A DNA stretch of 64,000 nt from an uncultured Chloroflexia bacterium (GCA_963713975.1 OY970218.1:1632001-1696000), one strand, 5' to 3'. Positions 1-64,000 are shown, counted from the stretch's first letter. The notes: generated from the sequence alone by a model not told the origin. Program-made: numbers and translations.

Positions 1-271
1 GGCGCTCGAAGATCGAGATGAACCGGGCCACGCCCATGATGAGGAAGGCCGCGGGCACCACGATCGCGAAGCCCCACACGAGGATCCCGACCGCGGTCTC
101 CATTGCGCTCGGCCGGCCCGTTGGGATGAAGCTTCTGACGAGGGGGGTCGCCAGGCACAGCCAGGCAAGCGCCACACCTGCAAGGAGCAGGAGCACCGCG
201 CTCAGAAGGGAGCGCGCGACAGCGACGCGAACGGCAAGGCTGCCGGACCCGGGGACGGCGATGACCTGCAT
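1..271 (-). CDS. membrane protein, runs off the left edge of the window
   Basis: Hand translation from ATG 271: MQVIAVPGSGSLAVRVAVARSLLSAVLLLLAGVALAWLCLATPLVRSF...AVGILVWGFAIVVPAAFLIMGVARF. Two TM-like segments; GACGAT lies 6 nt upstream of the ATG. Confidence 0.7.
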   Translation of the reverse strand, partial: MQVIAVPGSGSLAVRVAVARSLLSAVLLLLAGVALAWLCLATPLVRSFIPTGRPSAMETAVGILVWGFAIVVPAAFLIMGVARFISIFER

Positions 272-562
272 GCCCGCATCGTCGCGGACCGGCGAGTCTG
301 AGGGTCATGGCCAAATTCGGCTACGTAGGATGGGGCGTCCGTCTCCGCCACCGCTCCGCAGCCGACCAGACCCCACTGCAGGCGGTGCTCGAGCGCACCG
401 GAATCGATGGAGACGATGCCCGTCGGCGCGTCGGGCGAGCGTCGGGCACCCGGCGGTCCCTCCCCGGGCGAGGACCCCCGTACCATAGCGTCGCGCCCGC
501 GCGATCGGGATGCTCGCCCCTGACCCCTCCTGCGTAGGGGGACCCAGGAGGCGCAAGCCCCC

Positions 563-2224
563 GTGATGCACATGGCGCGGCAAACACAGCGTCCCTGGAC
601 ATTCCAGGCCAAGCGCCCGTTCGGGGCGCTCCTCGCCGCGCTCGTTCTGGTCTCCCTGACGGTGCTTCCGGCGACTGCCGCGACCAGCGTGATCCTCCTG
701 TCCCGGCAGGACGCGAGCCCCAGCTCGGGAACACCGACCACGCCCGTCACGTTCACGGTCATGTACAGGAATTCGTTGGGCCTGGCACCTACCTACGTGC
801 GCGTCGCAGTTGCCGGCGACACGCTCCAGATGTCGCCCGAAAGCCAGGACTGGACGCAACGGGTCCGTTTCACGGTCACGGCCAAGCTTCCTGTCGGCAC
901 GTGGACGCCGGAGTTCTCAGCGGCCGACGGCAATGGAGCCTCCCGGAGCGTGACCGGTCCCAAGGTCACCATCGCGGCTGCTCCCACCCCGACACCCAAG
1001 CCGACACCCACCCCGACACCCAAGCCGACGCCCACCCCGACACCCAAGCCGACACCCACCCCCACCGCGAAGCCGACACCCACCCCCACCGCGAAGCCGA
1101 CACCCAAGCCGACGCCAGCACCCACAGCGAAGCCGACACCCAAGCCGACCGCGAAGCCGACGCCCAAGCCAACCGCAAAGGCCACGGCTGCGCCCACCGC
1201 GAAACCTCGAGGGGCCGCAACGCCTGCGCCCGCAGCGACCAGGAAGCCGACCTCGACGGCAACCCCGACGCCCACCGCGACGACGTCGGGCGCGGCGCCG
1301 TCGCCGGCGACCACCAACCCGGCGCCCAGCCCCGAGCCTACTGCCTCCGCCGAGCCCGGCGTCGCCCTGGTCGTGCCGGGTGACGGGTCGGGTGGCAGCG
1401 GCACGGGGGGCTCCGGTGGCACCGGCTCCGTCGAGCATGCTCGTGGGACCGGCCCCGTCAACGATGGCGGGACGCCTGCGAGCGGCTCGCTGGGCGGCGA
1501 CGGCTCGCCGCTCGGTGCGGTCCTCGGCTTCATGCCGGTGATCGTGATCACGGTCGGAGGCGTTGCGATGCTGATGGCCTTCCTCCTGTTCGGGAAGCGC
1601 CGGCGTGACGGTGAGCCCACCGGGTCCGACGATGTCCTCGCGGCTTCGGCGGCACTCGGCATGAGCGTCGTTCCAGTGAACGCCGCCGGCCCCGCGCTGC
1701 CGGCCCCGTCTCCTGCCGCTCCCGTGATCGGCGCTGCCGCAGCTGCCTCGGCCGTCCAGGCCGCGGTCGCGATCGGCCCGGCTCCCCAGATCGACGGCCA
1801 CCTCCCGCGCTGGCGCCGGCCATCGCTCATGGAGGCCCGCAAGGCCGATCCGCTCCGGAGCGTGACGATCGATCCGCGGCTCACGTTCGACGGCGCTGTC
1901 GGAGACGCGGTGGGCGGTCTCGAGCGCCGGCGCATCCGTTACCGACTGGTCAGCCTGCTCGACCTCCCCGACGAGGTCCGGGGCGTGGAGATCGGCAACC
2001 TGGACCAGGGCGACGAGGTCGTGCTCATGGAGAAGCGCGGCACGTACTGGCGTGTCCTGTGTCCGGACGGCCGCGAAGGCTGGCTGCACAAGATGACGCT
2101 CGGCGCCGTCGTGTCCGACGCCGCCGAGACTGCCGGTGGCGCCGACGACGGTCCGCCGACGGGCGGCTTCGAGGACATGCTGCGTGCGTACACGGAGGGC
2201 CGGCACCAGTTCGGCGAGGCCTGA
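563..2224 (+). CDS. single-pass surface protein: signal peptide, Ig-like beta domain, Pro/Thr stalk, TM, C-terminal SH3-like domain
   Basis: Hydrophobic N-terminus, PTPTPK repeats, TM followed by GKRRR, C-terminal [27 protein letters not shown]; AGGAGG at 546-551. Confidence 0.8.
982..1205 (+). repeat. intragenic 24/12-bp tandem repeats encoding PTPTPKPT / PTAKPT
   Basis: The unit cccaccccgacacccaagccgac recurs and then degenerates. Confidence 0.9.
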
Positions 2225-2256
2225 CAGGCGCTCGCAGGCAGGCACGGGGAGCCCGG

Positions 2257-3180
2257 CTACCCCCGGCGGCCGGTCGGGGGCTTCCGCAGGACCACGATGT
2301 GCTGGTGCGCGATGTTCGGCACGAAGCTGTGCGGATACCCGTACGGGCGAAGCCTGGTCCCGGCCTGGTACCAGGCGATGTCTCCCTTGGGCACGAGACC
2401 AGCCGCTGACGCTCGCGAGGCCAGGTCCGCCGCCGTGAACAGGTAGCGTCCCTCCTGGTAGGCGTCCCGGACGATCAAGACCGCATAGCGGCCCGGACGC
2501 AGCACCCGGTGGACCTCGCCCAGCACCTCGCCCATCGCGTCCAGGAACGCCGGGTAGTCCGGCAGGTTGGCGAGGTCGCCCGCCTCGTCGGAGACCATCG
2601 CGTAGTCCGTCCGGCGGTTCGCGTGGGTCTCGGCCAGTCGTCCGCCGGCCATCGTCATGCGCAGCTGGACGTTGTACGGCGGGTCCGTGGCCACGAGATC
2701 CACCGAGTCGGTGGCGATCCCGGGGAGGAGCAGCCGTGCATCACCGATGCGCATCTCGAGGCCCGACGGGTCGAAGCCCCGCTCACCGCCGGGATCGCTG
2801 GTGCCCAGGTCCGCAATGACGGGTCCCCGGCCATCGCGCTCCGCCTGCAGCGCCCCGACCGTCTCCCCGAACACGGCCGCCCACCGCGCGTCCAGCTCGA
2901 TACCGACGGCCCGGCGTGGGCCGCGGGCGATCGCAGCGCCCAGTAGCGTCCCACCGACACCCGCGAACGGATCGAGGACCACCTCCCCGGACTTCGTGAA
3001 GAACTCGATCAGACGGGCCATCAGCCTCGGTGGCTTGTTCGCGCCGTGCGCCTTGCGCAGGTCGTGACCAAGCTCGGACGGGTAGGCCGTGGTCCAGATG
3101 GACTTCGTGAAGTAGAGCCACTCCTCACCGGAGAGCTCGTTGAGGTCGTTTGCGGGGTGGGGAGGACGGCGGGGCTGCAC
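2257..3180 (-). CDS. orphan N4/N6 amino-methyltransferase with permuted motif order
   Basis: KPPRLMARLIEFFTKSGEVVLDPFAGVGGT (SAM motif I) precedes DSVDLVATDPPYN (catalytic motif IV). Confidence 0.85.
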   Translation of the reverse strand: MQPRRPPHPANDLNELSGEEWLYFTKSIWTTAYPSELGHDLRKAHGANKPPRLMARLIEFFTKSGEVVLDPFAGVGGTLLGAAIARGPRRAVGIELDARWAAVFGETVGALQAERDGRGPVIADLGTSDPGGERGFDPSGLEMRIGDARLLLPGIATDSVDLVATDPPYNVQLRMTMAGGRLAETHANRRTDYAMVSDEAGDLANLPDYPAFLDAMGEVLGEVHRVLRPGRYAVLIVRDAYQEGRYLFTAADLASRASAAGLVPKGDIAWYQAGTRLRPYGYPHSFVPNIAHQHIVVLRKPPTGRRG

Positions 3181-3232
3181 CGGGAACAGGGTAGCGGGGC
3201 GGGGGCCCGACGGGCGTCACTACAATGCGTTG
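3181..3232. promoter_or_regulatory. back-to-back leaderless-type promoters
   Basis: TACCCT (minus, 3193-3188) is 7 nt before GTG 3180; TACAAT (plus, 3221-3226) is 6 nt before ATG 3233. Confidence 0.65.
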
Positions 3233-6200
3233 ATGCCGGGAACAGTGACCAGTCACCGCTTCGTCGGGCGCGAGCCCGAGCTTGCGCGTATCCGCGATGC
3301 CCTCGCCTCGGCCGATGCGGGCGCCGCCACCACGGTGATCGTCGCAGGCAGTGCCGGCATCGGCGTAACCCGCCTCCTCGACGAGGCGATGGAGCGCGCG
3401 GCAGCCGCACCCTCCTCGCCGCTGATCCTGCGCGGCCGGTGTCACGGTCCGGCGGATCCGCCGTGGGCCGCCGTCCTGGAAGCCCTCGAGCCCGCCCTGG
3501 CCTCACGTCCGCCGGCGGAGGTTCGAGCGCTGCTGCGGCGCGACGCCGGCCCCATTCTCCGGCAGCTACCGTGGGTCGCGGCGCTGGGCGATGACCACCC
3601 GGGACCGCGCGAGAGCGCCCTCGCCGACCCGGAGCGCCGCCAGCCGCGCGCCATGGCCGTCCTCCTTCGATGGCTTGACCGGCTTGCGCTGGAACGGCCC
3701 GTGGTCCTCGTGCTCGAGGACCTGCACGTCGCGGATGCGTCGACCCGGGCATTCGCGACGTTCGTCGCCCGGATCGCGCGCGAGGAGCGGATTGCGCTCG
3801 TGCTGTCCTACCAGCCCGATCGCCTGACCCGGGATCACCCGTTGCGCGACAGCCTGGCGGTCATCGAGGGTGGCTTGCGGCGCCCGGTTCTCGTGGAGCT
3901 TGCGCCATTCGCGCGCCGAGAGGTCGCCGGGCTGATCGAGGCGATCGAGGGCGAACGCCCGTCGGCCTCCATCGTGGTGCTCGTGGCCGAGCGCTCGGCA
4001 GGGTCACCGCTCGTGATGGAGGAGCTGATCGCCGCGCGGCGCGAGCTCCGGACCGCGACGCTGACCGGGACGCTGGCGGATATCGTCGCCGCCCGCCTGG
4101 CCCGCCGATCGCCGGAGTGCCGCCGGCTGCTGCGGCTGCTGGCGCCTGCGGAGCGGCCGATCAGCGACGAGGAGCTGGCCGTTGCCGCGATGGCGCTCCG
4201 CGAGGAGGGCAATGCGCGTGGCCGGGCAGGCCTGGCGCCGCTGCCGCGGCGTGGGACGTACGGGCTGGAGCCGGCGCTGGCCGCCGGCCTTGCGGAGGCC
4301 ATCGAGCATGGCTTCGTACGGCGAGAGGCCAACGACCGCCTGGTGATCCGCCACGAGCTGGTCGGCCGCGCGATCGTGGCGGACCTCCTGCCGTCGCAGA
4401 CGCCCTGCTATCGAGCCGCCCTCGCGCGCGCCTTCGCCGATGTCCCTGCGGTGGCAGCCGCCTGCTGGTACAGCGCCCACCGGATGGACGAGGCCCGCGA
4501 GGCCGCGATCGCCGCTGCCCGCCTGGCGATGCGCCTGGAGGCACCCCAGGACGCCCTCTCGGTGCTGGAGCTTGGGCTCGAGCTGCCTGATCCCGCAGCA
4601 TCCGCCGAGGACGACACGGACGGTCGGGGCGCAGCCGATCCTGCGGAGCTCGCGCGCCTGGCGGCCGAGGCTGCCTATGCCGCGATGCGCCCGACGCGGG
4701 CGATCGCCTATGCGGAGAGTGCGCTCGAGATGCTCGGTGGACGCGGCGACCGGATGCAGCAGGCGGTGCTGGAGGCCCGCCTCGGCCGGTACCGGATGGT
4801 CTCGGGCGACCCCACGGGCGCGACGGCGGCCCTGCGTCGGGCGGCGGACCTGGCGCCCCGCGAGCCGTCCGTCGAACGGGCAAGGATCCTGGCCCTGCTG
4901 GCCCAGGAGCGGATGATCGCCGCCGCGTTCCGGGATGCGGAGCACGCCGCTGATGAGGCGCTGCTGGTGACCACCGAGGTTGGCGTGGAGGCGGAGCCCG
5001 AGGCCATCCACGCGATGACGACGCTGGCCGTTGTCCGCGGCTGGGGCGACGATCCGGAATCCGCGCTGCCGATCCTCCGCGACGCCGTGGCCCGCGCCCG
5101 TGCGGCCGGGCTGGTGGAGGAATGGTGGCGTGCGATCGCCAATATGGCCGTGATCCTGGAGCTGCTCGGCCGGCCCGGCGAGGCCGTGGACGTGACGTTC
5201 GAGGGAATGGCCGAGGCCCGCGAGCTCGACCTCGACGCGGTCTACGGGAACCTCCTCGGGGGCAACGTGGCGGGCATCCTCGTGGACGTCGGGCGCTGGA
5301 CGGAGGCCCGTGAGCTGAGCCTGCGGGCATTGGACTGGAGTCCCGCCGGAATCCCGTTCGTGAACGCGATCCTCAACCTGGTGATCGTCGAGATCGAGTC
5401 GGAGGCGGGCGAGGAGGCAGGCAGGCTCCTGGGCCAGATCCTGGTGGAGCTGGAGACCGGCGGCGACATCCAGTTCGCGATCCCCGCCTACCAGGCGACG
5501 GCGTCATACGCCATGTGGAGCGGCGATCTCGCGGATGCGCGCCGGGCGGTGGACCGGGGCTGGACCCGGCTGCGCGGCACCGAGGACTGGGTGACGGTCG
5601 CAAGGATGGCCGCCACGGCGATGGAGGTCGAGGCGGCAATCGTGGCCGATGCCCTTGAGCGCCGCCGGATCGGAGATGTCGCGGCTTCGCGGGAGCGCGC
5701 CGGGCGCATCCTGGGGGAGGCGGAGGCGGCGGTCGCCCGGGCCCGGTCCGAGGACGGTACCGGGACGGGCGAGCCCGAGGCGAGCCTGGCGACGGCACGC
5801 GCCTTCCACAGCCGCCTGACCGGGCGCGACGATCCAGCGCGCTGGGCCGACGTGGCCGATCGCTGGCATGTCATCGGCGACCCGTACCGTGAGGCTCGCG
5901 CCCGCTGGCGGCAGGCGGAATCGATCATGGGCGGTGCCATCGCGGGGCGCGGTGGCGCCCGGGATCGGACCGATGCCCGGCTGGTCCGTGCGGATGCCCG
6001 CGAGCCCCTCCTGGCGGCCGTGGCGCTGGCGATGGGCCTTGGTGCGAGACCGCTGCTCCGCCGCCTGCGCGAGCTGGCCGGCCGCGCTCTCATCCCCCTC
6101 CCTCCCGAGGTTGACGTCGTCCTGGAGCGCCCTGCAGTCGTTGCGGTCGACCCGCGGTCCCAGGTCATGCATGGACCGGTGCCGGACGCAGGCCCGGTCG

Positions 6201-6463
6201 CGGGACCGGTGCCGACCCCCAGGACCGCCGGCGGCATGAACACGTTCGGGCTCTCGAAGCGCGAGCTCGAGGTGCTGGGGCTCATCGCCCAGGGCCGGAC
6301 CAACCGGGAGATCGGGGACCGCCTGTTCATCAGCCAGAAGACAGTGGGCGTGCACGTCGGCAACATCCTCGCCAAGCTCGGCGTGTCCGGCCGGGTCGAG
6401 GCGGCGGCCGTCGCGATCAGGCTGGGTCTCGAGACGGGCGCTGCTCCGCCCCGTGGCCGCTGA
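3233..6463 (+). CDS. large AAA-ATPase / TPR-like / LuxR-HTH transcriptional regulator
   Basis: FVGREPEL, P-loop GSAGIGVT, VLEDLHVAD, C-terminal LSKRELEVLGLIAQGRTNREIGDRLFISQKTVGVHV. Start chosen from the -10 position. Confidence 0.9.
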   Translation: MPGTVTSHRFVGREPELARIRDALASADAGAATTVIVAGSAGIGVTRLLDEAMERAAAAPSSPLILRGRCHGPADPPWAAVLEALEPALASRPPAEVRALLRRDAGPILRQLPWVAALGDDHPGPRESALADPERRQPRAMAVLLRWLDRLALERPVVLVLEDLHVADASTRAFATFVARIAREERIALVLSYQPDRLTRDHPLRDSLAVIEGGLRRPVLVELAPFARREVAGLIEAIEGERPSASIVVLVAERSAGSPLVMEELIAARRELRTATLTGTLADIVAARLARRSPECRRLLRLLAPAERPISDEELAVAAMALREEGNARGRAGLAPLPRRGTYGLEPALAAGLAEAIEHGFVRREANDRLVIRHELVGRAIVADLLPSQTPCYRAALARAFADVPAVAAACWYSAHRMDEAREAAIAAARLAMRLEAPQDALSVLELGLELPDPAASAEDDTDGRGAADPAELARLAAEAAYAAMRPTRAIAYAESALEMLGGRGDRMQQAVLEARLGRYRMVSGDPTGATAALRRAADLAPREPSVERARILALLAQERMIAAAFRDAEHAADEALLVTTEVGVEAEPEAIHAMTTLAVVRGWGDDPESALPILRDAVARARAAGLVEEWWRAIANMAVILELLGRPGEAVDVTFEGMAEARELDLDAVYGNLLGGNVAGILVDVGRWTEARELSLRALDWSPAGIPFVNAILNLVIVEIESEAGEEAGRLLGQILVELETGGDIQFAIPAYQATASYAMWSGDLADARRAVDRGWTRLRGTEDWVTVARMAATAMEVEAAIVADALERRRIGDVAASRERAGRILGEAEAAVARARSEDGTGTGEPEASLATARAFHSRLTGRDDPARWADVADRWHVIGDPYREARARWRQAESIMGGAIAGRGGARDRTDARLVRADAREPLLAAVALAMGLGARPLLRRLRELAGRALIPLPPEVDVVLERPAVVAVDPRSQVMHGPVPDAGPVAGPVPTPRTAGGMNTFGLSKRELEVLGLIAQGRTNREIGDRLFISQKTVGVHVGNILAKLGVSGRVEAAAVAIRLGLETGAAPPRGR

Positions 6464-6549
6464 GCGGGACGCCAGTCCACGTCGACGGCAGCACCAGCGC
6501 GCATTGGGTACAGTCCCTCCGTTCCGCTGCCCTAACACCCGAGGACTTC

Positions 6550-7038
6550 ATGCGCCGCCTTCTGCTCGCGCTCGCCATCGCATCGACCGCCCTGCTCGCC
6601 GCCTGCTCGGCGGCAACCGGTCCCGAATGGACGTATGCCCCGCCCACGGCGCCGCCCGCCGTCACGCCCGCGCCGTCGGCAGATGCGTCGGCCGCACCTT
6701 CCGAGGCTCCGTCGGCCGCACCGTCTGACGGCGGCGGGGACGGAGGCGCCTCCGGCGGCACGGTCGTCGACATCTCGGCCCTCAACATCGCCTTCGAGCA
6801 GACGGAGGTCAGCGCGCCCGCAGGCGTTCCCTTCGTCATCCGCTTCGACAACAAGGACGCCGGGATCCCCCACAACGTGGAGATCAAGGACCCGATGGGC
6901 ATGGTCGTGTTCAAGGGCGACATCGTGAATGGCGTGACGCAGGTGGAGTACCCGATCCCGGCCTTGGCCGCAGGGACCTACCCCTTCATCTGCACAGTGC
7001 ACCCCAACATGATCGGCACCCTCACGGTCGGCGGTTGA
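6550..7038 (+). CDS. cupredoxin (blue copper) lipoprotein
   Basis: Lipobox LLAAC; type-1 Cu ligands PHNV and ICTVHPNM; GAGGA SD. Confidence 0.88.
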   Translation: MRRLLLALAIASTALLAACSAATGPEWTYAPPTAPPAVTPAPSADASAAPSEAPSAAPSDGGGDGGASGGTVVDISALNIAFEQTEVSAPAGVPFVIRFDNKDAGIPHNVEIKDPMGMVVFKGDIVNGVTQVEYPIPALAAGTYPFICTVHPNMIGTLTVGG

Positions 7039-7054
7039 ACGCGGCGGCGCCACG

Positions 7055-7810
7055 GTGACCGCCCGGGTCGACGAGGTCTGCTACCGCGACGCCTATGCGC
7101 GCCGGAGCGAGGCACGCGTCCTGGATGTCACCGCGCTCGACGGGTCGCCGCTGGTCGTGCTGGACACGACGCAGTTCTACCCCGGGGGCGGCGGCCAGCC
7201 GTCGGATCGAGGGCTGATCCTGCGTGCGGCCGACGGGCGCTCCTGGACCGTGCGCGCTGCGCGGCGGCTGGGCGGTGAGATCGTCCACGAGCTCGAGGCC
7301 CCGTCGGATGGCGAACTGCCGGCTGCGGGCGACCGTGTGCAGGTGGACGTGGAGTGGGCCCGCCGGTATGCGCTCATGCGCACCCACACGGCCCTCCACG
7401 CGCTGTGCGGCGTGGTCTGGCGCGACTACGCGGCCCTCGTCACGGGTGGCAACATGGAACCCGGGTCGGGACGCATGGACTTCGAGTTCGAGACGATGTC
7501 CGGCGACCTCGTGGACGAGATCGAGGCCAAGGTCAACGAGGAGCTGCGATCCGCCCGCGATGTCCTGGTCAACGTGCTCCCGCGTGACGAGGCCTTCGCC
7601 ATCCCGGACCTGATCCGGACAAAGGTCAACCTCCTGCCGCCCGGGATCGAGCAGATCCGGACCATCGAGATCGTCGGGCTTGACCTCCAGGCGGACGGGG
7701 GCACGCACGTCGCGAACACGCGGGAGGTCGGTGGCATCCGGGTCACGGGCTACGAGTCCAAGGGTCGGATCAACAAGCGGATCCGCCTGGGGTTGGTCGA
7801 CCCCGTCTGA
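7055..7810 (+). CDS. alaX: alanyl-tRNA editing protein AlaX
   Basis: FYPGGGGQPSDRG, MRTHTALH, DLQADGGTH. Confidence 0.92.
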   Translation: MTARVDEVCYRDAYARRSEARVLDVTALDGSPLVVLDTTQFYPGGGGQPSDRGLILRAADGRSWTVRAARRLGGEIVHELEAPSDGELPAAGDRVQVDVEWARRYALMRTHTALHALCGVVWRDYAALVTGGNMEPGSGRMDFEFETMSGDLVDEIEAKVNEELRSARDVLVNVLPRDEAFAIPDLIRTKVNLLPPGIEQIRTIEIVGLDLQADGGTHVANTREVGGIRVTGYESKGRINKRIRLGLVDPV

Positions 7811-7920
7811 AGTGGCCGGGGGGTTGCTGTCCTTCGATTCGGCCGGTGCAGCGGTCGGATCGGCCCTTGGCGTGGCGCCTCGGACCGTGGAGACTGGCCG
7901 TCGGGTGTCCCGGGAGGCAG

Positions 7921-9132
7921 ATGATGACCGGAGACGGTGCGGGCTCGGGCGGGACCGGCGACATGGACCGCGAGGTCGAACGGCTGAGCAGCGACCTGCT
8001 GGACCGCCGCGTGCCGAGCGCGGACGCGCCGACGTCGCCCGCCGCACCCGCCACACCACCCCCCGCCACACCTGCGGCACCGCCGGTTGACGTGGTCCTC
8101 GAGGGGCTCGAAGACATCTCCGCGGACCTGGAGGGACTGGCCGCGGTCACGCGACCCACTTCGACGGCGGCGTCCGCCGCGGGAGCGTCCACCCAGCGGG
8201 CCGTGGACAGCGTGGTGGCGAGCATCACCGGGACGCAGCCTGGACCAGGCACGGTGGGGCCCGCCGGAAACGTTTCGGCAGACGGCCTCCGGACCGTGGC
8301 GGCGATGACCGCCAACGCGCCTGCCGTTCTCGCCGAACCCCTCGATGCAGACGCCTCCTTCTGGCAACGCCACGACCGCAACGTCGCCATGGCCGGTATC
8401 GCCATCGTCGCCATGGCCGTGTTCATCGCCGCGCTGCTGGCGCTCCAGGGGGATGGTGGGGCGCCCGGGAACCCTGCCGACCCGGCAGCGCTTGCGCAAG
8501 CATCGGCTGTATTGCCCGCTGATCCGTCTGTCGTGGACACGTCGCCGGTCGACCCGTCGCCCGTGGGCCCATCGCCCGTCGCGCCGTCGGACGAGCCGAC
8601 CCTCGAGCCTATCCCCACCCCCGAGCCGACCCCCATACCCTCGCCAGCACCGGGCAACGTCACAATCCGTGGGCCGATCGACGCCTCCGAGGTGTCGTGG
8701 GTCGACCTGAGGGTTGGTACCCACGAGGTGCTCCTGTCCTTCGACTCGAAGGGAGGTCCTGTGTCGGGTACGTTCACCATCGAGATCAAGGAATTCCCGA
8801 TCGGCTCGCTCCTCACCGCCACCTTCGATGGCGAGAAGGACCCGGACTACGACGCGTTCAAGAAGTGCACCGTCACGATGGCCCTGGTGGGGCAGGCGAA
8901 CGGCACGTATGACGCCGCCACGGGCAAGATGTCCGGCAAAGCCGCCTTCAAGGCTGCCGCGGACGACGTGGACGATTGCCTCAAGACCCGGCCGTCCAAC
9001 ATCTCGATCGACCCGGACAAGGTCGCCAAGCCGACGAGCGTCAAGTGGCGGGCGAAGTTCAACGGCACCCGGGCCACCGGCAGCCTTGACATGGAGCCCG
9101 TGATGGACTTCAGCGCAACGATCGAGGACTGA
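7921..9132 (+). CDS. hypothetical single-pass membrane protein with Pro-rich linker and beta-rich C-terminal domain
   Basis: GGAGG SD before ATG 7921; one TM (VAMAGIAIVAMAVFIAALLAL); coding-like codon use in the C-terminal half. Confidence 0.7.
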   Translation: MMTGDGAGSGGTGDMDREVERLSSDLLDRRVPSADAPTSPAAPATPPPATPAAPPVDVVLEGLEDISADLEGLAAVTRPTSTAASAAGASTQRAVDSVVASITGTQPGPGTVGPAGNVSADGLRTVAAMTANAPAVLAEPLDADASFWQRHDRNVAMAGIAIVAMAVFIAALLALQGDGGAPGNPADPAALAQASAVLPADPSVVDTSPVDPSPVGPSPVAPSDEPTLEPIPTPEPTPIPSPAPGNVTIRGPIDASEVSWVDLRVGTHEVLLSFDSKGGPVSGTFTIEIKEFPIGSLLTATFDGEKDPDYDAFKKCTVTMALVGQANGTYDAATGKMSGKAAFKAAADDVDDCLKTRPSNISIDPDKVAKPTSVKWRAKFNGTRATGSLDMEPVMDFSATIED

Positions 9133-9195
9133 AGCGGGGCTACGACCGTCCACCCCGCGTGCCACCCCGGAGCCCGGACGCGGCATCATGTCGCG

Positions 9196-10959
9196 ATGCC
9201 GACCTTCGACGACGCCCTCCACTCCATCGACGTCCGCTTTGTCCGTCTCCGGGACGAGTCTCAGATCCCCGGCGTGGCCTGGGGCGTGATCCGCGGCAGC
9301 GTGCTGGTCCACGCCGGTGGGTCGGGGGTCACCCGTCTCGGCGACGACCGTGCGCCGGACGCCGACACCGTGTTCCGGATCGCGTCGATGACCAAGTCCT
9401 TCACGGCCGCGACGATCCTGCTCCTGCGCGACGAGGGCCGTCTCGGCTTGGACGAGCCCGTGGCGACGTACGTCCCCGAGCTCGGGACGTGGCGCCCACC
9501 GACGACGGACGGCGCACCCGTGACCGTGCGCCAGCTGCTCACGATGTCGGCGGGCCTGGCCACCGACGATCCGTGGGGCGACCGCCAGCAGGGACTGCCG
9601 CTGGATGCCTTCGCGGAGCTGCTCGGGTCTGGCCCGGCATTCGCCTGGCCACCCGGAACCACATTCGACTACTCCAACCTTGGCTACGGAATCCTCGGGA
9701 GGGTGATCACCAACGTGGCCGGCCGGGAGTACCGGGAGGTCGTGCAGGACCGGATCCTCGCGCCATTGGGCATGACCGCGACGGCCTACCTGGCCGAGGA
9801 TGTCCCGGAGGCCCGGCTGGCACACGGATATGTCCGCCGCGATGCGACCCTCGTGCGCGAGGGAACGGACGGCTACGGTGCCCTGGCATCCATGGGCGGG
9901 ATCTTCTCGTCCGTGGAGGATCTCGCGCGGTGGGTCGCCGGACTTGCCGATGCGTTTCCCGCCCGTGACGACCCGGAGGGCGGCCACCCGCTCAGTCGCG
10001 CCACGCGGCGCGAGATGCAGCAGGTGCAGCGCGCGTTCGGCACCGTCGTGGCAGCCCACGCTCCCGATACAGAGCCGGCAGTGGAGACCGGCGGCTACGG
10101 GTTCGGCCTCTTTGTCCACCGGGACCTGGACCTCGGGACCGTGGTGAGCCATTCCGGCGGCTACCCGGGCTTTGGCTCCCACATGGCGTGGCATCCCGGA
10201 ACCGGGCTCGGCGTCATCGCCCTCGGGAACCTGAGGTATGCCCCCGTCCGCCCGGTCGCGACCGAGATGCTGGCGATGCTCGTCAGATCAGACGCCGTTC
10301 CGCGCCGCGCGGTGGTGACCACGCCGGCGGTCGAGGCGCTTCGCCCACTTGTCGAAGGGCTGCTCCGGCACTGGGACGACGGGATCGCGGACGCCACCTT
10401 CGCCATGAACATGGATCTCGACGAGCCGCGCGATCTGCGGCGAGCGGAGGTTGAGAAGATCGCCGCCGAGCTGGGCCCGTTCCACCCGGACCCGGGGCGG
10501 TCGTCACGATCAGCGTCGCCCGCGGACCTCACCTGGTGGCTGCGCGGCGAGCGCGGCTGGGTGCGTGCATCGATCCTCGTGACACCGGAGCCGGTGTCGC
10601 GCCTCCAGCGGCTGGCCCTCCGGGCGGTGGGCGATCCGTCGCCGGCCATGCTTGGTACGGCGGAGCGAGTCATTGCGCTGGCTGCCGATCCTGCACCGGT
10701 GTGGCCATCCGACCTGATCGTCAGCGAGACGGTGGACCCGGCGGCCGTGGTGTCGTCCCTCCGGGCCGCCGGTGCCCGCTTTGGGGTGTTGCGGCTCGGC
10801 CTGCCGATCGACGGCGACGGATCGGGATCGTCCACGTTCGAGATCGAGGGCGAGCGGGGACGCCTCGAGCTCAAGGTCGTGATCGACCCGGCGTCGGGCG
10901 TCCTGACGTTGCTGACGCTCCTCGTGCCCGCCCGGGAGACTCCTGCCGAGGCCTGGTGA
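9196..10959 (+). CDS. serine hydrolase, beta-lactamase class C / AmpC-like family, with C-terminal extension
   Basis: FRIASMTK (SxxK), YSN, HSGG. Confidence 0.9.
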   Translation: MPTFDDALHSIDVRFVRLRDESQIPGVAWGVIRGSVLVHAGGSGVTRLGDDRAPDADTVFRIASMTKSFTAATILLLRDEGRLGLDEPVATYVPELGTWRPPTTDGAPVTVRQLLTMSAGLATDDPWGDRQQGLPLDAFAELLGSGPAFAWPPGTTFDYSNLGYGILGRVITNVAGREYREVVQDRILAPLGMTATAYLAEDVPEARLAHGYVRRDATLVREGTDGYGALASMGGIFSSVEDLARWVAGLADAFPARDDPEGGHPLSRATRREMQQVQRAFGTVVAAHAPDTEPAVETGGYGFGLFVHRDLDLGTVVSHSGGYPGFGSHMAWHPGTGLGVIALGNLRYAPVRPVATEMLAMLVRSDAVPRRAVVTTPAVEALRPLVEGLLRHWDDGIADATFAMNMDLDEPRDLRRAEVEKIAAELGPFHPDPGRSSRSASPADLTWWLRGERGWVRASILVTPEPVSRLQRLALRAVGDPSPAMLGTAERVIALAADPAPVWPSDLIVSETVDPAAVVSSLRAAGARFGVLRLGLPIDGDGSGSSTFEIEGERGRLELKVVIDPASGVLTLLTLLVPARETPAEAW

Positions 10960-10966
10960 GTCGCCG

Positions 10967-11905
10967 TCAGGCGACAGGCGTCCCCGGCGGGAGATCGAAC
11001 AGCGCCGGGTCGGCCTGGTGGGCCCGGAGCAGGGTGAAGATGAACCCCATCCGCTCCTGGTACGACTCCCAGTCGGGCGCGTCGCTGTCGATGGCGGACG
11101 TCAGGTCCTGCCCGAAACGCACGGCCAGTGCCAGTGCCTCTTCGTCCGCCAGGGTCATGAGGTCGGGCGGGAACGGCAGGCCGCCCAGGTAGGCGGGCGG
11201 CGGAACATCCCGATCCAGCTCCAGGACGCCCTCCGGGATGTGGATCCCCATGTGACTCGTGGCGGCGATGGCGACGATCCACCGGCCGGGGATTGCTGCC
11301 CGCACATAGGGGTCTGCAATCACCTGTTCGTGGGCTCCGATCGACACGTTGGCCACGAAGATGCGCTGGGCGCGGCGCCCTGAGGCGTCAGGTGAGGCCC
11401 GGCCCGGTCCCCGCTCCAGCACCAGGGCGTCCGCGTACGCTGTGAACGCCCGGATGAGGTCCGGGCTCGAGGCGAGCTGGGGATGGGCGCACAGTGTCGC
11501 CAGGGCGTCGCGGACGGCATCCGGATCCAGAGGGATCGCCGCCAATGGCGCCATGGCACGCACGAACCGGACGAACGGCGGCGCGACGTCGCGGAAGATC
11601 GCGGCGTTGCCGTCGGCAACGGCCCGGGTCACGCCGTCGCCCAAGAGGCGCCGCAGGGGTGCGGGCACCGCCTCCGCCGAGATCGACCGGCGTGCCTCCG
11701 CGCTCGCCCATTGCCCGAACGTGAGCCAGTTGGCCTGGTCCCGGCCAAGGATCGTCGCCATCGCCTCGGACAGGGCGTGGTACCCGCGGGTGATCGCGGC
11801 GTTCCGTTCGAGCGGGTCCGCGATCCCCACCGCCCACTCGACCGTACCGGCCTCCAGGTAGGACGTGGCGAGCGGGTCGCCGTCGGGCTCCGGTGCGACG
11901 CCCAT
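10967..11905 (-). CDS. hypothetical protein (possibly DUF2515-like)
   Basis: RNAAITRGYHALS...ANWLTFGQWAS; ATG sits 2 nt after the stop of the upstream ATPase gene. Confidence 0.7.
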   Translation of the reverse strand: MGVAPEPDGDPLATSYLEAGTVEWAVGIADPLERNAAITRGYHALSEAMATILGRDQANWLTFGQWASAEARRSISAEAVPAPLRRLLGDGVTRAVADGNAAIFRDVAPPFVRFVRAMAPLAAIPLDPDAVRDALATLCAHPQLASSPDLIRAFTAYADALVLERGPGRASPDASGRRAQRIFVANVSIGAHEQVIADPYVRAAIPGRWIVAIAATSHMGIHIPEGVLELDRDVPPPAYLGGLPFPPDLMTLADEEALALAVRFGQDLTSAIDSDAPDWESYQERMGFIFTLLRAHQADPALFDLPPGTPVA

Positions 11906-11907
11906 CC

Positions 11908-12549
11908 CTACCGCCACAGATCGGGTGCGGTGACGGTCGCTCCGGTGACCTCAGCAAGCCGCTCCAGAACCCCGAACCAGTCGAAGCGGCTCGTGATCCC
12001 TGAGGCCCGGAGCGTGACCAGCCGCCCGTCGGGCACCAAGTCGGGCAGGACGCGGTCGAGGATGGCCTCGATCTCGTCGCGGAAGGCGTCGCTCGTGGAC
12101 CTGACGCCGTCGGCCTGGAGGGCCACGTCCGGGAGCAGGCGGACGACCAGGTCGTAGGTCTGTGACCAGCGGCGGACGAGGGGCCCGGCGTCGAAGGCAT
12201 CGGTGCCGCCGCACGACCGCAGGTAGTAGGCGTAGTTGTCCATCACGCCGCGATCCGTGACCAGGACATCCGCCTTGCGGGCCAGCTCCAGCTCCTGGCG
12301 GATCTGCGTGACCAGCACCCACAGCTGCGCCTCGCCGGTGGCGCCCTCGTTGATCCCCAGGGGGTTGTCGCGCACGACCTCACGGCCCAGCTCCACCGAT
12401 CGGCCGGCTCTCTGGACCTCTGCGGCGAACGCGAGCAGCGCGCTCGTCTTGCGGATTCCATGGGAGCCGATGAACGAGATCTTGACCGGACGCGGCCAAG
12501 GGGCGGGCGCGAACGGTGCGGCTGGGGGCAGCTTGGGCTTCCGGGGCAT
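11908..12549 (-). CDS. small P-loop NTPase / nucleotide kinase-like protein (AAA_28/NadR-like)
   Basis: KISFIGSHGIRKTS, EVVR, LVTDRGVMDNYAY, DGVRST; TACGCT 6 nt upstream of the ATG. Confidence 0.8.
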   Translation of the reverse strand: MPRKPKLPPAAPFAPAPWPRPVKISFIGSHGIRKTSALLAFAAEVQRAGRSVELGREVVRDNPLGINEGATGEAQLWVLVTQIRQELELARKADVLVTDRGVMDNYAYYLRSCGGTDAFDAGPLVRRWSQTYDLVVRLLPDVALQADGVRSTSDAFRDEIEAILDRVLPDLVPDGRLVTLRASGITSRFDWFGVLERLAEVTGATVTAPDLWR

Positions 12550-12774
12550 GAGACCAGCGTATGCCCGAAGTCGACGCCGCGTGGGCGATGCCGGCGGTCC
12601 GCTACCCCGCCCAGGCGCCCCGACCCACGTGCGCGGGACGCACGGATTCTGGTGCCTGATGCCGCGGCCGTGCGCGCTCTGCACGGCGAAGATGCTCTCG
12701 GAGGTCATCCGGGACCAGCGTCGGTCGTCGTCGTGCGCGACACGCACGCTGAGGTCAGCCGCGGACGAATGGGT

Positions 12775-12824
12775 GCTTCGCGCCCACGGCGTCGGGCAGC
12801 TTCGCGCCCACGGCGTCGGGCAGC
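12775..12824. repeat. perfect 24-bp tandem duplication
   Basis: gcttcgcgcccacggcgtcgggca x2, no spacer. Confidence 0.9.
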
Positions 12825-12856
12825 GCCGACACGCACGGCGTCAGACCCACGGAATC

Positions 12857-12888
12857 CAGCGGCCCCGGCGTCGCCGCCGGGGCCGCTG
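12857..12888 (-). terminator. 14-bp stem-loop after pntB
   Basis: cagcggccccggcg-tcgc-cgccggggccgctg, about 22 nt after the stop codon. Confidence 0.65.
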
Positions 12889-12910
12889 TGAATGTGCGAG
12901 GAACCAGGCG

Positions 12911-14332
12911 CTAGAGCGCCTTCACCGCGCTGATCAGCTCGGTCAGGCCCGCCTTCGCATCCGCGAACAGCATCCCGGTCTTGGGGTTCGTGTAGAGCTC
13001 GTTGTCGATGCCCGCGTACCCGCGCCCCATCGAGCGCTTCATCACGATGATGTTCCTGGCGTGGTCCACGTCCAGGATCGGCATGCCCGACACGGGCGAG
13101 CCCGGGCGGCGGGCCGCCGGGTTCGTGACGTCGTTGGCACCGATGACCAGGGCCACGTCACAGCGGTCGAACTCCGGGTTGACGTCCTCCATCTCCTTGA
13201 GCTGGGGATAGGGGACGTTGGCCTCCGCCAGGAGTACGTTCATGTGCCCCGGCATGCGGCCGGCCACCGGGTGGATCGCATAGCTGACGCTGACGCCCCG
13301 CGACTCCAGGAGCTCCGCAAGCTCGCGCACGCCGTGCTGGGCCTGGGCGACCGCAAGGCCGTAGCCCGGGACCACGATGACGGAGGACGCGTAGGCCAGC
13401 TGGATCGCCGCGTCGTCCATGGACACCTCGCGGACGGAGCCGCCGGGTCCATCGACGGCTGCCTCGGAGCTGTCGCCACCGCCGAACCCACCGAGCATGA
13501 TGTTCATGACGGAGCGATTCATGGCGTCGGCCATAAGCTTGGTCAGGATCGCGCCGGAGGCGCCAACGAGGGCACCGGCGATGATCAGCAGCGGGTTGTT
13601 CAGGACGAAGCCTGCCATCGCGACTGCGGTGCCCGTGAACGAGTTGAGCAGGCTGATCACGACCGGCATGTCGGCGCCGCCGATGGGCAGCGTCATCGTG
13701 ACCCCGAAGACCAGGGCCGCGGCGAGGATCGCGATCATCACGGCCAGGCTGTAGTTGCCGGCGAACAGGTACAGGGCACCTGCCACCACGACGAAGGCCA
13801 GGGCTGCCGTCACCAGTCGCCCGCCCGGGATCATCACCGGCCGTGACGGGGTGATCTTGAGGCCCATCAGCTTCCCGGACGCGATCAGCGAACCGGTGAA
13901 GGTGACCGAGCCGATCACGATGTCGAGCACGGTGGCAACGTTGTACTGGAGCCCTGGGGTGCCTGCGTGGCGCAGGTACTCGTCGATGGCGATGAGGGCG
14001 GCCGCGCCGCCACCGACCGCGTTGAACAGCGATACCAACTGTGGCATCGCGGTCATCTTCACTGTGCGGGCGGAGTAGAGGCCGTAGCCACCACCCACGG
14101 CGATGCCGAGGAGGATGAGCACCCACCCGATGGGGTTGAACGAACCTGTCGGCGGCAGCACCAGCAGCCAGAACGCGGTGGCGGCGATGGCGAGGGCCAT
14201 GCCGCCCGCGGAGATGAGGTTGCCCTGGCGGGCCGTGGCGGGTGAGTTCATGCGGCTGAGGCCGATCACGAACGCTACGGCGCTGGCGAGCCAGACGAGG
14301 CGGACGATGGGATCGATGACGGCGGCGTCCAT
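12911..14332 (-). CDS. pntB: NAD(P)+ transhydrogenase beta subunit
   Basis: KMTAMPQLVSLFN, IGGADMPVVISLLNS, HPVAGRMPGHMNVLLAEA, IGANDVTNP. Confidence 0.97.
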   Translation of the reverse strand: MDAAVIDPIVRLVWLASAVAFVIGLSRMNSPATARQGNLISAGGMALAIAATAFWLLVLPPTGSFNPIGWVLILLGIAVGGGYGLYSARTVKMTAMPQLVSLFNAVGGGAAALIAIDEYLRHAGTPGLQYNVATVLDIVIGSVTFTGSLIASGKLMGLKITPSRPVMIPGGRLVTAALAFVVVAGALYLFAGNYSLAVMIAILAAALVFGVTMTLPIGGADMPVVISLLNSFTGTAVAMAGFVLNNPLLIIAGALVGASGAILTKLMADAMNRSVMNIMLGGFGGGDSSEAAVDGPGGSVREVSMDDAAIQLAYASSVIVVPGYGLAVAQAQHGVRELAELLESRGVSVSYAIHPVAGRMPGHMNVLLAEANVPYPQLKEMEDVNPEFDRCDVALVIGANDVTNPAARRPGSPVSGMPILDVDHARNIIVMKRSMGRGYAGIDNELYTNPKTGMLFADAKAGLTELISAVKAL

Positions 14333-14340
14333 GGTCACGG

Positions 14341-14649
14341 CTAGCCCTCCGCCTCGTCGGCCTTGGGTGTCGCCGGCTTGCGCCGGAACATCTGGAGCAT
14401 CCGGTCGGTGACGACGTAGCCGCCGACGACGTTGAGGGACGCGAACGCGACGGCCAGGAACGACAGGACGTAGGCCACCGGGTTGTCGGCCGTGACCGCG
14501 ATGATCATGGCGCCCACGAGCACGATCCCGTGGATCGAGTTGGCGCCCGACATCAGCGGCGTGTGGAGGGTCGCCGGGACCTTGGAGATGACCGCGATCC
14601 CGCACAGGATCGCGAGCACGAAGATCGTGAATGCGAGGTCGATGTTCAT
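14341..14649 (-). CDS. pntAb: NAD(P)+ transhydrogenase alpha subunit part 2
   Basis: KVPATLHTPLMSGANSIHG, NVVGGYVVTDRMLQMF. Confidence 0.95.
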   Translation of the reverse strand: MNIDLAFTIFVLAILCGIAVISKVPATLHTPLMSGANSIHGIVLVGAMIIAVTADNPVAYVLSFLAVAFASLNVVGGYVVTDRMLQMFRRKPATPKADEAEG

Positions 14650-15809
14650 GCGCTGCCTCCGGCCGGGGCCAGGAGCTTCTGGACGGGCTCAGACACGACC
14701 GCACCGGCGTGGGTGATCACGGTCGCCTTGGTGACCTCCTCCTCGAAATCGAGGTTGAGGCTTCCGTCCTTGACCATGTTCAGGAGCAGGGACGAGATGT
14801 TGCGGGCGTAGAACTGGCTTGCCGACAGCGGCATCGAGGCGGGCAGGTTCTCCGGGGCGACGATCGTGACGCCGTTGGCGCTGGCCACCGTCTCGCCGGC
14901 CACCGACAGCTCGCAGTTGCCGCCCAGGTCGCTGGCTGCCATGTCCACGATCACGGACCCGGGGCGCATCGCGCCGACCGCATCCGCGGTCACGAGGACC
15001 GGCGGCTTCCGTCCGGGCACCTGGGCCGTGGTGATCACCACGTCCTGGCTGGCGATGACCTCGTTGAGCTCGGCCTGCTGTGCCGCTCGCTCATCCGCGG
15101 TCAGCTCGCGGGCATAGCCGCCGGCTCCCGTGGCGTCGATCGAGGTCTTGAGCTTGACGAACTTGGCGCCGAGGCTCTGGGCCTGCTCGGCGGTCTCGGG
15201 GCGCACGTCGTAGGCGGCGACGACGGCACCCAGCCGGCGCGCGGTGCCGATGGCCTGGAGGCCGGCGACGCCGATGCCCAGGATCAGGACATTCGCGGGC
15301 TTCGCCGTCCCGGCGGCCGTCGTCAGCATCGGGAAATAGCGCCCGTACGTGTTCGCGGCGATCAGGACGGCCTTGTAGCCGGCCGTGTTTGCCTGCGAGG
15401 ACAGGGCGTCCATCGTCTGGGCCCGGGACAGCGTCCGCGGGATGGCATCCAGGCTGATCGCGGTGACGCCGGCGGAGGCCAGCGTCTGCATCAGGACCGG
15501 GTCGAGAAGCGGCGTGAGGAGCCCCACGACAGCCTGACCCGGTCGCAGCCGGGCAGCCTCAGCAGCATCCGGCTTCTGGACGCGGAGGATGACGTCGCAG
15601 GCGGCATACAGGTCCGGGGCGCTCACGATCGTCGCACCGGCGTCGACAAACGCCTGGTCCGGGATCATGGCGCCGGCGCCGGCACCGACCTCGACGAGGA
15701 TCTCGAGCCCGGCCGCTGTCAGCTTGCCGAGCCCCTCGGGCACCAGGGCGACGCGCCGCTCTCCGTGCGCGGTCTCCCCGGCGACGCCGACCTTCATGGG
15801 CATCACCAT
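14646..15809 (-). CDS. pntAa: NAD(P)+ transhydrogenase alpha subunit part 1
   Basis: ERRVAL, RAQTMDALSSQA, GIGVAGLQA, GGNCELS; ATGA overlap with pntAb. The exact start may be 6-12 nt later. Confidence 0.96.
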   Translation of the reverse strand: MVMPMKVGVAGETAHGERRVALVPEGLGKLTAAGLEILVEVGAGAGAMIPDQAFVDAGATIVSAPDLYAACDVILRVQKPDAAEAARLRPGQAVVGLLTPLLDPVLMQTLASAGVTAISLDAIPRTLSRAQTMDALSSQANTAGYKAVLIAANTYGRYFPMLTTAAGTAKPANVLILGIGVAGLQAIGTARRLGAVVAAYDVRPETAEQAQSLGAKFVKLKTSIDATGAGGYARELTADERAAQQAELNEVIASQDVVITTAQVPGRKPPVLVTADAVGAMRPGSVIVDMAASDLGGNCELSVAGETVASANGVTIVAPENLPASMPLSASQFYARNISSLLLNMVKDGSLNLDFEEEVTKATVITHAGAVVSEPVQKLLAPAGGSA

Positions 15810-15959
15810 TCGTAAGGGACACAGGGGGTGGATCGGGGAAGTCTACCGGAGCAACCGATCCGGGACCGTTGCGAGCGGGTTTCGGGCCCGGTGCGGGCGC
15901 GGGTCAGCCGCAACCGCCGCGCGACGCGGCACGATGGTGGCCTCGGGACCGAGCCTTCG

Positions 15960-17261
15960 TCAGGCTGCGGCGGGCCCCCGCCAGGTGCAGATGCCGCCGC
16001 CCCGCGCCTTTGCCTGGTACATGGCGGCGTCCGCATGCTGGCGGACATCGGGCTCGAAGTCCCGTTGGCCGGGCACAACCAGCGCCACGCCGATCGATAC
16101 CCCGACCACCTTCTCGCCATCGTCGGTGGCATACGGCGCCGTGACGACATCGTGGATGCGCTGCGCCAGGTGCTCCGCTGCGGCCGTGTCCCGGACACCG
16201 GTGAACAGGACCGTGAACTCGTCGCCTCCATGGCGGCCAACGGCGTCCGTCACCCGCACGGAGCGCCGGAGTCGCTCGCCGACCGCCTGAAGGACCTGAT
16301 CGCCGATGAGGTGGCTGCGGGGTCCGTCGTTGATGGCCTTGAAGCCGTCCAGGTCCAGGAACAGGTAGGCGGCCCCGTCGACGCCGCGTCGGGCCCGCTC
16401 CGCAGCCTGCGCGGCCCGGATCGCGAACGCACGGCGGTTGAGCAGCCCCGTGAGCTCATCGCGGCCCAGCTGGCCAGCATCCGCGGCGGCGTGCCATAGC
16501 GTGAGGACGACCACCGTCAGCAGGGCCGGCGCCCACCAGCCGGCGGACACCCAGACCACCACGAACAGCCAGCCGAGGAGCGTCTCGGCGACGGCGGTGC
16601 GGCGGAAGGCGCCATCGAGGAGAGCCATGGAGTCGCGGGGGCCGATGCCGTCACGCAGCACGACCACGCCCGCGGCGATCGCGGCAGATGTGACGGCAAG
16701 CACGGCCGTCCCGGCGATCCCTGCCAGAAGCCAGCTGACCGGCCCGACGGCCAGCCCCATCGTCCCCGCCAGTTCGAGCACGGCCTCCAGCACGAGGCCG
16801 CCGGCAAGGGCGGCCAGGACAAGGCCGGCGTGGTTCGCGAGAACCCCATACCAGGGTGCCTCCCGCAGCTCGCGCCGGTCGACCGTGCCGATGGCGGCCA
16901 CCCAGATGCCGGCCACCGGACCACCGAGCACCAGGGCGGCGGCGATGAACGGGAGATGGAACGAGAGGGTCGCGTGGCCGCCAGGATCCCGCAGGATGCG
17001 CGCGCCGCCTGCCAGCGCGAACAGGATCCACACGGTGACGCCCGCCGCACCGGCGATGGAGGCATCGAGGCCGGGGATCTCGACCGGCTGGCGGAGCACC
17101 GGTGCCTCCGATGCCAGCGCGAGCGCAACGGACGCGGCGAGCAACGCGAAGCCGGCGATGATCGTCACCGCCGTGTACGCGCCCAGGACGGCCGTGCGTC
17201 GCGGGACCGTCAGGTGAAGCCGGTCGGCGCTGGGCGCGCCCCGGGCGAGGGTCAGGCGCAT
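15960..17261 (-). CDS. multi-pass membrane diguanylate cyclase
   Basis: Many TM segments, then DELTGLLNRR, DLDGFKAIND, RVTD I-site, GGDEF; GGAGG SD before ATG 17261. Confidence 0.9.
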   Translation of the reverse strand: MRLTLARGAPSADRLHLTVPRRTAVLGAYTAVTIIAGFALLAASVALALASEAPVLRQPVEIPGLDASIAGAAGVTVWILFALAGGARILRDPGGHATLSFHLPFIAAALVLGGPVAGIWVAAIGTVDRRELREAPWYGVLANHAGLVLAALAGGLVLEAVLELAGTMGLAVGPVSWLLAGIAGTAVLAVTSAAIAAGVVVLRDGIGPRDSMALLDGAFRRTAVAETLLGWLFVVVWVSAGWWAPALLTVVVLTLWHAAADAGQLGRDELTGLLNRRAFAIRAAQAAERARRGVDGAAYLFLDLDGFKAINDGPRSHLIGDQVLQAVGERLRRSVRVTDAVGRHGGDEFTVLFTGVRDTAAAEHLAQRIHDVVTAPYATDDGEKVVGVSIGVALVVPGQRDFEPDVRQHADAAMYQAKARGGGICTWRGPAAA

Positions 17262-17739
17262 GTGACCCTCCGTCGGAGGGCCATCACCCGGGCCGGCACG
17301 AGCGTGGGCGCGCACATCCGCGCCGTCGCGCGCGACGCGTCGGCCGCCACGGGCTCTCCGGTCGAGATCGGCATGTCCTTGGTTCCTGCCATCGTGGTCC
17401 ACCGGCATGCAATGCCGTAGGTAAGGAATACCTGCCGCTCTGGCCCGAAACACCTACCCGGTGGTCCTGCGGGAACGGAGAATGTGCGCCGGCGCACCAG
17501 GGATCGTGTCCTCGAGCCGCCGATGGTCCTATCGGTCGGCAGGTGGGTACTACCGCCGGCCGGACAGGGGGTCATGCCGCACGACAGGAGCCGGCCAGTG
17601 AGGGCGTGGACGGGCCGGCGATCGCCCGTCCGTCACCGTTCTGGCCCCGCCCACGGCCCCACGATGCCTCGCGGGCACATGCGGCGGGCATGCCCGGCCG
17701 GTCTTTGCGGCGAATGGCCACATACCCCACCATGGCTGG

Positions 17740-19176
17740 GTGAACGAGCCCCCCTTCGACCCCAACGCCGCGTCCGCCACCGCGGACGGCTCCATCGAGT
17801 CGACTCTCGCGGAAGAGCCCGCCTTCGACGACTTCACCGAGCCAGCCCCGGTTGAGCCCGCCCCGGCCCCTCCGGGTGGCAGCGCTCGACGCTCGAACCG
17901 GGTCGCCGTCGGTGGGCTCATGGCCCTGATCGTGGCCCTCGCGTTCGGTGGAGGACTCGCAGTGGGTCGCGCGACGGCGCCCGCAGGCGATGGCACTGCC
18001 GCCGTCCCCGTGGCGACGGTGGACCCCTCCGCCCTGGTGCCCACGCCGATCGCATCGGCTCCGCCGGCACTCGAGTCCGAGGGCAATCGCCTGGGCAGCG
18101 CGAACGCCAAGGTGGTCATCGACTACTGGGCCGACTACCAGTGCCCGTTCTGTGCCAAGTTCGTGCAGGAGACCATTCCCCAGCTGGAGCCGCTGATCGC
18201 GGACGGCACCGTGGCCCTGGTCCACCACGACTACGCCTTCCTCGGCCCGGAATCCACGGCGGCGGCCATCGCGGTGCGCTGCGCCGGGCGTGAGGGCAAG
18301 TACTGGCCGATGCACGACGCCGTCAACGCCGCCCAGGGCGGCGAGAACCAGGGTGCGTTTGCCCGGGCGCGGCTGCTGGAGGTGGGTGCGTCGATCGGGC
18401 TCGACCCCGAGACGCTCAATGCCTGCATGGACGACCGGTCCGTGATGGTCGAGGTTCTCGACGATATGGCTGCCGGGTTCAGGACGGGCATCGAGTCGAC
18501 ACCGACCATCGACGTCAACGGCAACCGCTTCACGGGCGTGCCGGACATGTCCAGGCTGACGGCCGCCATCGATGCTGCGGTCGCAGGCGCCACACCGGCC
18601 CCGCTGCCGACGGCGAAGCCGGCGACCGATCCCTGGTCGGGAACCGCCACCAGCGGGCGCGAGGCCGGCGATGCGGCCGCACCAGTCACGGTGCAGTTGT
18701 GGATGGACTACCAGTCCACCGACTCCGCCGCGGTCGCCGAGGATCTCGGGCCCGAGCTGCGAACGCGTGTGGCGGAGGGAAAGGTTCGACTGGAGCTGCG
18801 CGATCTCGCCCAGCTGGGGGACCAGTCGGTCATCGCCGGGCAGGCCGTCCGCTGTACGGCCGCCCAGGGTGGTCCGGCCTGGTTCGTCAACGACATCCTC
18901 TCGGTGTCGGCGCAGGGCGCGGATGCTGGGATCTACACGGCCGACAACATCGTGCGCCTCGCCTCCCAGCTGGGCCTCGACGTCAAGGCCATGGATGCCT
19001 GCCTGGTCGACACCGCGCTGGCGCGGGCGGTGACGGACGAGACGGCGACAGGCCAGACCATCGGCCTGGAGGCCGGGCCCTCGATCGTCGTCCTCAAGGG
19101 CGGGAAGGAGGTCGCCCGCTTCAGCGGCGTGCTGGACGTGGCGAAGGTGCTCGCGGCCATCGACGGAGGCGGCTGA
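17740..19176 (+). CDS. membrane-anchored tandem DsbA/thioredoxin-fold protein
   Basis: TM anchor; domain 1 DYQCPFC...STPT; domain 2 DYQSTDS...AGPS. Confidence 0.87.
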   Translation: MNEPPFDPNAASATADGSIESTLAEEPAFDDFTEPAPVEPAPAPPGGSARRSNRVAVGGLMALIVALAFGGGLAVGRATAPAGDGTAAVPVATVDPSALVPTPIASAPPALESEGNRLGSANAKVVIDYWADYQCPFCAKFVQETIPQLEPLIADGTVALVHHDYAFLGPESTAAAIAVRCAGREGKYWPMHDAVNAAQGGENQGAFARARLLEVGASIGLDPETLNACMDDRSVMVEVLDDMAAGFRTGIESTPTIDVNGNRFTGVPDMSRLTAAIDAAVAGATPAPLPTAKPATDPWSGTATSGREAGDAAAPVTVQLWMDYQSTDSAAVAEDLGPELRTRVAEGKVRLELRDLAQLGDQSVIAGQAVRCTAAQGGPAWFVNDILSVSAQGADAGIYTADNIVRLASQLGLDVKAMDACLVDTALARAVTDETATGQTIGLEAGPSIVVLKGGKEVARFSGVLDVAKVLAAIDGGG

Positions 19177-19253
19177 GCCCCGGATCGAGCCAGCGAACGT
19201 GCCCTGGGCCGAACCGCGTTCCCCGTCCCGCGGATGCTCCGGGAGGTCGGTGA

Positions 19254-19955
19254 CTAGAGGTCGGCGACCGAGATGATCCCGCGGCGGATCGCGAACTTGA
19301 GCAGCTCCACGCGATCGTGGAAGCCCAGCTTCTCCATGACGTTCGCGCGGTAGTTGTGCACCGTCTGCTCCGACAGGTGGAACACCTTCGCGATCTCGCG
19401 GTTCGTGTGGCCGACCGCGGCGAGGAGCAGGACCTCCCTCTCGCGTTCCGTGAGGCTCGCGTAGACGTCCTCCACGGGCGCGTCCGGCGTGCGCAGCACG
19501 TACGTGTTGACCATGCGGGTCACGATCGCCGGAGACACATACGTCTGGCCACGACTGACGGCGCGGATCGCCGCGACCAGGTCTGACGGTTCGGCCTCAC
19601 GGCTGAGGAACCCGTCCGCACCGGCCTTGAGGGCGAGGCTGAACTGCTCCGTTCCGCCACGGCATTCGAGGGCCAGGATCCGCTTGTCGGGGGAGGCTGC
19701 CCGGATGTCCTCGATGGCCTGGAACGTGCCACAGCCCGGTGCGCCGAAAGGGAGGCATTCCGCGACGACCACGTCGGCCGGCGTGCTCGCAATGGCTGCC
19801 GGGATCTCGTCATTGCTCTCGACGATCCCGGCCACGCGCATGTCCAGCTCGGAGTCGATGACGGCTCGGTACCCGGCGACGAGCATGGGGAAGTCGAAGA
19901 TGGCGAGCAGCACCTCGAGCTTGCTCCCGGCCCCGGCCGGTCCGTTGTTCCTCAC
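19254..19955 (-). CDS. NarL/FixJ-family regulator with an atypical receiver domain
   Basis: C-terminal LTEREREVL...TNREIA...TVHNYRANVMEKL; the receiver lacks canonical DD/D/K; GAGGGA before GTG 19955. Confidence 0.88.
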   Translation of the reverse strand: MRNNGPAGAGSKLEVLLAIFDFPMLVAGYRAVIDSELDMRVAGIVESNDEIPAAIASTPADVVVAECLPFGAPGCGTFQAIEDIRAASPDKRILALECRGGTEQFSLALKAGADGFLSREAEPSDLVAAIRAVSRGQTYVSPAIVTRMVNTYVLRTPDAPVEDVYASLTEREREVLLLAAVGHTNREIAKVFHLSEQTVHNYRANVMEKLGFHDRVELLKFAIRRGIISVADL

Positions 19956-20183
19956 CAGTCCCTCGTGTCCGTTGCAGGCTTGCACCTCCCGCACGCTGGG
20001 AGGCCATGACACTGTGGCGCCTCGCCCCCCCACGGAGGAAGGGGCCATCAGTCGCGTTGCAGCACCCGCGGGACCCTCTGGAAGCCGGGACCGGTGGCCC
20101 GTGGACGTGGGCCGACCGGTCGGCCCGACCCCTCGCCGTGCGCCCGGCACCAGGTCCGCGGATCCACCCCTGGCCCGCCTGCG

Positions 20184-20696
20184 TCACGGGCGCTCGATCA
20201 TCCGGTCGACGGTCTCGTCCCATGTGGTCGGTTCCGCGAGGGGGGCCATGCGGGCAACCGCCATCTCGATCTGGTGCATGCAGCCTTGCCGCCATGTGCC
20301 GCCCTCGATGAACGCCCGGTGGCCGGCCTCCGTCCGGAGGTCCGCGCCGGTGAGCAGCCGGCACGACGACGAGCCGAACTCCGTCTCGAACGCCGCCAGC
20401 AGATCGGCCGTCAGCACCCTGGCAACGCGCTTGGCATCGCTATGACCCTCGACCCTCGATCCCGCGAGCCGGCCCACCGCGAGGGCGGCGCCGGTGACGG
20501 CGCCGCACATGGACCCGCTGTACGCCACGCCGCCGTTGAGCGCCATCGCGGCTGATGTGTCGTCGGGCTCCGGCAGTCCGAACGCTTCGGCGAGGACGAG
20601 GAACGTCGTCTCCGCGCAACCGTAGGTGTTGGCGTCGTCGAGGAACAGGTCGCGGGCTCGCTCCCGGGCGGTCGCCGCCGTCTCGCGGGTCGTCAT
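20184..20696 (-). CDS. C_GCAxxG_C_C family putative redox protein
   Basis: YGCAET, GGVAYSGSMCGAVTG, SSSCR, final Cys. Confidence 0.88.
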   Translation of the reverse strand: MTTRETAATARERARDLFLDDANTYGCAETTFLVLAEAFGLPEPDDTSAAMALNGGVAYSGSMCGAVTGAALAVGRLAGSRVEGHSDAKRVARVLTADLLAAFETEFGSSSCRLLTGADLRTEAGHRAFIEGGTWRQGCMHQIEMAVARMAPLAEPTTWDETVDRMIERP

Positions 20697-21490
20697 CGCT
20701 TGTACAGGAACCGGTCCTGGACGTCCGACTCGCCGAGCGCGAGGCGCTGGAGGCGGTAGAGGTGCGAGCCCAGGGCGTAGGCGTCGTCCGCATCGAGGTC
20801 CTCGGAGCGGCGAAGGGCCTCGATCTCCGTGCGGACGCCAAGCGGCGGGTGGCGCGCGATGAGCCCCGCCAGGCGGTTCGCCTCGGCCATGAGGTCGACG
20901 GCGAGGACCACGCGGTTGACGAGGTGCACCCGGAGTGCCTCGTCCGCATCGATCGGCTCCCCGGTGAGGGCCATCTCCCAGGCGATGACCGGCGGCAGGT
21001 GGTGGGACAGGCGCATCGCTCCGCCCAGTCCGCCCATCCCGTAGGCGATCTCAGGGAGGCCGAAGCGGGCATCCGGCGCGGCGACGCGGATGTCGGTCAG
21101 GCGCAGCAGGTAGAACAGGGCGCGGCCCAGGCACCAGCCCCGCACGGCACCGATCATCGGCTTGGTCCGCTCCATGCGCAGGACGGCATCGGCCGGATCC
21201 CAGCCGGGGGGCTCGTCCTGGCCGGGCCGCCCCGGGCCAGAGCTCATCGCCCCCAGCAGGTCTGTGACCGTGTCGCCGGAACCCTCCACCTCGGCCTTGA
21301 TGTCGTCGCCGGCCGAGAAGGCCCGTTCCCCGGCGCCGGTCAGGATGCCCACGCGCAGGTCGGGGTCGGCCAGGAAGTCGGACATGGCCGCATGCAGCTC
21401 GCGGTGCATGGCTGGCGTGATCGGGTTCACCGAGCCGTTCGCGAGCGTGATGGTGACGACGTGCCCTTCCTTGGCGACCTCGATGCCCAT
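20693..21490 (-). CDS. enoyl-CoA hydratase/isomerase (crotonase) family protein
   Basis: ILTGAGERAFSAGDD, KPMIGAVRG, FGLPE, LTGEPIDADEAL. Confidence 0.9.
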   Translation of the reverse strand: MGIEVAKEGHVVTITLANGSVNPITPAMHRELHAAMSDFLADPDLRVGILTGAGERAFSAGDDIKAEVEGSGDTVTDLLGAMSSGPGRPGQDEPPGWDPADAVLRMERTKPMIGAVRGWCLGRALFYLLRLTDIRVAAPDARFGLPEIAYGMGGLGGAMRLSHHLPPVIAWEMALTGEPIDADEALRVHLVNRVVLAVDLMAEANRLAGLIARHPPLGVRTEIEALRRSEDLDADDAYALGSHLYRLQRLALGESDVQDRFLYKR

Positions 21491-21521
21491 GCTGTCTCCC
21501 GCTCCGAGCCGGCGCTTGGGT

Positions 21522-23147
21522 TCAGGCCGCCGGCTGGATATCCATCATGCGCGCTGCAACCACGCTGCGCTGGACCTTGCGCGTATGCGTCCTGGGAAAG
21601 TCGGGTTCCGGGAACGGCGCCTGTGAGACGACCCGCTGGTGCTGGGCGAGGTTCTTGTTGGCCGCACGGACCGCCGTGGCAACCGCAGCAGCCTCATCGT
21701 CCACCGGATCCGCGAAGGTGACATCGGTCCGGTAGGCGAGCGCGATGCGTCCGTCTCCCGAGTCGTACACCACCGGCTCCACGATACCCTCGGCCATCAG
21801 CGCCGCCTCCACGTCTTCGGGATGCACGTTCATGCCGTTGGGGAGGGCAATGAGCGAGCGGGTCCTGCCGACGAGGCGCAGGGAGCCGGTGGCGTCGACC
21901 TCCCCGTAGTCGCCGGTCCGGTACCAGCCGTCGGCCGTGAACGCGGCGGCCGTCGAGACCGGGTCCTCCCAGTAGCCTGCGAAGACGGACGGTCCACGGA
22001 CGACGACCTCGCCGTCCGGCTCCACGCGGAGCTCGAGCGGCGGCTCGGTCCAGCCCACCCGGTCGGCCGGTGCGCGGTCACGGTAGTTGGTGGCAACCAG
22101 GCCAGCCTCGGTGGAGCCGTAGCCCTGGATCACGGCGATGCCGAGCGCCTCCCAGCTCCGCTGCAGGGCCGGCGACAGGTACGCGGCGGAGCACAGCACG
22201 AGCCTCAGCTCGCCGCCCAGCGCCGCGTGCACCTTCTTGAACAGGCGCCGCCTGAGCGGGATGGGCAGGTATGGAGCGACCTTGAGCGCTCGCCGGAAGG
22301 TCGCCCCGCTGCCGGCCCGGTCCGCCTCGCGCCGGATCGCCCCGAACAGGAGCTCCAGAACCTGCGGCACGACGACCAGGGCGGTCGCCCGGTGCCCCTG
22401 GATCGATGCGGCGATGACATCCGGCCGGAGAGTGGTGATGTACTCGGTCTCCGCCTCGGCAGCCACCGCGTAGATGAGGCCGGCCACCTGCTCCATGATG
22501 TGCGACAGCGGCAGGATCGAGACGAAGCGGTTGCCCCCGGCCGGGATCGTCGCCAGGCAGCGCTCCGTCGAGGCCAGCAGCATCGACTGGGTGACGGTCA
22601 CGCCCTTGGGGTTGCCGGTCGAGCCCGAGGTGCACAGGATCTCGATGGGCTGGGCGGGGTCCGCGGGCTGCCGCGCCGCCAGAGCGGCCACCGCCTCCGG
22701 TGGGGCCGGGCTCGCCACGTCGTCCAGGTCGATGACGGGAAGCGCCGCCAGCCGCGGCAGGGTGATCGGCTCCAGCGTCGAGCCCGTGCCCAGCAGGATC
22801 GCGGAGGGCTTGGTCAGCGCGGCGATGCGGTCGATGGTCTCCGCCGTCATCCGCACGTCCAGTGGGACGAGGACCACGTCCGCCCGGCCCGCGGCGAACA
22901 GCGCGGCCGCGAACCCGGGTCCCGGCGCCCCCTGCACAAGGACGCGCTCGCGCGGCGCGACTGCGGCGGCAAGACGTGCGGCTGCGTTCGACACGGCCCG
23001 CCCGAACTCGGCCATCGTCAGCGAGACCTCGCGCGTGCTGGAGGATCGGACGCCCAGGAAGGGTGCATCGCCAGCTCTCGCTACGGCGCGTTCGAGCAAG
23101 CCGGTCAGGGTGTCGGGCCGGGGGGTTGCCACGGGCGGAGTGGTCAC
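21522..23147 (-). CDS. AMP-binding long-chain acyl-CoA synthetase-like enzyme
   Basis: TSGSTGNPKG, QGYGSTE, YRTGD, PRTHTRK. Confidence 0.92.
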   Translation of the reverse strand: MTTPPVATPRPDTLTGLLERAVARAGDAPFLGVRSSSTREVSLTMAEFGRAVSNAAARLAAAVAPRERVLVQGAPGPGFAAALFAAGRADVVLVPLDVRMTAETIDRIAALTKPSAILLGTGSTLEPITLPRLAALPVIDLDDVASPAPPEAVAALAARQPADPAQPIEILCTSGSTGNPKGVTVTQSMLLASTERCLATIPAGGNRFVSILPLSHIMEQVAGLIYAVAAEAETEYITTLRPDVIAASIQGHRATALVVVPQVLELLFGAIRREADRAGSGATFRRALKVAPYLPIPLRRRLFKKVHAALGGELRLVLCSAAYLSPALQRSWEALGIAVIQGYGSTEAGLVATNYRDRAPADRVGWTEPPLELRVEPDGEVVVRGPSVFAGYWEDPVSTAAAFTADGWYRTGDYGEVDATGSLRLVGRTRSLIALPNGMNVHPEDVEAALMAEGIVEPVVYDSGDGRIALAYRTDVTFADPVDDEAAAVATAVRAANKNLAQHQRVVSQAPFPEPDFPRTHTRKVQRSVVAARMMDIQPAA

Positions 23148-23772
23148 GGGGGCCTCTCAGGCGGATTGGCCGCCGCCCTGGGGGAGCGGGTACGACCGGG
23201 CGCAGGAGCTCCGCGCCGGAGCGGAGAGGATAGCCCGATAGCGGCAGGCACGTACACGACGTGTTCCGAGTAGCCGGCGGTTTGCCGGGCACCGCGCCGC
23301 GAGGCGGGGGGCCTGGATCGCCGGTCCCGGGCCGGAGCGTGGCGCCGGGTCCTCGTGCCGGGCCCCTCGTGCTGTGCCGGACACCCGGCGATCACGGGCA
23401 GTGCTGGACGCCAGCTGAACGCGCCGCACACGGGCCCTTGGGCACGCCGGCATAACCGGTGGTGATCATCGGGGCCCTTGGACGGCCGTGCAGGGGTTGG
23501 ATCGGCCGATCAGGGCGGTGATAGCACCAGGAGTGATCACAGGGCAGCGGCACCGGCAGCGGACAGCGGGCGGGCAGCGGGACCGGGAGCGGCACCGGGC
23601 GCGGCCGAGGCCCGCGCGTCGGACGCGCACGGATGCGCCGTGCCCGAGGTGGTCCACGACCCGGGGAGGAGCACCCGGGCTCGCGTCATGGCGGCATCGC
23701 GCGTACCATCACACGCCCGGGCCGATGCACGGTACAGAGCGGAATTCCACGGTAGAGCGAGATCGAGGCCAG

Positions 23773-24030
23773 ATGACCAAGCATTCGAGGGCTGAGCGCG
23801 AGCGCCGCGCCGCCGAGTCCGTGCGCATGAGCGAGATCCAGCGCGCCTGGGAGGCCAGCATCCCGGCCCCGGTCGCCGCCGAGTTCGCAGCCGCAGTCGC
23901 CGCTGCGCGTGCCCGTGGCCCGCTTCCGCCGCAACCGGACATGGCTCCCGGAACGGCACCCCGACCGCCCCGCCCGGGTCGTGAGCCGAAGCCCAGCAAG
24001 GAAGAGACCGGGCCCCGGCGCCGCTACTAG
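23773..24030 (+). CDS. small hypothetical protein (85 aa)
   Basis: GAGG before ATG; helical N-terminus (MTKHSRAERERRAAE) and Pro-rich tail. Confidence 0.65.
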   Translation: MTKHSRAERERRAAESVRMSEIQRAWEASIPAPVAAEFAAAVAAARARGPLPPQPDMAPGTAPRPPRPGREPKPSKEETGPRRRY

Positions 24031-24172
24031 GCGTCCGTCGCGTCTGCCGACCACGACGGCACGCCCTCGCGGGTGACGGACGGCCCGGCCTGAGGGTGGC
24101 GGAATCGCCCTAGGCACGCATCGGCCTGCGCCCCGACCATGACCTCGGCAGGCAACGTCGAGGGGTGGTCCG

Positions 24173-25501
24173 ATGGCCCATGCGACATCACGCGGCGCGT
24201 ACGGTGCGCTCACCGACCGTCTGAACCGGATGCCCCAGGGGGCACCGCCCTCCGACCTCCTGTACCGGATCCTGGCCCTCCTGTTCACGGAACGCGAGGC
24301 CGGCCTGGTTGCACGGCTGCCCGTCCGTCCGGTCACCGTTCGCCGGGCGGCACGGATCTGGGGCGTCCGCGAGGCCGAGGCGCGCAGGGTGCTCGAGGAC
24401 CTGGCGTCGCGCGCGATCCTGCTCGACGTCGAAGGTCCGCGCGGGACCCTCTACATGCTCCCCCCGCCGATGGCCGGCTTCTTCGAGTTCTCGATGATGC
24501 GGGTGCGGGACGACATCGACCAGCACCTGCTGGCGGAGCTGTTCCAGCAGTACATCACCGTCGAGGATGACTTCATCCTTGCCCTCTTCACCCGCGGGCA
24601 GACGCAGCTGGGCCGCGTGTTCGTCAACGAACGGGCCCTTGCGGACGCCGGGCCGCGAGACGGCAGCGCCACTCCAGGTGGCGGCCCGGCCCGCGACGGC
24701 GTCATGCAGGTCCTGGACTACGAGCGGGCGAGCGAGGTCATCGGGACCGCGGAGCACATGGGCGTCGGCGTCTGCTACTGCCGGCACAAGGCGGAGCACG
24801 TGGGCAAGGCGTGCAAGGCACCCATGAACATCTGCATGACCTTCGGCGGTACGGCCGACGCCCTGATCCGGCACGGCTACGCCCGTCGCGTGGACAGGGC
24901 CGAGGGCATGGACCTTCTGGCCGAGGCCTACGACAACCGTCTCGTCCAGTTCGGCGAGAACGTCCAGCGCGACGTCGCCTTCATCTGCAACTGCTGCGGA
25001 TGCTGCTGCGAGGCGATGATCGCGCAACGCCGGTTCGGGCGTCTCGACCCCGTCCACACCACGAACTACCTGCCGCGCGTCGACGCGGCCACCTGCAACG
25101 GCTGCGGCAAGTGCGTGGACGCCTGCCCCGTGGTGGCCATGACCCTCGTCTCCGCGAACGACCCCCACAAGCCACGCAAGCGCCGGGCGGAGCTGGACGC
25201 CGACATCTGCCTCGGCTGTGGTATGTGCGCCCGTGTCTGCCTCAGCGGCGGCCTGTGGCTGGAGGCACGGCCGGAGCGCGTGGTCACGCCCGTCGACTCG
25301 CTCCACCGGACGATCCTGATGGCCATCGAGCGCGGGAAGCTCCAGGACTGCATCTTCGACAACCAGGCGCTGGCAAGCCACCGGGCGATGGCGGCGATCC
25401 TGGGCGTGATCCTGAAGTTGCCGCCGACCAAGCAGGTGCTCGCCACACGGCAGTTCCGTTCGCGCTACCTCGCCACGCTGCTGGACCGCGTCAAGGTCTG
25501 A
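24173..25501 (+). CDS. 4Fe-4S dicluster / Cys-rich ferredoxin-domain protein with N-terminal HTH-like region
   Basis: CYCRH, ICNCCGCCC, CNGCGKCVDACP, CLGCGMCARVC. Confidence 0.9.
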   Translation: MAHATSRGAYGALTDRLNRMPQGAPPSDLLYRILALLFTEREAGLVARLPVRPVTVRRAARIWGVREAEARRVLEDLASRAILLDVEGPRGTLYMLPPPMAGFFEFSMMRVRDDIDQHLLAELFQQYITVEDDFILALFTRGQTQLGRVFVNERALADAGPRDGSATPGGGPARDGVMQVLDYERASEVIGTAEHMGVGVCYCRHKAEHVGKACKAPMNICMTFGGTADALIRHGYARRVDRAEGMDLLAEAYDNRLVQFGENVQRDVAFICNCCGCCCEAMIAQRRFGRLDPVHTTNYLPRVDAATCNGCGKCVDACPVVAMTLVSANDPHKPRKRRAELDADICLGCGMCARVCLSGGLWLEARPERVVTPVDSLHRTILMAIERGKLQDCIFDNQALASHRAMAAILGVILKLPPTKQVLATRQFRSRYLATLLDRVKV

Positions 25502-25533
25502 CCACCCGAGGCAGGGCCCGGGAGGTATCGACC

Positions 25534-26011
25534 TTGACCGAGCGCCCCATCAGCGTCCTGTTCGCGTGCACCCACAACTCGGCCGCAGCCAGCATGCCGA
25601 GCCTGCTGCTGGCCCGCGAGGGTGGCCCCGATTTCGAGGTCCGCACCGCCGGAACGGTGGCGAAGAGGGTCAACCCGTACGCGATTCGGGCTCGCGCCGA
25701 GGTCGGCATCGACTGGTCTGCCGCCCGCAGCGAGTCGATCGCGGAGTTCCTGGACCCGCGCTTCGACGACGTGATCACCGTCTTCGAGCACGCTCGCGAG
25801 ACGTGCCCGGTGTTCCCCGGGCTCAACGAACGCCCCCCACTGGGGCCCCGACGACCCCAATGACGTGGACGGCACCGACGAGGGGCGGCTGGCCGCGTTC
25901 CGGCAGACCCGCCTCGAGATCACGTCCAGGCTCGGCCCGTTTGTCGAGGAGGCCATAGCGGTCGTCCTCGCAGCCGAGGAGATCGGGGCCGAGGCGGAAG
26001 CCGAGATCTGA
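25534..26011 (+). pseudogene. arsC: frameshifted ArsC (LMW-PTP type arsenate reductase)
   Basis: GGAGG-TTG start. VLFACTHNSA lacks the following RSQ, ITVF replaces ITVC, then CPVFPG. The C-terminus (HWGPDDP...RLAAFRQTRLEI) is in the +1 frame after a C6 run at 25833-25838. Confidence 0.8.
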
Positions 26012-26068
26012 GTCTGGCCTGGCAGGCCGTCTCCTGATCGTCGGACCCAGCGCCCGGGCGGGTGCTGG

Positions 26069-26704
26069 TCAGCCCAGGGCGAGGATGTGCACCGCGATCG
26101 GGGGCGTGTCGGTGTACGTCTCCTCGGCCGCGACCATCTCGCCTGTCGGAACCCCGAGGGCCCTCGCGGCGGCGTCCGTCACGAGGGCGTACGGCCGTTG
26201 CCCGATGACCTCGCGCGCGTGGTTCTTGAGCAACCGGTGGACGATGTTGATGTCCGGCCCCAGCAGCTCCTCGCGGCCGGCGATCGATTGGGCCACGTAG
26301 TCCCCGTGGTGGAGGACGAACTTGAGATCCAGGCGCTCGATGCGCGCGCAGGCCGTGCACGTGCACGTCCACTCTGCGCCCGTAGCGGCCAACCGCTCGC
26401 GGAAGGACGCGTAGCAGGCCCTGAGACAGTCGAGCACCTCGGCCCCCTCCGGCAGGGCTTCGCTGGCGACCGCGAAGATCGCGTCGCCCTCGAACTTGGC
26501 GAGCCGGAAGGTGGGCGCGATCGCCACCACCATCGTGTCGAGGAGGTGCGACAGCACCGCGTACGCGTTGGGTGGCTCATCGGCGTCGACGATCAGCGCT
26601 CGGTGCGCCTCCGCCACGCCCTGCAGGAAGGCCGTGTAGCCGGTGATGTCGACAAGGAGCAGGGCGCCCCGCTGGCGGGACCCACCGGTGACGGGGCTGA
26701 GCAT
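26069..26704 (-). CDS. DUF2652-like protein (nucleotide-cyclase-like fold)
   Basis: LLVDITGYT, KFEGDAIF, CTCTAC, LDLKFVLHHG, VHRLLKN. Confidence 0.85.
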   Translation of the reverse strand: MLSPVTGGSRQRGALLLVDITGYTAFLQGVAEAHRALIVDADEPPNAYAVLSHLLDTMVVAIAPTFRLAKFEGDAIFAVASEALPEGAEVLDCLRACYASFRERLAATGAEWTCTCTACARIERLDLKFVLHHGDYVAQSIAGREELLGPDINIVHRLLKNHAREVIGQRPYALVTDAAARALGVPTGEMVAAEETYTDTPPIAVHILALG

Positions 26705-26891
26705 CGCGGCATTGTCACACGGGGCGGCCTGGTGCGCGGAGCCCTGGTCTGGTGGCGGCTGCCGGGCCGGCTGACCAACGCCCGCGGGCGTCCATTGCGA
26801 GGATCGCCCACTTCGGGCGACGAACGACTGCACCAATGGCCTACCATGGCCGCTCTCATTCAAGCGTCCGATCAGGGGAGGGTGGCGAGGC

Positions 26892-28637
26892 ATGGCAGCG
26901 GCGACGACACGGGCGAAGCGGCGTCCATCGATGTTCCTGGGCGGCCTGCTGCCGTTCGATTCGGCGCGACTGCCGACCGATGTGATCGCCGGTGCCACCC
27001 TTGCCGCCTTGGCGATCCCCGAGGTGATGGGCTACACCAAGATCGCCGGCACGCCAGTGATCACCGGCCTGTACACCCTGCTCCTGCCGGTCCTGTTCTT
27101 CGCCCTCTTCGGCTCGTCGCGCCACCTGGTGGTGGGTGCGGATTCGGCGTCGGCCGCGATCCTCGCCACCGGGCTCGTGGCAATGGGCCAGGTCTCCGGG
27201 TCCACCGAGTACGTCGACATGACCTCGCTGGCCGCGCTCATGTGCGCGGTGCTGCTCATTGCCGCGCGACTGCTGAGGCTCGGGTTCATTGCAAACTTCC
27301 TCTCGCGGAGCGTGCTGATCGGGTTCCTCACCGGTGTGGGCATCCAGGTCGCCATGGGTCAGGTCGGCGGCATGTTCGGGATCGGCAGCCAGAGTGGCGG
27401 GACGATCCAGAAGTTCATCGAGACGATCCAGCTGATCCCCACCGAGACCAACGTCCCGACGCTCATCGTCTCCGTCTCCGTCCTCGCGGTCATCATCGGA
27501 CTGGGCAAGGTCAACAAGGCCATCCCCGGGGCGCTGATCGCGGTGGTCGGCGCCATTGTCGCCAGCTACGCGCTCGACCTCCAGGCCGACGGCGTGACCG
27601 TGCTCGGCACGGTGCCCGGCGGACTGCCTTCGCTCAGCCTGCCGACCGAGGTCATCACCCAGGCGAACATCGTGGCCCTGCTGCCGACGGTCGTCTCGCT
27701 GGTGATCGTCATCCTGGCCCAGAGCGCGGCCACGTCGCGTGCCTACGCCATGAAGTACGGCGACAGCTTCAACGAGAACGTCGACCTCGTCGGCCTCGGC
27801 ATGGCCAACATCGGGGCCGGCATCACCGGCACCTTCGTGGTCAACGGCAGCCCCACCAAGACCGAGATGGTCGATAGCGGCGGCGGACGCAGCCAGATCT
27901 CGCAGCTCACCGCGGGCGCGGTCGTGGCGTTCGTCCTGCTGTTCCTCACCGGTCCCCTTGCCTACATGCCCAACGCGGTCCTCGCGGCCGTGGTGTTCCT
28001 GATCGGCCTGCGGCTGATCGACTACCGCGGGATGGCCGCGATCCTGCACGTCCGACCGGGCGAGTTCGCCGTCGCGTTCGCGACCGCGGCGATCGTCGTC
28101 GTCATCGGCGTGGAGCAGGGGATCATCATCGCGATCGGGCTGTCGATCCTGGAGCACATCTACCACAGCTACCACCCGTACGACACGCTCCTGGCCCTGG
28201 CGGCGGACGGTTCCCCGGGCCCCGTGGCTCTCGCGGACCGGACCGAGGCACTGCCGGGCCTGGTCATGTACCGGTTCGGGGCCAGCCTCTACTACGCGAA
28301 CGGTTCCCGCTTCACCGAGGAGATCATGGACGTGGTCGAGGGCGCCGAGACGCCACTCCGCTGGCTGGGCGTCTCCGGCACGGTGATCGGCGACGTGGAC
28401 TTCTCGGGCGCCGACACGATCCGCCAGGTCCAAGAGGAGCTCGCCCGGACCGGGGTCACGTTCGCCATGTGCGATCTCGACCCGAAGGTCCGCGGGCAGC
28501 TCGACGCCTACGGCCTGACCGAGGTGATCGGGGCCGACCGGATCTTCCTCACCGCGGCCGACATGGTCGCGGCCTACCGTGCTTCCGGCGATGCGGCTGC
28601 CGCTCCGGCCCCGAGCCCGGCACCGGCCGACGGCTGA
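26892..28637 (+). CDS. SulP family anion transporter with STAS domain
   Basis: IPEVMGY...GLYT, FGSSRHLVVGADS, C-terminal YRFGASLYYAN...VDFSG. Confidence 0.93.
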   Translation: MAAATTRAKRRPSMFLGGLLPFDSARLPTDVIAGATLAALAIPEVMGYTKIAGTPVITGLYTLLLPVLFFALFGSSRHLVVGADSASAAILATGLVAMGQVSGSTEYVDMTSLAALMCAVLLIAARLLRLGFIANFLSRSVLIGFLTGVGIQVAMGQVGGMFGIGSQSGGTIQKFIETIQLIPTETNVPTLIVSVSVLAVIIGLGKVNKAIPGALIAVVGAIVASYALDLQADGVTVLGTVPGGLPSLSLPTEVITQANIVALLPTVVSLVIVILAQSAATSRAYAMKYGDSFNENVDLVGLGMANIGAGITGTFVVNGSPTKTEMVDSGGGRSQISQLTAGAVVAFVLLFLTGPLAYMPNAVLAAVVFLIGLRLIDYRGMAAILHVRPGEFAVAFATAAIVVVIGVEQGIIIAIGLSILEHIYHSYHPYDTLLALAADGSPGPVALADRTEALPGLVMYRFGASLYYANGSRFTEEIMDVVEGAETPLRWLGVSGTVIGDVDFSGADTIRQVQEELARTGVTFAMCDLDPKVRGQLDAYGLTEVIGADRIFLTAADMVAAYRASGDAAAAPAPSPAPADG

Positions 28638-28645
28638 GCGAACTC

Positions 28646-29992
28646 GTGTCTCCGCTGCCGTCGCAGGACGAGCGCCGGGCAGCCGGTGAGGCTGCCCGGG
28701 CCCGGGTTCCGCTCGCCCTGCACGCGGCGTGGAAGCCGGGTCTGGATCGTCCAGACCCGGTCGCACTCCTCATCGAGCAGGCCACGACCCGAATCCCGGC
28801 CCTTGTCCCGGTTCGCCACGGTCGCATGGCGGTCTCGCCCCTCACGTACTACCGGGGGGCGGCCCTGTCGATGGCCGCGGATCTCGCCGGCACGCCCGCC
28901 AGCGGCGTCGTCGTCCAGCTCTGCGGCGACGCCCACCTCTCGAACTTCGGCCTGTTCGCGTCGCCGGAGCGGAACCTCGTCTTCGACATCAACGACTTCG
29001 ACGAGACCCTGCACGGTCCCTTCGAATGGGACGTCAAGCGCCTGGCCGCGAGCCTGGTCGTCGCCTGCCGGTCGCGCGGCTTCGACGAGCATGCCGCCCG
29101 GCACACCGTCCACCGCACGGTTCGTGCCTATTGCGACCGGATGACTGCCTACGCGGGGATGCGGGCGATCGACGTCTACTACGACCGGGTCGATGTCGAC
29201 GGGATCCTCGCCTACGTCGACAGGCGCGCCAGGCCCTTCCTTCAGGAGACGGTGAGGTCGGCCCGCCACCACGACGCCCTCCACGAGCTGCCGAAGCTCA
29301 CGGCGGTTGACGCTGATGGACATCGCAGCATCGTCGACCACCCGCCGGTGGTCACGCATCCCGCCGAGGCTACCCAGGAGCTGATCGGTGGCGCGCTGGC
29401 CAGCTATCACGACACCGTGACCGAGGACCGGCGGGTGCTCCTCGATCGCTATGAGCTGGTCGACGCCGCGCTCAAGGTCGTGGGGGTCGGCAGCGTGGGG
29501 CTGGGTGCCTTCATCGGCCTCCTCATGGCGGACGACACCGACCCGCTGTTCCTGCAGGTCAAGCAGGCCGAGGCGTCGGTGCTCGAGCGGTTCCTGACGC
29601 CGAGCCCCCTGCCGTCGCACGGAGCACGCGTCGTTGCCGGGCAGCGCCGGCTCCAGGCGGCCAGCGACATCCTGCTGGGCTGGACCGTGGGCGGGCAGGG
29701 CCGGCACTGGTATGTCCGCCAGCTCCAGGACCAGAAGGGTGGAGCCGTCGTCGACGTCATGACCCTGGAGGACCTGGTGGCATGGGGCGAGCTGTGCGCC
29801 TGGGCTCTGGCACGCGGCCACGCCCGATCCGGTCAGCCCGCCGAGATCGCTGGCTACCTGGGCGGTGACGATGCCTTCGACCGCGCCATCGGCGACTTCG
29901 CGGCCGCCTACGCGGACCAGAACGAGCGTGATTACACGGCCTTCACGGCCGCGATCGTGGCCGGGCGCGTGGAGGCCGAGCCCGGCGTCTGA
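28646..29992 (+). CDS. DUF2252 family protein (kinase-like)
   Basis: VRHGRMAVSP, CGDAHLSNFG, FDINDFDE, KVVGVGSVG, LARGHARS. Confidence 0.9.
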   Translation: MSPLPSQDERRAAGEAARARVPLALHAAWKPGLDRPDPVALLIEQATTRIPALVPVRHGRMAVSPLTYYRGAALSMAADLAGTPASGVVVQLCGDAHLSNFGLFASPERNLVFDINDFDETLHGPFEWDVKRLAASLVVACRSRGFDEHAARHTVHRTVRAYCDRMTAYAGMRAIDVYYDRVDVDGILAYVDRRARPFLQETVRSARHHDALHELPKLTAVDADGHRSIVDHPPVVTHPAEATQELIGGALASYHDTVTEDRRVLLDRYELVDAALKVVGVGSVGLGAFIGLLMADDTDPLFLQVKQAEASVLERFLTPSPLPSHGARVVAGQRRLQAASDILLGWTVGGQGRHWYVRQLQDQKGGAVVDVMTLEDLVAWGELCAWALARGHARSGQPAEIAGYLGGDDAFDRAIGDFAAAYADQNERDYTAFTAAIVAGRVEAEPGV

Positions 29993-30016
29993 TCGGCACT
30001 GGGCGCCGGCGAGCGC

Positions 30017-31246
30017 CTAGTCCAGGTCCACGCTCGAGAGCGTGCGCAGGCCGTGCTCGGCGATGGCCCGGTTCACCGCGTCGGGGACGGCCTGGTAGCC
30101 CTGCGTGAAGGCGCCGGGATCCTGGGCCAGGATGCGCATCGCGTGCGCCTGGAGGGCGAATCCCAGGTCCATGACCTCGATCTGGTGACCGGTCGCGGCC
30201 GTGAGGTTGAGCATTTCGCCCCGGGCGAGGAGGTGGACGCGACGGCCATTGGGCAGGTCGAACTCCTCCACGTGCGTGTTCACGTGGCGAGATCCGGTCG
30301 CGATGTCCCGCAGTGCGTCGACATCGATCTCGGTGGCGAAGTGCCCCATGTTCCCGAGCATCGCGCCGTCCTTGAGTCGCAGGAGCTGCTCCCGGCGGAT
30401 GACACCAGGGTGGCCGGTCACGGTGATCAGCGTGTCGGCACGCTCGGCGGCCCGGTCGATCGTGGTGACCTGCATGCCCTCGAACGCCGCCTCGAGGGCG
30501 CGCACCGGGTCTGTCTCCACCACGATGACGATCGCGCCCAGGGCGCGAAGCGTGCGCGCGAGGCTGCGGCCGCACCAGCCGAACCCGATCACCGCGAACG
30601 TCTTGCCGGCGATGAGCGCATTCGTGGCCCGCATGAACCCGTCCACCGCGGCCGGTCCGATGCCGCGCTCGCTCTCGAAGCTGAGCTTGATCGGGCTGTC
30701 GTTGATGACGATCACCGGGAACGGCACCCGCCCGGCCAGCTCGCCAACGATGCGGTTGCGGCCGGAGGTCGTCTCCTCGGTCGCCGCGGTGACCAACGAA
30801 GCGGGGTCGTTCACGCTCCCGGCGATGAGGTCCGCGCCGTTGTCCAGGAGGAGGTCGGGGGCGGCGCGCAGCACGCGTGCGATGTGCTCGCGATGGGCCG
30901 GCATGTCGTCGGCCTCGGCCGCGTAGACGCGAATGCCGTCACGCGACGCCATCGCCGCAGCCACGCCGTCGTCGGTTGTTGCGGGGCTGCCGGTCCAGGC
31001 GATCTCGGCGCCACCGGCGAGCAGCGTCTCCGCGAGCACCGCGGTCTTCGCCTCGACGTGGAGGCACATCCCGATGCGCCGACCCGCGAGCGGCCGGTCA
31101 CGCTCGAACTCGAGGCGCAGCCGTCCCAGCACCGGCATGTGCGAGCGAGCCCACGCAATTCGTGCGGCACCTCCGGCGGCCTGTCCGGGATCGGCAACGA
31201 AGCTGGCCTCGAGGCTGGAGAACGGGATCGGCGACGTTGATTCCAT
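30017..31246 (-). CDS. ahcY: adenosylhomocysteinase-like protein with a non-canonical active site
   Basis: CLHVEAKT, EETTSG, GFGWCG, GHFATEID, GHQIEVMDLGF. Confidence 0.85.
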   Translation of the reverse strand: MESTSPIPFSSLEASFVADPGQAAGGAARIAWARSHMPVLGRLRLEFERDRPLAGRRIGMCLHVEAKTAVLAETLLAGGAEIAWTGSPATTDDGVAAAMASRDGIRVYAAEADDMPAHREHIARVLRAAPDLLLDNGADLIAGSVNDPASLVTAATEETTSGRNRIVGELAGRVPFPVIVINDSPIKLSFESERGIGPAAVDGFMRATNALIAGKTFAVIGFGWCGRSLARTLRALGAIVIVVETDPVRALEAAFEGMQVTTIDRAAERADTLITVTGHPGVIRREQLLRLKDGAMLGNMGHFATEIDVDALRDIATGSRHVNTHVEEFDLPNGRRVHLLARGEMLNLTAATGHQIEVMDLGFALQAHAMRILAQDPGAFTQGYQAVPDAVNRAIAEHGLRTLSSVDLD

Positions 31247-31263
31247 GGCACCCCTTCCGGGCG

Positions 31264-31269
31264 AGTATA
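31264..31269 (-). promoter_or_regulatory. -10 element for the ahcY-like gene
   Basis: TATACT on the minus strand, followed by an AAGGGG SD and ATG. Confidence 0.55.
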
Positions 31270-31386
31270 GGAGAGCGTCGGATGTCGCTTCCGTATCGGC
31301 GCCGGGTCAGGAGAACAGCGTCGGGTCTGGGCGTCGGGTGTCGTTCGGCCCCCGTTCACCGTGTCCGGCCATTGAAGGCTTGCGTC

Positions 31387-31709
31387 ATGACCGGTCGCGA
31401 GCGGGTCCTGGCGGCCTTCGATGGGCAGGAGCCGGATCGGGTCCCCCTGGCCCTCTCGTTCTTCCACGTCGACGGGGCGGAGCTGGCGCCGCCCGGTGCC
31501 GCGGGACGATCTCCTCGTCGACCTCGTCGAGCGCAAGGACATTGGCGCACTTCCTGCTGGACCGGCTGGCCGCCCTTGCACGGGACAACGCGGCGACCCT
31601 TGCGGCGGCGGGTGTCGATGTCGTGACCCTCGACGAAGATGTGGGCATGCTGGTCACGATGGTGTCAGCGACCATCGCAGCATTCCTGGAGGTGGGCGCG
31701 GCCGGATAG
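31387..31709 (+). pseudogene. collapsed remnant of a uroporphyrinogen decarboxylase / MtaA-family gene
   Basis: N-terminal MTGRERVLAAFDGQEPDRVP in one frame; middle (HFLLDRL...AGVDVVTLDEDVG) and C-terminal (IAAFLE) pieces in another, all within about 320 bp. Confidence 0.7.
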
Positions 31710-31741
31710 GCCATAGCGCCGGTCTGGACTGCCTGAGGGCC

Positions 31742-32062
31742 TCAGGACTGTCGGAACGTCCGCATGGCGCCCGACACGGCGAGCAGCGTCCACCCGAGGA
31801 GGCCAGCTGCCGCCGCCACGGCTGCCACCGGGGCCAGGTTCGCACTCCACGCCCAGAGCGCGACCGCGATCGGGAGGGTCAGGATCCACACGATCACCGC
31901 CGCGACGGGCTCGAGGCTCGTGAGCCAGGTCCAGGTGTCCGCGAACAGGGCGCCGCCCGTGGCCAGGCCGACGGCGAGACCGACCCACATGGCCGCGAAC
32001 ACCGCCGCGCCGTAGGCGCTGAGCGCGACCACGAACCCGCGCCCGCCGGTGCGCGGCGTCAC
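31742..32062 (-). CDS. small 3-TM membrane protein
   Basis: GTGA overlap with the flavodoxin stop; three hydrophobic segments. Confidence 0.75.
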   Translation of the reverse strand: MTPRTGGRGFVVALSAYGAAVFAAMWVGLAVGLATGGALFADTWTWLTSLEPVAAVIVWILTLPIAVALWAWSANLAPVAAVAAAAGLLGWTLLAVSGAMRTFRQS

Positions 32063-32622
32063 CGGGCGCTCGGGCCCGTAGCTGGTGCGGCCGCCGCCGG
32101 CAGCTCGCCCGCGATCTCGTCGGCCCAGGCGTCGATCGACGCCCAGTCGCGGAAGTCGCCGGAGGGCATTGACCCCTTCGATGCGGGCATCAGGGCGACG
32201 ATGCGCTCGGTGAACCCGATCGGTTTCGCGGCCGGATCCCACGCCCCGAAGAACACCCTCTCTCCGCGTGGGTGGATGGCCTCTCTGAGCGCCGGGAACT
32301 CCCTGGGGATGGTCGTCTCGAGGACGTCGCGGCCGTCCTTGTCCACGGTGTCCGTCCCGACCGGGCCGCTGCTGAACAGCCACGTGGGCTTCTCGGCAAG
32401 CACGGCCCGGTTGCGTTGCACGAAGTGCGTCGCGTCCTTGAGCCAGTGGAACATATAGGCGGCGCCGCCAACCACGAACGCCTCGTAGCGCGACGGATCC
32501 CTGACCTCGGCGACCGGGAGCAGGTCGGCCTCCAGCCCGTCGGCCCTGAGGCGCTCGGCGAGGCGTTCGGCGATCCCGCGGGTCGCCCCGTGACGAGTTG
32601 CATAGGCGACGAGGATGGGCAT
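32059..32622 (-). CDS. flavodoxin-domain protein (HemG/Flavodoxin_5-like)
   Basis: ILVAYATRHGATRGIAE, WLFSSGP, GDFRDW; GGAGG SD. Confidence 0.9.
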   Translation of the reverse strand: MPILVAYATRHGATRGIAERLAERLRADGLEADLLPVAEVRDPSRYEAFVVGGAAYMFHWLKDATHFVQRNRAVLAEKPTWLFSSGPVGTDTVDKDGRDVLETTIPREFPALREAIHPRGERVFFGAWDPAAKPIGFTERIVALMPASKGSMPSGDFRDWASIDAWADEIAGELPAAAAPATGPSAR

Positions 32623-32736
32623 CTTGATCCTCCGGGCATCAGCCTGATCGGCACCGCCAAGGGTGCCAGCGTGGACGGTGACTTCTAAGAGCCGGATGGT
32701 TGCTCCTTGAGGTCGCGTTGGTGTGCCGCGGGCCCG

Positions 32737-32771
32737 AACAGGAGCCCCCGGCGGTGCCGGGGGCTCCTGTT
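32737..32771 (-). terminator. perfect 16-bp stem-loop
   Basis: aacaggagcccccggc-ggt-gccgggggctcctgtt, 8 nt after the stop at 32780. Confidence 0.65.
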
Positions 32772-32779
32772 GGACGGGC

Positions 32780-33724
32780 TCAGGCCGCGCCGGCTGCCGG
32801 CAGCGCGGGACCACTCGCGGTCGCCGGTGATCCCTCGCGCCGCAGCATCCGCCATGCCGCGAGGAGCAGCGCCCCGAACCCGAACAGGGTGGCGATCGCG
32901 GACACGAAGGGCACGATCCCCACGACGGCCAATACGATCACGCCCAGCACGGCGGCGAGGTAGGGCCGACCCGCCTCCGGGGCTCCCCGCAGCTTCGCGA
33001 CCATCCAGTCGCCGATCCAGATCGCGGCCACGATCCACGCCAGGAAGGCGATGGCCGGCAGCACGATGAACAGCAGGCCGAGACCGATCGGCGCACCGAC
33101 CACGGTGGCGATCAGGACGAAGGACAGCACCGGCAGCACCACCGACCCCAGGATCCCGGCGATGATCACCGGCCCGGGCTCCCGGCGGATGAGGGCGCCG
33201 GTCTCACGCACCTGGCGCGAGGCGAACGCGGCGACCAGGAGGGCGGCGGCGACGGTCGCCAGGCCCATGCCGATGAACAGCAGGAAGAACAGCGGGACCA
33301 GCAGCACGCCCAGCGCCCCGAAGAGCGCAGCGACGTTGCCGTCCATCGCACGCACGGAGCCGGTGACCTTGGCGCCGGGCTGCTGGGTCACGGTCCCGTT
33401 GAGTGTGCTGACGTCACCGGTCACCGTCGTCCCGTTCTGCAGGTCGGCCGTGCCGTTCACCACGACGAGGCGCTGCGTCGTGGCGCCGGCGAGGGTCGCG
33501 GTGCCCCGGACGACGACGATCGTCCGGACGTCGCCGCTGACCTGGGCGTCACCGCCCACGACCACGAGGGTGTCCAGCCGGTCCCCGGCCGGGATGGTGA
33601 TGGGGCCGTTCACCGACACCAGGACCCTGCCCGCGTCGGGCAGGGGCTCGGCGGCGAGCGCGGCCGGGGCGGCGATGCCCAGAAGGCATGCCACCGTGGC
33701 GAGGATGATGATGAGGCGTTGCAT
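32780..33724 (-). CDS. membrane protein with bactofilin-like beta-helix repeats and a C-terminal TM bundle
   Basis: Signal peptide, VVVxGxA beta repeats, then four TM segments. Confidence 0.8.
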   Translation of the reverse strand: MQRLIIILATVACLLGIAAPAALAAEPLPDAGRVLVSVNGPITIPAGDRLDTLVVVGGDAQVSGDVRTIVVVRGTATLAGATTQRLVVVNGTADLQNGTTVTGDVSTLNGTVTQQPGAKVTGSVRAMDGNVAALFGALGVLLVPLFFLLFIGMGLATVAAALLVAAFASRQVRETGALIRREPGPVIIAGILGSVVLPVLSFVLIATVVGAPIGLGLLFIVLPAIAFLAWIVAAIWIGDWMVAKLRGAPEAGRPYLAAVLGVIVLAVVGIVPFVSAIATLFGFGALLLAAWRMLRREGSPATASGPALPAAGAA

Positions 33725-34035
33725 CGGAGTCCTTTCGAGGATCGTGTCCCGACCCGTCCGTCCGCGCCCTCGACGGCCCTCGGTGGCCGATTGGGCGGAG
33801 CGCGGTGTCTGGTTCACCCTACCGACGGGCATCGCGGGGTCCAAGCCGGGCACCCGGCATCTTGGGAGTGGGGGAATCCCCAATGTCCGGCGCGGCTCGT
33901 CCGAAGCCCGCTTCGCTCCGCACCCGGGGGTCTCCCGTTCGGTATCGTTGACCCCATACCGGCCTCGGCCGGCCACAAGCCGGCCCGGGAGCATCGCCCG
34001 CATCCGGGGCTCCGTGGGACCCCAAGGAGAACCAC

Positions 34036-35439
34036 ATGCCGAAGGCGGAACGAGTCGTCGACATCCTCTCGGGCTCGCCGGCCGTCGGTGAAACGGCGAC
34101 GATCCAGGGCTGGATCCGGACACGCCGCGATTCGAAGGCCGGGCTCTCCTTCCTGGCCGTCCACGACGGATCCTGCTTCGACGCCCTGCAGGTCGTGGCG
34201 CCCGCGACGCTCGCGAACTACCACGACGAGGTCCTGCACCTGACCGCCGGTTGCGCCGTGACCGTCAGCGGCACGGTCGCGGAGTCCCAGGGCAAGGGCC
34301 AGGCCGTCGAGATCCTCGCCGAGTCTGTCGTGGTGGTGGGCTGGGTGGATGACCCCGACACCTACCCCATCTCACCCAAGCGGCACTCGTTCGAGTACCT
34401 CCGCGAGGTCGCCCACCTGCGGGTGCGGACGAACACGTTCGGCGCCGTCGCCCGGGTCCGGCACCGACTCGCCATGGCGATCCATCGCTACTTCGACGAG
34501 AACGGCTTCGCCTGGGTGCACACGCCGATCCTGACCGCCAGCGATGCCGAGGGCGCCGGCGAGCTGTTCCGGGTATCGACGCTCGACCTGGCCAACCTGC
34601 CGCGCACGCCGGAGGGCGGGATCGACTACGCGCAGGACTTCTTCGGCAAGCCGGCCTTCCTCACCGTGTCGGGCCAGCTCAACATCGAGGCCTACTGCCT
34701 GGCGCTCACCAACGTCTACACCTTCGGGCCCACCTTCCGGGCCGAGAACTCGAACACCAGCCGCCACCTCTCCGAGTTCTGGATGGTGGAGCCGGAGATC
34801 GCCTTCGCCGACATCTCCGACAACGCCGACCTTGCCGAGAACCTGCTGCGCTACAGCTATCGCGCGATCCTGGACGAGTGCGCCGACGACATGGCCTTCT
34901 TTGCCGACCGCATCGACAAGGAGGCGGTCTCGAGGCTGGAGGCGTTCGTCACGTCGGACTTCGCGCGCATGGAGTACACGGAGGCCATCGACGTGCTCAT
35001 GCGGGCTGGCCGGGCGTGGGAGTTCCCGGTGGAGTGGGGGGTTGCCCTCCAGGCCGAGCACGAGCGCTACCTGTGCGAGGAATACGCGAAGCGGCCGGTG
35101 GTGGTCGTCAACTACCCCAAGGGGATCAAGGCGTTCTACATGCGCCTCAACGACGACGAGCGCACCGTCGCCGCGATGGACGTGCTTGCCCCCGGGATCG
35201 GCGAGATCGTCGGCGGCAGCCAGCGCGAGGAGCGGCTCGACGTCCTCGACGCCCGGATCATCGAGACTGGCCTCGACCCCTCCGTGTACTGGTGGTACCG
35301 CGACCTGCGCCGCTACGGCACGGTGCCGCATGCCGGGTTCGGTCTCGGGTTCGACCGGGCCCTGGCCTACGCGACCGGGATGGCCAACATCCGCGACGTC
35401 ATCCCGTTCCCGCGCACGCCGGGAAGCGCCGACTTCTAG
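34036..35439 (+). CDS. asnS: asparagine--tRNA ligase
   Basis: [47 protein letters not shown]; AAGGAG SD. Confidence 0.98.
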
Positions 35440-35562
35440 GGGACTCGGGCGCGCAGGAACCACCCGAGAGCCGTGGCATCTGGCCGGTTGCCGGCGGTCG
35501 GGATTGGCCCGAGGTGTCCTCGAGACCGACGAACCGCCCTTGCGGTCGCGGCCGAGCCGAGT

Positions 35563-35910
35563 CTAGAAGCGGTTGTCGACGATCGGTGTGACGTCGGGAG
35601 GAGGGTCCGCCGCGAGATCCACGCCGTGGACCTCCTTCACGAATTGGCGGAACTGTGTGTTGAACGGGTCCTGGCCCGCGATCATCGCGCCCATCGCGGC
35701 GCCGATGTCGTCGCCCTCCATGAGCACGATCGCGAACGTGCCCATGGGCGTCCGCTGGTGCCAGACGGCCTCGCGCGTGATCCTCTGCGCGCGGCGCGCC
35801 GCGGCGTAGGCGTCGTAGCCAGGCCCGGGCGCTGCCATCTGCTGGAGGCCTTCCCGGTCGAAGTCCTCCTTGCCGGGAACGATCGGGAGGACGAACACGA
35901 ACGTGGCCAC
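35563..35910 (-). CDS. small hypothetical protein (dimeric alpha/beta barrel-like)
   Basis: AAGGAG SD; FVLPIVPGK...ITREAVWHQRTPMG...EVHGVDL. Confidence 0.75.
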   Translation of the reverse strand: MATFVFVLPIVPGKEDFDREGLQQMAAPGPGYDAYAAARRAQRITREAVWHQRTPMGTFAIVLMEGDDIGAAMGAMIAGQDPFNTQFRQFVKEVHGVDLAADPPPDVTPIVDNRF

Positions 35911-36140
35911 GGGACGCTCCTTCCATATCGGCGGTCCGCCCCACCATGGAGCGGTCTCAGTTGGGAACGATAGGCGACCGGACACGGTTTGGGGCGTTGC
36001 AGGGCGCAGGGTCTCTCGGGGTGGGCCTTGGCGCGCCCGGAGGGCGTCGGGATCGCCAACGTCCCTGGCACGCCCGGGCCGCGTCCCGGCTTGCGGGAGG
36101 ACCGATCACCCACGCGGGGCCGTGCCCTACGCTGTCGCCC

Positions 36141-38951
36141 ATGGAGGGCAGCACGGGCACGCCGGGCGGTGAGCCCGGGTCCACGGTCGAAGCAGGAGCG
36201 GCCGGTACGCCCGTCTTCGGTCGGACGGCGGAGCTGGCGGCGATCGAGCGTCTTCTCGACGCGGATCGGCTCGGAGCCCGGGCACTCGTCCTCGAGGGCG
36301 AGGCCGGGATCGGCAAGACGACGCTTGTGCGTGCCGCGCTCGGGTCGGCCGACCGTCGTGGCGCACGCATCATGCGCGCGGCACCGGGCGAGCGGGAGCA
36401 CCTGATCGCGTTCGCCGGTCTCGCGGACCTGCTGGCCAGGCTGGACGAGGACCTCCTGGCAGCGCTGCCGGTGCCCCAGTCGGTGGCGCTCGCGACCGCG
36501 ACGAGGAGGCTGGACGGCGAGACCGTCGCGGACGAGCTGGCCGTCTCGCTGGGCTTCACCGCAATCCTCCGGGATATAGCAGCCTCGGGGCTCGTCCTGC
36601 TCGTGGTGGACGATCTCCAGTGGCTCGATCCACAGACGCTTCGGGTCCTCGAGTTCGCGGCGCGTCGCATTGCAGACCAGCGGGTCGCGTTCCTGTGCTC
36701 CACGCGGACGTCGCGGCCCGGCTCCATCCCGCTGGGTCTTGACCGAAGCCTGTGGCCGGATGCGGTCGAAGTTGCACGACTGGGTCCGCTCGATGCAGTT
36801 GCACTCGACCGCCTCCTCCGGGCACGTCTCGGGATCCGGCTGCCGCGCCCGACCCTTTTGCGGCTGCTCCGCACGACCCGCGGCAATCCGTTCTATGCGC
36901 TGGAGGTCGCGGCATCCGTCGTCGACGGCGGGGAGCTGCGCATCCCTCCCACCCTTGCGGATGCGCTGGCCGGTCGTCTCGAGCGGCTTCCGAGTCGGGG
37001 ACGCCGCGCCCTCCTCCTTGCCGCGGCCAGCCTGCAACCGGTCATCGAGGTCGTGGAGGCGGCCACGGCAGACGAAGCGGGCCTGGGGCTCACGATCGCG
37101 GAGGGACTGCTCGAGGCGGACGGGCCGCGTCTGCGGTTCACGCATCCGCTCCTCGCATCCGTCGCCTACGAGCGAGCACTCCCCGGTGAGCGGCGCGCGG
37201 CCCACCGTCGGCTATCGGAGGTCGTCACCGAGCCGGTCGAGCGAGCCCTCCACCTGGCTCGTGGCCTCGAGACACCTGACGCGGATGCGGCCGCGATCCT
37301 CGAGGCCACGGCGGCGGCCGCCGCCGCACGGGGCAGTGAGGTGGCCCCTGAGCTGGCCGAGGCCGCGGCCCGACTCACCCCGCCGAGCGACACCACCGGG
37401 CGTGACCGGCGACTCGCGGCGGCCGCCGACCACCACACGGCCCAGGGGCATCCGGCTCGCGGACGAGAGCTCCTCGAGCAGGTGATCGCCGGGCAGGCTC
37501 CCGGGCCGGAGCGCGCCGCACTCCTGTGGCGGCTTGCCGACACCATAGGGGACTCCATCACCGGGCCCATCCAGCTGTGTGAGCAGGCCCTTGCCGAAGC
37601 CGGAGACGACCCTGGCCTGCGCAGCGAGATTCACACGGCCCTGGGGTCGTTCACCTGGATTGCCGGGGATCTCAATGGGTCACTTGCGCACTGCCTGGAA
37701 GCGGTCCGCTATGCCGACCGCTCAGGGGACTCTGCGCAGCTCGCGATCGCGATCGGCGAGGCGTGTCATGCGAACGTTATCCTCGGGCTGCCGTGGGATC
37801 GGGCCGCGATGGACCGCGCTCTCGCGATCGAGGCCGCCGGAACCGAGATCCCCGCCGCGCTCCGTCCCTCGATGCAGCTCGGGATCATCGCCCTCATCAC
37901 CGACGATCCCGGGACGGCCGAGCCCGTGTTCCGCGAGGAAGTCCGCCGGACGCAGGCGATCGGCGACGAGCCGGGTGCATTCCACGCGCTGATGCGCCTG
38001 AGCGAGCTCGGCCTTCGAACCGGGCAGTGGGCCGCAGCGCTCGCCACCGCCCGTGAGGCGCACGCCCTGGTCATACAGGCGGGGATCGAGCAGGAGGAGG
38101 CTGCGATCGCGGTGGCCCTCGCGGCCGTGCTTGCCCATGTCGGAGCCATTCCGGAGGCCGAGGACCTCGCCGGGGAGGCCTACCGCACCGCCGACGCCGG
38201 GGGGGACCGGGGCGTCGCCCTCCGGGCTGCCGGCGTGCTCGGGTTCATCGAGCTGTCGCGGGGTCGGCCCGATCTCGCCGTGACCTGGCTCTCGCCCGCC
38301 CGCCGTGAGCTGATCGCGATGGGAACGGGGGAGCTGTCGATCTCCAGCGTTGTCCAGAACGAGATCGAGGCGCTCGTCAGCACGGGCGCCCTGGACGAGG
38401 CAGATGCCGTGATCGAGCATGTCGAGCGGATCGGCACGCGAACGGGTCGGACCTGGCACCGCGTGGTTGCCGCCCGCGGGCGGGCCCTGGCCGCATCTTC
38501 CAGGAGTGATGAGCAGGGCGCCGCGACGGCCATCGACGAGGCGCTTCGCTTGGGCGAGGAGCTCCCGCAGCCGTTCGAGCGGGCGAGGACGCTGCTTGCG
38601 GCGGGGGTGGTGGAGCGTCGGGCACAGCACTGGGCCGTCGCACGGACGAGGCTGGTGGCGGCGCTCGAGGCGTTCGACGGACTCGGGGCATCCGCGTGGG
38701 CGGAGCGGGCGGCTGACGACCTGCGCCGGCTGCCCGGTCGTCGGCCGGGCGGCAACCAGCTGTCCGACACCGAGCGCCAGGTCGCGGCCCTCGTGGCGGA
38801 TGGACTCTCGAACAAGGAGGTGGCTGGACGCATGTTCCTGTCCGTGCGCGCGGTCGAGGCTAACCTCACGCGGATCTACGCAAAGCTCGGCGTTCACTCC
38901 CGGGTGGAGCTCGCGCGCCGCGGAGACCAGCTCGCCGACCCCCGGCCCTGA
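36141..38951 (+). CDS. large AAA-ATPase / LuxR-HTH transcriptional regulator
   Basis: GEAGIGKTT, VDDLQWLD, GNPFYALE, LSDTERQVA...SNKEVA; TACGCT 7 nt upstream of the ATG. Confidence 0.92.
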   Translation: MEGSTGTPGGEPGSTVEAGAAGTPVFGRTAELAAIERLLDADRLGARALVLEGEAGIGKTTLVRAALGSADRRGARIMRAAPGEREHLIAFAGLADLLARLDEDLLAALPVPQSVALATATRRLDGETVADELAVSLGFTAILRDIAASGLVLLVVDDLQWLDPQTLRVLEFAARRIADQRVAFLCSTRTSRPGSIPLGLDRSLWPDAVEVARLGPLDAVALDRLLRARLGIRLPRPTLLRLLRTTRGNPFYALEVAASVVDGGELRIPPTLADALAGRLERLPSRGRRALLLAAASLQPVIEVVEAATADEAGLGLTIAEGLLEADGPRLRFTHPLLASVAYERALPGERRAAHRRLSEVVTEPVERALHLARGLETPDADAAAILEATAAAAAARGSEVAPELAEAAARLTPPSDTTGRDRRLAAAADHHTAQGHPARGRELLEQVIAGQAPGPERAALLWRLADTIGDSITGPIQLCEQALAEAGDDPGLRSEIHTALGSFTWIAGDLNGSLAHCLEAVRYADRSGDSAQLAIAIGEACHANVILGLPWDRAAMDRALAIEAAGTEIPAALRPSMQLGIIALITDDPGTAEPVFREEVRRTQAIGDEPGAFHALMRLSELGLRTGQWAAALATAREAHALVIQAGIEQEEAAIAVALAAVLAHVGAIPEAEDLAGEAYRTADAGGDRGVALRAAGVLGFIELSRGRPDLAVTWLSPARRELIAMGTGELSISSVVQNEIEALVSTGALDEADAVIEHVERIGTRTGRTWHRVVAARGRALAASSRSDEQGAATAIDEALRLGEELPQPFERARTLLAAGVVERRAQHWAVARTRLVAALEAFDGLGASAWAERAADDLRRLPGRRPGGNQLSDTERQVAALVADGLSNKEVAGRMFLSVRAVEANLTRIYAKLGVHSRVELARRGDQLADPRP

Positions 38952-39005
38952 CCGGCGATTTCGTGTGGTCCTCCGCACTTCCTCCGGGCGTTCCGGTGGG
39001 TCAGC

Positions 39006-39335
39006 ATGTCGTCCATGGGCTTCACCCGGTTCCTGTTCGAGCTGTCTGCGGCGACCGACGACCGATCGCCACTCGAGCTCGTGGCGTTTGCTCGCAGCCA
39101 GGCCCAGCGGATGCGGGTAGCCGGCACACCCGTTCGCGTGATCCGTTCCCTCTATGTGCCCGAGGATGACGCCTGGTTCCTGCTCGTCGAGGGGAGATCT
39201 GCGGCCGCCGTGGAGGAGCTGGCCCGGGCATGCGGCGGCGCCCGCGACTCGATCCGCGCCTCCATCCCCATCGGGCCCGAGGCGGCGGCCGTTCCGAAGG
39301 CCCACCGGCCCCTCGGCCCAGCGAGGCGCGACTGA
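39006..39335 (+). CDS. small hypothetical protein (DUF4242-like)
   Basis: VRVIRSLYVPEDDAWFLLVEGRSAAAV. The start may be ATG 39015. Confidence 0.7.
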   Translation: MSSMGFTRFLFELSAATDDRSPLELVAFARSQAQRMRVAGTPVRVIRSLYVPEDDAWFLLVEGRSAAAVEELARACGGARDSIRASIPIGPEAAAVPKAHRPLGPARRD

Positions 39336-39452
39336 GGCACGAGCCGTCCGTCCCTTGACGCCGCGCCCGCACGGGGGAAGTGTTCGTGCCATCGTGGCCC
39401 TCGCGCGCTGCACAGGGTGGCCGCGCCAAAAGCCGGCTCACAGGGACAGGAC

Positions 39453-40589
39453 ATGACCGCCGACCGCCAATTCACCTTCGGCTTCCCGCGGATGTACAAC
39501 GAGCCCGGCGAGCGGCGCGCCTTCCTGCCGCCACTCATCGGACTGCTGGCGGGGCTGGATCATGACGTGTACGTGGAGGCGGGGAGCGGCACTGGCATGG
39601 GCATCCCGGACGATGCCTACGGCAGCCTGTCCCCAAGAGTCCACATCGTCGACGAGGCCACCGCGTACGGTCAGGACGTGGTGGTGGTCCTCCGGGCGCC
39701 GGAGGGGCGTTACGGGCTGATCCGGCGCGGTGCGATCCTCTTGTCGATGCTCCACTTCAACACCCGGCCGGAGCGGGTCGAGCTGCTGCGCGACCGCGGG
39801 ATCGAGGCGATCGCGCTGGACATGGTGGCCGGTGACGACGGGCGGCGCCTGGTGCAGAACCTGCGCGACGTGGCCCGCAACGGCCTGGCGACGGCGTTCG
39901 ATGCCCTCGAGCGACGTTGGCCGCCCCTGCTCTCGCCGACGCGCCCTGCCGTCAGCGTCACCATCCTCGGAGCCGGCGGCGTGGGCAAGCACGCCATCGA
40001 ATGGGCGGCGAAGTGCGGCAGCGACGAGCGCAATGCGCGGTTCATCCGCGACGGCCTGCCCGGCGTGGAGGTCGTGGTCGTCGAGCAGGGTCTTGCGGGC
40101 AACGAGGCCTACTTCCGGCACCGCCTGGCCCTGACCGACATCCTCGTGGACGCGACGGCGCGTCGCGACACGTCGCGACCCCTGTTCCCCAACACATGGC
40201 TCGGCTTCCTGCCCGCGCACGCGGTCGTCTGCGACCTGGCGGTGGATCCCTACCTGCTTGATGATGATCCGCCGGTCGTGCGCGGGATCGAGGGCATCCC
40301 GCAAGGCAACCTGGACCAGTGGGAGTTCGGCCCGGACGATCCTGCCTGGGACCGGCTGCCGCCCGGGATCCCGACCGCTCACCGGCGGACGGTGGTCTCC
40401 TGCTACTCGTGGCCGGGTGTCCAGCCCGAGGCGTGCATGGAGGCGTACGGCTCGCAGGTGACGCCGCTCCTCAAGACATTCATCTGGTATGGCGGGGTAG
40501 CGGCGATCGCCCCGGACGTCTCCTTCCATGGGCGGGCCCTGTGGCGCGCCAGCCTGCGGCACTGGCTGGAGGCGCACCCCGACGCGTGA
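39453..40589 (+). CDS. alanine dehydrogenase/PNT-superfamily NAD-dependent oxidoreductase, substrate unknown
   Basis: EPGERR, VYVEAGSG, MLH, ILGAGGVG, VCDLAVD; AGGA SD. Confidence 0.8.
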   Translation: MTADRQFTFGFPRMYNEPGERRAFLPPLIGLLAGLDHDVYVEAGSGTGMGIPDDAYGSLSPRVHIVDEATAYGQDVVVVLRAPEGRYGLIRRGAILLSMLHFNTRPERVELLRDRGIEAIALDMVAGDDGRRLVQNLRDVARNGLATAFDALERRWPPLLSPTRPAVSVTILGAGGVGKHAIEWAAKCGSDERNARFIRDGLPGVEVVVVEQGLAGNEAYFRHRLALTDILVDATARRDTSRPLFPNTWLGFLPAHAVVCDLAVDPYLLDDDPPVVRGIEGIPQGNLDQWEFGPDDPAWDRLPPGIPTAHRRTVVSCYSWPGVQPEACMEAYGSQVTPLLKTFIWYGGVAAIAPDVSFHGRALWRASLRHWLEAHPDA

Positions 40590-40691
40590 CGGGCGAACGG
40601 GGCGGCGATGATAGGGTCCGAGGGATCATCCGCCGATGACAAGCAAGGTGATGCAGCGTTGAGATCGAGCCGGGACCCCCGAGCTCCGGTG

Positions 40692-42794
40692 ATGGACGAA
40701 CGGTTGACGGCGGTCCTGAGCCGGATCTTCGGACCCGATGACGGCGCCCGCGGCCTCCCGATCCTCGACCTCTCGCCCTGGCTCCAAGCCGGTGTCGATC
40801 CGCTCGCGCAGGTGACGGCTGCGTTCATCGTGGTCGCCACCGGTACGGCCCATCCGGACCACGACCGGGCCTCGGACGTGCTGGCGAGGCCGCCGAAGGG
40901 ACCGGTCGCCAGACTCGCCGCCTTCTATCGCGTGGGGCTGGACCGGATGTCCGCCGAGCTCGAGCCCCTCACCGTCGACCACCCGGAGGCCGCCGCGCGG
41001 CTGCATGCAGCGGTCGCCGCGCTCGATGGCGCGACCAACGTCGAGGAGGCCCGGGAGGCCATCTGGACCGCGTTCTTCCCGCAGGCCGCGGGTATCCGGG
41101 GCAACGAGGAGGGACGCACCCGCGACCTGCGGGCGGCGCGGACGGTCACCGTGACCCGTCCTGCCCCGGACCCGATGACAGACCCTGCGCGTGACGTCCT
41201 GTTCACCTCTAACGTCCTGCTCACGGTCCCCGCCGGGACCACCGATATCGGGGCCCTGCCGTACCCGCAGCCAATGCGGGAGGCGATCGCGGCCGCGGCC
41301 GACGGCCCGCAGGGCTACTGGTTCGACCACCCGATCCAGCTTGGTGTGGAGCCGGCCGCCAACGAGCTGGCGTACGGGTTACGCGGCCTGGACGCGGCCG
41401 TGGATGTCGAGCCGGGGGCGGGACGTGTCACCTGCGTGCTCTCAGTGAGCGTCACGCACGATGGCCTGGGCCTGGTCGCCCGCCCGTACGTGGAGGCGGA
41501 GCTTGCGCGCGCAGGCGGGCTGCGCCACGTGGATGTCGTCGCGGTGGTGGAGGACGACGCCCGTCGGCTCGTGGACGAGGTGATCGTCCCTGCCCTTGCG
41601 CTCAGCCTGGGTGAGCCAGCCGCGCTGGCCGCCGCTCCCGGATTGCACAGCGTTCTTGGGGTGGACGGTGAGTACGGCCGCCACTACAGCTTCCTGAAGG
41701 CCATCGCCGCGCTCTGGCACGTCGCCGTCGACCCGTCCGTCCGGGCGACGTTCAAGATCGACCTGGACCAGGTCTTCCCGCAGGAGGTGCTCGTCGCGGA
41801 GACCGGCCTGACCGCGTTCGGCCATCTCGCCACCCCGTTGTGGGGTGCAGCCGGCCTCGACGCCGAGGGTCGCGACATCGAGCTCGGCATGCTCGCCGGC
41901 GCGTTGGTCAACGAGCGCGACATCCGGCGCGGCCTGTTCACGCCGGACGTGGACCTCCCAAGCCGCGACCCAAGCCTCGACGAGCATCTCGTATTCAGCA
42001 CCCTGCCGCAGGCCATCTCCACCCGCGCCGAGATGATGGAGCGCTATGACGGATCGGGTGTCGACGGGGTGGATCGGGCCCTCGAGCGGATCCACGTCAC
42101 CGGTGGCACGACCGGCATCCGGGTGGATGCCCTTCGTCGCCATCGACCGTTCAGCCCCACCTTCGTCGGCCGCGCCGAGGACCAGGCGTACGTCCTCTCG
42201 ACCCTGGGCCAACCGGGCCCACGGCTGGCCTACGCCCACGCGGCCGGCCTGATCATGCGCCATGACAAGGATGCCTTCGCCGGCGAGGCCATGGCCGCGG
42301 CCCACGTCGGCAAGCTCGTCGGCGACGACGTCCGGATCCTCACGTTCTCCGCGTACGCCGCGGCCGTGGCCGGGGATGGCCGTGCCGGCGCCCTTGACCG
42401 CGCCGCCCTCGCGCGCCTCCTGGATCCCTTCACCGGCGGGTTCGTCTCGGCCATTCCGGAGACGCTCGTGCTCCTGCGCGTGGCCCTGCGGACGCTCCGC
42501 ATGTTTGCCACCGGCGAGGCGAAGGACGCACGCGAGTACGCGATCGCCGCCGCGCGCCGTGTCGAGGAGGCGCTCCGGGAGCTGGGGGATGCCCCGGTGG
42601 TCGCCAGGCGTGTGCAGCAGGAGCGGATCGCCTGGGATCACTACTATGACGCGCTCGATGCCCTCGAGGCCGGGATCCAGGCTGGAGACGAACGTGCCCT
42701 GGAGCTGCGGGCGCGCGCCGTCGGGATCATCGACGGGTGCCGGGTCATGGGCGTGGTCCCCGAGCCGGCCTCCACGGAGGCCCGATCCGCGTGA
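40692..42794 (+). CDS. large hypothetical protein, possible GT-A fold
   Basis: Long ORF with coding-like codon use; FKIDLDQVF, HVTGG, GRAEDQAY, MRHDK. Start uncertain (40608-40692). Confidence 0.75.
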   Translation: MDERLTAVLSRIFGPDDGARGLPILDLSPWLQAGVDPLAQVTAAFIVVATGTAHPDHDRASDVLARPPKGPVARLAAFYRVGLDRMSAELEPLTVDHPEAAARLHAAVAALDGATNVEEAREAIWTAFFPQAAGIRGNEEGRTRDLRAARTVTVTRPAPDPMTDPARDVLFTSNVLLTVPAGTTDIGALPYPQPMREAIAAAADGPQGYWFDHPIQLGVEPAANELAYGLRGLDAAVDVEPGAGRVTCVLSVSVTHDGLGLVARPYVEAELARAGGLRHVDVVAVVEDDARRLVDEVIVPALALSLGEPAALAAAPGLHSVLGVDGEYGRHYSFLKAIAALWHVAVDPSVRATFKIDLDQVFPQEVLVAETGLTAFGHLATPLWGAAGLDAEGRDIELGMLAGALVNERDIRRGLFTPDVDLPSRDPSLDEHLVFSTLPQAISTRAEMMERYDGSGVDGVDRALERIHVTGGTTGIRVDALRRHRPFSPTFVGRAEDQAYVLSTLGQPGPRLAYAHAAGLIMRHDKDAFAGEAMAAAHVGKLVGDDVRILTFSAYAAAVAGDGRAGALDRAALARLLDPFTGGFVSAIPETLVLLRVALRTLRMFATGEAKDAREYAIAAARRVEEALRELGDAPVVARRVQQERIAWDHYYDALDALEAGIQAGDERALELRARAVGIIDGCRVMGVVPEPASTEARSA

Positions 42795-42856
42795 TCCGCA
42801 CCGCCCGCCGAGCGCCGCGCTACGTGCCCGGCGGCTCACCCGTGCCCGACGGAGCG

Positions 42857-43984
42857 CTACTCGCTGCGGTTCCGCTTGGCCTCGATCAGGGCGGCGTCAG
42901 CGGTCGCGGTGAGCTCGTCAAGGCTCTCGTTCGCGGTGAGCGCGGCCAGCCCCGCCGTGATCCCGACCCCGGTGGCATGGCGCATGGACTGGTCGATCAC
43001 GGAAATGCGGTGCTGCACCTCGTCCGTGTCGATCGATGAGATCCCGCAGATGAACTCGTCACCACCAAACCTCACGATCGGGTCATACGACCGGAGGTTG
43101 GCGCGCATGGTCGCTGCGAGCGTCCGGAGGATCCGGTCGCCGGCCGCGTGACCCTCCCGGTCGTTGACGCCCTTGAGCCCATCGACGTCGATGAAGGCGA
43201 TGACGAATTTGCCGTCGGCGCGTCGCGCCCGCTCGATCTCGTTCCTGAGCGCAAGCCGGCCGATCTCGCGTCGGAAGACGCCGGTCAGGGCATCGAGGTG
43301 GGCACGCTGGAGCTCGGCCTCCAGGCGGGCACGTTCGAGCGCGGCGTCATCGGGGACGTCAGATCCGGTCTCCCGCCCAGGGCTGAGGCGAGCGACCGCG
43401 ATCGAATCCCGCTCCACGGCCGCCTTGTCCCTGGAGTTCGCGATCGAGTCCCGCTCTACGGCCGCCTTGTCCCTGGTGTTCGCGATCGCGTCCCGCTCCG
43501 CGGCCGCCTTCTCGCGTGCCTCGACCGCGGCGGCCCGCTCCGCGGCTGCGAGCTCCTTCGACTCCACGGCGGCGGCGCGTGCCAGCGCGGCGCTGTGCAT
43601 CGTCTCGGCGATCTCCACCCGTTCCGCGGCGGCCTTCTCCTTGGCCTCGACGATCTCGGCGCGCTCCGCGGCGGCCCGGTACATCGTCTCGGCGATCTCC
43701 GCCCGATCCGCGGCCTCGCGCTCCCGCACCTCAGCGATCTCCGCTCGCTCCGCGGCAGCGCGGTACATGGCCTCGGCGATCTCCACCCGCTCGTCGGCCT
43801 CGCGCTCCCGCGCCTCGGCATCAACTTCCATCTCCGCGCCGGGGGTCCCGGATGTGTCGACGCTGGAGGCACTCGCATCCTCCGTGACGACCTGTTCCGC
43901 CGCGGCAGGTGTGATGGCGATCGAGGCGAGGAGGGACTCCTGCAGCTCCCGCGCCTTTCGCTTCTTCATCTTGCGCAGTTTCAC
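42857..43984 (-). CDS. cytoplasmic diguanylate cyclase with a coiled-coil repeat N-terminus
   Basis: DALTG, DVDGLKGVND, RSYD I-site, GGDEF. Confidence 0.88.
   Translation of the reverse strand: MKLRKMKKRKARELQESLLASIAITPAAAEQVVTEDASASSVDTSGTPGAEMEVDAEAREREADERVEIAEAMYRAAAERAEIAEVREREAADRAEIAETMYRAAAERAEIVEAKEKAAAERVEIAETMHSAALARAAAVESKELAAAERAAAVEAREKAAAERDAIANTRDKAAVERDSIANSRDKAAVERDSIAVARLSPGRETGSDVPDDAALERARLEAELQRAHLDALTGVFRREIGRLALRNEIERARRADGKFVIAFIDVDGLKGVNDREGHAAGDRILRTLAATMRANLRSYDPIVRFGGDEFICGISSIDTDEVQHRISVIDQSMRHATGVGITAGLAALTANESLDELTATADAALIEAKRNRSE
43395..43800 (-). repeat. about 9-10 degenerate 42-bp (14-aa) tandem repeats
   Basis: ERVEIAEAMYRAAA / ERAEIAEVREREAA / ... / ERDSIANSRDKAAV. 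Confidence 0.85.
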
Positions 43985-44224
43985 AGGAGACCTCGTTCGT
44001 CCGGAGGGCAGCCGAGCCGCGTTTGAGGTTGATGTCGCCGCGGCGCCTGAAGTACCAGGCCGCGCCGCCAGAGGTCCCGATTATCGCGTGACACGCAGGG
44101 CGATATCTGCACCAAACTGCCCCTTCTTCCGCGATTCCGGTGCGAGAACGCGCCAAGCGGGGTCGCGGTATCAGTCCTGGCGATGGCGCCCGATGGGCGT
44201 GCCGGCGGTTGATAGCCTTCAGGC

Positions 44225-45215
44225 ATGACCAAACCGACGTCACCTGCGTACGCGATCGCCGACGAGCTGCGGGACTTCCTCCTGGGCCTCCACCAGCCTG
44301 GATCTCGACGCCGGACAGGTCCACGAGATCGGGCTCGAACAGGTTGCCCGGCTCGAGGCCGAGTACCTGGCGATCGCCGCGCCGCTCCTGGGGACCACGA
44401 GCCTCGCGGGGATCTACGGGCGACTCCGTGACGACCCGGCGCTGCACTACCACGACGCCGACACGCTCGTCGCGGATGCCACCGACGCCCTCGCCCGCGC
44501 GACTGCCGCGGCTCCGGCATGGTTCGGCACGCAACCGCGGGCGACGTGCACGGCGAATCCCAGCCAGCAGGGCGGGCTCGCGTTCTACTCGCCGCCCACG
44601 CGGGAGGGCACCAAGAACGGCGAGTTCTTCTTCAACACCGCGGACCCGACGGTCTGGGGCACCTACCAGCTCCAGTCGGTGACGTTCCACGAGGGCGTTC
44701 CCGGCCACCACTTCCAGTTCGCCGTCGCCCAGGAGCTCCCCGGCCTGCACCCGATCCTGGCCGAGTACCTGGTCTTCTCGTACAACGAGGGATGGGGCCT
44801 GTACACCGAGCGCCTCGCCGACGAGATGGGCCTGTACACGACGGAGCTCGACCGGATCGGCATGCTCGCCGCCGACTCGATGCGGGCCTGCCGGCTGGTG
44901 GTGGACACGGGGATGCATGCTCTCGGCTGGACCCGCGACCAGGCCATCGCGTACTTCCTGGATCACTCGCCGATGACCCACGGGCAGGTGGTCGGCGAGG
45001 TCGACCGGTACATCGGCTGGCCCGGCCAGGCCTGCAGCTACATGCTGGGCCGGATCGCGATCGATGACATCCGGGCCAGGGCCGAGACCCGTCTCGGCGA
45101 CCGCTTCGACATCCGCGCGTTCCATGACGAGGTCCTCGCCGCCGGCTCGATCCCGCTCGAGTCGCTCCGCCGGACTATCGATGCCTGGGCTGAGGCGCTG
45201 GCGACGCGGCCCTGA
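44225..45215 (+). pseudogene. DUF885-family gene with a large internal deletion and frameshift
   Basis: Leaderless-type start MTKPTSPAYAIADEL is joined out of frame, near 44285-44295, to ...VHEIGLEQVARL...FHEGVPGHHFQ...YNEGWGLY...PGQACSY. Confidence 0.75.
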
Positions 45216-45489
45216 TCCCGACCTGGGTCAGCCACGCTCGGAGCCGGCAGGCGATGCGGCTGTGGATCGGACCGATGGTCAGCGAGCGTTGCCTGGACGC
45301 CAACCGTGACGCTCGGCACTCCGCCACGCTACAGCGTCACGCCGCCGACTCCCACGTGACTCACGCACAGAGGTACCGGGCTCGCCGCCCGCGCCGCCCG
45401 TGATCCCGGGGCGTGCGAAGACGCGCACCCTCGGGGCGCAGCGCACTGGTCATGGCAGGTCGGGACCACGTGGGCCGTATCCTCGTTCC

Positions 45490-46551
45490 GTGGAATCTGC
45501 ACGCCTGGCGGCCGTTGGCGGCCCGAGCTCCGGACGCGCCGCACGCACTGGGCCAATCGGGATCGCACTCGGCCCGGACACCGGCCGACTGACAGCCGAG
45601 CTCGTTGAGGCGGCGATGGCGGGCGCATCGGACCTTGGGCGCGATGCGCATCTCGTCCGCCGCGGCGACGACCAGTCCGAGCTCGGTGTGCTGCTCGGCA
45701 TCGGCAACCCGAGCAGCTTCCTGCCGATCCTCGTGGCCTCGCCGGTCTGCCCAAGGGTCATCTGGTCGGGCGAGCCGATCCCCGTGCGCGGTGAGCCGCC
45801 GGCCGGGCTCGTGGGCCGCATCGCCCGTTCGCCGCGCCTGGACGATCTTCGCCATCGATTGCAGCCGATCAAGGACCTGCCGCTTCCGGGCCCGCTTGCG
45901 CGAATGAGGGCTTCGGCGACGCTCGACCACCATCGGGCACGCTACGTGCGCGAGCTCGCGACGGTTGCCAGGACCGCGGACCGCGTGGTGGTCACGAGCC
46001 GTGATCGCAGGTCCGCCCTTCTCGAGCACGGGCTGACCGCAGTGGCGGTGCCGTTCGGGTACGTGGCCGCGACCGCCGGCCCGATCACGTCGCCGGGGGA
46101 GTGCGACCGGGACCTCGCCATCGTCTCGCTGGGGGTGCACGCCCCCCGGCTCGCGGGGCGGCGGTCACTGGTGGCCCGATGGCAGGCCGATGAGCCGCGC
46201 ATCACCGTCCTCGACGGCGTCTGGGGAGAGGAGCGCGGCAGCCTCCTCCGGCGCTCCCGTGTGGTCTTGAACGTGGGTCGGACGCCCGGCAATTTTGTCG
46301 GCGTGCGACTCGTCCTGGCCCTCGCCGCGGGAGCGGTGGTGGTCTCCGAGCCCATGGCCGACCCGTTCCCGTTCGTCGCCGGCGTCCACTTCGTGGAGGC
46401 GCCGCTCGATGGGCTCCTGGATGCGGCCCGGGAGCTCCACGCGGACGAACCGCGACGCCGGCGCATTGCCGAGGCAGGCCAGGCACTCCTGGTCGGTGAG
46501 CTGTCGATGTCCCGCTGCCTGCGCGCGGCCTTGGGTCCCTGGGCCGGCTGA
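45490..46551 (+). CDS. glycosyltransferase (GT-B, Glyco_trans_1_2/CgeB-like C-terminus)
   Basis: LRRSRVVLNV, RLVLALAAGAVVVSE, RRRIAEAG; TATCCT 6 nt before GTG 45490. Confidence 0.75.
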   Translation: MESARLAAVGGPSSGRAARTGPIGIALGPDTGRLTAELVEAAMAGASDLGRDAHLVRRGDDQSELGVLLGIGNPSSFLPILVASPVCPRVIWSGEPIPVRGEPPAGLVGRIARSPRLDDLRHRLQPIKDLPLPGPLARMRASATLDHHRARYVRELATVARTADRVVVTSRDRRSALLEHGLTAVAVPFGYVAATAGPITSPGECDRDLAIVSLGVHAPRLAGRRSLVARWQADEPRITVLDGVWGEERGSLLRRSRVVLNVGRTPGNFVGVRLVLALAAGAVVVSEPMADPFPFVAGVHFVEAPLDGLLDAARELHADEPRRRRIAEAGQALLVGELSMSRCLRAALGPWAG

Positions 46552-46553
46552 CC

Positions 46554-47666
46554 TCAGGCGGCTCCGTCGAATGCAAGGACGCCTTCGATGACCCGCTCGA
46601 CCTCGCCGTCCGTGAGGCCCGGGAAGAGCGGGATGGTGACCAGCTGTCGCCAGGCCGCCTCGGTCACCGGCAGCGCCCGTGAGTACGGGGCGTACAGCTC
46701 GTAGAGGTGCGTGGGCTTGTAGTGGACGCTCGTGGCGACTCCACGTCCGGCCATGTGATCGATGAACCTGTCGCGCTCGGGAACCCGGATGGCGTAGAGG
46801 TGCCACGCGGACCGGACATGGTCGAGCTCGACGGGGCGGGTCACCCAGTCCAGCCCGGCGAATGCATCCGAGTAGCGCCGCGCGATGGTCCGCCGCCGTT
46901 CGTTCGCCTCGGGCAGCCGCCGAAGCTGGACGAGGCCGATGGCGGCCGGGATGTCGCTGAGATGGCCCTTGAAGCCGATCTCCTCGAGGTCGTAGTCCCA
47001 GCGATAGCGGGTCCCGTCGGTTCGTTCCCACGTGCTCGCGCTCAGGCCCAGCCAGCGCGTGCGGCGCAGCCTCGCGGCGATGCCCGGGTCGGCCACGGTG
47101 ATCCCGCCGCCCTCGCCCATCGCCAGGTTCTTGACCGCGTGGAAGCTGAAGCAGGTCAGGTCGGCGATCGAACCGACCGGCTGGCCGCGGTAGGTCGCCC
47201 CGCACGCATGCGCCGCATCCTCGATCACCGTAAGGCCGTGCGCCCGGGCCAGGCCGCCGATCGTCCGGAGGTCCGCGGGATGGCCGCCGTAGTCCACCAC
47301 CATGATCGCGGCGGTGCGAGTCGTGATCAGCCGCTCGACGTCGGCCGGGTCGATGGTGAGCGTGTCGCGGTCCACGTCGGCGAAGACCGGAGTTCCGCCG
47401 GCCTGGAGGATGGCGTGGTTGGTGGACACGAACGTCAGGGCGGGCGTGATCACCTCCCGCCCCGCCAGGTCGAGGGCCGCAAGCGAGAGGAGGAGCGCCA
47501 TGCTCGCCGAGCTCGTGCCGACGCAGTGCGCCGCGCCGACCGCCTCCGCGAACCGGGCTTCGAACTCGGCGGTCTTCGGCCCGAGCCCCCACCAGCCAGA
47601 TCGGAGGACCTCGGCAACGGCGGCCTCTTCCTCTGGGCCGGCAGAGGGGCGGAACACGGGGATCAC
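46554..47666 (-). CDS. DegT/DnrJ/EryC1/StrS sugar aminotransferase
   Basis: IEDAAHACGA, FSFHAVKNL (PLP Lys), GEGG. Confidence 0.95.
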   Translation of the reverse strand: MIPVFRPSAGPEEEAAVAEVLRSGWWGLGPKTAEFEARFAEAVGAAHCVGTSSASMALLLSLAALDLAGREVITPALTFVSTNHAILQAGGTPVFADVDRDTLTIDPADVERLITTRTAAIMVVDYGGHPADLRTIGGLARAHGLTVIEDAAHACGATYRGQPVGSIADLTCFSFHAVKNLAMGEGGGITVADPGIAARLRRTRWLGLSASTWERTDGTRYRWDYDLEEIGFKGHLSDIPAAIGLVQLRRLPEANERRRTIARRYSDAFAGLDWVTRPVELDHVRSAWHLYAIRVPERDRFIDHMAGRGVATSVHYKPTHLYELYAPYSRALPVTEAAWRQLVTIPLFPGLTDGEVERVIEGVLAFDGAA

Positions 47667-47724
47667 TGGACGATCTTATGTCGAGGGGCCGGACGCGACC
47701 GTCGCGGCTGGTAGATTGGACCCC
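47667..47724. promoter_or_regulatory. divergent leaderless-type promoter pair
   Basis: TAAGAT (minus, 47678-47673) is 6 nt before GTG 47666; TAGATT (plus, 47712-47717) is 7 nt before GTG 47725. Confidence 0.65.
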
Positions 47725-48366
47725 GTGCTGGTACCACGCGTGATCCTGGTCGGGGCCGCCTCGTTCGCCGAGGAGGTCTCGGACCTCGCCGCGATGGCCG
47801 GCGTCGAGGTGGCGGCCTGGGTCGAGGGGCTGGACCGGTCCGTGGTTGACGCGGCGCACGACCCGCCGATCCTGTGGGTTGACGACCAGGCGGCGTTCGA
47901 GCCTGACCTGCCGATCCTGCCCGCCATCGGTTCGGTGCTGCGCATGGGCATCGTCCGCCGGCTCGTCGGCGAGGGCCGCCGGCTCGCCACGCTGGTCCAC
48001 CCGTCCGCCGTGGTGTCGCCATCGGCCGTGATCGAGCCCGGCTGCGTCATCTTCCCGCTCGTGGTCGTCGGCGCCCGCTCCCGCATCGGCGAAGGGACGG
48101 TCGTGAACCGCGGCACGCTCGTGGGCCACCACACGGAGGTCGGCAGGTACTCCTTCCTCGGGCCGGGCGCAAACGTCGCCGGCAAGGTCACTCTCGGGGA
48201 GCAGGTGCACGTGGGCGTCGGCGCGGTCGTGCGCGACCGTCTCCACGTCGGGGACCGATCCGTCATCGGGATGGGTGCGGTGGCGGTCAAGGACGTCCCG
48301 CCCGACGTGACGGTCGTCGGCATCCCGGCGGCGCAGAAGCGGCGCTCAGGAGAGGACGGCCAGTGA
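47725..48366 (+). CDS. NeuD/PglD-family hexapeptide sugar N-/O-acyltransferase
   Basis: AIG...R, TLVHPSAVVS, hexapeptide repeats, VGHH, KDVPPDVTVVGIPA. Confidence 0.92.
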   Translation: MLVPRVILVGAASFAEEVSDLAAMAGVEVAAWVEGLDRSVVDAAHDPPILWVDDQAAFEPDLPILPAIGSVLRMGIVRRLVGEGRRLATLVHPSAVVSPSAVIEPGCVIFPLVVVGARSRIGEGTVVNRGTLVGHHTEVGRYSFLGPGANVAGKVTLGEQVHVGVGAVVRDRLHVGDRSVIGMGAVAVKDVPPDVTVVGIPAAQKRRSGEDGQ

Positions 48367-49229
48367 ACGACGAGCTCGTCATCAACCTCTGCCCGACCGG
48401 CATGGTGCCCACGAGAGCCGACACGCCACATGTGCCGTTGACGGCCCAGGAGGTTGCCGCCGACGTTCGCCGCTGCGCCGACGCGGGCGCCTCCATCGTC
48501 CATATCCACCCCCGGGATGCCGAGGGTCGCCCGTCGCAGGATCCCGCACTGGCGGCCGAGTTCATCCGCGCCGTCCGCGTGGCCGCCCCGGGCATCGTTG
48601 TCTGCATCACGACGAGCGGCCGCATCCGGCACGAGCTCGAAGGCCGTGTTCAGGTCCTGGACCTCGAGGGCGATGCCAGGCCGGAGATGGCGAGCCTCAC
48701 CCTCGGATCGCTGAACTTCCCGAAGGCCGCCTCGATCAACGCCCCCGAGACGATCCAGGGCCTGGCCACCCGGATGCGGGAACGGGGGATCGTGCCGGAG
48801 CTGGAGATCTTCGATGCCGGCATGCTCGACTACGCGCAGTACCTGCGGGATCGGGGCGTGCTCGGCGGCCCGGTCTACGCGAACATCCTCCTCGGTTCCC
48901 TGGGAACGCTCGCCGCGACCCCGTTCAACCTGGCCCTGCTGGTCGAGCGCCTGCCGCCGGGCTCGGTGTGGGCCGCAGCTGGCATCGGCCGGTACCAGTT
49001 CCTGATGAACCGGATCGCCATCGCGATGGGCGGCGGCGTTCGGGTCGGACTGGAGGACAACATCTGGTTCGATGACGACCGCACGGAGCTCGCGACGAAC
49101 CCCCGCCTCGTGGAACGCCTGGTCGCGATCGCGAGGGCGATGGGCCGCGAGCCGGCGACTCCCGACCAGGTGCGGGAGCGGCTGGCCATCACCGCACCCG
49201 TCGCTGCCCCCGCGGCGCGGCCGGGATGA
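48363..49229 (+). CDS. beta-keto acid cleavage enzyme (BKACE/DUF849, Kce family)
   Basis: PHVPLT, AGASIVHIH, SLTLGSLNF, PELEIFD, VRVGLEDN; GTGA overlap with the acyltransferase. Confidence 0.92.
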   Translation: MNDELVINLCPTGMVPTRADTPHVPLTAQEVAADVRRCADAGASIVHIHPRDAEGRPSQDPALAAEFIRAVRVAAPGIVVCITTSGRIRHELEGRVQVLDLEGDARPEMASLTLGSLNFPKAASINAPETIQGLATRMRERGIVPELEIFDAGMLDYAQYLRDRGVLGGPVYANILLGSLGTLAATPFNLALLVERLPPGSVWAAAGIGRYQFLMNRIAIAMGGGVRVGLEDNIWFDDDRTELATNPRLVERLVAIARAMGREPATPDQVRERLAITAPVAAPAARPG

Positions 49230-49263
49230 CGCCCGCGCCGTCCGGCCCGGTACCCTGCGCGCC

Positions 49264-50226
49264 ATGACCCTGATCCACCGCCTGCTCCTGTCCATGACCC
49301 TGGTCGGCCTGCTGCTCGGGCTCCTGGCGCCCGCTGCCTCCGCAGCGTCGCCGGCCTTCCCGGTCCAGAGCCTGGGAAACCGGGGCACGGACGTGGAGGC
49401 CATCCAGTGGCTCCTCGCCGGTCGTGGATCCCCGGTTGCCGCGGACGGGGTGTTCGGCACGACGACCGCCGCTGCCGTGAAGGCCTTCCAGACCAGCGCC
49501 GGGCTCACCGCCAACGGGATCGTCGGCGACGGCACCTGGAAGGCGCTGATCCGGCCCCTTCGGACGGGCGACTCCGGCCCTGCCGTCAAGGCCCTCCAGG
49601 GAGAGCTCCGCGCCAAGCGTCGCCTCGACGTCCCCGTTGATGGGGTGTTCGGGCCGTCCACCCGTGCCGCGGTCCGCACGTTCCAGGCGCACGCGGGACG
49701 ACCGGTGACAGGCGAGGTGACCCGTTCGACATGGCGCAGGCTGATCGCGCACTTCGAACTGCCGACGTTCAACGGCAAGTCATTGTGCGACTACAGCGTC
49801 GGCAACGCGGCGGCGAACTGGGGAACGGCGTCGACCATCGGCCAGGTGGAGGCCGCTGCCCGGATCGTGGCCGCGAAGGGCTACGGTCGCGTGGTGGTCG
49901 GCGACGTGAGCCGTGAGCACGGCGGCGACATCTCCCTCCACCAGACCCACGAGGTCGGCCTGGACGTCGACCTCCGGTTGATGCGCAAGGCGGACGACCA
50001 GTGCCGCTGGGGTGTCAACTGGCGCTGGTCCACCTACGACCGAAAGGCCACCAGGGCGCTCGTGAAGGCAATCCGGGCCACGGCCCCCGGCCACGTCAAA
50101 CTGATCTACTTCAACGATCCGGTCCTGATCCGTGATGGCCTGACCCGCCCGTACCCGGGTCATGACGACCACCTCCACGTGCGCTACTGCGAGAAGAGCC
50201 ACCCGCTCGCCAAGTACGACTGCTGA
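49264..50226 (+). CDS. secreted peptidase: two PG-binding domains plus a MepA-like murein endopeptidase
   Basis: Signal peptide, DGVFG..T..AV..FQ twice, HQTHEVGLDVD, HDDHLHVR. Confidence 0.88.
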   Translation: MTLIHRLLLSMTLVGLLLGLLAPAASAASPAFPVQSLGNRGTDVEAIQWLLAGRGSPVAADGVFGTTTAAAVKAFQTSAGLTANGIVGDGTWKALIRPLRTGDSGPAVKALQGELRAKRRLDVPVDGVFGPSTRAAVRTFQAHAGRPVTGEVTRSTWRRLIAHFELPTFNGKSLCDYSVGNAAANWGTASTIGQVEAAARIVAAKGYGRVVVGDVSREHGGDISLHQTHEVGLDVDLRLMRKADDQCRWGVNWRWSTYDRKATRALVKAIRATAPGHVKLIYFNDPVLIRDGLTRPYPGHDDHLHVRYCEKSHPLAKYDC

Positions 50227-50316
50227 TCTCCCGACACAGGTATCCGATGGCGCTGCTCGCAAGACGGGGCCTGGGACCGCTCGTGTCGGCCCGCGAGGTC
50301 GGCGGCGTGGGCCCGG

Positions 50317-50445
50317 TCACAGCCGGACGTCGGACTCCATCCATTCGCGGCTGGCGCCCACTTCCACCGTGGCGATCGCCACCCGCCTGGCCCGGCCCCA
50401 ACGATCGAGCTCACCATCGGGCGCCAGCGACACACAGACCACCAT
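50317..50445 (-). pseudogene. truncated NifB/NifX (FeMo-co binding domain)-like fragment
   Basis: Hand translation MVVCVSLAPDGELDRWGRARRVAIATVEVG... stops after 42 aa. Confidence 0.5.
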
Positions 50446-50528
50446 CGATCGGATTTCTTCCGAATCGATTCCTCGGGGCCGCGATCCCGACGTGGACGAG
50501 GACCTCGGCCGAGATGGTCACACGTCGG

Positions 50529-50864
50529 TCAGGGCGTGGAGTCCCGATCCGGTCCGACCCGCACGGCGAGGAACGCGAGGCGGGTCTCGGCCTCGAAACC
50601 GCGCGTTGAACCCTCCGGGGCGATCACCGTCACACCCGCACTCAACGGGTAGCGCGCCGCGTCGACGGTCATGAACCCGGAGCCATCGAGGACGTGGTAC
50701 AGGCCGAGACGCTCCGGGTGCGGTGGGATCCGACCTCCTGCCTCGAGCCCGGCCACAAGCGCCTTGTGCCCCGGCCCCGCGCGGAGGGTCGTCATCTCAG
50801 GGCCGGCCATCGAGTAGCGGACGAGCCCACGCCAGTCGGGGAAGAAGATCGAGTCGTCCATCAT
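50529..50864 (-). CDS. cupin domain protein
   Basis: LEAGGRIPPH, YHVLDGSG; AAGGA SD. Confidence 0.82.
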   Translation of the reverse strand: MMDDSIFFPDWRGLVRYSMAGPEMTTLRAGPGHKALVAGLEAGGRIPPHPERLGLYHVLDGSGFMTVDAARYPLSAGVTVIAPEGSTRGFEAETRLAFLAVRVGPDRDSTP

Positions 50865-50881
50865 CTGGTTTCCTTGTTCTG

Positions 50882-50911
50882 GGCCCCCGGGGGGGCGCCC
50901 GCCCGGGGGCC
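50882..50911. other. GC-rich stem-loop between the small ORF and the cupin gene
   Basis: ggcccccggg...cccgggggcc. Confidence 0.5.
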
Positions 50912-50946
50912 AGGTGCCGACGGGGCGTGTCGGGGTGCCGTCTACC

Positions 50947-51036
50947 TCAGCCGCGGTTGCGGCTAGCGCAGACGCGTCGCTTGACCGCCAGGATCGGGCA
51001 GTGGTCGCTGTGGAACTGGACCAGCTTGTGTCGCAT
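50947..51036 (-). CDS. putative 29-aa His/Cys peptide
   Basis: GAGGGAG SD 4 nt before the ATG; MRHKLVQFHSDHCPILAVKRRVCASRNRG. Confidence 0.4.
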   Translation of the reverse strand: MRHKLVQFHSDHCPILAVKRRVCASRNRG

Positions 51037-51110
51037 GGGACTCCCTCTTCGATGGACCGCCGCACATGAGGCGTTGGCGGTCACCGTTGCACGGAGTGCG
51101 CGGGGAGGAC

Positions 51111-51147
51111 GTGGAACTGGTTCCACCCGATGGGAGGAGTTCCTCCC
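51111..51147. promoter_or_regulatory. two perfect 7-2-7 inverted repeats, centres 21 bp apart
   Basis: GTGGAAC-tg-GTTCCAC and GGGAGGA-gt-TCCTCCC. Confidence 0.55.
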
Positions 51148-51156
51148 CTCGCACCG

Positions 51157-51194
51157 GGGCCCAGTCACGCCGGGCCCAGTCACGCCGGACCCAG
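51157..51194. repeat. 15-bp tandem repeat, about 2.5 copies
   Basis: gggcccagtcacgcc x2 followed by ggacccag. Confidence 0.8.
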
Positions 51195-51250
51195 ACGTCA
51201 TGGCCCGACGCATCCGCCCGACCCGCCGTTCAGCCGATCGAGGTGACCCG

Positions 51251-53554
51251 CTACACCCGTGCCTCGCCGTGGACGTCAACTTGCGACACCGGGCCTTCAG
51301 GAGTGTGGCCCTCACCCTCGATGTCCACGCTCGGCAGGATCCGGTCGAGCCACCGCGGCAGCCACCAGGCTCGCTCGTCGAGCAGGCTCATGATGGCGGG
51401 CCCGAGCGTCATCCGGACCAGGAACGCGTCGATGACGACGCCGACCGCGAGCGCGAAGCCGAACTGCTTGATCATCGGGTCCTCGCTGAGGATGAAGCTG
51501 GCGAAGACCGAGGTCATGATGACTGCCGCCGCGACGACGACCCGGTTCGTGTGGTCGAAGCCATGGATGATGGCTTGCCGTGCGGGCTTGCCGTGGACCC
51601 GGGCCTCGCGCATCGAGCTGACGAGGAAGACCTCGTAGTCCATCGCCAATCCGTAGAGGATGCCGGTGACCATGATCGGCAGGAAGCTGAGCAGCGGCCC
51701 GCTCGTGTCGATACCGACGAGATCCGTCAGCCAGCCCCACTGGAACACCGCCGTCGTCAGCCCGAAGGTCGCCGCGATGCTGAGCAGGAACCCGGCCGTC
51801 GCCTTGATCGGGATGACGGCCGATCGGAAGACGAGCAGCAGCAGGATCAGTGACAGCCCGACGATGATCGCGACGTACTCGGGCAGCACACCGCCAAGTC
51901 GTTCCGAGATGTCGATGTTGACCGCAGTCAGGCCGGTGACGCCGAGCGTGACATCCGCCCTGGTGGCGACGGCCGAGTCCGGACTGCGGAGCGTCTCGAC
52001 GAGCTGAGCCGTGCTCTCGGCGTCCGGGCCGTGTTCCGGAATGACCGAGAAGATCGCCAGGGAGCGGTCGGGGCTGGCACCCACGAGGGAGACCGCGGCC
52101 ACGTCGCCGATCCCCTTGAGCCCGGTGGTGATCGCGCCGATGTCCTGCTGGTCGAGCGTGGCACCGTCGCCCGGGTTGGCGACGACGATGAGCGGTGCGT
52201 TGAAGCCCTCGCCGAAGCCACGGGTGATCGCGTCGTAGCTCTGCCGTGAGGTGCTGGCGAGGCTGTCCGTGGCGCCGGTCGGCATCCCGAGGTACATGCT
52301 CAGGGCCGGGACGGCGGCAAGCGTGAGGACCACGAGGACACCAGCGATCGCGACCCACGGGCGCCGGACGAGGAAGCCGACCCACCGGTTGGCGAGGTGC
52401 CGCTCCTCTTCCGAGGCCATGGCACGGCCGGCGGCTCTCGCCCTGGTCGAGCAGATTCGCTCGCCGACGAGCCCGAGCAGGGCGGGCAGCAGGGTGAGCG
52501 CGATTAGGACGGCGAGCGCGACTGTCGTGGCCGCGACGAGGGCCATCGTCGTGAGGAACCCGATGCCGATGATCGTCAGGCCGGCGAGCGCGATGATGAC
52601 GGTGGATCCCGCGAAGACAACAGCAGTACCGGCCGTGGCGACGGCCCGGGCGGTCGCATCGGCGGCGCTCAGGCCGTCGATGAGGATGAGGCGCCGCTGC
52701 CGGTTGACGATGAACAGGGCGTAGTCGATCCCGACCGCGAGCCCGATCATGAGGGCGAGCGCCGGCGTCGCGGTCGTCAGGGTGATGCTCCCGGAGAGGG
52801 CGAACGCCCCACCCACGCCGATGGCCACACCGGTCAGTGCGGTGATGATGGGCAGACCAGCGGCCCAGAGCGAGCCGAGGGTCATGAGCAGGACGAGCAG
52901 GGCGATCCCCAGGCCGATGGCCTCGTGCCCACTGATCGGCGGGTGCAGCGCCTCGAGTGACTTGCTCGGCAGCGCGGTGATCCCGGAAGCCGTCGTGTTG
53001 TGCTCAGCGATGGCGACGATGTCGTCGGTCGTGCCCTCGGGCAGCGCGTCGACCTGGGTGGTGAACTGCAGCTGGAGCATCGCGACACTGCCGTCAGTGG
53101 AGACGAGGACTCCCGGGACGGGCGAGCCGTCAGCCATGAGCGGGCGGTAGGGGAGGGCCGCGTCCATGGCGCCCGCAGCGTTCGGTGCCGTGTTGTTCGT
53201 GGCAGCTGCGCCTGCGGTCGCAGTCGGCGGACGCTTGACGACGACCGGCAACGCTCCAATTTCTCTGGCGGCGCCGCCAATTGCCGTGGCGCGCTCACCC
53301 TGGTCGAGCCGCTCGCCCTCGGGGACGGTGAAGACGATGGTGCCCTGCCCACCGCTGGCTGCCGGCAGTTGCTCACGCAGCTGGTCGAGGACCTGCTGGC
53401 TCGGCGTGCCGTCGATCGTCAGGCTCGAGGAGATGCGTCCGCCGCCCGTGGCGGCGAACCCGATGACGCTGCCGAGGATGAGCAGCCAGGCGATCACGAA
53501 GACCCGGGGTCGCCGAACGGCGAGCTCGCCGAGCCGATACAGGAACTTGGACAT
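51251..53554 (-). CDS. MMPL family RND transporter
   Basis: GLAVGIDYALF, YGLAMDYEVFLVSSMRE, AWWLPRWLDRILP. Confidence 0.95.
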   Translation of the reverse strand: MSKFLYRLGELAVRRPRVFVIAWLLILGSVIGFAATGGGRISSSLTIDGTPSQQVLDQLREQLPAASGGQGTIVFTVPEGERLDQGERATAIGGAAREIGALPVVVKRPPTATAGAAATNNTAPNAAGAMDAALPYRPLMADGSPVPGVLVSTDGSVAMLQLQFTTQVDALPEGTTDDIVAIAEHNTTASGITALPSKSLEALHPPISGHEAIGLGIALLVLLMTLGSLWAAGLPIITALTGVAIGVGGAFALSGSITLTTATPALALMIGLAVGIDYALFIVNRQRRLILIDGLSAADATARAVATAGTAVVFAGSTVIIALAGLTIIGIGFLTTMALVAATTVALAVLIALTLLPALLGLVGERICSTRARAAGRAMASEEERHLANRWVGFLVRRPWVAIAGVLVVLTLAAVPALSMYLGMPTGATDSLASTSRQSYDAITRGFGEGFNAPLIVVANPGDGATLDQQDIGAITTGLKGIGDVAAVSLVGASPDRSLAIFSVIPEHGPDAESTAQLVETLRSPDSAVATRADVTLGVTGLTAVNIDISERLGGVLPEYVAIIVGLSLILLLLVFRSAVIPIKATAGFLLSIAATFGLTTAVFQWGWLTDLVGIDTSGPLLSFLPIMVTGILYGLAMDYEVFLVSSMREARVHGKPARQAIIHGFDHTNRVVVAAAVIMTSVFASFILSEDPMIKQFGFALAVGVVIDAFLVRMTLGPAIMSLLDERAWWLPRWLDRILPSVDIEGEGHTPEGPVSQVDVHGEARV

Positions 53555-53649
53555 GGGCGGAGTGACCCCTTTCCGGGATGGGCGCGGCGAGGCGGGGGGC
53601 GAGTGGCCGCCACGTGGCGCGGGATGGGTGGTGCCGGTCGGATACCCGG

Positions 53650-54267
53650 TTAGAACCCGGTGCGCAGGTAGGTGAAGGTCTGGTCGAGGAACTCGTCGAG
53701 CGTCATTTCGGCCTCGTCAATTCCTGGCGCGGAAGTCCGGGATGGCGCGTCGTCGGGCCGGATCGAGATGTGACCCTCGAGCACGCAGGTCAGGGCCCCG
53801 TAGGCCGCTCCGACGAGCAGTTGCGCGGAGACGCGACGAGCGCGGTCGTCCAGTCGGGCGATGACGGTCTCGCGCGCAGTCTCGCGGATCTGGCGATGGA
53901 CCTCGAGCAGGTGGGGCAGCAGTGACGGGTGGTCAGCGGCAAGAATCCGCAGCTCGCACAGGACGGTGAGCAGCCCGCCGGTCAGCTGCCGCCGGGCTAC
54001 CTCGTGGAGCCAGTCGACGAGGGGCAGGTCATCATCCGGGATGGTGTCAAGGGCGTGGCGCACCCGCTCGGTGGCGACCGCAACGATGGCCTCGTTCTTG
54101 CCGGCGTAGTGGTTGGCGAAGGTTCGCCGCGAGTAGCCGGCACGCGCGGACACCTCGTCGATCGTGAAGCCGTCGACGCCTCGATCGCGGGCGAGCTCGA
54201 AGGCGGCCAGGGCCAGCGCTTGGGCGGTCGCTTCCCGCTTGGATTCTCGCAGTCCGATCTCAGTCAC
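53650..54267 (-). CDS. TetR/AcrR family regulator
   Basis: GLRESKREAT...TIDEVSARAGYSRRTFANHY; AATACT 6 nt before GTG. Confidence 0.92.
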   Translation of the reverse strand: MTEIGLRESKREATAQALALAAFELARDRGVDGFTIDEVSARAGYSRRTFANHYAGKNEAIVAVATERVRHALDTIPDDDLPLVDWLHEVARRQLTGGLLTVLCELRILAADHPSLLPHLLEVHRQIRETARETVIARLDDRARRVSAQLLVGAAYGALTCVLEGHISIRPDDAPSRTSAPGIDEAEMTLDEFLDQTFTYLRTGF

Positions 54268-54288
54268 GCCTGGAGTATTGCACGGTAA

Positions 54289-54320
54289 TTGCCCAATGTG
54301 CAATCTTGCCCAATGTGCAG
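54289..54320. promoter_or_regulatory. tandem palindromic operator, probably TetR autoregulation
   Basis: ttgcccaatgtgcaa and ttgcccaatgtgcag with a 17-bp period, over the tetR promoter. Confidence 0.65.
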
Positions 54321-54463
54321 TCACGTTGTCTTTCGTCAGGCAACGTGCGCAGCATGGGAGTGCTCTCCGGATCGGTCCCCTCGAAGTGAGGCGCGGGGAT
54401 CACCGTCTCACGGAGCGCTCCGCGGGCACTTGGACTTGTTCCTCCCATGGGAGAAGTCCGTCC

Positions 54464-55222
54464 CTAGCGCCCGCTGCCGTGGACATCGTCCACATCGATG
54501 CCCGCTGCCGCGCGCAGGCCACTCGGGTCGTGGAGGACGAGCCCGGTGCCGCCGACCCGAGAGATCAGACCGCGCTGCTCGAAGTCACGGATCACGCGTC
54601 CCGCCATCTCCCGGGACGTGCCGGCGAGGTCGGCAAGCTGCGGACGCGAGAGGAGAGGCCTCCGGGCGTCGAACAGCAGCTCCCGACGCATCCAGAGGAT
54701 CGCGGCGAGACGCCGCGAGACGCTGTCGAAGCTCACGTGCTCCAGGCGGTTCAGGAGCCGCACAGCGCTTCGCAGGGCATTGTCGAGAAGTCCTACCGCG
54801 AGACCGGCATCCACCCGGGCAAGGGCCATGACGACATCGCCCGGCCAGAGCGCTGCAGTACCGCGGTTGAGCCCGACGAGGTCCACGGATGGCGCGTCTC
54901 GCCGCAGCGAGATGACCCCGACCAGCTCTCCCGGGCCGGCGATCGTGATCATCTGCCGGCGGCCGTTGGCGTCGGATCGAACCGCACCGAGATGACCTTC
55001 CACCACCAGGGTGAGCAAGGGGTCACGACTCTGGGACAGGACCTGCTCATGTCGCCGGAACGGCCGGATCTGCGCATGGCGGACGAGCGCCACGAGCGAG
55101 TGCTCGGCTGCCTCGGGCAGCACGGTCGGCAGTGCCGTCTCGAGCGCCGCAAGCGCAGCCCGCCGGTCGTGGGCGATGCCGTGGGGCGATGGAGCCTCGA
55201 GAGATCTCACGGTGGCGTCCAT
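54464..55222 (-). CDS. Crp/Fnr family transcriptional regulator
   Basis: Cyclic-nucleotide-binding-like domain (GPGELVG), then LSRPQLADLAGTSREMAGR HTH. Start uncertain. Confidence 0.85.
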   Translation of the reverse strand: MDATVRSLEAPSPHGIAHDRRAALAALETALPTVLPEAAEHSLVALVRHAQIRPFRRHEQVLSQSRDPLLTLVVEGHLGAVRSDANGRRQMITIAGPGELVGVISLRRDAPSVDLVGLNRGTAALWPGDVVMALARVDAGLAVGLLDNALRSAVRLLNRLEHVSFDSVSRRLAAILWMRRELLFDARRPLLSRPQLADLAGTSREMAGRVIRDFEQRGLISRVGGTGLVLHDPSGLRAAAGIDVDDVHGSGR

Positions 55223-55566
55223 CGTGCCACAGGGGGCCGCGCCCGAGTGCTCCGTCGCGGGGCGGCCGCCCGTGCCGAAGTGGGCCTGGGGAGTTCCCCG
55301 GCTGCTGCACGTGTCGGCGTACATCAAGCCCGAGGAGAACCTGAGCGCGAGGGACGAGCTGGGTCCGCTGCTTGGCCGGCCGCCAACGCAGCCGGACAGA
55401 GATGCACGTTCCGCGGCAGGAGTGGAACCCGTTCCTCTCGGACGGCCCCACGGCGCCCTGATGCTCGACGAGCACTTCGCGGTTCCGGCCTGACCCAGTC
55501 AGGGTTGTGGATGCAACTGGCTCCGCAGCCAAGCGGGGCTTTCGATATACAGCCAGGAGATACGTA

Positions 55567-55854
55567 ATGGACAAGGATGTTGGCAAGTTCCTCCGCAAAT
55601 ACCTGCGCAAGACCCACCGCTGGCTGGCGCTCCCATTCGCCGCATTGATCGTGGCGGTGCTCCTGACTCGCGGCTCGTCGCTCGGCCTGGCGGTCCAGCA
55701 GACGCAACAGGTACTCCTGTTGGTCATGGCCCTGACCGGCCTGTACCTCTTCCTACTGCCGTGGTGGACGAGGTGGAAGAGGGGCCGAGGTGGTGTCGAG
55801 GGATCGCAAGCGCGACGAGCGCACGCCCGGGGGGAAGAGTCGGCCGGCAGCTGA
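55567..55854 (+). CDS. small 2-TM protein (PepSY_TM-like)
   Basis: AGGAG SD; RKTHRWLAL and LTGLYLF. Confidence 0.7.
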   Translation: MDKDVGKFLRKYLRKTHRWLALPFAALIVAVLLTRGSSLGLAVQQTQQVLLLVMALTGLYLFLLPWWTRWKRGRGGVEGSQARRAHARGEESAGS

Positions 55855-56572
55855 TCCAGCGTGGATCCCGCACGCGGGTGAGGGCGTCGGGGATCGCCCC
55901 CCAGCTCCTCGCGGGCTGGATTGGATCGTCCAGCACACGCCTTCGCTTCGTGCGTGAGACGAAGCCCGAGGAACCGCTGCCTGAGAGCCTCTACGCGGCC
56001 CGCGAGGTCGTCGCTGATCACGAGACGCCCGCCGTGCGGCCCACGCCCGACGAGGCGGATGCCCCCAGGAAGGATGTCGAAGTCCCCGTCACCGGTCATC
56101 TTGGGAGGGGCTTGAGCGGGCTCATGCTGTCGTCGGCCGTCGTGGTGTTCTCCGTGTCGTCGGTTTCTGACCTCCAGCGACGCGAGGATTATGCGGCGGC
56201 CGATCCCGTCAACCGCCGTCCCGCCGTGACACCAGCCTGAGAACGCGACCCGCTGCAGGGGCACCCGGTGCCGGCCCATCGGACGGGTCCAACAGGTGCT
56301 CGGACCGCCCCCCCTCGTCCGAAAGCTCGACCACCTGGCATGCCCCCGCCCTCGAGGGCTGGCCGTCACGAGTGTGCCAGCCTGTCGCGGGCGAGATCCT
56401 CGGCGCGCCCGGGGAGCCTCGACCTGCGTTGGGTTTGAGACGCAACGATGAAGGCGAAGCACGACTCTGGAGTGGCCTGAAGGCCGGCGGGACCCGGCCT
56501 CCTCATCCGTTCTGTGTGGGCGGCCTACCATTCCTCGCCATATGTGGAACTAGCAGCACGAAGGCGTCCCGA

Positions 56573-58135
56573 ATGCAGGATCGAACGAACCACCTGGAAC
56601 CCGCGGCGCTGAGCCCGGAGCGGACGCGCGCCGTCCTCGCGGTGGTGGCCCTGAGCCTGATGGCCGTCATCTCAGCCGTGAGCGGGCTCAACGTCGCCCT
56701 CCCGGACATGGCCCGCGAGACAGGTGCCACCCAGACGCAGCTGACGTGGATCGTCGACGCCTACACGGTCGTGTTCGCGGGCCTGCTATTCCTCGCCGGT
56801 GCCCTGGGAGACCGGTACGGACGACGCCTGCTGCTGCAGGTTGGCCTCGTGGTGTTCGGGGTTGCTGCGGCGTTCGGCCTGTTCACGACGGACCCGACCC
56901 ACCTCGTCGTCGTGCGGGCGGTGATGGGCATCGGTGCCGCGGCGATCATGCCCACGACGCTGTCGATCATCACGACGTCCTTCCCCGAGGCGGAGCGGCC
57001 GCGGGCCATCGGTCTGTGGGTCGGCATCTCCGGTGGAGGCGCCGTCCTCGGCATGTTCGTCTCGGCGTTGCTCCTCGAGTGGTTCTCGTGGCACTCGTTC
57101 TTCGCGTTCAACGTGGTGCTGTCGCTGATCGCGCTCGTCGGCGTGTTCGCCGTCGTGCCGGGCTCGGTCGATGATGACGCGCCTGCGTTGGACATCGTGG
57201 GCGGCGTGCTCTCGCTCGTCACGGTCGCGGCGCTCGTGTTCGGGATCATCGAGGCCCCCGACCGTGGCTGGACCGATCCGATCACGGTCGGTGCGCTGGC
57301 CCTGGGTCTTGCTGCCGGTGCGCTCTTCGTGTGGTGGGAGCTCCGTCAGCAGCATCCGCTGCTGGATCCGCGGCTGTTCCGCCTCCGGGGGTTCAGTTCC
57401 GGCTCCCTGTCGATCTCCATCCAGTTCTTCGCGGCCTTCGGCTTCTTCTTCATCGTGCTCCAGTACCTGCAGTACGTGACCGGCCGGTCGGCGCTGGAGG
57501 CGGCCGCGGCGCTGCTCCCGCTGCCGTTCGTGCTCATCCCGACCGCCCGCACCGCGCCGCGTCTGGCCCAGCGCATCGGATTCCGGTGGGTCGGACCCGC
57601 GGGCCTCCTTGCCATGGCCCTCGCGTTCGCGCTGCTCAGTCGCCTCGAGGTGGACACGCCGTACTGGTTCTTCGTGATCGGGCTGCTGCTCTTCGGCCTC
57701 GGCATGGGCCTGGCCGGGACGCCCGCCACCACGGCGATCACGAGCTCGCTGTCGATGGCCAAGCAGGGCGTGGCTTCGGCCATGAACGACACCGCCCGGG
57801 AGGTCGGGAGTGCGTTCGGGATCGCGATCCTGGGAGCGGCCCTCCACCAGTCCTATCGCGACGCGCTCGCGCCGGCCGTTGCCAACCTGCCTCCGCAGAT
57901 CGCGGAGCGGGTCCTGGGCTCGGTGGCCTTCACCACGTCGCCTGCCGTCGCCCAGCTGGGTGCCGCCGGTCAGGGGCTCGTCGATGCGGGACGCGCGGCA
58001 TTCGTGCAGGGCGTGGGCGATGCGGTCCTCATCGGGTCCGTGGTGCTCGCCGTCGCGGCCGTCGTGGTGTTTGTGGCCTCGGGTCCCAAGCCCCAGACCG
58101 GGATCATCGCGGACGAGATCGCGGCCGCCGCGTAG
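56573..58135 (+). CDS. DHA2 (EmrB/QacA-type) MFS transporter
   Basis: LNVALP, WIVDAY, GALGDRYGRR, about 14 TMs. Confidence 0.93.
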   Translation: MQDRTNHLEPAALSPERTRAVLAVVALSLMAVISAVSGLNVALPDMARETGATQTQLTWIVDAYTVVFAGLLFLAGALGDRYGRRLLLQVGLVVFGVAAAFGLFTTDPTHLVVVRAVMGIGAAAIMPTTLSIITTSFPEAERPRAIGLWVGISGGGAVLGMFVSALLLEWFSWHSFFAFNVVLSLIALVGVFAVVPGSVDDDAPALDIVGGVLSLVTVAALVFGIIEAPDRGWTDPITVGALALGLAAGALFVWWELRQQHPLLDPRLFRLRGFSSGSLSISIQFFAAFGFFFIVLQYLQYVTGRSALEAAAALLPLPFVLIPTARTAPRLAQRIGFRWVGPAGLLAMALAFALLSRLEVDTPYWFFVIGLLLFGLGMGLAGTPATTAITSSLSMAKQGVASAMNDTAREVGSAFGIAILGAALHQSYRDALAPAVANLPPQIAERVLGSVAFTTSPAVAQLGAAGQGLVDAGRAAFVQGVGDAVLIGSVVLAVAAVVVFVASGPKPQTGIIADEIAAAA

Positions 58136-58420
58136 ATCTGCTGGAGCCAGCGGCTGGTCCCGGGCCGGTGCCCGACTTGGCGGGTGGGCGAACTGCCGGC
58201 CCACGCCAGGGGTAGGCCGCTGGGCGGTCCTACCGTCGGGTGCCGTGCCGTCTGCGCCGGCCTGCGGCACGTCTGTCGGCGGAACGACGCCCCGGAGACG
58301 ACGAACGTGCCAGCCAGCGACTGAAGCGTGGGTCGACCCGACCGTTCAACCGCTCGCCGGCACAGGCTGCATAGGTGGGGACGGCGCCCCGGCCCCGGCC
58401 GGCCCACCTGCGCCGCGGCC

Positions 58421-58927
58421 TCAGTCCCAGAGGTCGATCTGTGGCAGGCCCGCGGCTCCGAGCGCCTCGTTCAGCTCGGCACAGTGGTACACGTCATGGC
58501 GGTAGACCCGCTGGATCACGGACCCACGCGTGTGGACCCATGTCTCGTCCCACTCCGCGCGGCGGAGCACCTCGGACAGTGAGCCCAGCGACCAGCCGTC
58601 CAGGCAGCGCTCGATGATCCCGAACGACGTCTCGAGCGCCTCGACGAGCGCTTCGGGACCGAGTACGTGCGCGAGGTCATCGTCGCCCGGGCAGTCATTG
58701 CCGGCGTCCGTGAAGGGCGTGGTCTCGGCCCCCGGCTCGCCCGCGAAGTCGCACAGCCAGAACACCCGCTGGCAGGCGAGGTGGCCGATCGTTGCCCAGA
58801 TGGGCCAACGATCGGGTGTCGGGCGGATCGCGAGCTGCTCGCTGGTCATCGCGGCGACGAGGTCGCGGAGGCGCTCGTTGACCACGGGCCACGAGCTGTA
58901 GGCGGGGCGGATCGTCTCGTTGCGCAT
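58421..58927 (-). CDS. DinB/DUF664 family protein
   Basis: IGHLACQRVFW and HDVYH metal-binding His pattern; TATCGT 7 nt before the ATG. Confidence 0.85.
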   Translation of the reverse strand: MRNETIRPAYSSWPVVNERLRDLVAAMTSEQLAIRPTPDRWPIWATIGHLACQRVFWLCDFAGEPGAETTPFTDAGNDCPGDDDLAHVLGPEALVEALETSFGIIERCLDGWSLGSLSEVLRRAEWDETWVHTRGSVIQRVYRHDVYHCAELNEALGAAGLPQIDLWD

Positions 58928-59099
58928 GGCGGCCACGATACCCGCGTCGCTCGAGGGTCGGCTGATCGCGGTCGCGGTCGACCTCGTTGCGGACAGCAAG
59001 TGCGCCCTCACTTGGGGTGACGAACGCGGACGTCGATGCGCTAGTGTGTGCACGCGGCCGGATTCGCCCAGAATCCCCGCTCAGAAGGAGGAGCGTCCC

Positions 59100-59603
59100 A
59101 TGCGACTTCGACATCCCCATCGCCGGCTAGGAGCGCGCCTGTCGGTGGGCCTGGCAGCCGCTTCGCTGGCGGTCGGTGCCTGCGGTGGAGCCTCTGCGAC
59201 GCAGAGCCCGGCAGCGGCGACGCCGGACGCGGGAGGTTCAACGGTTGACGTACTGCTCCAGGAATGGGCTGTCGTCCCGGCCGTCCCGACGGCGAAGGCA
59301 GGATCCGTGACGTTCAAGGTCACCAACAAGGGCCCGGATGACACACACGAGTTCGTGGTGTTCCGGACGGACCTTGAACCGCGGGCGTTGCCGACGGGGG
59401 CCGACGGCTCGGTCGATGAGGAGGGCGAAGGCGTCGAGGCGATCGGCGAGATCGAGGACGTCACGGTCGGCTCGACCCAGGAGGTCACGTTCGACCTTGA
59501 GCCAGGCAAGTACGTGTTGATCTGCAATCTCGTCGAGGAGAGCGGCGGCACCGCCGAGGTGCACTACAAGCTCGGCATGAGCACCGGATTCACCGTCGAG
59601 TAG
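59100..59603 (+). CDS. cupredoxin (sulfocyanin/auracyanin-like) lipoprotein
   Basis: Lipobox VGAC; THEFVV, YVLICNL...HYKLGM; AAGGAGG SD. Confidence 0.85.
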   Translation: MRLRHPHRRLGARLSVGLAAASLAVGACGGASATQSPAAATPDAGGSTVDVLLQEWAVVPAVPTAKAGSVTFKVTNKGPDDTHEFVVFRTDLEPRALPTGADGSVDEEGEGVEAIGEIEDVTVGSTQEVTFDLEPGKYVLICNLVEESGGTAEVHYKLGMSTGFTVE

Positions 59604-59706
59604 CAACCTGTCCCCCGGGTGCGCACGCCAGCCGCCGTGTGCGCACCCACGCCACTCGTCGGAGGGAAGTGGCTGGACGGGCGCGGCCGGGTGGGAGCAA
59701 TCGCCA

Positions 59707-61086
59707 GTGGCTGCTGACACGAACGCTCACGGCACCAATGAGTTCCGCCGCGCCTTTCAGGGCCAGGTGATCGTTCCGGGTGACGATGCCTACGACCGCG
59801 CCCGCCGGGTCCAGAATGCGGCCGCGGACCGGCGCCCGGCCCTTGTCGTCAGGCCCCTGGACGCGGCGGACGTCGCGCTCGCCGTGACGCACGCCCAGCG
59901 GGCGAACCTGCCGCTTGTCGTGCGGGCCGGCGGTCATAGCATGGCCGGCCACGGGACCGGTGACGGGGCACTCGTCGTGGACCTGTCCGCGATGCGCGGG
60001 ATCGATATCGACGTCGCTGGCCGGACGGCCTGGGCCGACGGGGGCATCCTTGCCGGCGAGTACACGAGCGCGACCCACGCCCACGGCCTCGTGACGCCGT
60101 TCGGGGACTTCGGTTCGGTGGGCGTCGCCGGGATCACCCTGGGCGGCGGCGTCGGCTGGCTGGTGCGCAAGTACGGGATGACGATCGACAGCCTGCTCGC
60201 GGTGGAGATCGTCACCGCCGACGGCCGCCGTCGAATGGCCAGCCCCGACCAGGATGCGGACCTGTTCTGGGCCGTGTGTGGTGCGGGGGCCAACTTCGGC
60301 GTGGCCACGCGCCTGCAGTTCCGGCTCCACCCGCTCGGGAACGTCCTCGCCGGCGACCTCGTGCTGCCGGCCACGCGCCCGGTCCTGCGGAGCCTGGTCC
60401 CGGTCCTGCGTGCCGCGCCCGACGAGCTGACCGCGATCGTGAACATCATGCTCGCGCCGCCGGACCCGTCGATCCCCGACGAGCACCGCGGGCACCCGGT
60501 CGTGTACCTCTCGGTCATCTGGTCCGGTGCGGCGGACGACGGGGAGCGGGCGCTGGCGCCATTGCGGGCGCTCGGGCAGGCCTTCGCCGACACCGTCACG
60601 GAGAAGCCCTATCCGGACGTGTTCCTCCCGGTGGACCGGGACCACGTGTCGACCTGGGGGGCCTCGGCCCGCGCGCTGTTCCTCGAGTCACTCGAGGACC
60701 CGATGATCGACATCATCGAACATCGCCTGGGGGAGCCCGGCGCGCCGCACGCGGTCGTCCAACTGCGAGTGCTCGGCGGCGCCATGGCACGGGTTGCCAA
60801 CGATGCCGCGGCATACGGATGGCGGGATCGGTCCGCCGTGATGTGGATCATCACGCCCTACGAGGACCTGGAGCGCGCGGCCGAGCACGACGCCTGGACG
60901 GCGGCGTTCCGCTCCGAGCCGGCGACCGGTGATGACGCAACCTACCTGAACTTCATGGGCGCCGAGACCGCGGACGCCGTGCGCGCCGCCTACCCCGCGG
61001 CAACGTACGCGCGGCTGCGCGAGCTCAAGCGGCGGTACGACCCGGACAACGTCTTCCGCACGAACCACAACATCCCACCTGGGTGA
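59707..61086 (+). CDS. FAD-linked oxidoreductase (VAO/berberine bridge enzyme family)
   Basis: RAGGHS, GITLGGG, GANFGVAT, YLNF, KRRYDPDNVF. Confidence 0.93.
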   Translation: MAADTNAHGTNEFRRAFQGQVIVPGDDAYDRARRVQNAAADRRPALVVRPLDAADVALAVTHAQRANLPLVVRAGGHSMAGHGTGDGALVVDLSAMRGIDIDVAGRTAWADGGILAGEYTSATHAHGLVTPFGDFGSVGVAGITLGGGVGWLVRKYGMTIDSLLAVEIVTADGRRRMASPDQDADLFWAVCGAGANFGVATRLQFRLHPLGNVLAGDLVLPATRPVLRSLVPVLRAAPDELTAIVNIMLAPPDPSIPDEHRGHPVVYLSVIWSGAADDGERALAPLRALGQAFADTVTEKPYPDVFLPVDRDHVSTWGASARALFLESLEDPMIDIIEHRLGEPGAPHAVVQLRVLGGAMARVANDAAAYGWRDRSAVMWIITPYEDLERAAEHDAWTAAFRSEPATGDDATYLNFMGAETADAVRAAYPAATYARLRELKRRYDPDNVFRTNHNIPPG

Positions 61087-62102
61087 CCGCCCGACGCCTC
61101 CTCGACCGTGCGCGGATTCTCGCGGTGAGGCGGCGGGTCGGCGCGCTCGACGAGCGGCTGCCCTGGGGACCCGGGGCGCTCCGTCGGGCAGCGTTGGCGG
61201 GCCTGCAGGACAGCATGCCCAGGGCAGCGCTGCTCTCGATCCACGCCCGGGTGCATGGGACCGTTCCCGACGCATGGGAGGACCCCGCGCTCGTCCAGGT
61301 GTGGGGACCGCGGTTCAGCGCGTACGCCGTCGCGGCGGAGGACCGCGCGGTGTTCACGCTCGGGCGCATGTCTGTCGATGCGACCGGACTCCGACGCGCG
61401 CAGGAGACGGCCGATGGGCTCGATGCCTTCCTGGCAGGTCGCCGGATGCCTTTCGGCGAGGCGGGGCGGGGCATGGGCGTCTCCCACAACTCGCTGCGCT
61501 ACGGCACGACGACCGGCCGCCTCCTGATCCGCTGGGACGGGGCTCGCCAGCCCACCGTCTGGACGGTCCCGGCGCCGGGGGTGGACGCAGGTGAGGCGAG
61601 ACTCGAGCTCGCGCGCCGGTACCTGCGCGTCTTCGGCGTGGGCACGCCGGCCGGGTTCAGCACCTGGGCGGGCGTCAAGTCGGTCCATGCGCAGGCGGTC
61701 TTCACGACGCTCGCGACATCGCTCCTGCCCGTGCTGACACCCGTCGGCGAGGCATGGATCCTGGCGGAGGACGAACCGGCCTTCGGTGAGCCGCTCGCGC
61801 CCCCGGCACCGGCGCGTCTCCTGCCCAGCGGCGACGTCTACTCCCTGCTCCAGGGCGACGACCGCGCGCTCCTCGTGCCTGACGAGGCTCGTCGGCGCGA
61901 GCTCTGGACGCCCCGCGTCTGGCCCGGCGCGGTGCTCGTGGGCGGTGAGGTCGCCGGCGCCTGGCGACGCGCGGGCGCGAGGGTGACCGTCGACGCGTGG
62001 CGACGCCTGACGCCGGCCGAGCGTGAGGCGGTCGAGGCCGAGGCGGCGTCGCTGCCACTCCCCGGCGCGGCGGGTCGGATCACGGTGACCTGGGCCGGCT
62101 GA
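61083..62102 (+). CDS. AlkZ/YcaQ-like (HTH_42) DNA crosslink glycosylase family protein
   Basis: GLQDS...ALLSIHAR, ARRYLRVFG, RLLPSGD, GAVLVGGEVAGAW; GTGA overlap. Confidence 0.8.
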   Translation: MTARRLLDRARILAVRRRVGALDERLPWGPGALRRAALAGLQDSMPRAALLSIHARVHGTVPDAWEDPALVQVWGPRFSAYAVAAEDRAVFTLGRMSVDATGLRRAQETADGLDAFLAGRRMPFGEAGRGMGVSHNSLRYGTTTGRLLIRWDGARQPTVWTVPAPGVDAGEARLELARRYLRVFGVGTPAGFSTWAGVKSVHAQAVFTTLATSLLPVLTPVGEAWILAEDEPAFGEPLAPPAPARLLPSGDVYSLLQGDDRALLVPDEARRRELWTPRVWPGAVLVGGEVAGAWRRAGARVTVDAWRRLTPAEREAVEAEAASLPLPGAAGRITVTWAG

Positions 62103-62223
62103 TCTGCAGGGGCGCGACGGGGGCCCGGGCCCTCGAGGCGCACGCATCCGCAGTCGCCGGCTACGCCTCGCCGGCCACGCCTCTCCAGCGCGCCTCACGG
62201 CCGCCGGCCGCGCATGCGATTGC

Positions 62224-64000
62224 CTATCCCATCGACAGGATGCCCAGCAATCGAGCCCGGGCGACGGCCTCGGTGCGGCTGCTCACGTCCAGCTTGGCGT
62301 AGATACTGCGGACGTGGGCCTTCACGGTATGCGGTGAGAGGAACAGCCGCTCGGCGATGCCCTGGTTGGACAGCCCCTCGGCGATGAGCCCGAGCAGCTC
62401 GAGCTCCCGCTTGCTCAACGGCTCTGCGAGGCCGAACGTGCTGGGTGGATGACCTCCATACGAAGCCGGAGTGCCCAGCCAGCCGCCGGTCTTGTCCGTG
62501 GCGAAGACGGCCAGCAGCCGCAGGCAGTACTCGGGATGCAGCCCCTCGGCCGCCGCCTCCCGCAGCAGGCGGGCCATCAGCGGTCCTTCGTCCACGAAGA
62601 GCCGGACGAAGCCCTCCGGCTCGCCGATCTCCATGGCTTCGCCGAGCAGCAACAGCGCCTCGCCGGTATCGCCCGCCGCACGATGGGCGAGCGCCTGCAG
62701 GACCAGTGCCCTCAGCCGCCCGTCCAGCAAGGCCTGTGACTCGGCCTGGCGGCGATATGGCTCGAGCGCGGACAACGCGCCCTCCGCGTCTCCCCGCGCC
62801 AGGGACACTCGAGCATGGGTCAGTGGGAGGGCGAACTCATCGGAGAGCCGCGCCGCCCCGTCCAGATCGCCTCTTCGGAGACGGATCATCGCCTGGGCGG
62901 CCGCGACCCTGGGTGCCTCGTGGACGTATTCGCCCTCGCGCACCGAAGATTCGGCCTCGGCCAGGATGCGGGCCGCCTCGTCCAGATCACCCTGTGCCAA
63001 CTTGACGCGAGCGAGCAGCACCTGGCAGGCCACCGGTCGATCGGTGTCCTGAATCTGACGCGCAAGCCCAAGGCCCGCCTGGCCCCGCTCCCAAGCGGCA
63101 TCCAGGTCGTTCCACTCGTAGCGGATGCGGCCCAGGCCGAGGTGGGCGTCGGAGATCCACAGGTAGGGCAGATCGGCCGCCAGCCGGATCGTCTCCTCGT
63201 ACGTTTCGGCGGCCAGCCGGAGCTCGTTGTCGAGTTCCTCGATCCCGGCGAGCCCGATCGAGGCCGCCATCTCCCCGAACCGGTAGCCCGACGCCCGGCT
63301 CATCGACAGTGCCCCGCCGTACGTCTTCCGCGCCTCCGCTCGATCGCCGCGAACCTCGTGGGCGTAGCCCGACGCCCAGGCGGCGAGCGCTCGAGTCACC
63401 TCGTCCGAGGAGAGAAGCTCCAGCGCCTCCTTCGACGCGATGATCATGTCGTCCGCCCGGTGCTGGAGGAACGCAAGCAGAGCCCGAAGGCGGCCGATCC
63501 AGCCCAGGAGGCCGCGAGTCGTCCCGTCGTCCGCCCACGTCTGCAGCGTCGCCTCCGCGGCGGCGAGCATCTCCTCGATACCCACCGTCCGGCCGGATCC
63601 GAGCAACAACACGTCCGCGTAGCTGATGCGCAGGGACGGCCGCGCGTCCAGGGCCTCCACTGGGAGCGAGGAGAGCCAGGCGACAGCAGGCGCCACCGCG
63701 CCGCGGACCTGCAGCGACGGACCCCTGCCCCTGATCAGGTGCTCGGCACGTTCGATGTCGTGGCCGGCCGCGGCGTGCCGGAAGGCCTCGAGGTCGAAGC
63801 CGTTGTCCTCGCACCACCGGCTCGCTCGCCCGTGGAGCTCGTCCACGATCGCGTCGGGCTCGGACTGCCCGAGCCGCTGCCGGAGCAGGTCGCCGAAGAG
63901 GTGGTGGTAGCGGTACCAGCGGCGCTCGCCGTCCAGGGGAACGACGAACAGGTTCGCCCGCTCGAGATGCTCGAGCGTCTGCCGGCCCGGCGTTGAGGGG
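62224..64000 (-). CDS. MalT-like LuxR regulator, 5' part outside the window
   Basis: NLFVVPLDGERRWYRYHHLF near the window edge; LSKRELELL...SNQGIAERLFLSPHTVKAH. Confidence 0.92.
   Translation of the reverse strand, partial: PSTPGRQTLEHLERANLFVVPLDGERRWYRYHHLFGDLLRQRLGQSEPDAIVDELHGRASRWCEDNGFDLEAFRHAAAGHDIERAEHLIRGRGPSLQVRGAVAPAVAWLSSLPVEALDARPSLRISYADVLLLGSGRTVGIEEMLAAAEATLQTWADDGTTRGLLGWIGRLRALLAFLQHRADDMIIASKEALELLSSDEVTRALAAWASGYAHEVRGDRAEARKTYGGALSMSRASGYRFGEMAASIGLAGIEELDNELRLAAETYEETIRLAADLPYLWISDAHLGLGRIRYEWNDLDAAWERGQAGLGLARQIQDTDRPVACQVLLARVKLAQGDLDEAARILAEAESSVREGEYVHEAPRVAAAQAMIRLRRGDLDGAARLSDEFALPLTHARVSLARGDAEGALSALEPYRRQAESQALLDGRLRALVLQALAHRAAGDTGEALLLLGEAMEIGEPEGFVRLFVDEGPLMARLLREAAAEGLHPEYCLRLLAVFATDKTGGWLGTPASYGGHPPSTFGLAEPLSKRELELLGLIAEGLSNQGIAERLFLSPHTVKAHVRSIYAKLDVSSRTEAVARARLLGILSMG

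What the first reader, a model, noticed from the sequence alone, without database searches (positions are those of the whole stretch)
45490..49229. BKACE embedded in an amino-sugar acylation cluster: candidate new glycan-tailoring pathway
Seen: a DegT aminotransferase and a NeuD/PglD acyltransferase diverge from a 58-bp promoter region. The acyltransferase is coupled by a GTGA overlap to a BKACE/Kce-family enzyme, and a GT-B glycosyltransferase abuts the aminotransferase. Known: BKACEs convert a beta-keto acid plus acetyl-CoA to acetoacetate plus a new acyl-CoA (Kce gives 3-aminobutyryl-CoA) and are usually catabolic. The anthrose operon pairs an acyl-CoA-supplying crotonase with a GT, an aminotransferase and a hexapeptide acyltransferase. 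Inference: BKACE supplies an unusual acyl-CoA for N-acylation of an NDP-amino sugar that is then transferred to a surface glycan. No other lysine-fermentation genes are in the window. I do not know of this combination being characterised, but cannot check.
Basis: partly seen in the sequence, partly recalled or inferred. Interest (0 to 1): 0.72.

Follow-up and report, generated by a model that had tools for sequence, protein, structure and literature searches.

The report
BKACE-acyltransferase amino-sugar acylation cassette
A small gene group for decorating a cell-surface amino sugar contains an enzyme type otherwise known from nutrient breakdown, and its constant pairing (and occasional fusion) with acyl-transferring enzymes in many bacteria points to an undescribed way of making the acyl group that gets attached.

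Summary
The four genes are real and lie where stated: a glycosyltransferase (45400/45490-46551 +), a DegT aminotransferase (46554-47666 -), a 58-bp divergent gap, a NeuD/PglD-type acyltransferase (47725-48366 +) and a BKACE (48363-49229 +) joined by a GTGA overlap. One correction: the glycosyltransferase and DegT converge, so they are not co-transcribed.

The BKACE is not a lysine-fermentation Kce. It scores 256 bits against a cut-off of 382, and it has Val where Kce has Glu14.

It belongs to a separate clade, 99 of 125 sequences in my tree, with an invariant Ser85/Arg87/Ser124 signature. Members of this clade sit within 300 nt of an acyl-CoA-dependent acyltransferase in 57 of 80 metagenome loci: 38 hexapeptide-type and 19 GNAT. 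Several are fused to one: 10 GNAT fusions and 3 PglD-type fusions. One is fused to a DegT.

The most likely mechanism is that the BKACE makes a non-acetyl acyl-CoA, which the transferase puts on an NDP-4-amino sugar. This is inferred, and the acyl group is unknown. Arg87 hints that it is anionic or polar.

Four literature searches found no paper on this. This scan has noted the same cassette before on other genomes.

The parts
45400..46551 (+). Glycosyltransferase (Glyco_trans_1_2 / CgeB-like, probable GT-B). Alternative in-frame start GTG 45490. Convergent with DegT.
   Evidence: Pfam PF13524, E 1.2e-11; no NCBIfam hit. Homologous glycosyltransferases lie next to NeuD-BKACE in L008 (43% id), L026/L056 (44% id) and L119. 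Start codons; stop TGA 46549-46551.
46554..47666 (-). DegT/DnrJ/EryC1-type PLP sugar aminotransferase, 370 aa
   Evidence: PF01041, 372.8 bits. Best NCBIfam matches are ArnB at 303 bits and PseC at 300 bits, both below their cut-offs. Best solved relative is ArnB 1mdo, 259 bits. The G178 orthologue is 82% identical and in the same divergent arrangement.
47667..47724 (.). 58-bp divergent intergenic region between DegT and the acyltransferase
   Evidence: Sequence read. No sigma-70 consensus found.
47725..48366 (+). NeuD/PglD/VioB/PerB-like left-handed beta-helix sugar N-acyltransferase, 213 aa
   Evidence: TIGR03570, 162.0 bits against cut-off 160.8; Hexapep. Best solved relatives are PglD 2npo/3bss, VioB 7txp, PglB 4m98 and PerB 4ea7. 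His135 is invariant in 14 BKACE-linked homologues.
48349..48356 (+). Shine-Dalgarno-like GGAGAGGA, 6 nt before the BKACE start, inside the acyltransferase 3' end
   Evidence: Read directly.
48363..49229 (+). BKACE (DUF849) of the acyltransferase-linked clade, 288 aa. Start GTG overlaps the acyltransferase stop (GTGA).
   Evidence: PF05853, 299.2 bits. Kce equivalog NF052387 scores 256.4 against a cut-off of 382. It is the only BKACE in the 3.62-Mb genome. Clade placement; signature.
49264..50226 (+). Secreted peptidoglycan hydrolase (2x PG_binding_1 plus an M74-like domain), 34 nt downstream on the same strand. A neighbour, not a conserved member of the cassette.
   Evidence: Pfam. A signal-peptide-like N-terminus begins at ATG 49264. 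It is not found next to BKACE in related loci.

Best explanation
This is a compact amino-sugar tailoring module. DegT aminates an NDP-keto sugar made by a dehydratase encoded elsewhere in the genome. The BKACE belongs to a distinct clade that keeps the family's zinc and catalytic residues but has its own substrate pocket. It takes a small beta-keto acid plus acetyl-CoA and releases acetoacetate plus a non-acetyl acyl-CoA. The PglD/VioB/PerB-like acyltransferase is translationally coupled to the BKACE and uses that acyl-CoA to N-acylate the sugar's amino group. A glycosyltransferase then adds the acylated sugar to an envelope glycan.

Shown here:
- gene identities and the translational coupling
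- conservation of the BKACE-acyltransferase pair, including fusions
- separation of this clade from Kce

Inferred:
- the direction of the BKACE reaction
- that its acyl-CoA product is the transferase's donor
- the acceptor sugar
- the acyl group, which is unknown; invariant Arg87 with Ser85/Ser124/Thr113/Tyr172/Asn174 suggests an anionic or strongly polar side chain
For: 1. Family calls and overlap.

2. Genome collection: 9 of 13 informative loci from seven phylum-level lineages have a hexapeptide acyltransferase beside the BKACE. The other 4 have a GT2, GT1s plus a GNAT, a GNAT, or a GT4 plus DegT.

3. Own phylum: 43 of 401 genomes hold a BKACE at E<=1e-30. Only the two close orthologues, G178 (87% id) and G373 (76% id), have the acyltransferase adjacent. 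27 others, at 45% identity or less, do not within 1.5 kb. G373 carries a full operon of LCP, DUF3048, DegT, GT, NeuD and BKACE, next to a phosphoglycosyl transferase and a GDP-mannose 4,6-dehydratase.

4. Metagenomes: of 80 loci, 38 have a hexapeptide acyltransferase and 19 have a GNAT acyltransferase within 300 nt. Two have an ATP-grasp gene and 21 have nothing. Among the 41 loci with at least 1 kb on both sides, 29 have one within 300 nt and 6 more within 1-2 kb. Same strand: 34 of 38 hexapeptide and 16 of 16 of the 215-aa GNAT type.

5. Fusions:
   - BKACE-PglD_N-hexapeptide: P0004, P0005 and P0129, the last two in one cluster seen on 8 and 2 contigs
   - 8 GNAT-BKACE and 2 BKACE-GNAT, 1 BKACE-DegT, among 21 long 50%-cluster representatives scanned. 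All of these carry the window's signature.

6. Trees: an 18-versus-26 split with SH-aLRT 100 (quick IQ-TREE) and a 99-versus-26 split with support 1.0 (FastTree). Hexapeptide- and GNAT-linked members are interleaved. The partner fold therefore changed repeatedly while the BKACE pocket stayed the same.

7. Signature: Ser85, Arg87 and Ser124 in 99 of 99 clade members. Outside the clade (26 rows), Ser85 occurs in 2; the commonest residues are Ala/Gly/Val at position 87 and Phe/Trp/Tyr at position 124. His47, His49, Glu231, Asp232, Arg227 and Glu148 are conserved in all.

8. Arg87 aligns with BsfD Arg91. The flavophos preprint places that residue near the anionic phosphonate (passages read).

9. 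The genome has a CoA-transferase gene pair that could salvage acetoacetate.

10. A precedent exists for a BKACE proposed to make an unusual acyl-CoA, D-glyceryl-CoA (passages).
Against: - No biochemical datum exists for any member of this clade.
- No gene in the window or in the minimal two-gene modules explains where a special beta-keto acid would come from.
- 21 of 80 metagenome loci, and 6 of the 41 with full flanks, show no adjacent acyltransferase.
- The closest plasmid homologue (Streptomyces camelliae, 55.7% id) groups with the window's subclade. It sits between ribA and a SAM methyltransferase near rosB/ribC/ribX, with no acyltransferase.
- The glycosyltransferase is convergent to DegT, and the dehydratase is not local.
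- The acyltransferase clears its NCBIfam cut-off by only 1.2 bits. Its solved relatives are all acetyltransferases.
- The apparent NeuD-BKACE fusion in L001 is a 1-nt frameshift artefact.
- A KamA-like gene (987 kb) and a partial Lys-AminoMut_A-like ORF (1.929 Mb) exist elsewhere in the genome. kdd and kal were not searched by family.
Confidence: 0.6

Rival explanations
1. The BKACE remodels the acyl chain after it is on the sugar. The acyltransferase would attach a malonyl or acetyl group. The BKACE would then perform a BsfD-like acetyl transfer with decarboxylation, or a Claisen extension, to give an N-acetoacetyl sugar. That would be functionally analogous to VioS in the viosamine island.
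For: BsfD is a BKACE homologue that acetylates and decarboxylates instead of cleaving (passages), and Arg87 aligns with BsfD Arg91. The viosamine-island pathway is proposed to pass through dTDP-N-acetoacetylviosamine (passages). BKACE-glycosyltransferase and BKACE-DegT fusions exist, P0003 and P0146.
Against: In a canonical BKACE structure a single narrow entry channel is fully occupied by acetyl-CoA, leaving little room for an NDP-sugar (passages). The same invariant pocket pairs with GNATs in loci that have no sugar genes. No reductase is conserved in the module.
Confidence: 0.15
2. The acyltransferase is an ordinary acetyltransferase, and the BKACE has an accessory role not tied to the donor's identity. 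Examples would be local recycling of acetoacetate and acetyl-CoA, or an unrelated reaction on another pathway intermediate.
For: All solved relatives of the transferase use acetyl-CoA (molecule names). No source of a beta-keto acid is encoded nearby.
Against: Recurrent fusions to two unrelated acyltransferase folds, and tight same-strand coupling, are hard to explain without a shared metabolite. The genome already has a second, canonical NeuD in a dehydratase/aminotransferase cluster without a BKACE.
Confidence: 0.1
3. The BKACE runs in the condensing direction, or its free-acid product (acetoacetate or a new beta-keto acid) is the unit that gets attached, by an ATP-dependent ligase rather than through CoA.
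For: The BKACE reaction is reversible in vitro (methods passage). PylC-like or sugar-transfer-associated ATP-grasp genes sit beside the BKACE in L149, L191, L142 and L195.
Against: Only 2 of 80 loci have an ATP-grasp gene as the immediate partner, against 57 with an acyl-CoA-dependent transferase. The window has no ligase.
Confidence: 0.08
4. The BKACE is a catabolic enzyme (lysine fermentation, carnitine, aromatic or deoxy-sugar breakdown) that lies next to the sugar genes by chance.
For: The family is mostly catabolic (passages). KamA-like and partial KamD-like genes exist elsewhere in the genome.
Against: It fails all four NCBIfam BKACE equivalogs. Val stands at the Kce Glu14 position. The KamA-like gene is 690 kb away, with no recognised partners beside it. 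Homologues of genes that flank true Kce in other Chloroflexota are scattered and none lies near 1.68 Mb. The adjacency recurs across phyla.
Confidence: 0.03

Closest known systems
[quoted passage not shown]
   Same: Same fold family; it is the best solved relative at 183 bits. The two His and the Glu/Asp/Arg that align with the Kce metal and catalytic residues are invariant. That these are the Zn ligands is recalled from the Kce structure paper, which I could not read.
   Different: 256 bits against the equivalog cut-off of 382. Glu14 becomes Val/Ile, Ala86 becomes Arg87 and Phe119 becomes Ser124, and there is a 4-residue insertion. The context is biosynthetic glycan or acyltransferase genes, not kamA/kdd/kal.
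Anthrose operon antABCD of Bacillus anthracis/cereus (recalled; no paper read here)
   Same: The logic is the same: an enzyme that supplies an acyl-CoA, plus a glycosyltransferase, an aminotransferase and a hexapeptide N-acyltransferase acting on a 4-amino-4,6-dideoxyhexose.
   Different: The acyl-CoA supplier there is a crotonase-type hydratase. Here it is a Zn-dependent TIM-barrel BKACE. No crotonase lies in the cluster.
Viosamine island of Pseudomonas syringae pv. tabaci (vioA, vioB, vioS, vioR, acp, vioM, vioT; PMC3927599, passages read)
   Same: A dedicated gene set builds a non-acetyl N-acyl group (3-hydroxy-1-oxobutyl) on a 4-amino-4,6-dideoxyhexose. It contains a DegT-type aminotransferase, a VioB-type transferase and a glycosyltransferase.
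   Different: The acyl chain there is made by KAS III, a reductase and an ACP. None of these is present here; a BKACE stands in their place.
PglD / VioB / PglB / PerB sugar N-acetyltransferases (PDB 2npo, 3bss, 7txp, 4m98, 4ea7)
   Same: They are the best solved relatives of the window's transferase, at 76-86 bits. The length and the beta-helix are the same, and the His aligned with the PglD catalytic His is conserved.
   Different: All of those use acetyl-CoA. This one is translationally coupled to a BKACE. Its BKACE-linked relatives cluster only partly in the NeuD tree: 8 in one group with 93% support.
BsfD of the flavophos pathway (PDB 9zsc; bioRxiv 10.64898/2026.01.15.699783, passages read)
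   Same: It is a biosynthetic rather than catabolic BKACE homologue. Its Arg91, next to the anionic group of the substrate, aligns with the clade-invariant Arg87.
   Different: BsfD has a loop insertion of about 20 residues and sits in a phosphonate cluster. It scores 142 bits. It does not release an acyl-CoA.

Membership tests
BKACE / DUF849 (PF05853) | Whole-protein match to the family profile above the gathering score | tested here: met
   299.2 bits against a cut-off of 24.8, covering profile positions 2-273 of 274.
BKACE / DUF849 (PF05853) | Metal-binding His-x-His and Glu, plus the catalytic Glu/Asp/Arg, conserved | tested here: met
   His47, His49, Glu231, Asp232, Arg227 and Glu148 align with Kce 2y7d and are invariant in 125 sequences. 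The roles of these residues are recalled, not read.
BKACE / DUF849 (PF05853) | Beta-keto acid + acetyl-CoA -> acetoacetate + acyl-CoA activity | not testable with these tools
   This needs an enzyme assay.
[quoted passage not shown] | Score at or above the curated equivalog cut-off | tested here: not met
   256.4 bits against 382. Thirteen clade relatives score 216-287. Six true Kce of the same phylum score 407-424.
[quoted passage not shown] | Acidic residue (Kce Glu14) for the substrate's amino group | tested here: not met
   The aligned position is Val15. It is Val or Ile in 99 of 99 clade members and Glu in the 6 true Kce. The role of Glu14 is recalled.
[quoted passage not shown] | Neighbourhood with kamA, kamDE, kdd, kal | tested here: not met
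   None is in the window. The KamA-like gene is 690 kb away with no recognised partners beside it. A partial KamD-like ORF lies 250 kb away. kdd and kal were not searched by family.
3-oxoadipate:acetyl-CoA acetyltransferase (NF053568) and 3,5-dioxohexanoate enzyme (NF053538) | Score at or above the curated cut-off | tested here: not met
   206.8 bits against 350, and 163.6 bits against 430.
NeuD/PglB/VioB sugar acyltransferase subfamily (TIGR03570) | Score at or above the curated cut-off, full-length match | tested here: met
   162.0 bits against 160.8, covering profile positions 2-201 of 202. The margin is narrow.
NeuD/PglB/VioB sugar acyltransferase subfamily (TIGR03570) | Catalytic His of the PglD type | tested here: met
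   His135 aligns with the His of the PglD EHE motif and is invariant in 14 BKACE-linked homologues. The role of this His is recalled.
NeuD/PglB/VioB sugar acyltransferase subfamily (TIGR03570) | Acyl-CoA donor specificity | not testable with these tools
   This needs an assay with acetyl-CoA and alternative acyl-CoAs.
DegT/DnrJ/EryC1 sugar aminotransferases (PF01041) | Family profile match; specific equivalog | tested here: met
   372.8 bits for the family. No equivalog is reached: ArnB 303 against 631, PseC 300 against 423.5. The sugar substrate is therefore unassigned.
Anthrose-type operon (antABCD) | Crotonase-family acyl-CoA hydratase as the acyl supplier | tested here: not met
   No ECH-family gene is in the cluster. 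The only one in the window lies at 20693-21544, 25 kb away. The cluster works like this operon but is not a member.

The most novel reading that the evidence does not exclude
The acyltransferase-linked BKACE clade is a portable 'make-and-attach' module. From ubiquitous metabolites (acetyl-CoA plus a common, probably carboxylate-bearing or polyhydroxylated beta-keto acid) it generates an acyl-CoA that cells do not otherwise hold. Candidates are oxalyl-, formyl- or glyceroyl-CoA. It hands this to whichever acyltransferase fold it is paired with. In glycan loci such as this one, that would produce a so-far unassigned, possibly new, N-acyl decoration on 4-amino sugars. It would also explain orphan N-acyl groups whose genetic basis is unknown.
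Probability: 0.4. Interest if true: 0.82.

Novelty: new variant of a known kind. Interest (0 to 1): 0.7.

Why it matters
Non-acetyl N-acyl groups on bacterial amino sugars and nonulosonic acids shape antigenicity and phage and immune recognition. Their genetic origin is often unknown. For example, the Tannerella paper calls the basis of N-glyceroyl and N-acetimidoyl groups 'a major challenge' (PMC5378307, passages read).

If the reading here is right, it has four consequences:
- It gives the BKACE family a biosynthetic branch, which at 50% clustering already numbers at least 84 representatives among the best 150.
- It predicts a testable two-enzyme assay.
- It offers a genomic marker for unusual glycan acylation in uncultured phyla.
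- It adds a CoA-thioester-forming route that needs no ATP.

Tried and rejected
- **L001 fusion.** The 487-aa NeuD+BKACE ORF looked like a fusion. Reading the junction shows a 1-nt frameshift near the NeuD 3' end that restores the usual GTGA overlap when corrected mentally. I do not count it.
- **P0006 and P0007.** Their Arg-rich stretches look like out-of-frame translation. Not counted.
- **BKACE-aspartate-aminotransferase fusions.** P0211 and P0223 at first suggested oxaloacetate as the substrate. They carry a sister signature (Gly85/Arg87/Tyr124/His154/His172), so they bear only weakly on this clade.
- **Partner co-inheritance.** I asked whether BKACE-linked NeuDs form one clade. They do so only partly (long branches).
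- **Other NeuD loci.** 0 of 30 other NeuD-family loci in the phylum have a BKACE within about 1.5 kb. The association therefore runs one way.
- **Phages.** No BKACE match in the phage collection.
- **ESM Atlas.** Returned only generic BKACE clusters.
- **Bastard et al. 2014.** The paper could not be read. Assignment to ASMC groups G1-G7 was therefore replaced by NCBIfam cut-offs, a tree and a residue signature. Group descriptions come from PMC4922564.
- **Structure prediction.** Closed.
- **Complex prediction (acyltransferase with BKACE).** It never ran. The job was lost and the queue was then full. There is no verdict.
- **Earlier notes on this genome.** None fit this place.

Full report
**Observation.** The window has 71% G+C, so I picked genes by third-position GC and checked them against Pfam and NCBIfam.

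- Glycosyltransferase: 45400-46551 (+), PF13524, E 1.2e-11. An in-frame GTG at 45490 is an alternative start.
- DegT aminotransferase: 46554-47666 (-), PF01041, 372.8 bits.
- NeuD/PglB/VioB-family hexapeptide acyltransferase: 47725-48366 (+), TIGR03570, 162.0 bits against a cut-off of 160.8.
- BKACE: 48363-49229 (+), PF05853, 299.2 bits.

The divergent gap is 58 bp. The GTGA overlap is read directly, with GGAGAGGA 6 nt upstream of the BKACE start. The glycosyltransferase and DegT converge with 2 nt between their stop codons, so 'abuts' is right but co-transcription is excluded.

The ORF after the BKACE is a secreted peptidoglycan hydrolase. Its likely start is ATG 49264, 34 nt downstream. No other glycan gene lies in the 64 kb.

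**What kind of BKACE.** It is the only BKACE in the 3.62-Mb, single-contig genome. It fails all four NCBIfam BKACE equivalogs: Kce 256.4 against 382, 3-oxoadipate enzyme 206.8 against 350, and the other two lower still.

The best solved relative is Kce 2y7d at 183 bits. In that alignment:
- Kce Glu14 is Val15 here
- Kce Ala86 is Arg87
- Kce Phe119 is Ser124
- four residues are inserted near position 101

Residues aligned with the Kce metal and catalytic residues are kept. Their roles are recalled. I could not read the Kce structure paper or Bastard et al. 2014.

**Is the link conserved? Four samples.**

(a) *Genome collection.* It returned 14 loci, and one is only a 37-residue fragment. Of the 13 informative loci, 9 have a hexapeptide acyltransferase next to or near the BKACE. 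These come from:
- two Chloroflexia MAGs
- Phycisphaeraceae
- Gastranaerophilales
- Smithella
- a Syntrophaceae MAG
- Maribacter
- a 35%-GC MAG labelled Rhizobium
- Undibacterium nitidum

The other 4 have a GT2, GT1s plus a GNAT, a GNAT plus a FemAB-like gene, or a GT4 plus DegT. Contexts include DegT-NeuD-BKACE-epimerase/dehydratase (L003) and NeuB-BKACE-hexapeptide (L011).

(b) *Own phylum.* 43 of 401 genomes, the window's own included, have a BKACE at E<=1e-30. In the own family it is 2 of 23, and in the own genus 0 of 3, so the gene is accessory. Of the best 29 loci, only the two close orthologues carry the acyltransferase: G178 (87% id) and G373 (76% id).
- G178 repeats the window's divergent DegT | NeuD-BKACE layout, with a flippase.
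- G373 has LCP-DUF3048-DegT-GT-NeuD-BKACE beside a phosphoglycosyl transferase and a GDP-mannose 4,6-dehydratase.

(c) *Metagenomes.* There were 574 relatives, of which the best 80 loci were kept. I clustered their ORFs, named the clusters by Pfam and measured distances by tblastn. Partner within 300 nt of the BKACE:

| Partner | Loci (of 80) |
|---|---|
| Hexapeptide acyltransferase | 38 |
| 215-aa protein that is a GNAT (13 of 13 members hit PF00583) | 16 |
| Pfam-evident GNAT | 3 |
| PylC-like ATP-grasp | 2 |
| Nothing | 21 |

Among the 41 loci with at least 1 kb on both sides, 29 have an acyltransferase within 300 nt, 6 more within 1-2 kb, and 6 have none. DegT lies within 3 kb in 14 of 80 and a glycosyltransferase in 24 of 80. 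The GNAT-linked pairs sit in unrelated housekeeping neighbourhoods. The hexapeptide-linked ones sit in glycan loci.

(d) *The reverse check.* 0 of 30 other NeuD-family loci in the phylum have a BKACE in their flanks.

**Fusions.** A search for longer proteins found:
- BKACE-linker-PglD_N-hexapeptide proteins: P0004, and P0005 with P0129, seen on 8 and 2 contigs
- one BKACE-GT1 protein, P0003

A profile search of 1.84 billion 50%-cluster representatives gave 644 hits at E<=1e-30. I scanned 21 long proteins among the best 150:

| Architecture | Count |
|---|---|
| GNAT-BKACE | 8 |
| BKACE-GNAT | 2 |
| BKACE-DegT | 1 |
| BKACE-aldo/keto reductase | 1 |
| BKACE-aspartate-aminotransferase-like | 2 |
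| BKACE only | 7 |

The aminotransferase-like identity rests on the best PDB match, 1o4s at 153 bits. The GNAT, DegT and reductase fusions carry the window's residue signature. The two aminotransferase fusions carry a sister signature.

The apparent fusion in L001 is a frameshift artefact and is not counted.

**Phylogeny and signature.**
- A quick IQ-TREE of 44 BKACEs splits 18 acyltransferase- or glycosyltransferase-linked rows from 26 others with SH-aLRT 100. The careful search did not finish. Three frameshifted or fragmentary rows, L004, L012 and L014, were left out.
- A FastTree of 125 rows splits 99 from 26 with support 1.0.

Inside the 99, hexapeptide-linked and GNAT-linked members interleave, so the partner fold was exchanged repeatedly.

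| Position | In the clade (99 rows) | Outside (26 rows) |
|---|---|---|
| Ser85 | 99 | 2; otherwise Gly or gap |
| Arg87 | 99 | mostly Ala, Gly or Val |
| Ser124 | 99 | Phe, Trp or Tyr |
| Thr113, Leu114, Met154 | 98 each | commonest residues differ; Thr113 in 4, Met154 in 8 |
| Asn174 | 97 | mostly Ser, Gln or Asp |

(All.) At 50% clustering, 84 of the best 150 representatives show Ser85/Arg87/Ser124.

Arg87 aligns with Arg91 of BsfD. The flavophos preprint places that residue near the substrate's phosphonate (passages). The same position is Arg in three uncharacterised structures (3no5, 3chv, 3fa5) and Ala in Kce.

**Rest of the genome.**
- Sugar dehydratase candidates lie elsewhere.
- A second, canonical NeuD (172.6 bits) sits at 165 kb with a UDP-GlcNAc 2-epimerase, a CBS-nucleotidyltransferase, an SDR dehydratase, a DegT and a GT2, and no BKACE.
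- A KamA-like gene at 987 kb has no recognised lysine-fermentation neighbours.
- A partial Lys-AminoMut_A-like ORF at 1.929 Mb lies beside a beta-eliminating lyase and an MFS transporter.
- Homologues of genes that flank true Kce in other Chloroflexota are scattered, and none is near the BKACE.
- A CoA-transferase pair at 2.292 Mb could recycle acetoacetate.

**Mechanism.** The simplest reading uses canonical BKACE chemistry. A beta-keto acid plus acetyl-CoA gives acetoacetate plus an acyl-CoA (passages). The acyl-CoA is the donor for the coupled acyltransferase.

The window's transferase is closest to PglD, VioB, PglB and PerB. The molecule names show these act on bacillosamine, viosamine and perosamine, i.e. 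on the 4-amino group of 4-amino-4,6-dideoxyhexoses (position recalled). This model explains three things:
- why two unrelated CoA-dependent transferase folds recur as partners
- why fusions occur in both orders
- why the pocket is invariant whatever the partner

It does not say what the acyl group is. Loss of the Kce Glu and gain of Arg87 plus several Ser/Thr/Tyr/Asn argue against an amino-substituted substrate. They argue for an anionic or strongly polar one.

Two-gene modules with no third conserved gene suggest a common metabolite as substrate. Candidates, all speculative:
- oxaloacetate giving oxalyl-CoA; ObcA is a precedent in the family, seen only as a weak PDB hit, with its chemistry taken from the passage
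- malonate semialdehyde giving formyl-CoA, an activity found in more than 20 of 124 BKACEs
- 4,5-dihydroxy-3-oxopentanoate giving glyceryl-CoA

**Rivals.**
- *Post-transfer remodelling of the N-acyl chain.* BsfD-like chemistry, or a role like VioS in the viosamine island, stays possible. The single channel filled by acetyl-CoA in a solved BKACE argues against it, and so do the sugar-free GNAT contexts.
- *Purely catabolic role.* Unlikely.
- *Acetyl-only transferase.* A role unrelated to donor identity, with an acetyl-only transferase, cannot be excluded by sequence.
- *Counter-example.* The nearest plasmid homologue (Streptomyces camelliae, 55.7% id) lies in a riboflavin/roseoflavin-type cluster without an acyltransferase.

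**Known or new.** I ran four full-text searches: BKACE (28 papers), DUF849 (15), '3-keto-5-aminohexanoate cleavage' (38) and 'keto acid cleavage enzyme' (23). Judged by titles, abstracts and the passages I opened, none ties the family to sugar N-acylation or to an acyltransferase partner.
- The NetSyn preprint's main text mentions neither aminotransferase nor acetyltransferase. Its supplementary tables, which list genomic-context clusters, could not be seen and might bear on this.
- Bastard et al. 2014 was not readable.

This scan has already reported the same BKACE-acyltransferase cassette on other genomes (seven notes). This window is therefore a further, Chloroflexota, instance of a recurrent, unpublished pattern.

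I file it as a new variant of a known kind. Amino-sugar N-acylation cassettes with a dedicated acyl supplier are known, such as the anthrose operon and the viosamine island. The supplier enzyme here is of a type not known in that role.

**Limits.**
- The loci in samples (a) and (c) were chosen by similarity to this BKACE, and many are related, so the counts are descriptive and not independent trials.
- Gene calling in the loci was heuristic.
- Adjacency distances come from tblastn HSPs.
- There are no expression data.

Noticed in passing
window 44229-45215 (+): A DUF885 ORF matches only profile positions 222-531 of 532 (354 bits). The N-terminal ~220 residues are missing, and a GGDEF gene occupies the upstream space on the other strand. 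It is probably a truncated gene remnant at the edge of the inserted sugar genes.
   Followed up: partly
own genome G000:C1 about 160000-174000 (locus L089): A second, canonical amino-sugar cluster without a BKACE. It holds a GT1, a UDP-GlcNAc 2-epimerase, NeuD (172.6 bits), a CBS-nucleotidyltransferase, an SDR 4,6-dehydratase, a DegT and a GT2. It looks like a bacillosamine or legionaminic-acid-type pathway, and it could supply the keto sugar for the window's DegT.
   Followed up: partly
L057 (Streptomyces camelliae plasmid NZ_CP115301.1) 11995-12849: A BKACE 55.7% identical to the window's groups with the window's subclade in the tree (support 0.82). It lies between ribA and a SAM methyltransferase, near rosB, ribC, ribX and a gamma-glutamyltransferase. 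This is a flavin-analogue-type cluster, not a glycan one.
   Followed up: partly
metagenome loci L153, L163, L169, L173, L176, L180, L185 and others: Two-gene BKACE + 215-aa GNAT modules are inserted in unrelated housekeeping neighbourhoods, with no sugar genes. The acceptor of this GNAT is unknown.
   Followed up: partly
proteins P0211, P0223 (representatives library): BKACE is fused to an aspartate-aminotransferase-like domain. These proteins belong to a sister group with signature Gly85/Arg87/Tyr124/His154/His172. Aminotran_1_2 genes also sit beside the BKACE in 3 metagenome loci. This hints at oxaloacetate-type substrates for that group.
   Followed up: partly
L001 about 5900-6000; L004; L012: Long-read MAG loci carry frameshifts in NeuD, BKACE or DegT. 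In L001 this mimics a gene fusion.
   Followed up: yes
own genome G000:C1 1928235-1930331 (L088 7235-9331): A 698-aa ORF has only a partial match to the D-lysine 5,6-aminomutase alpha TIM-barrel domain (105 bits). A beta-eliminating lyase and an MFS transporter follow it. No B12-binding partner was seen among the scanned neighbours.
   Followed up: partly
window 3116-6463 (+), 35946-38951 (+), 62224-63999 (-): Three large AAA_16/MalT-TPR + GerE (LuxR-type) regulators lie in one 64-kb window. There are also two GGDEF genes (15960-17453, 42857-43984) and a PntAB transhydrogenase pair (12911-15842).
   Followed up: no
window 40608-42794 (+): A 728-aa ORF with strong coding bias (GC3 0.87) has no Pfam or NCBIfam match.
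   Followed up: no
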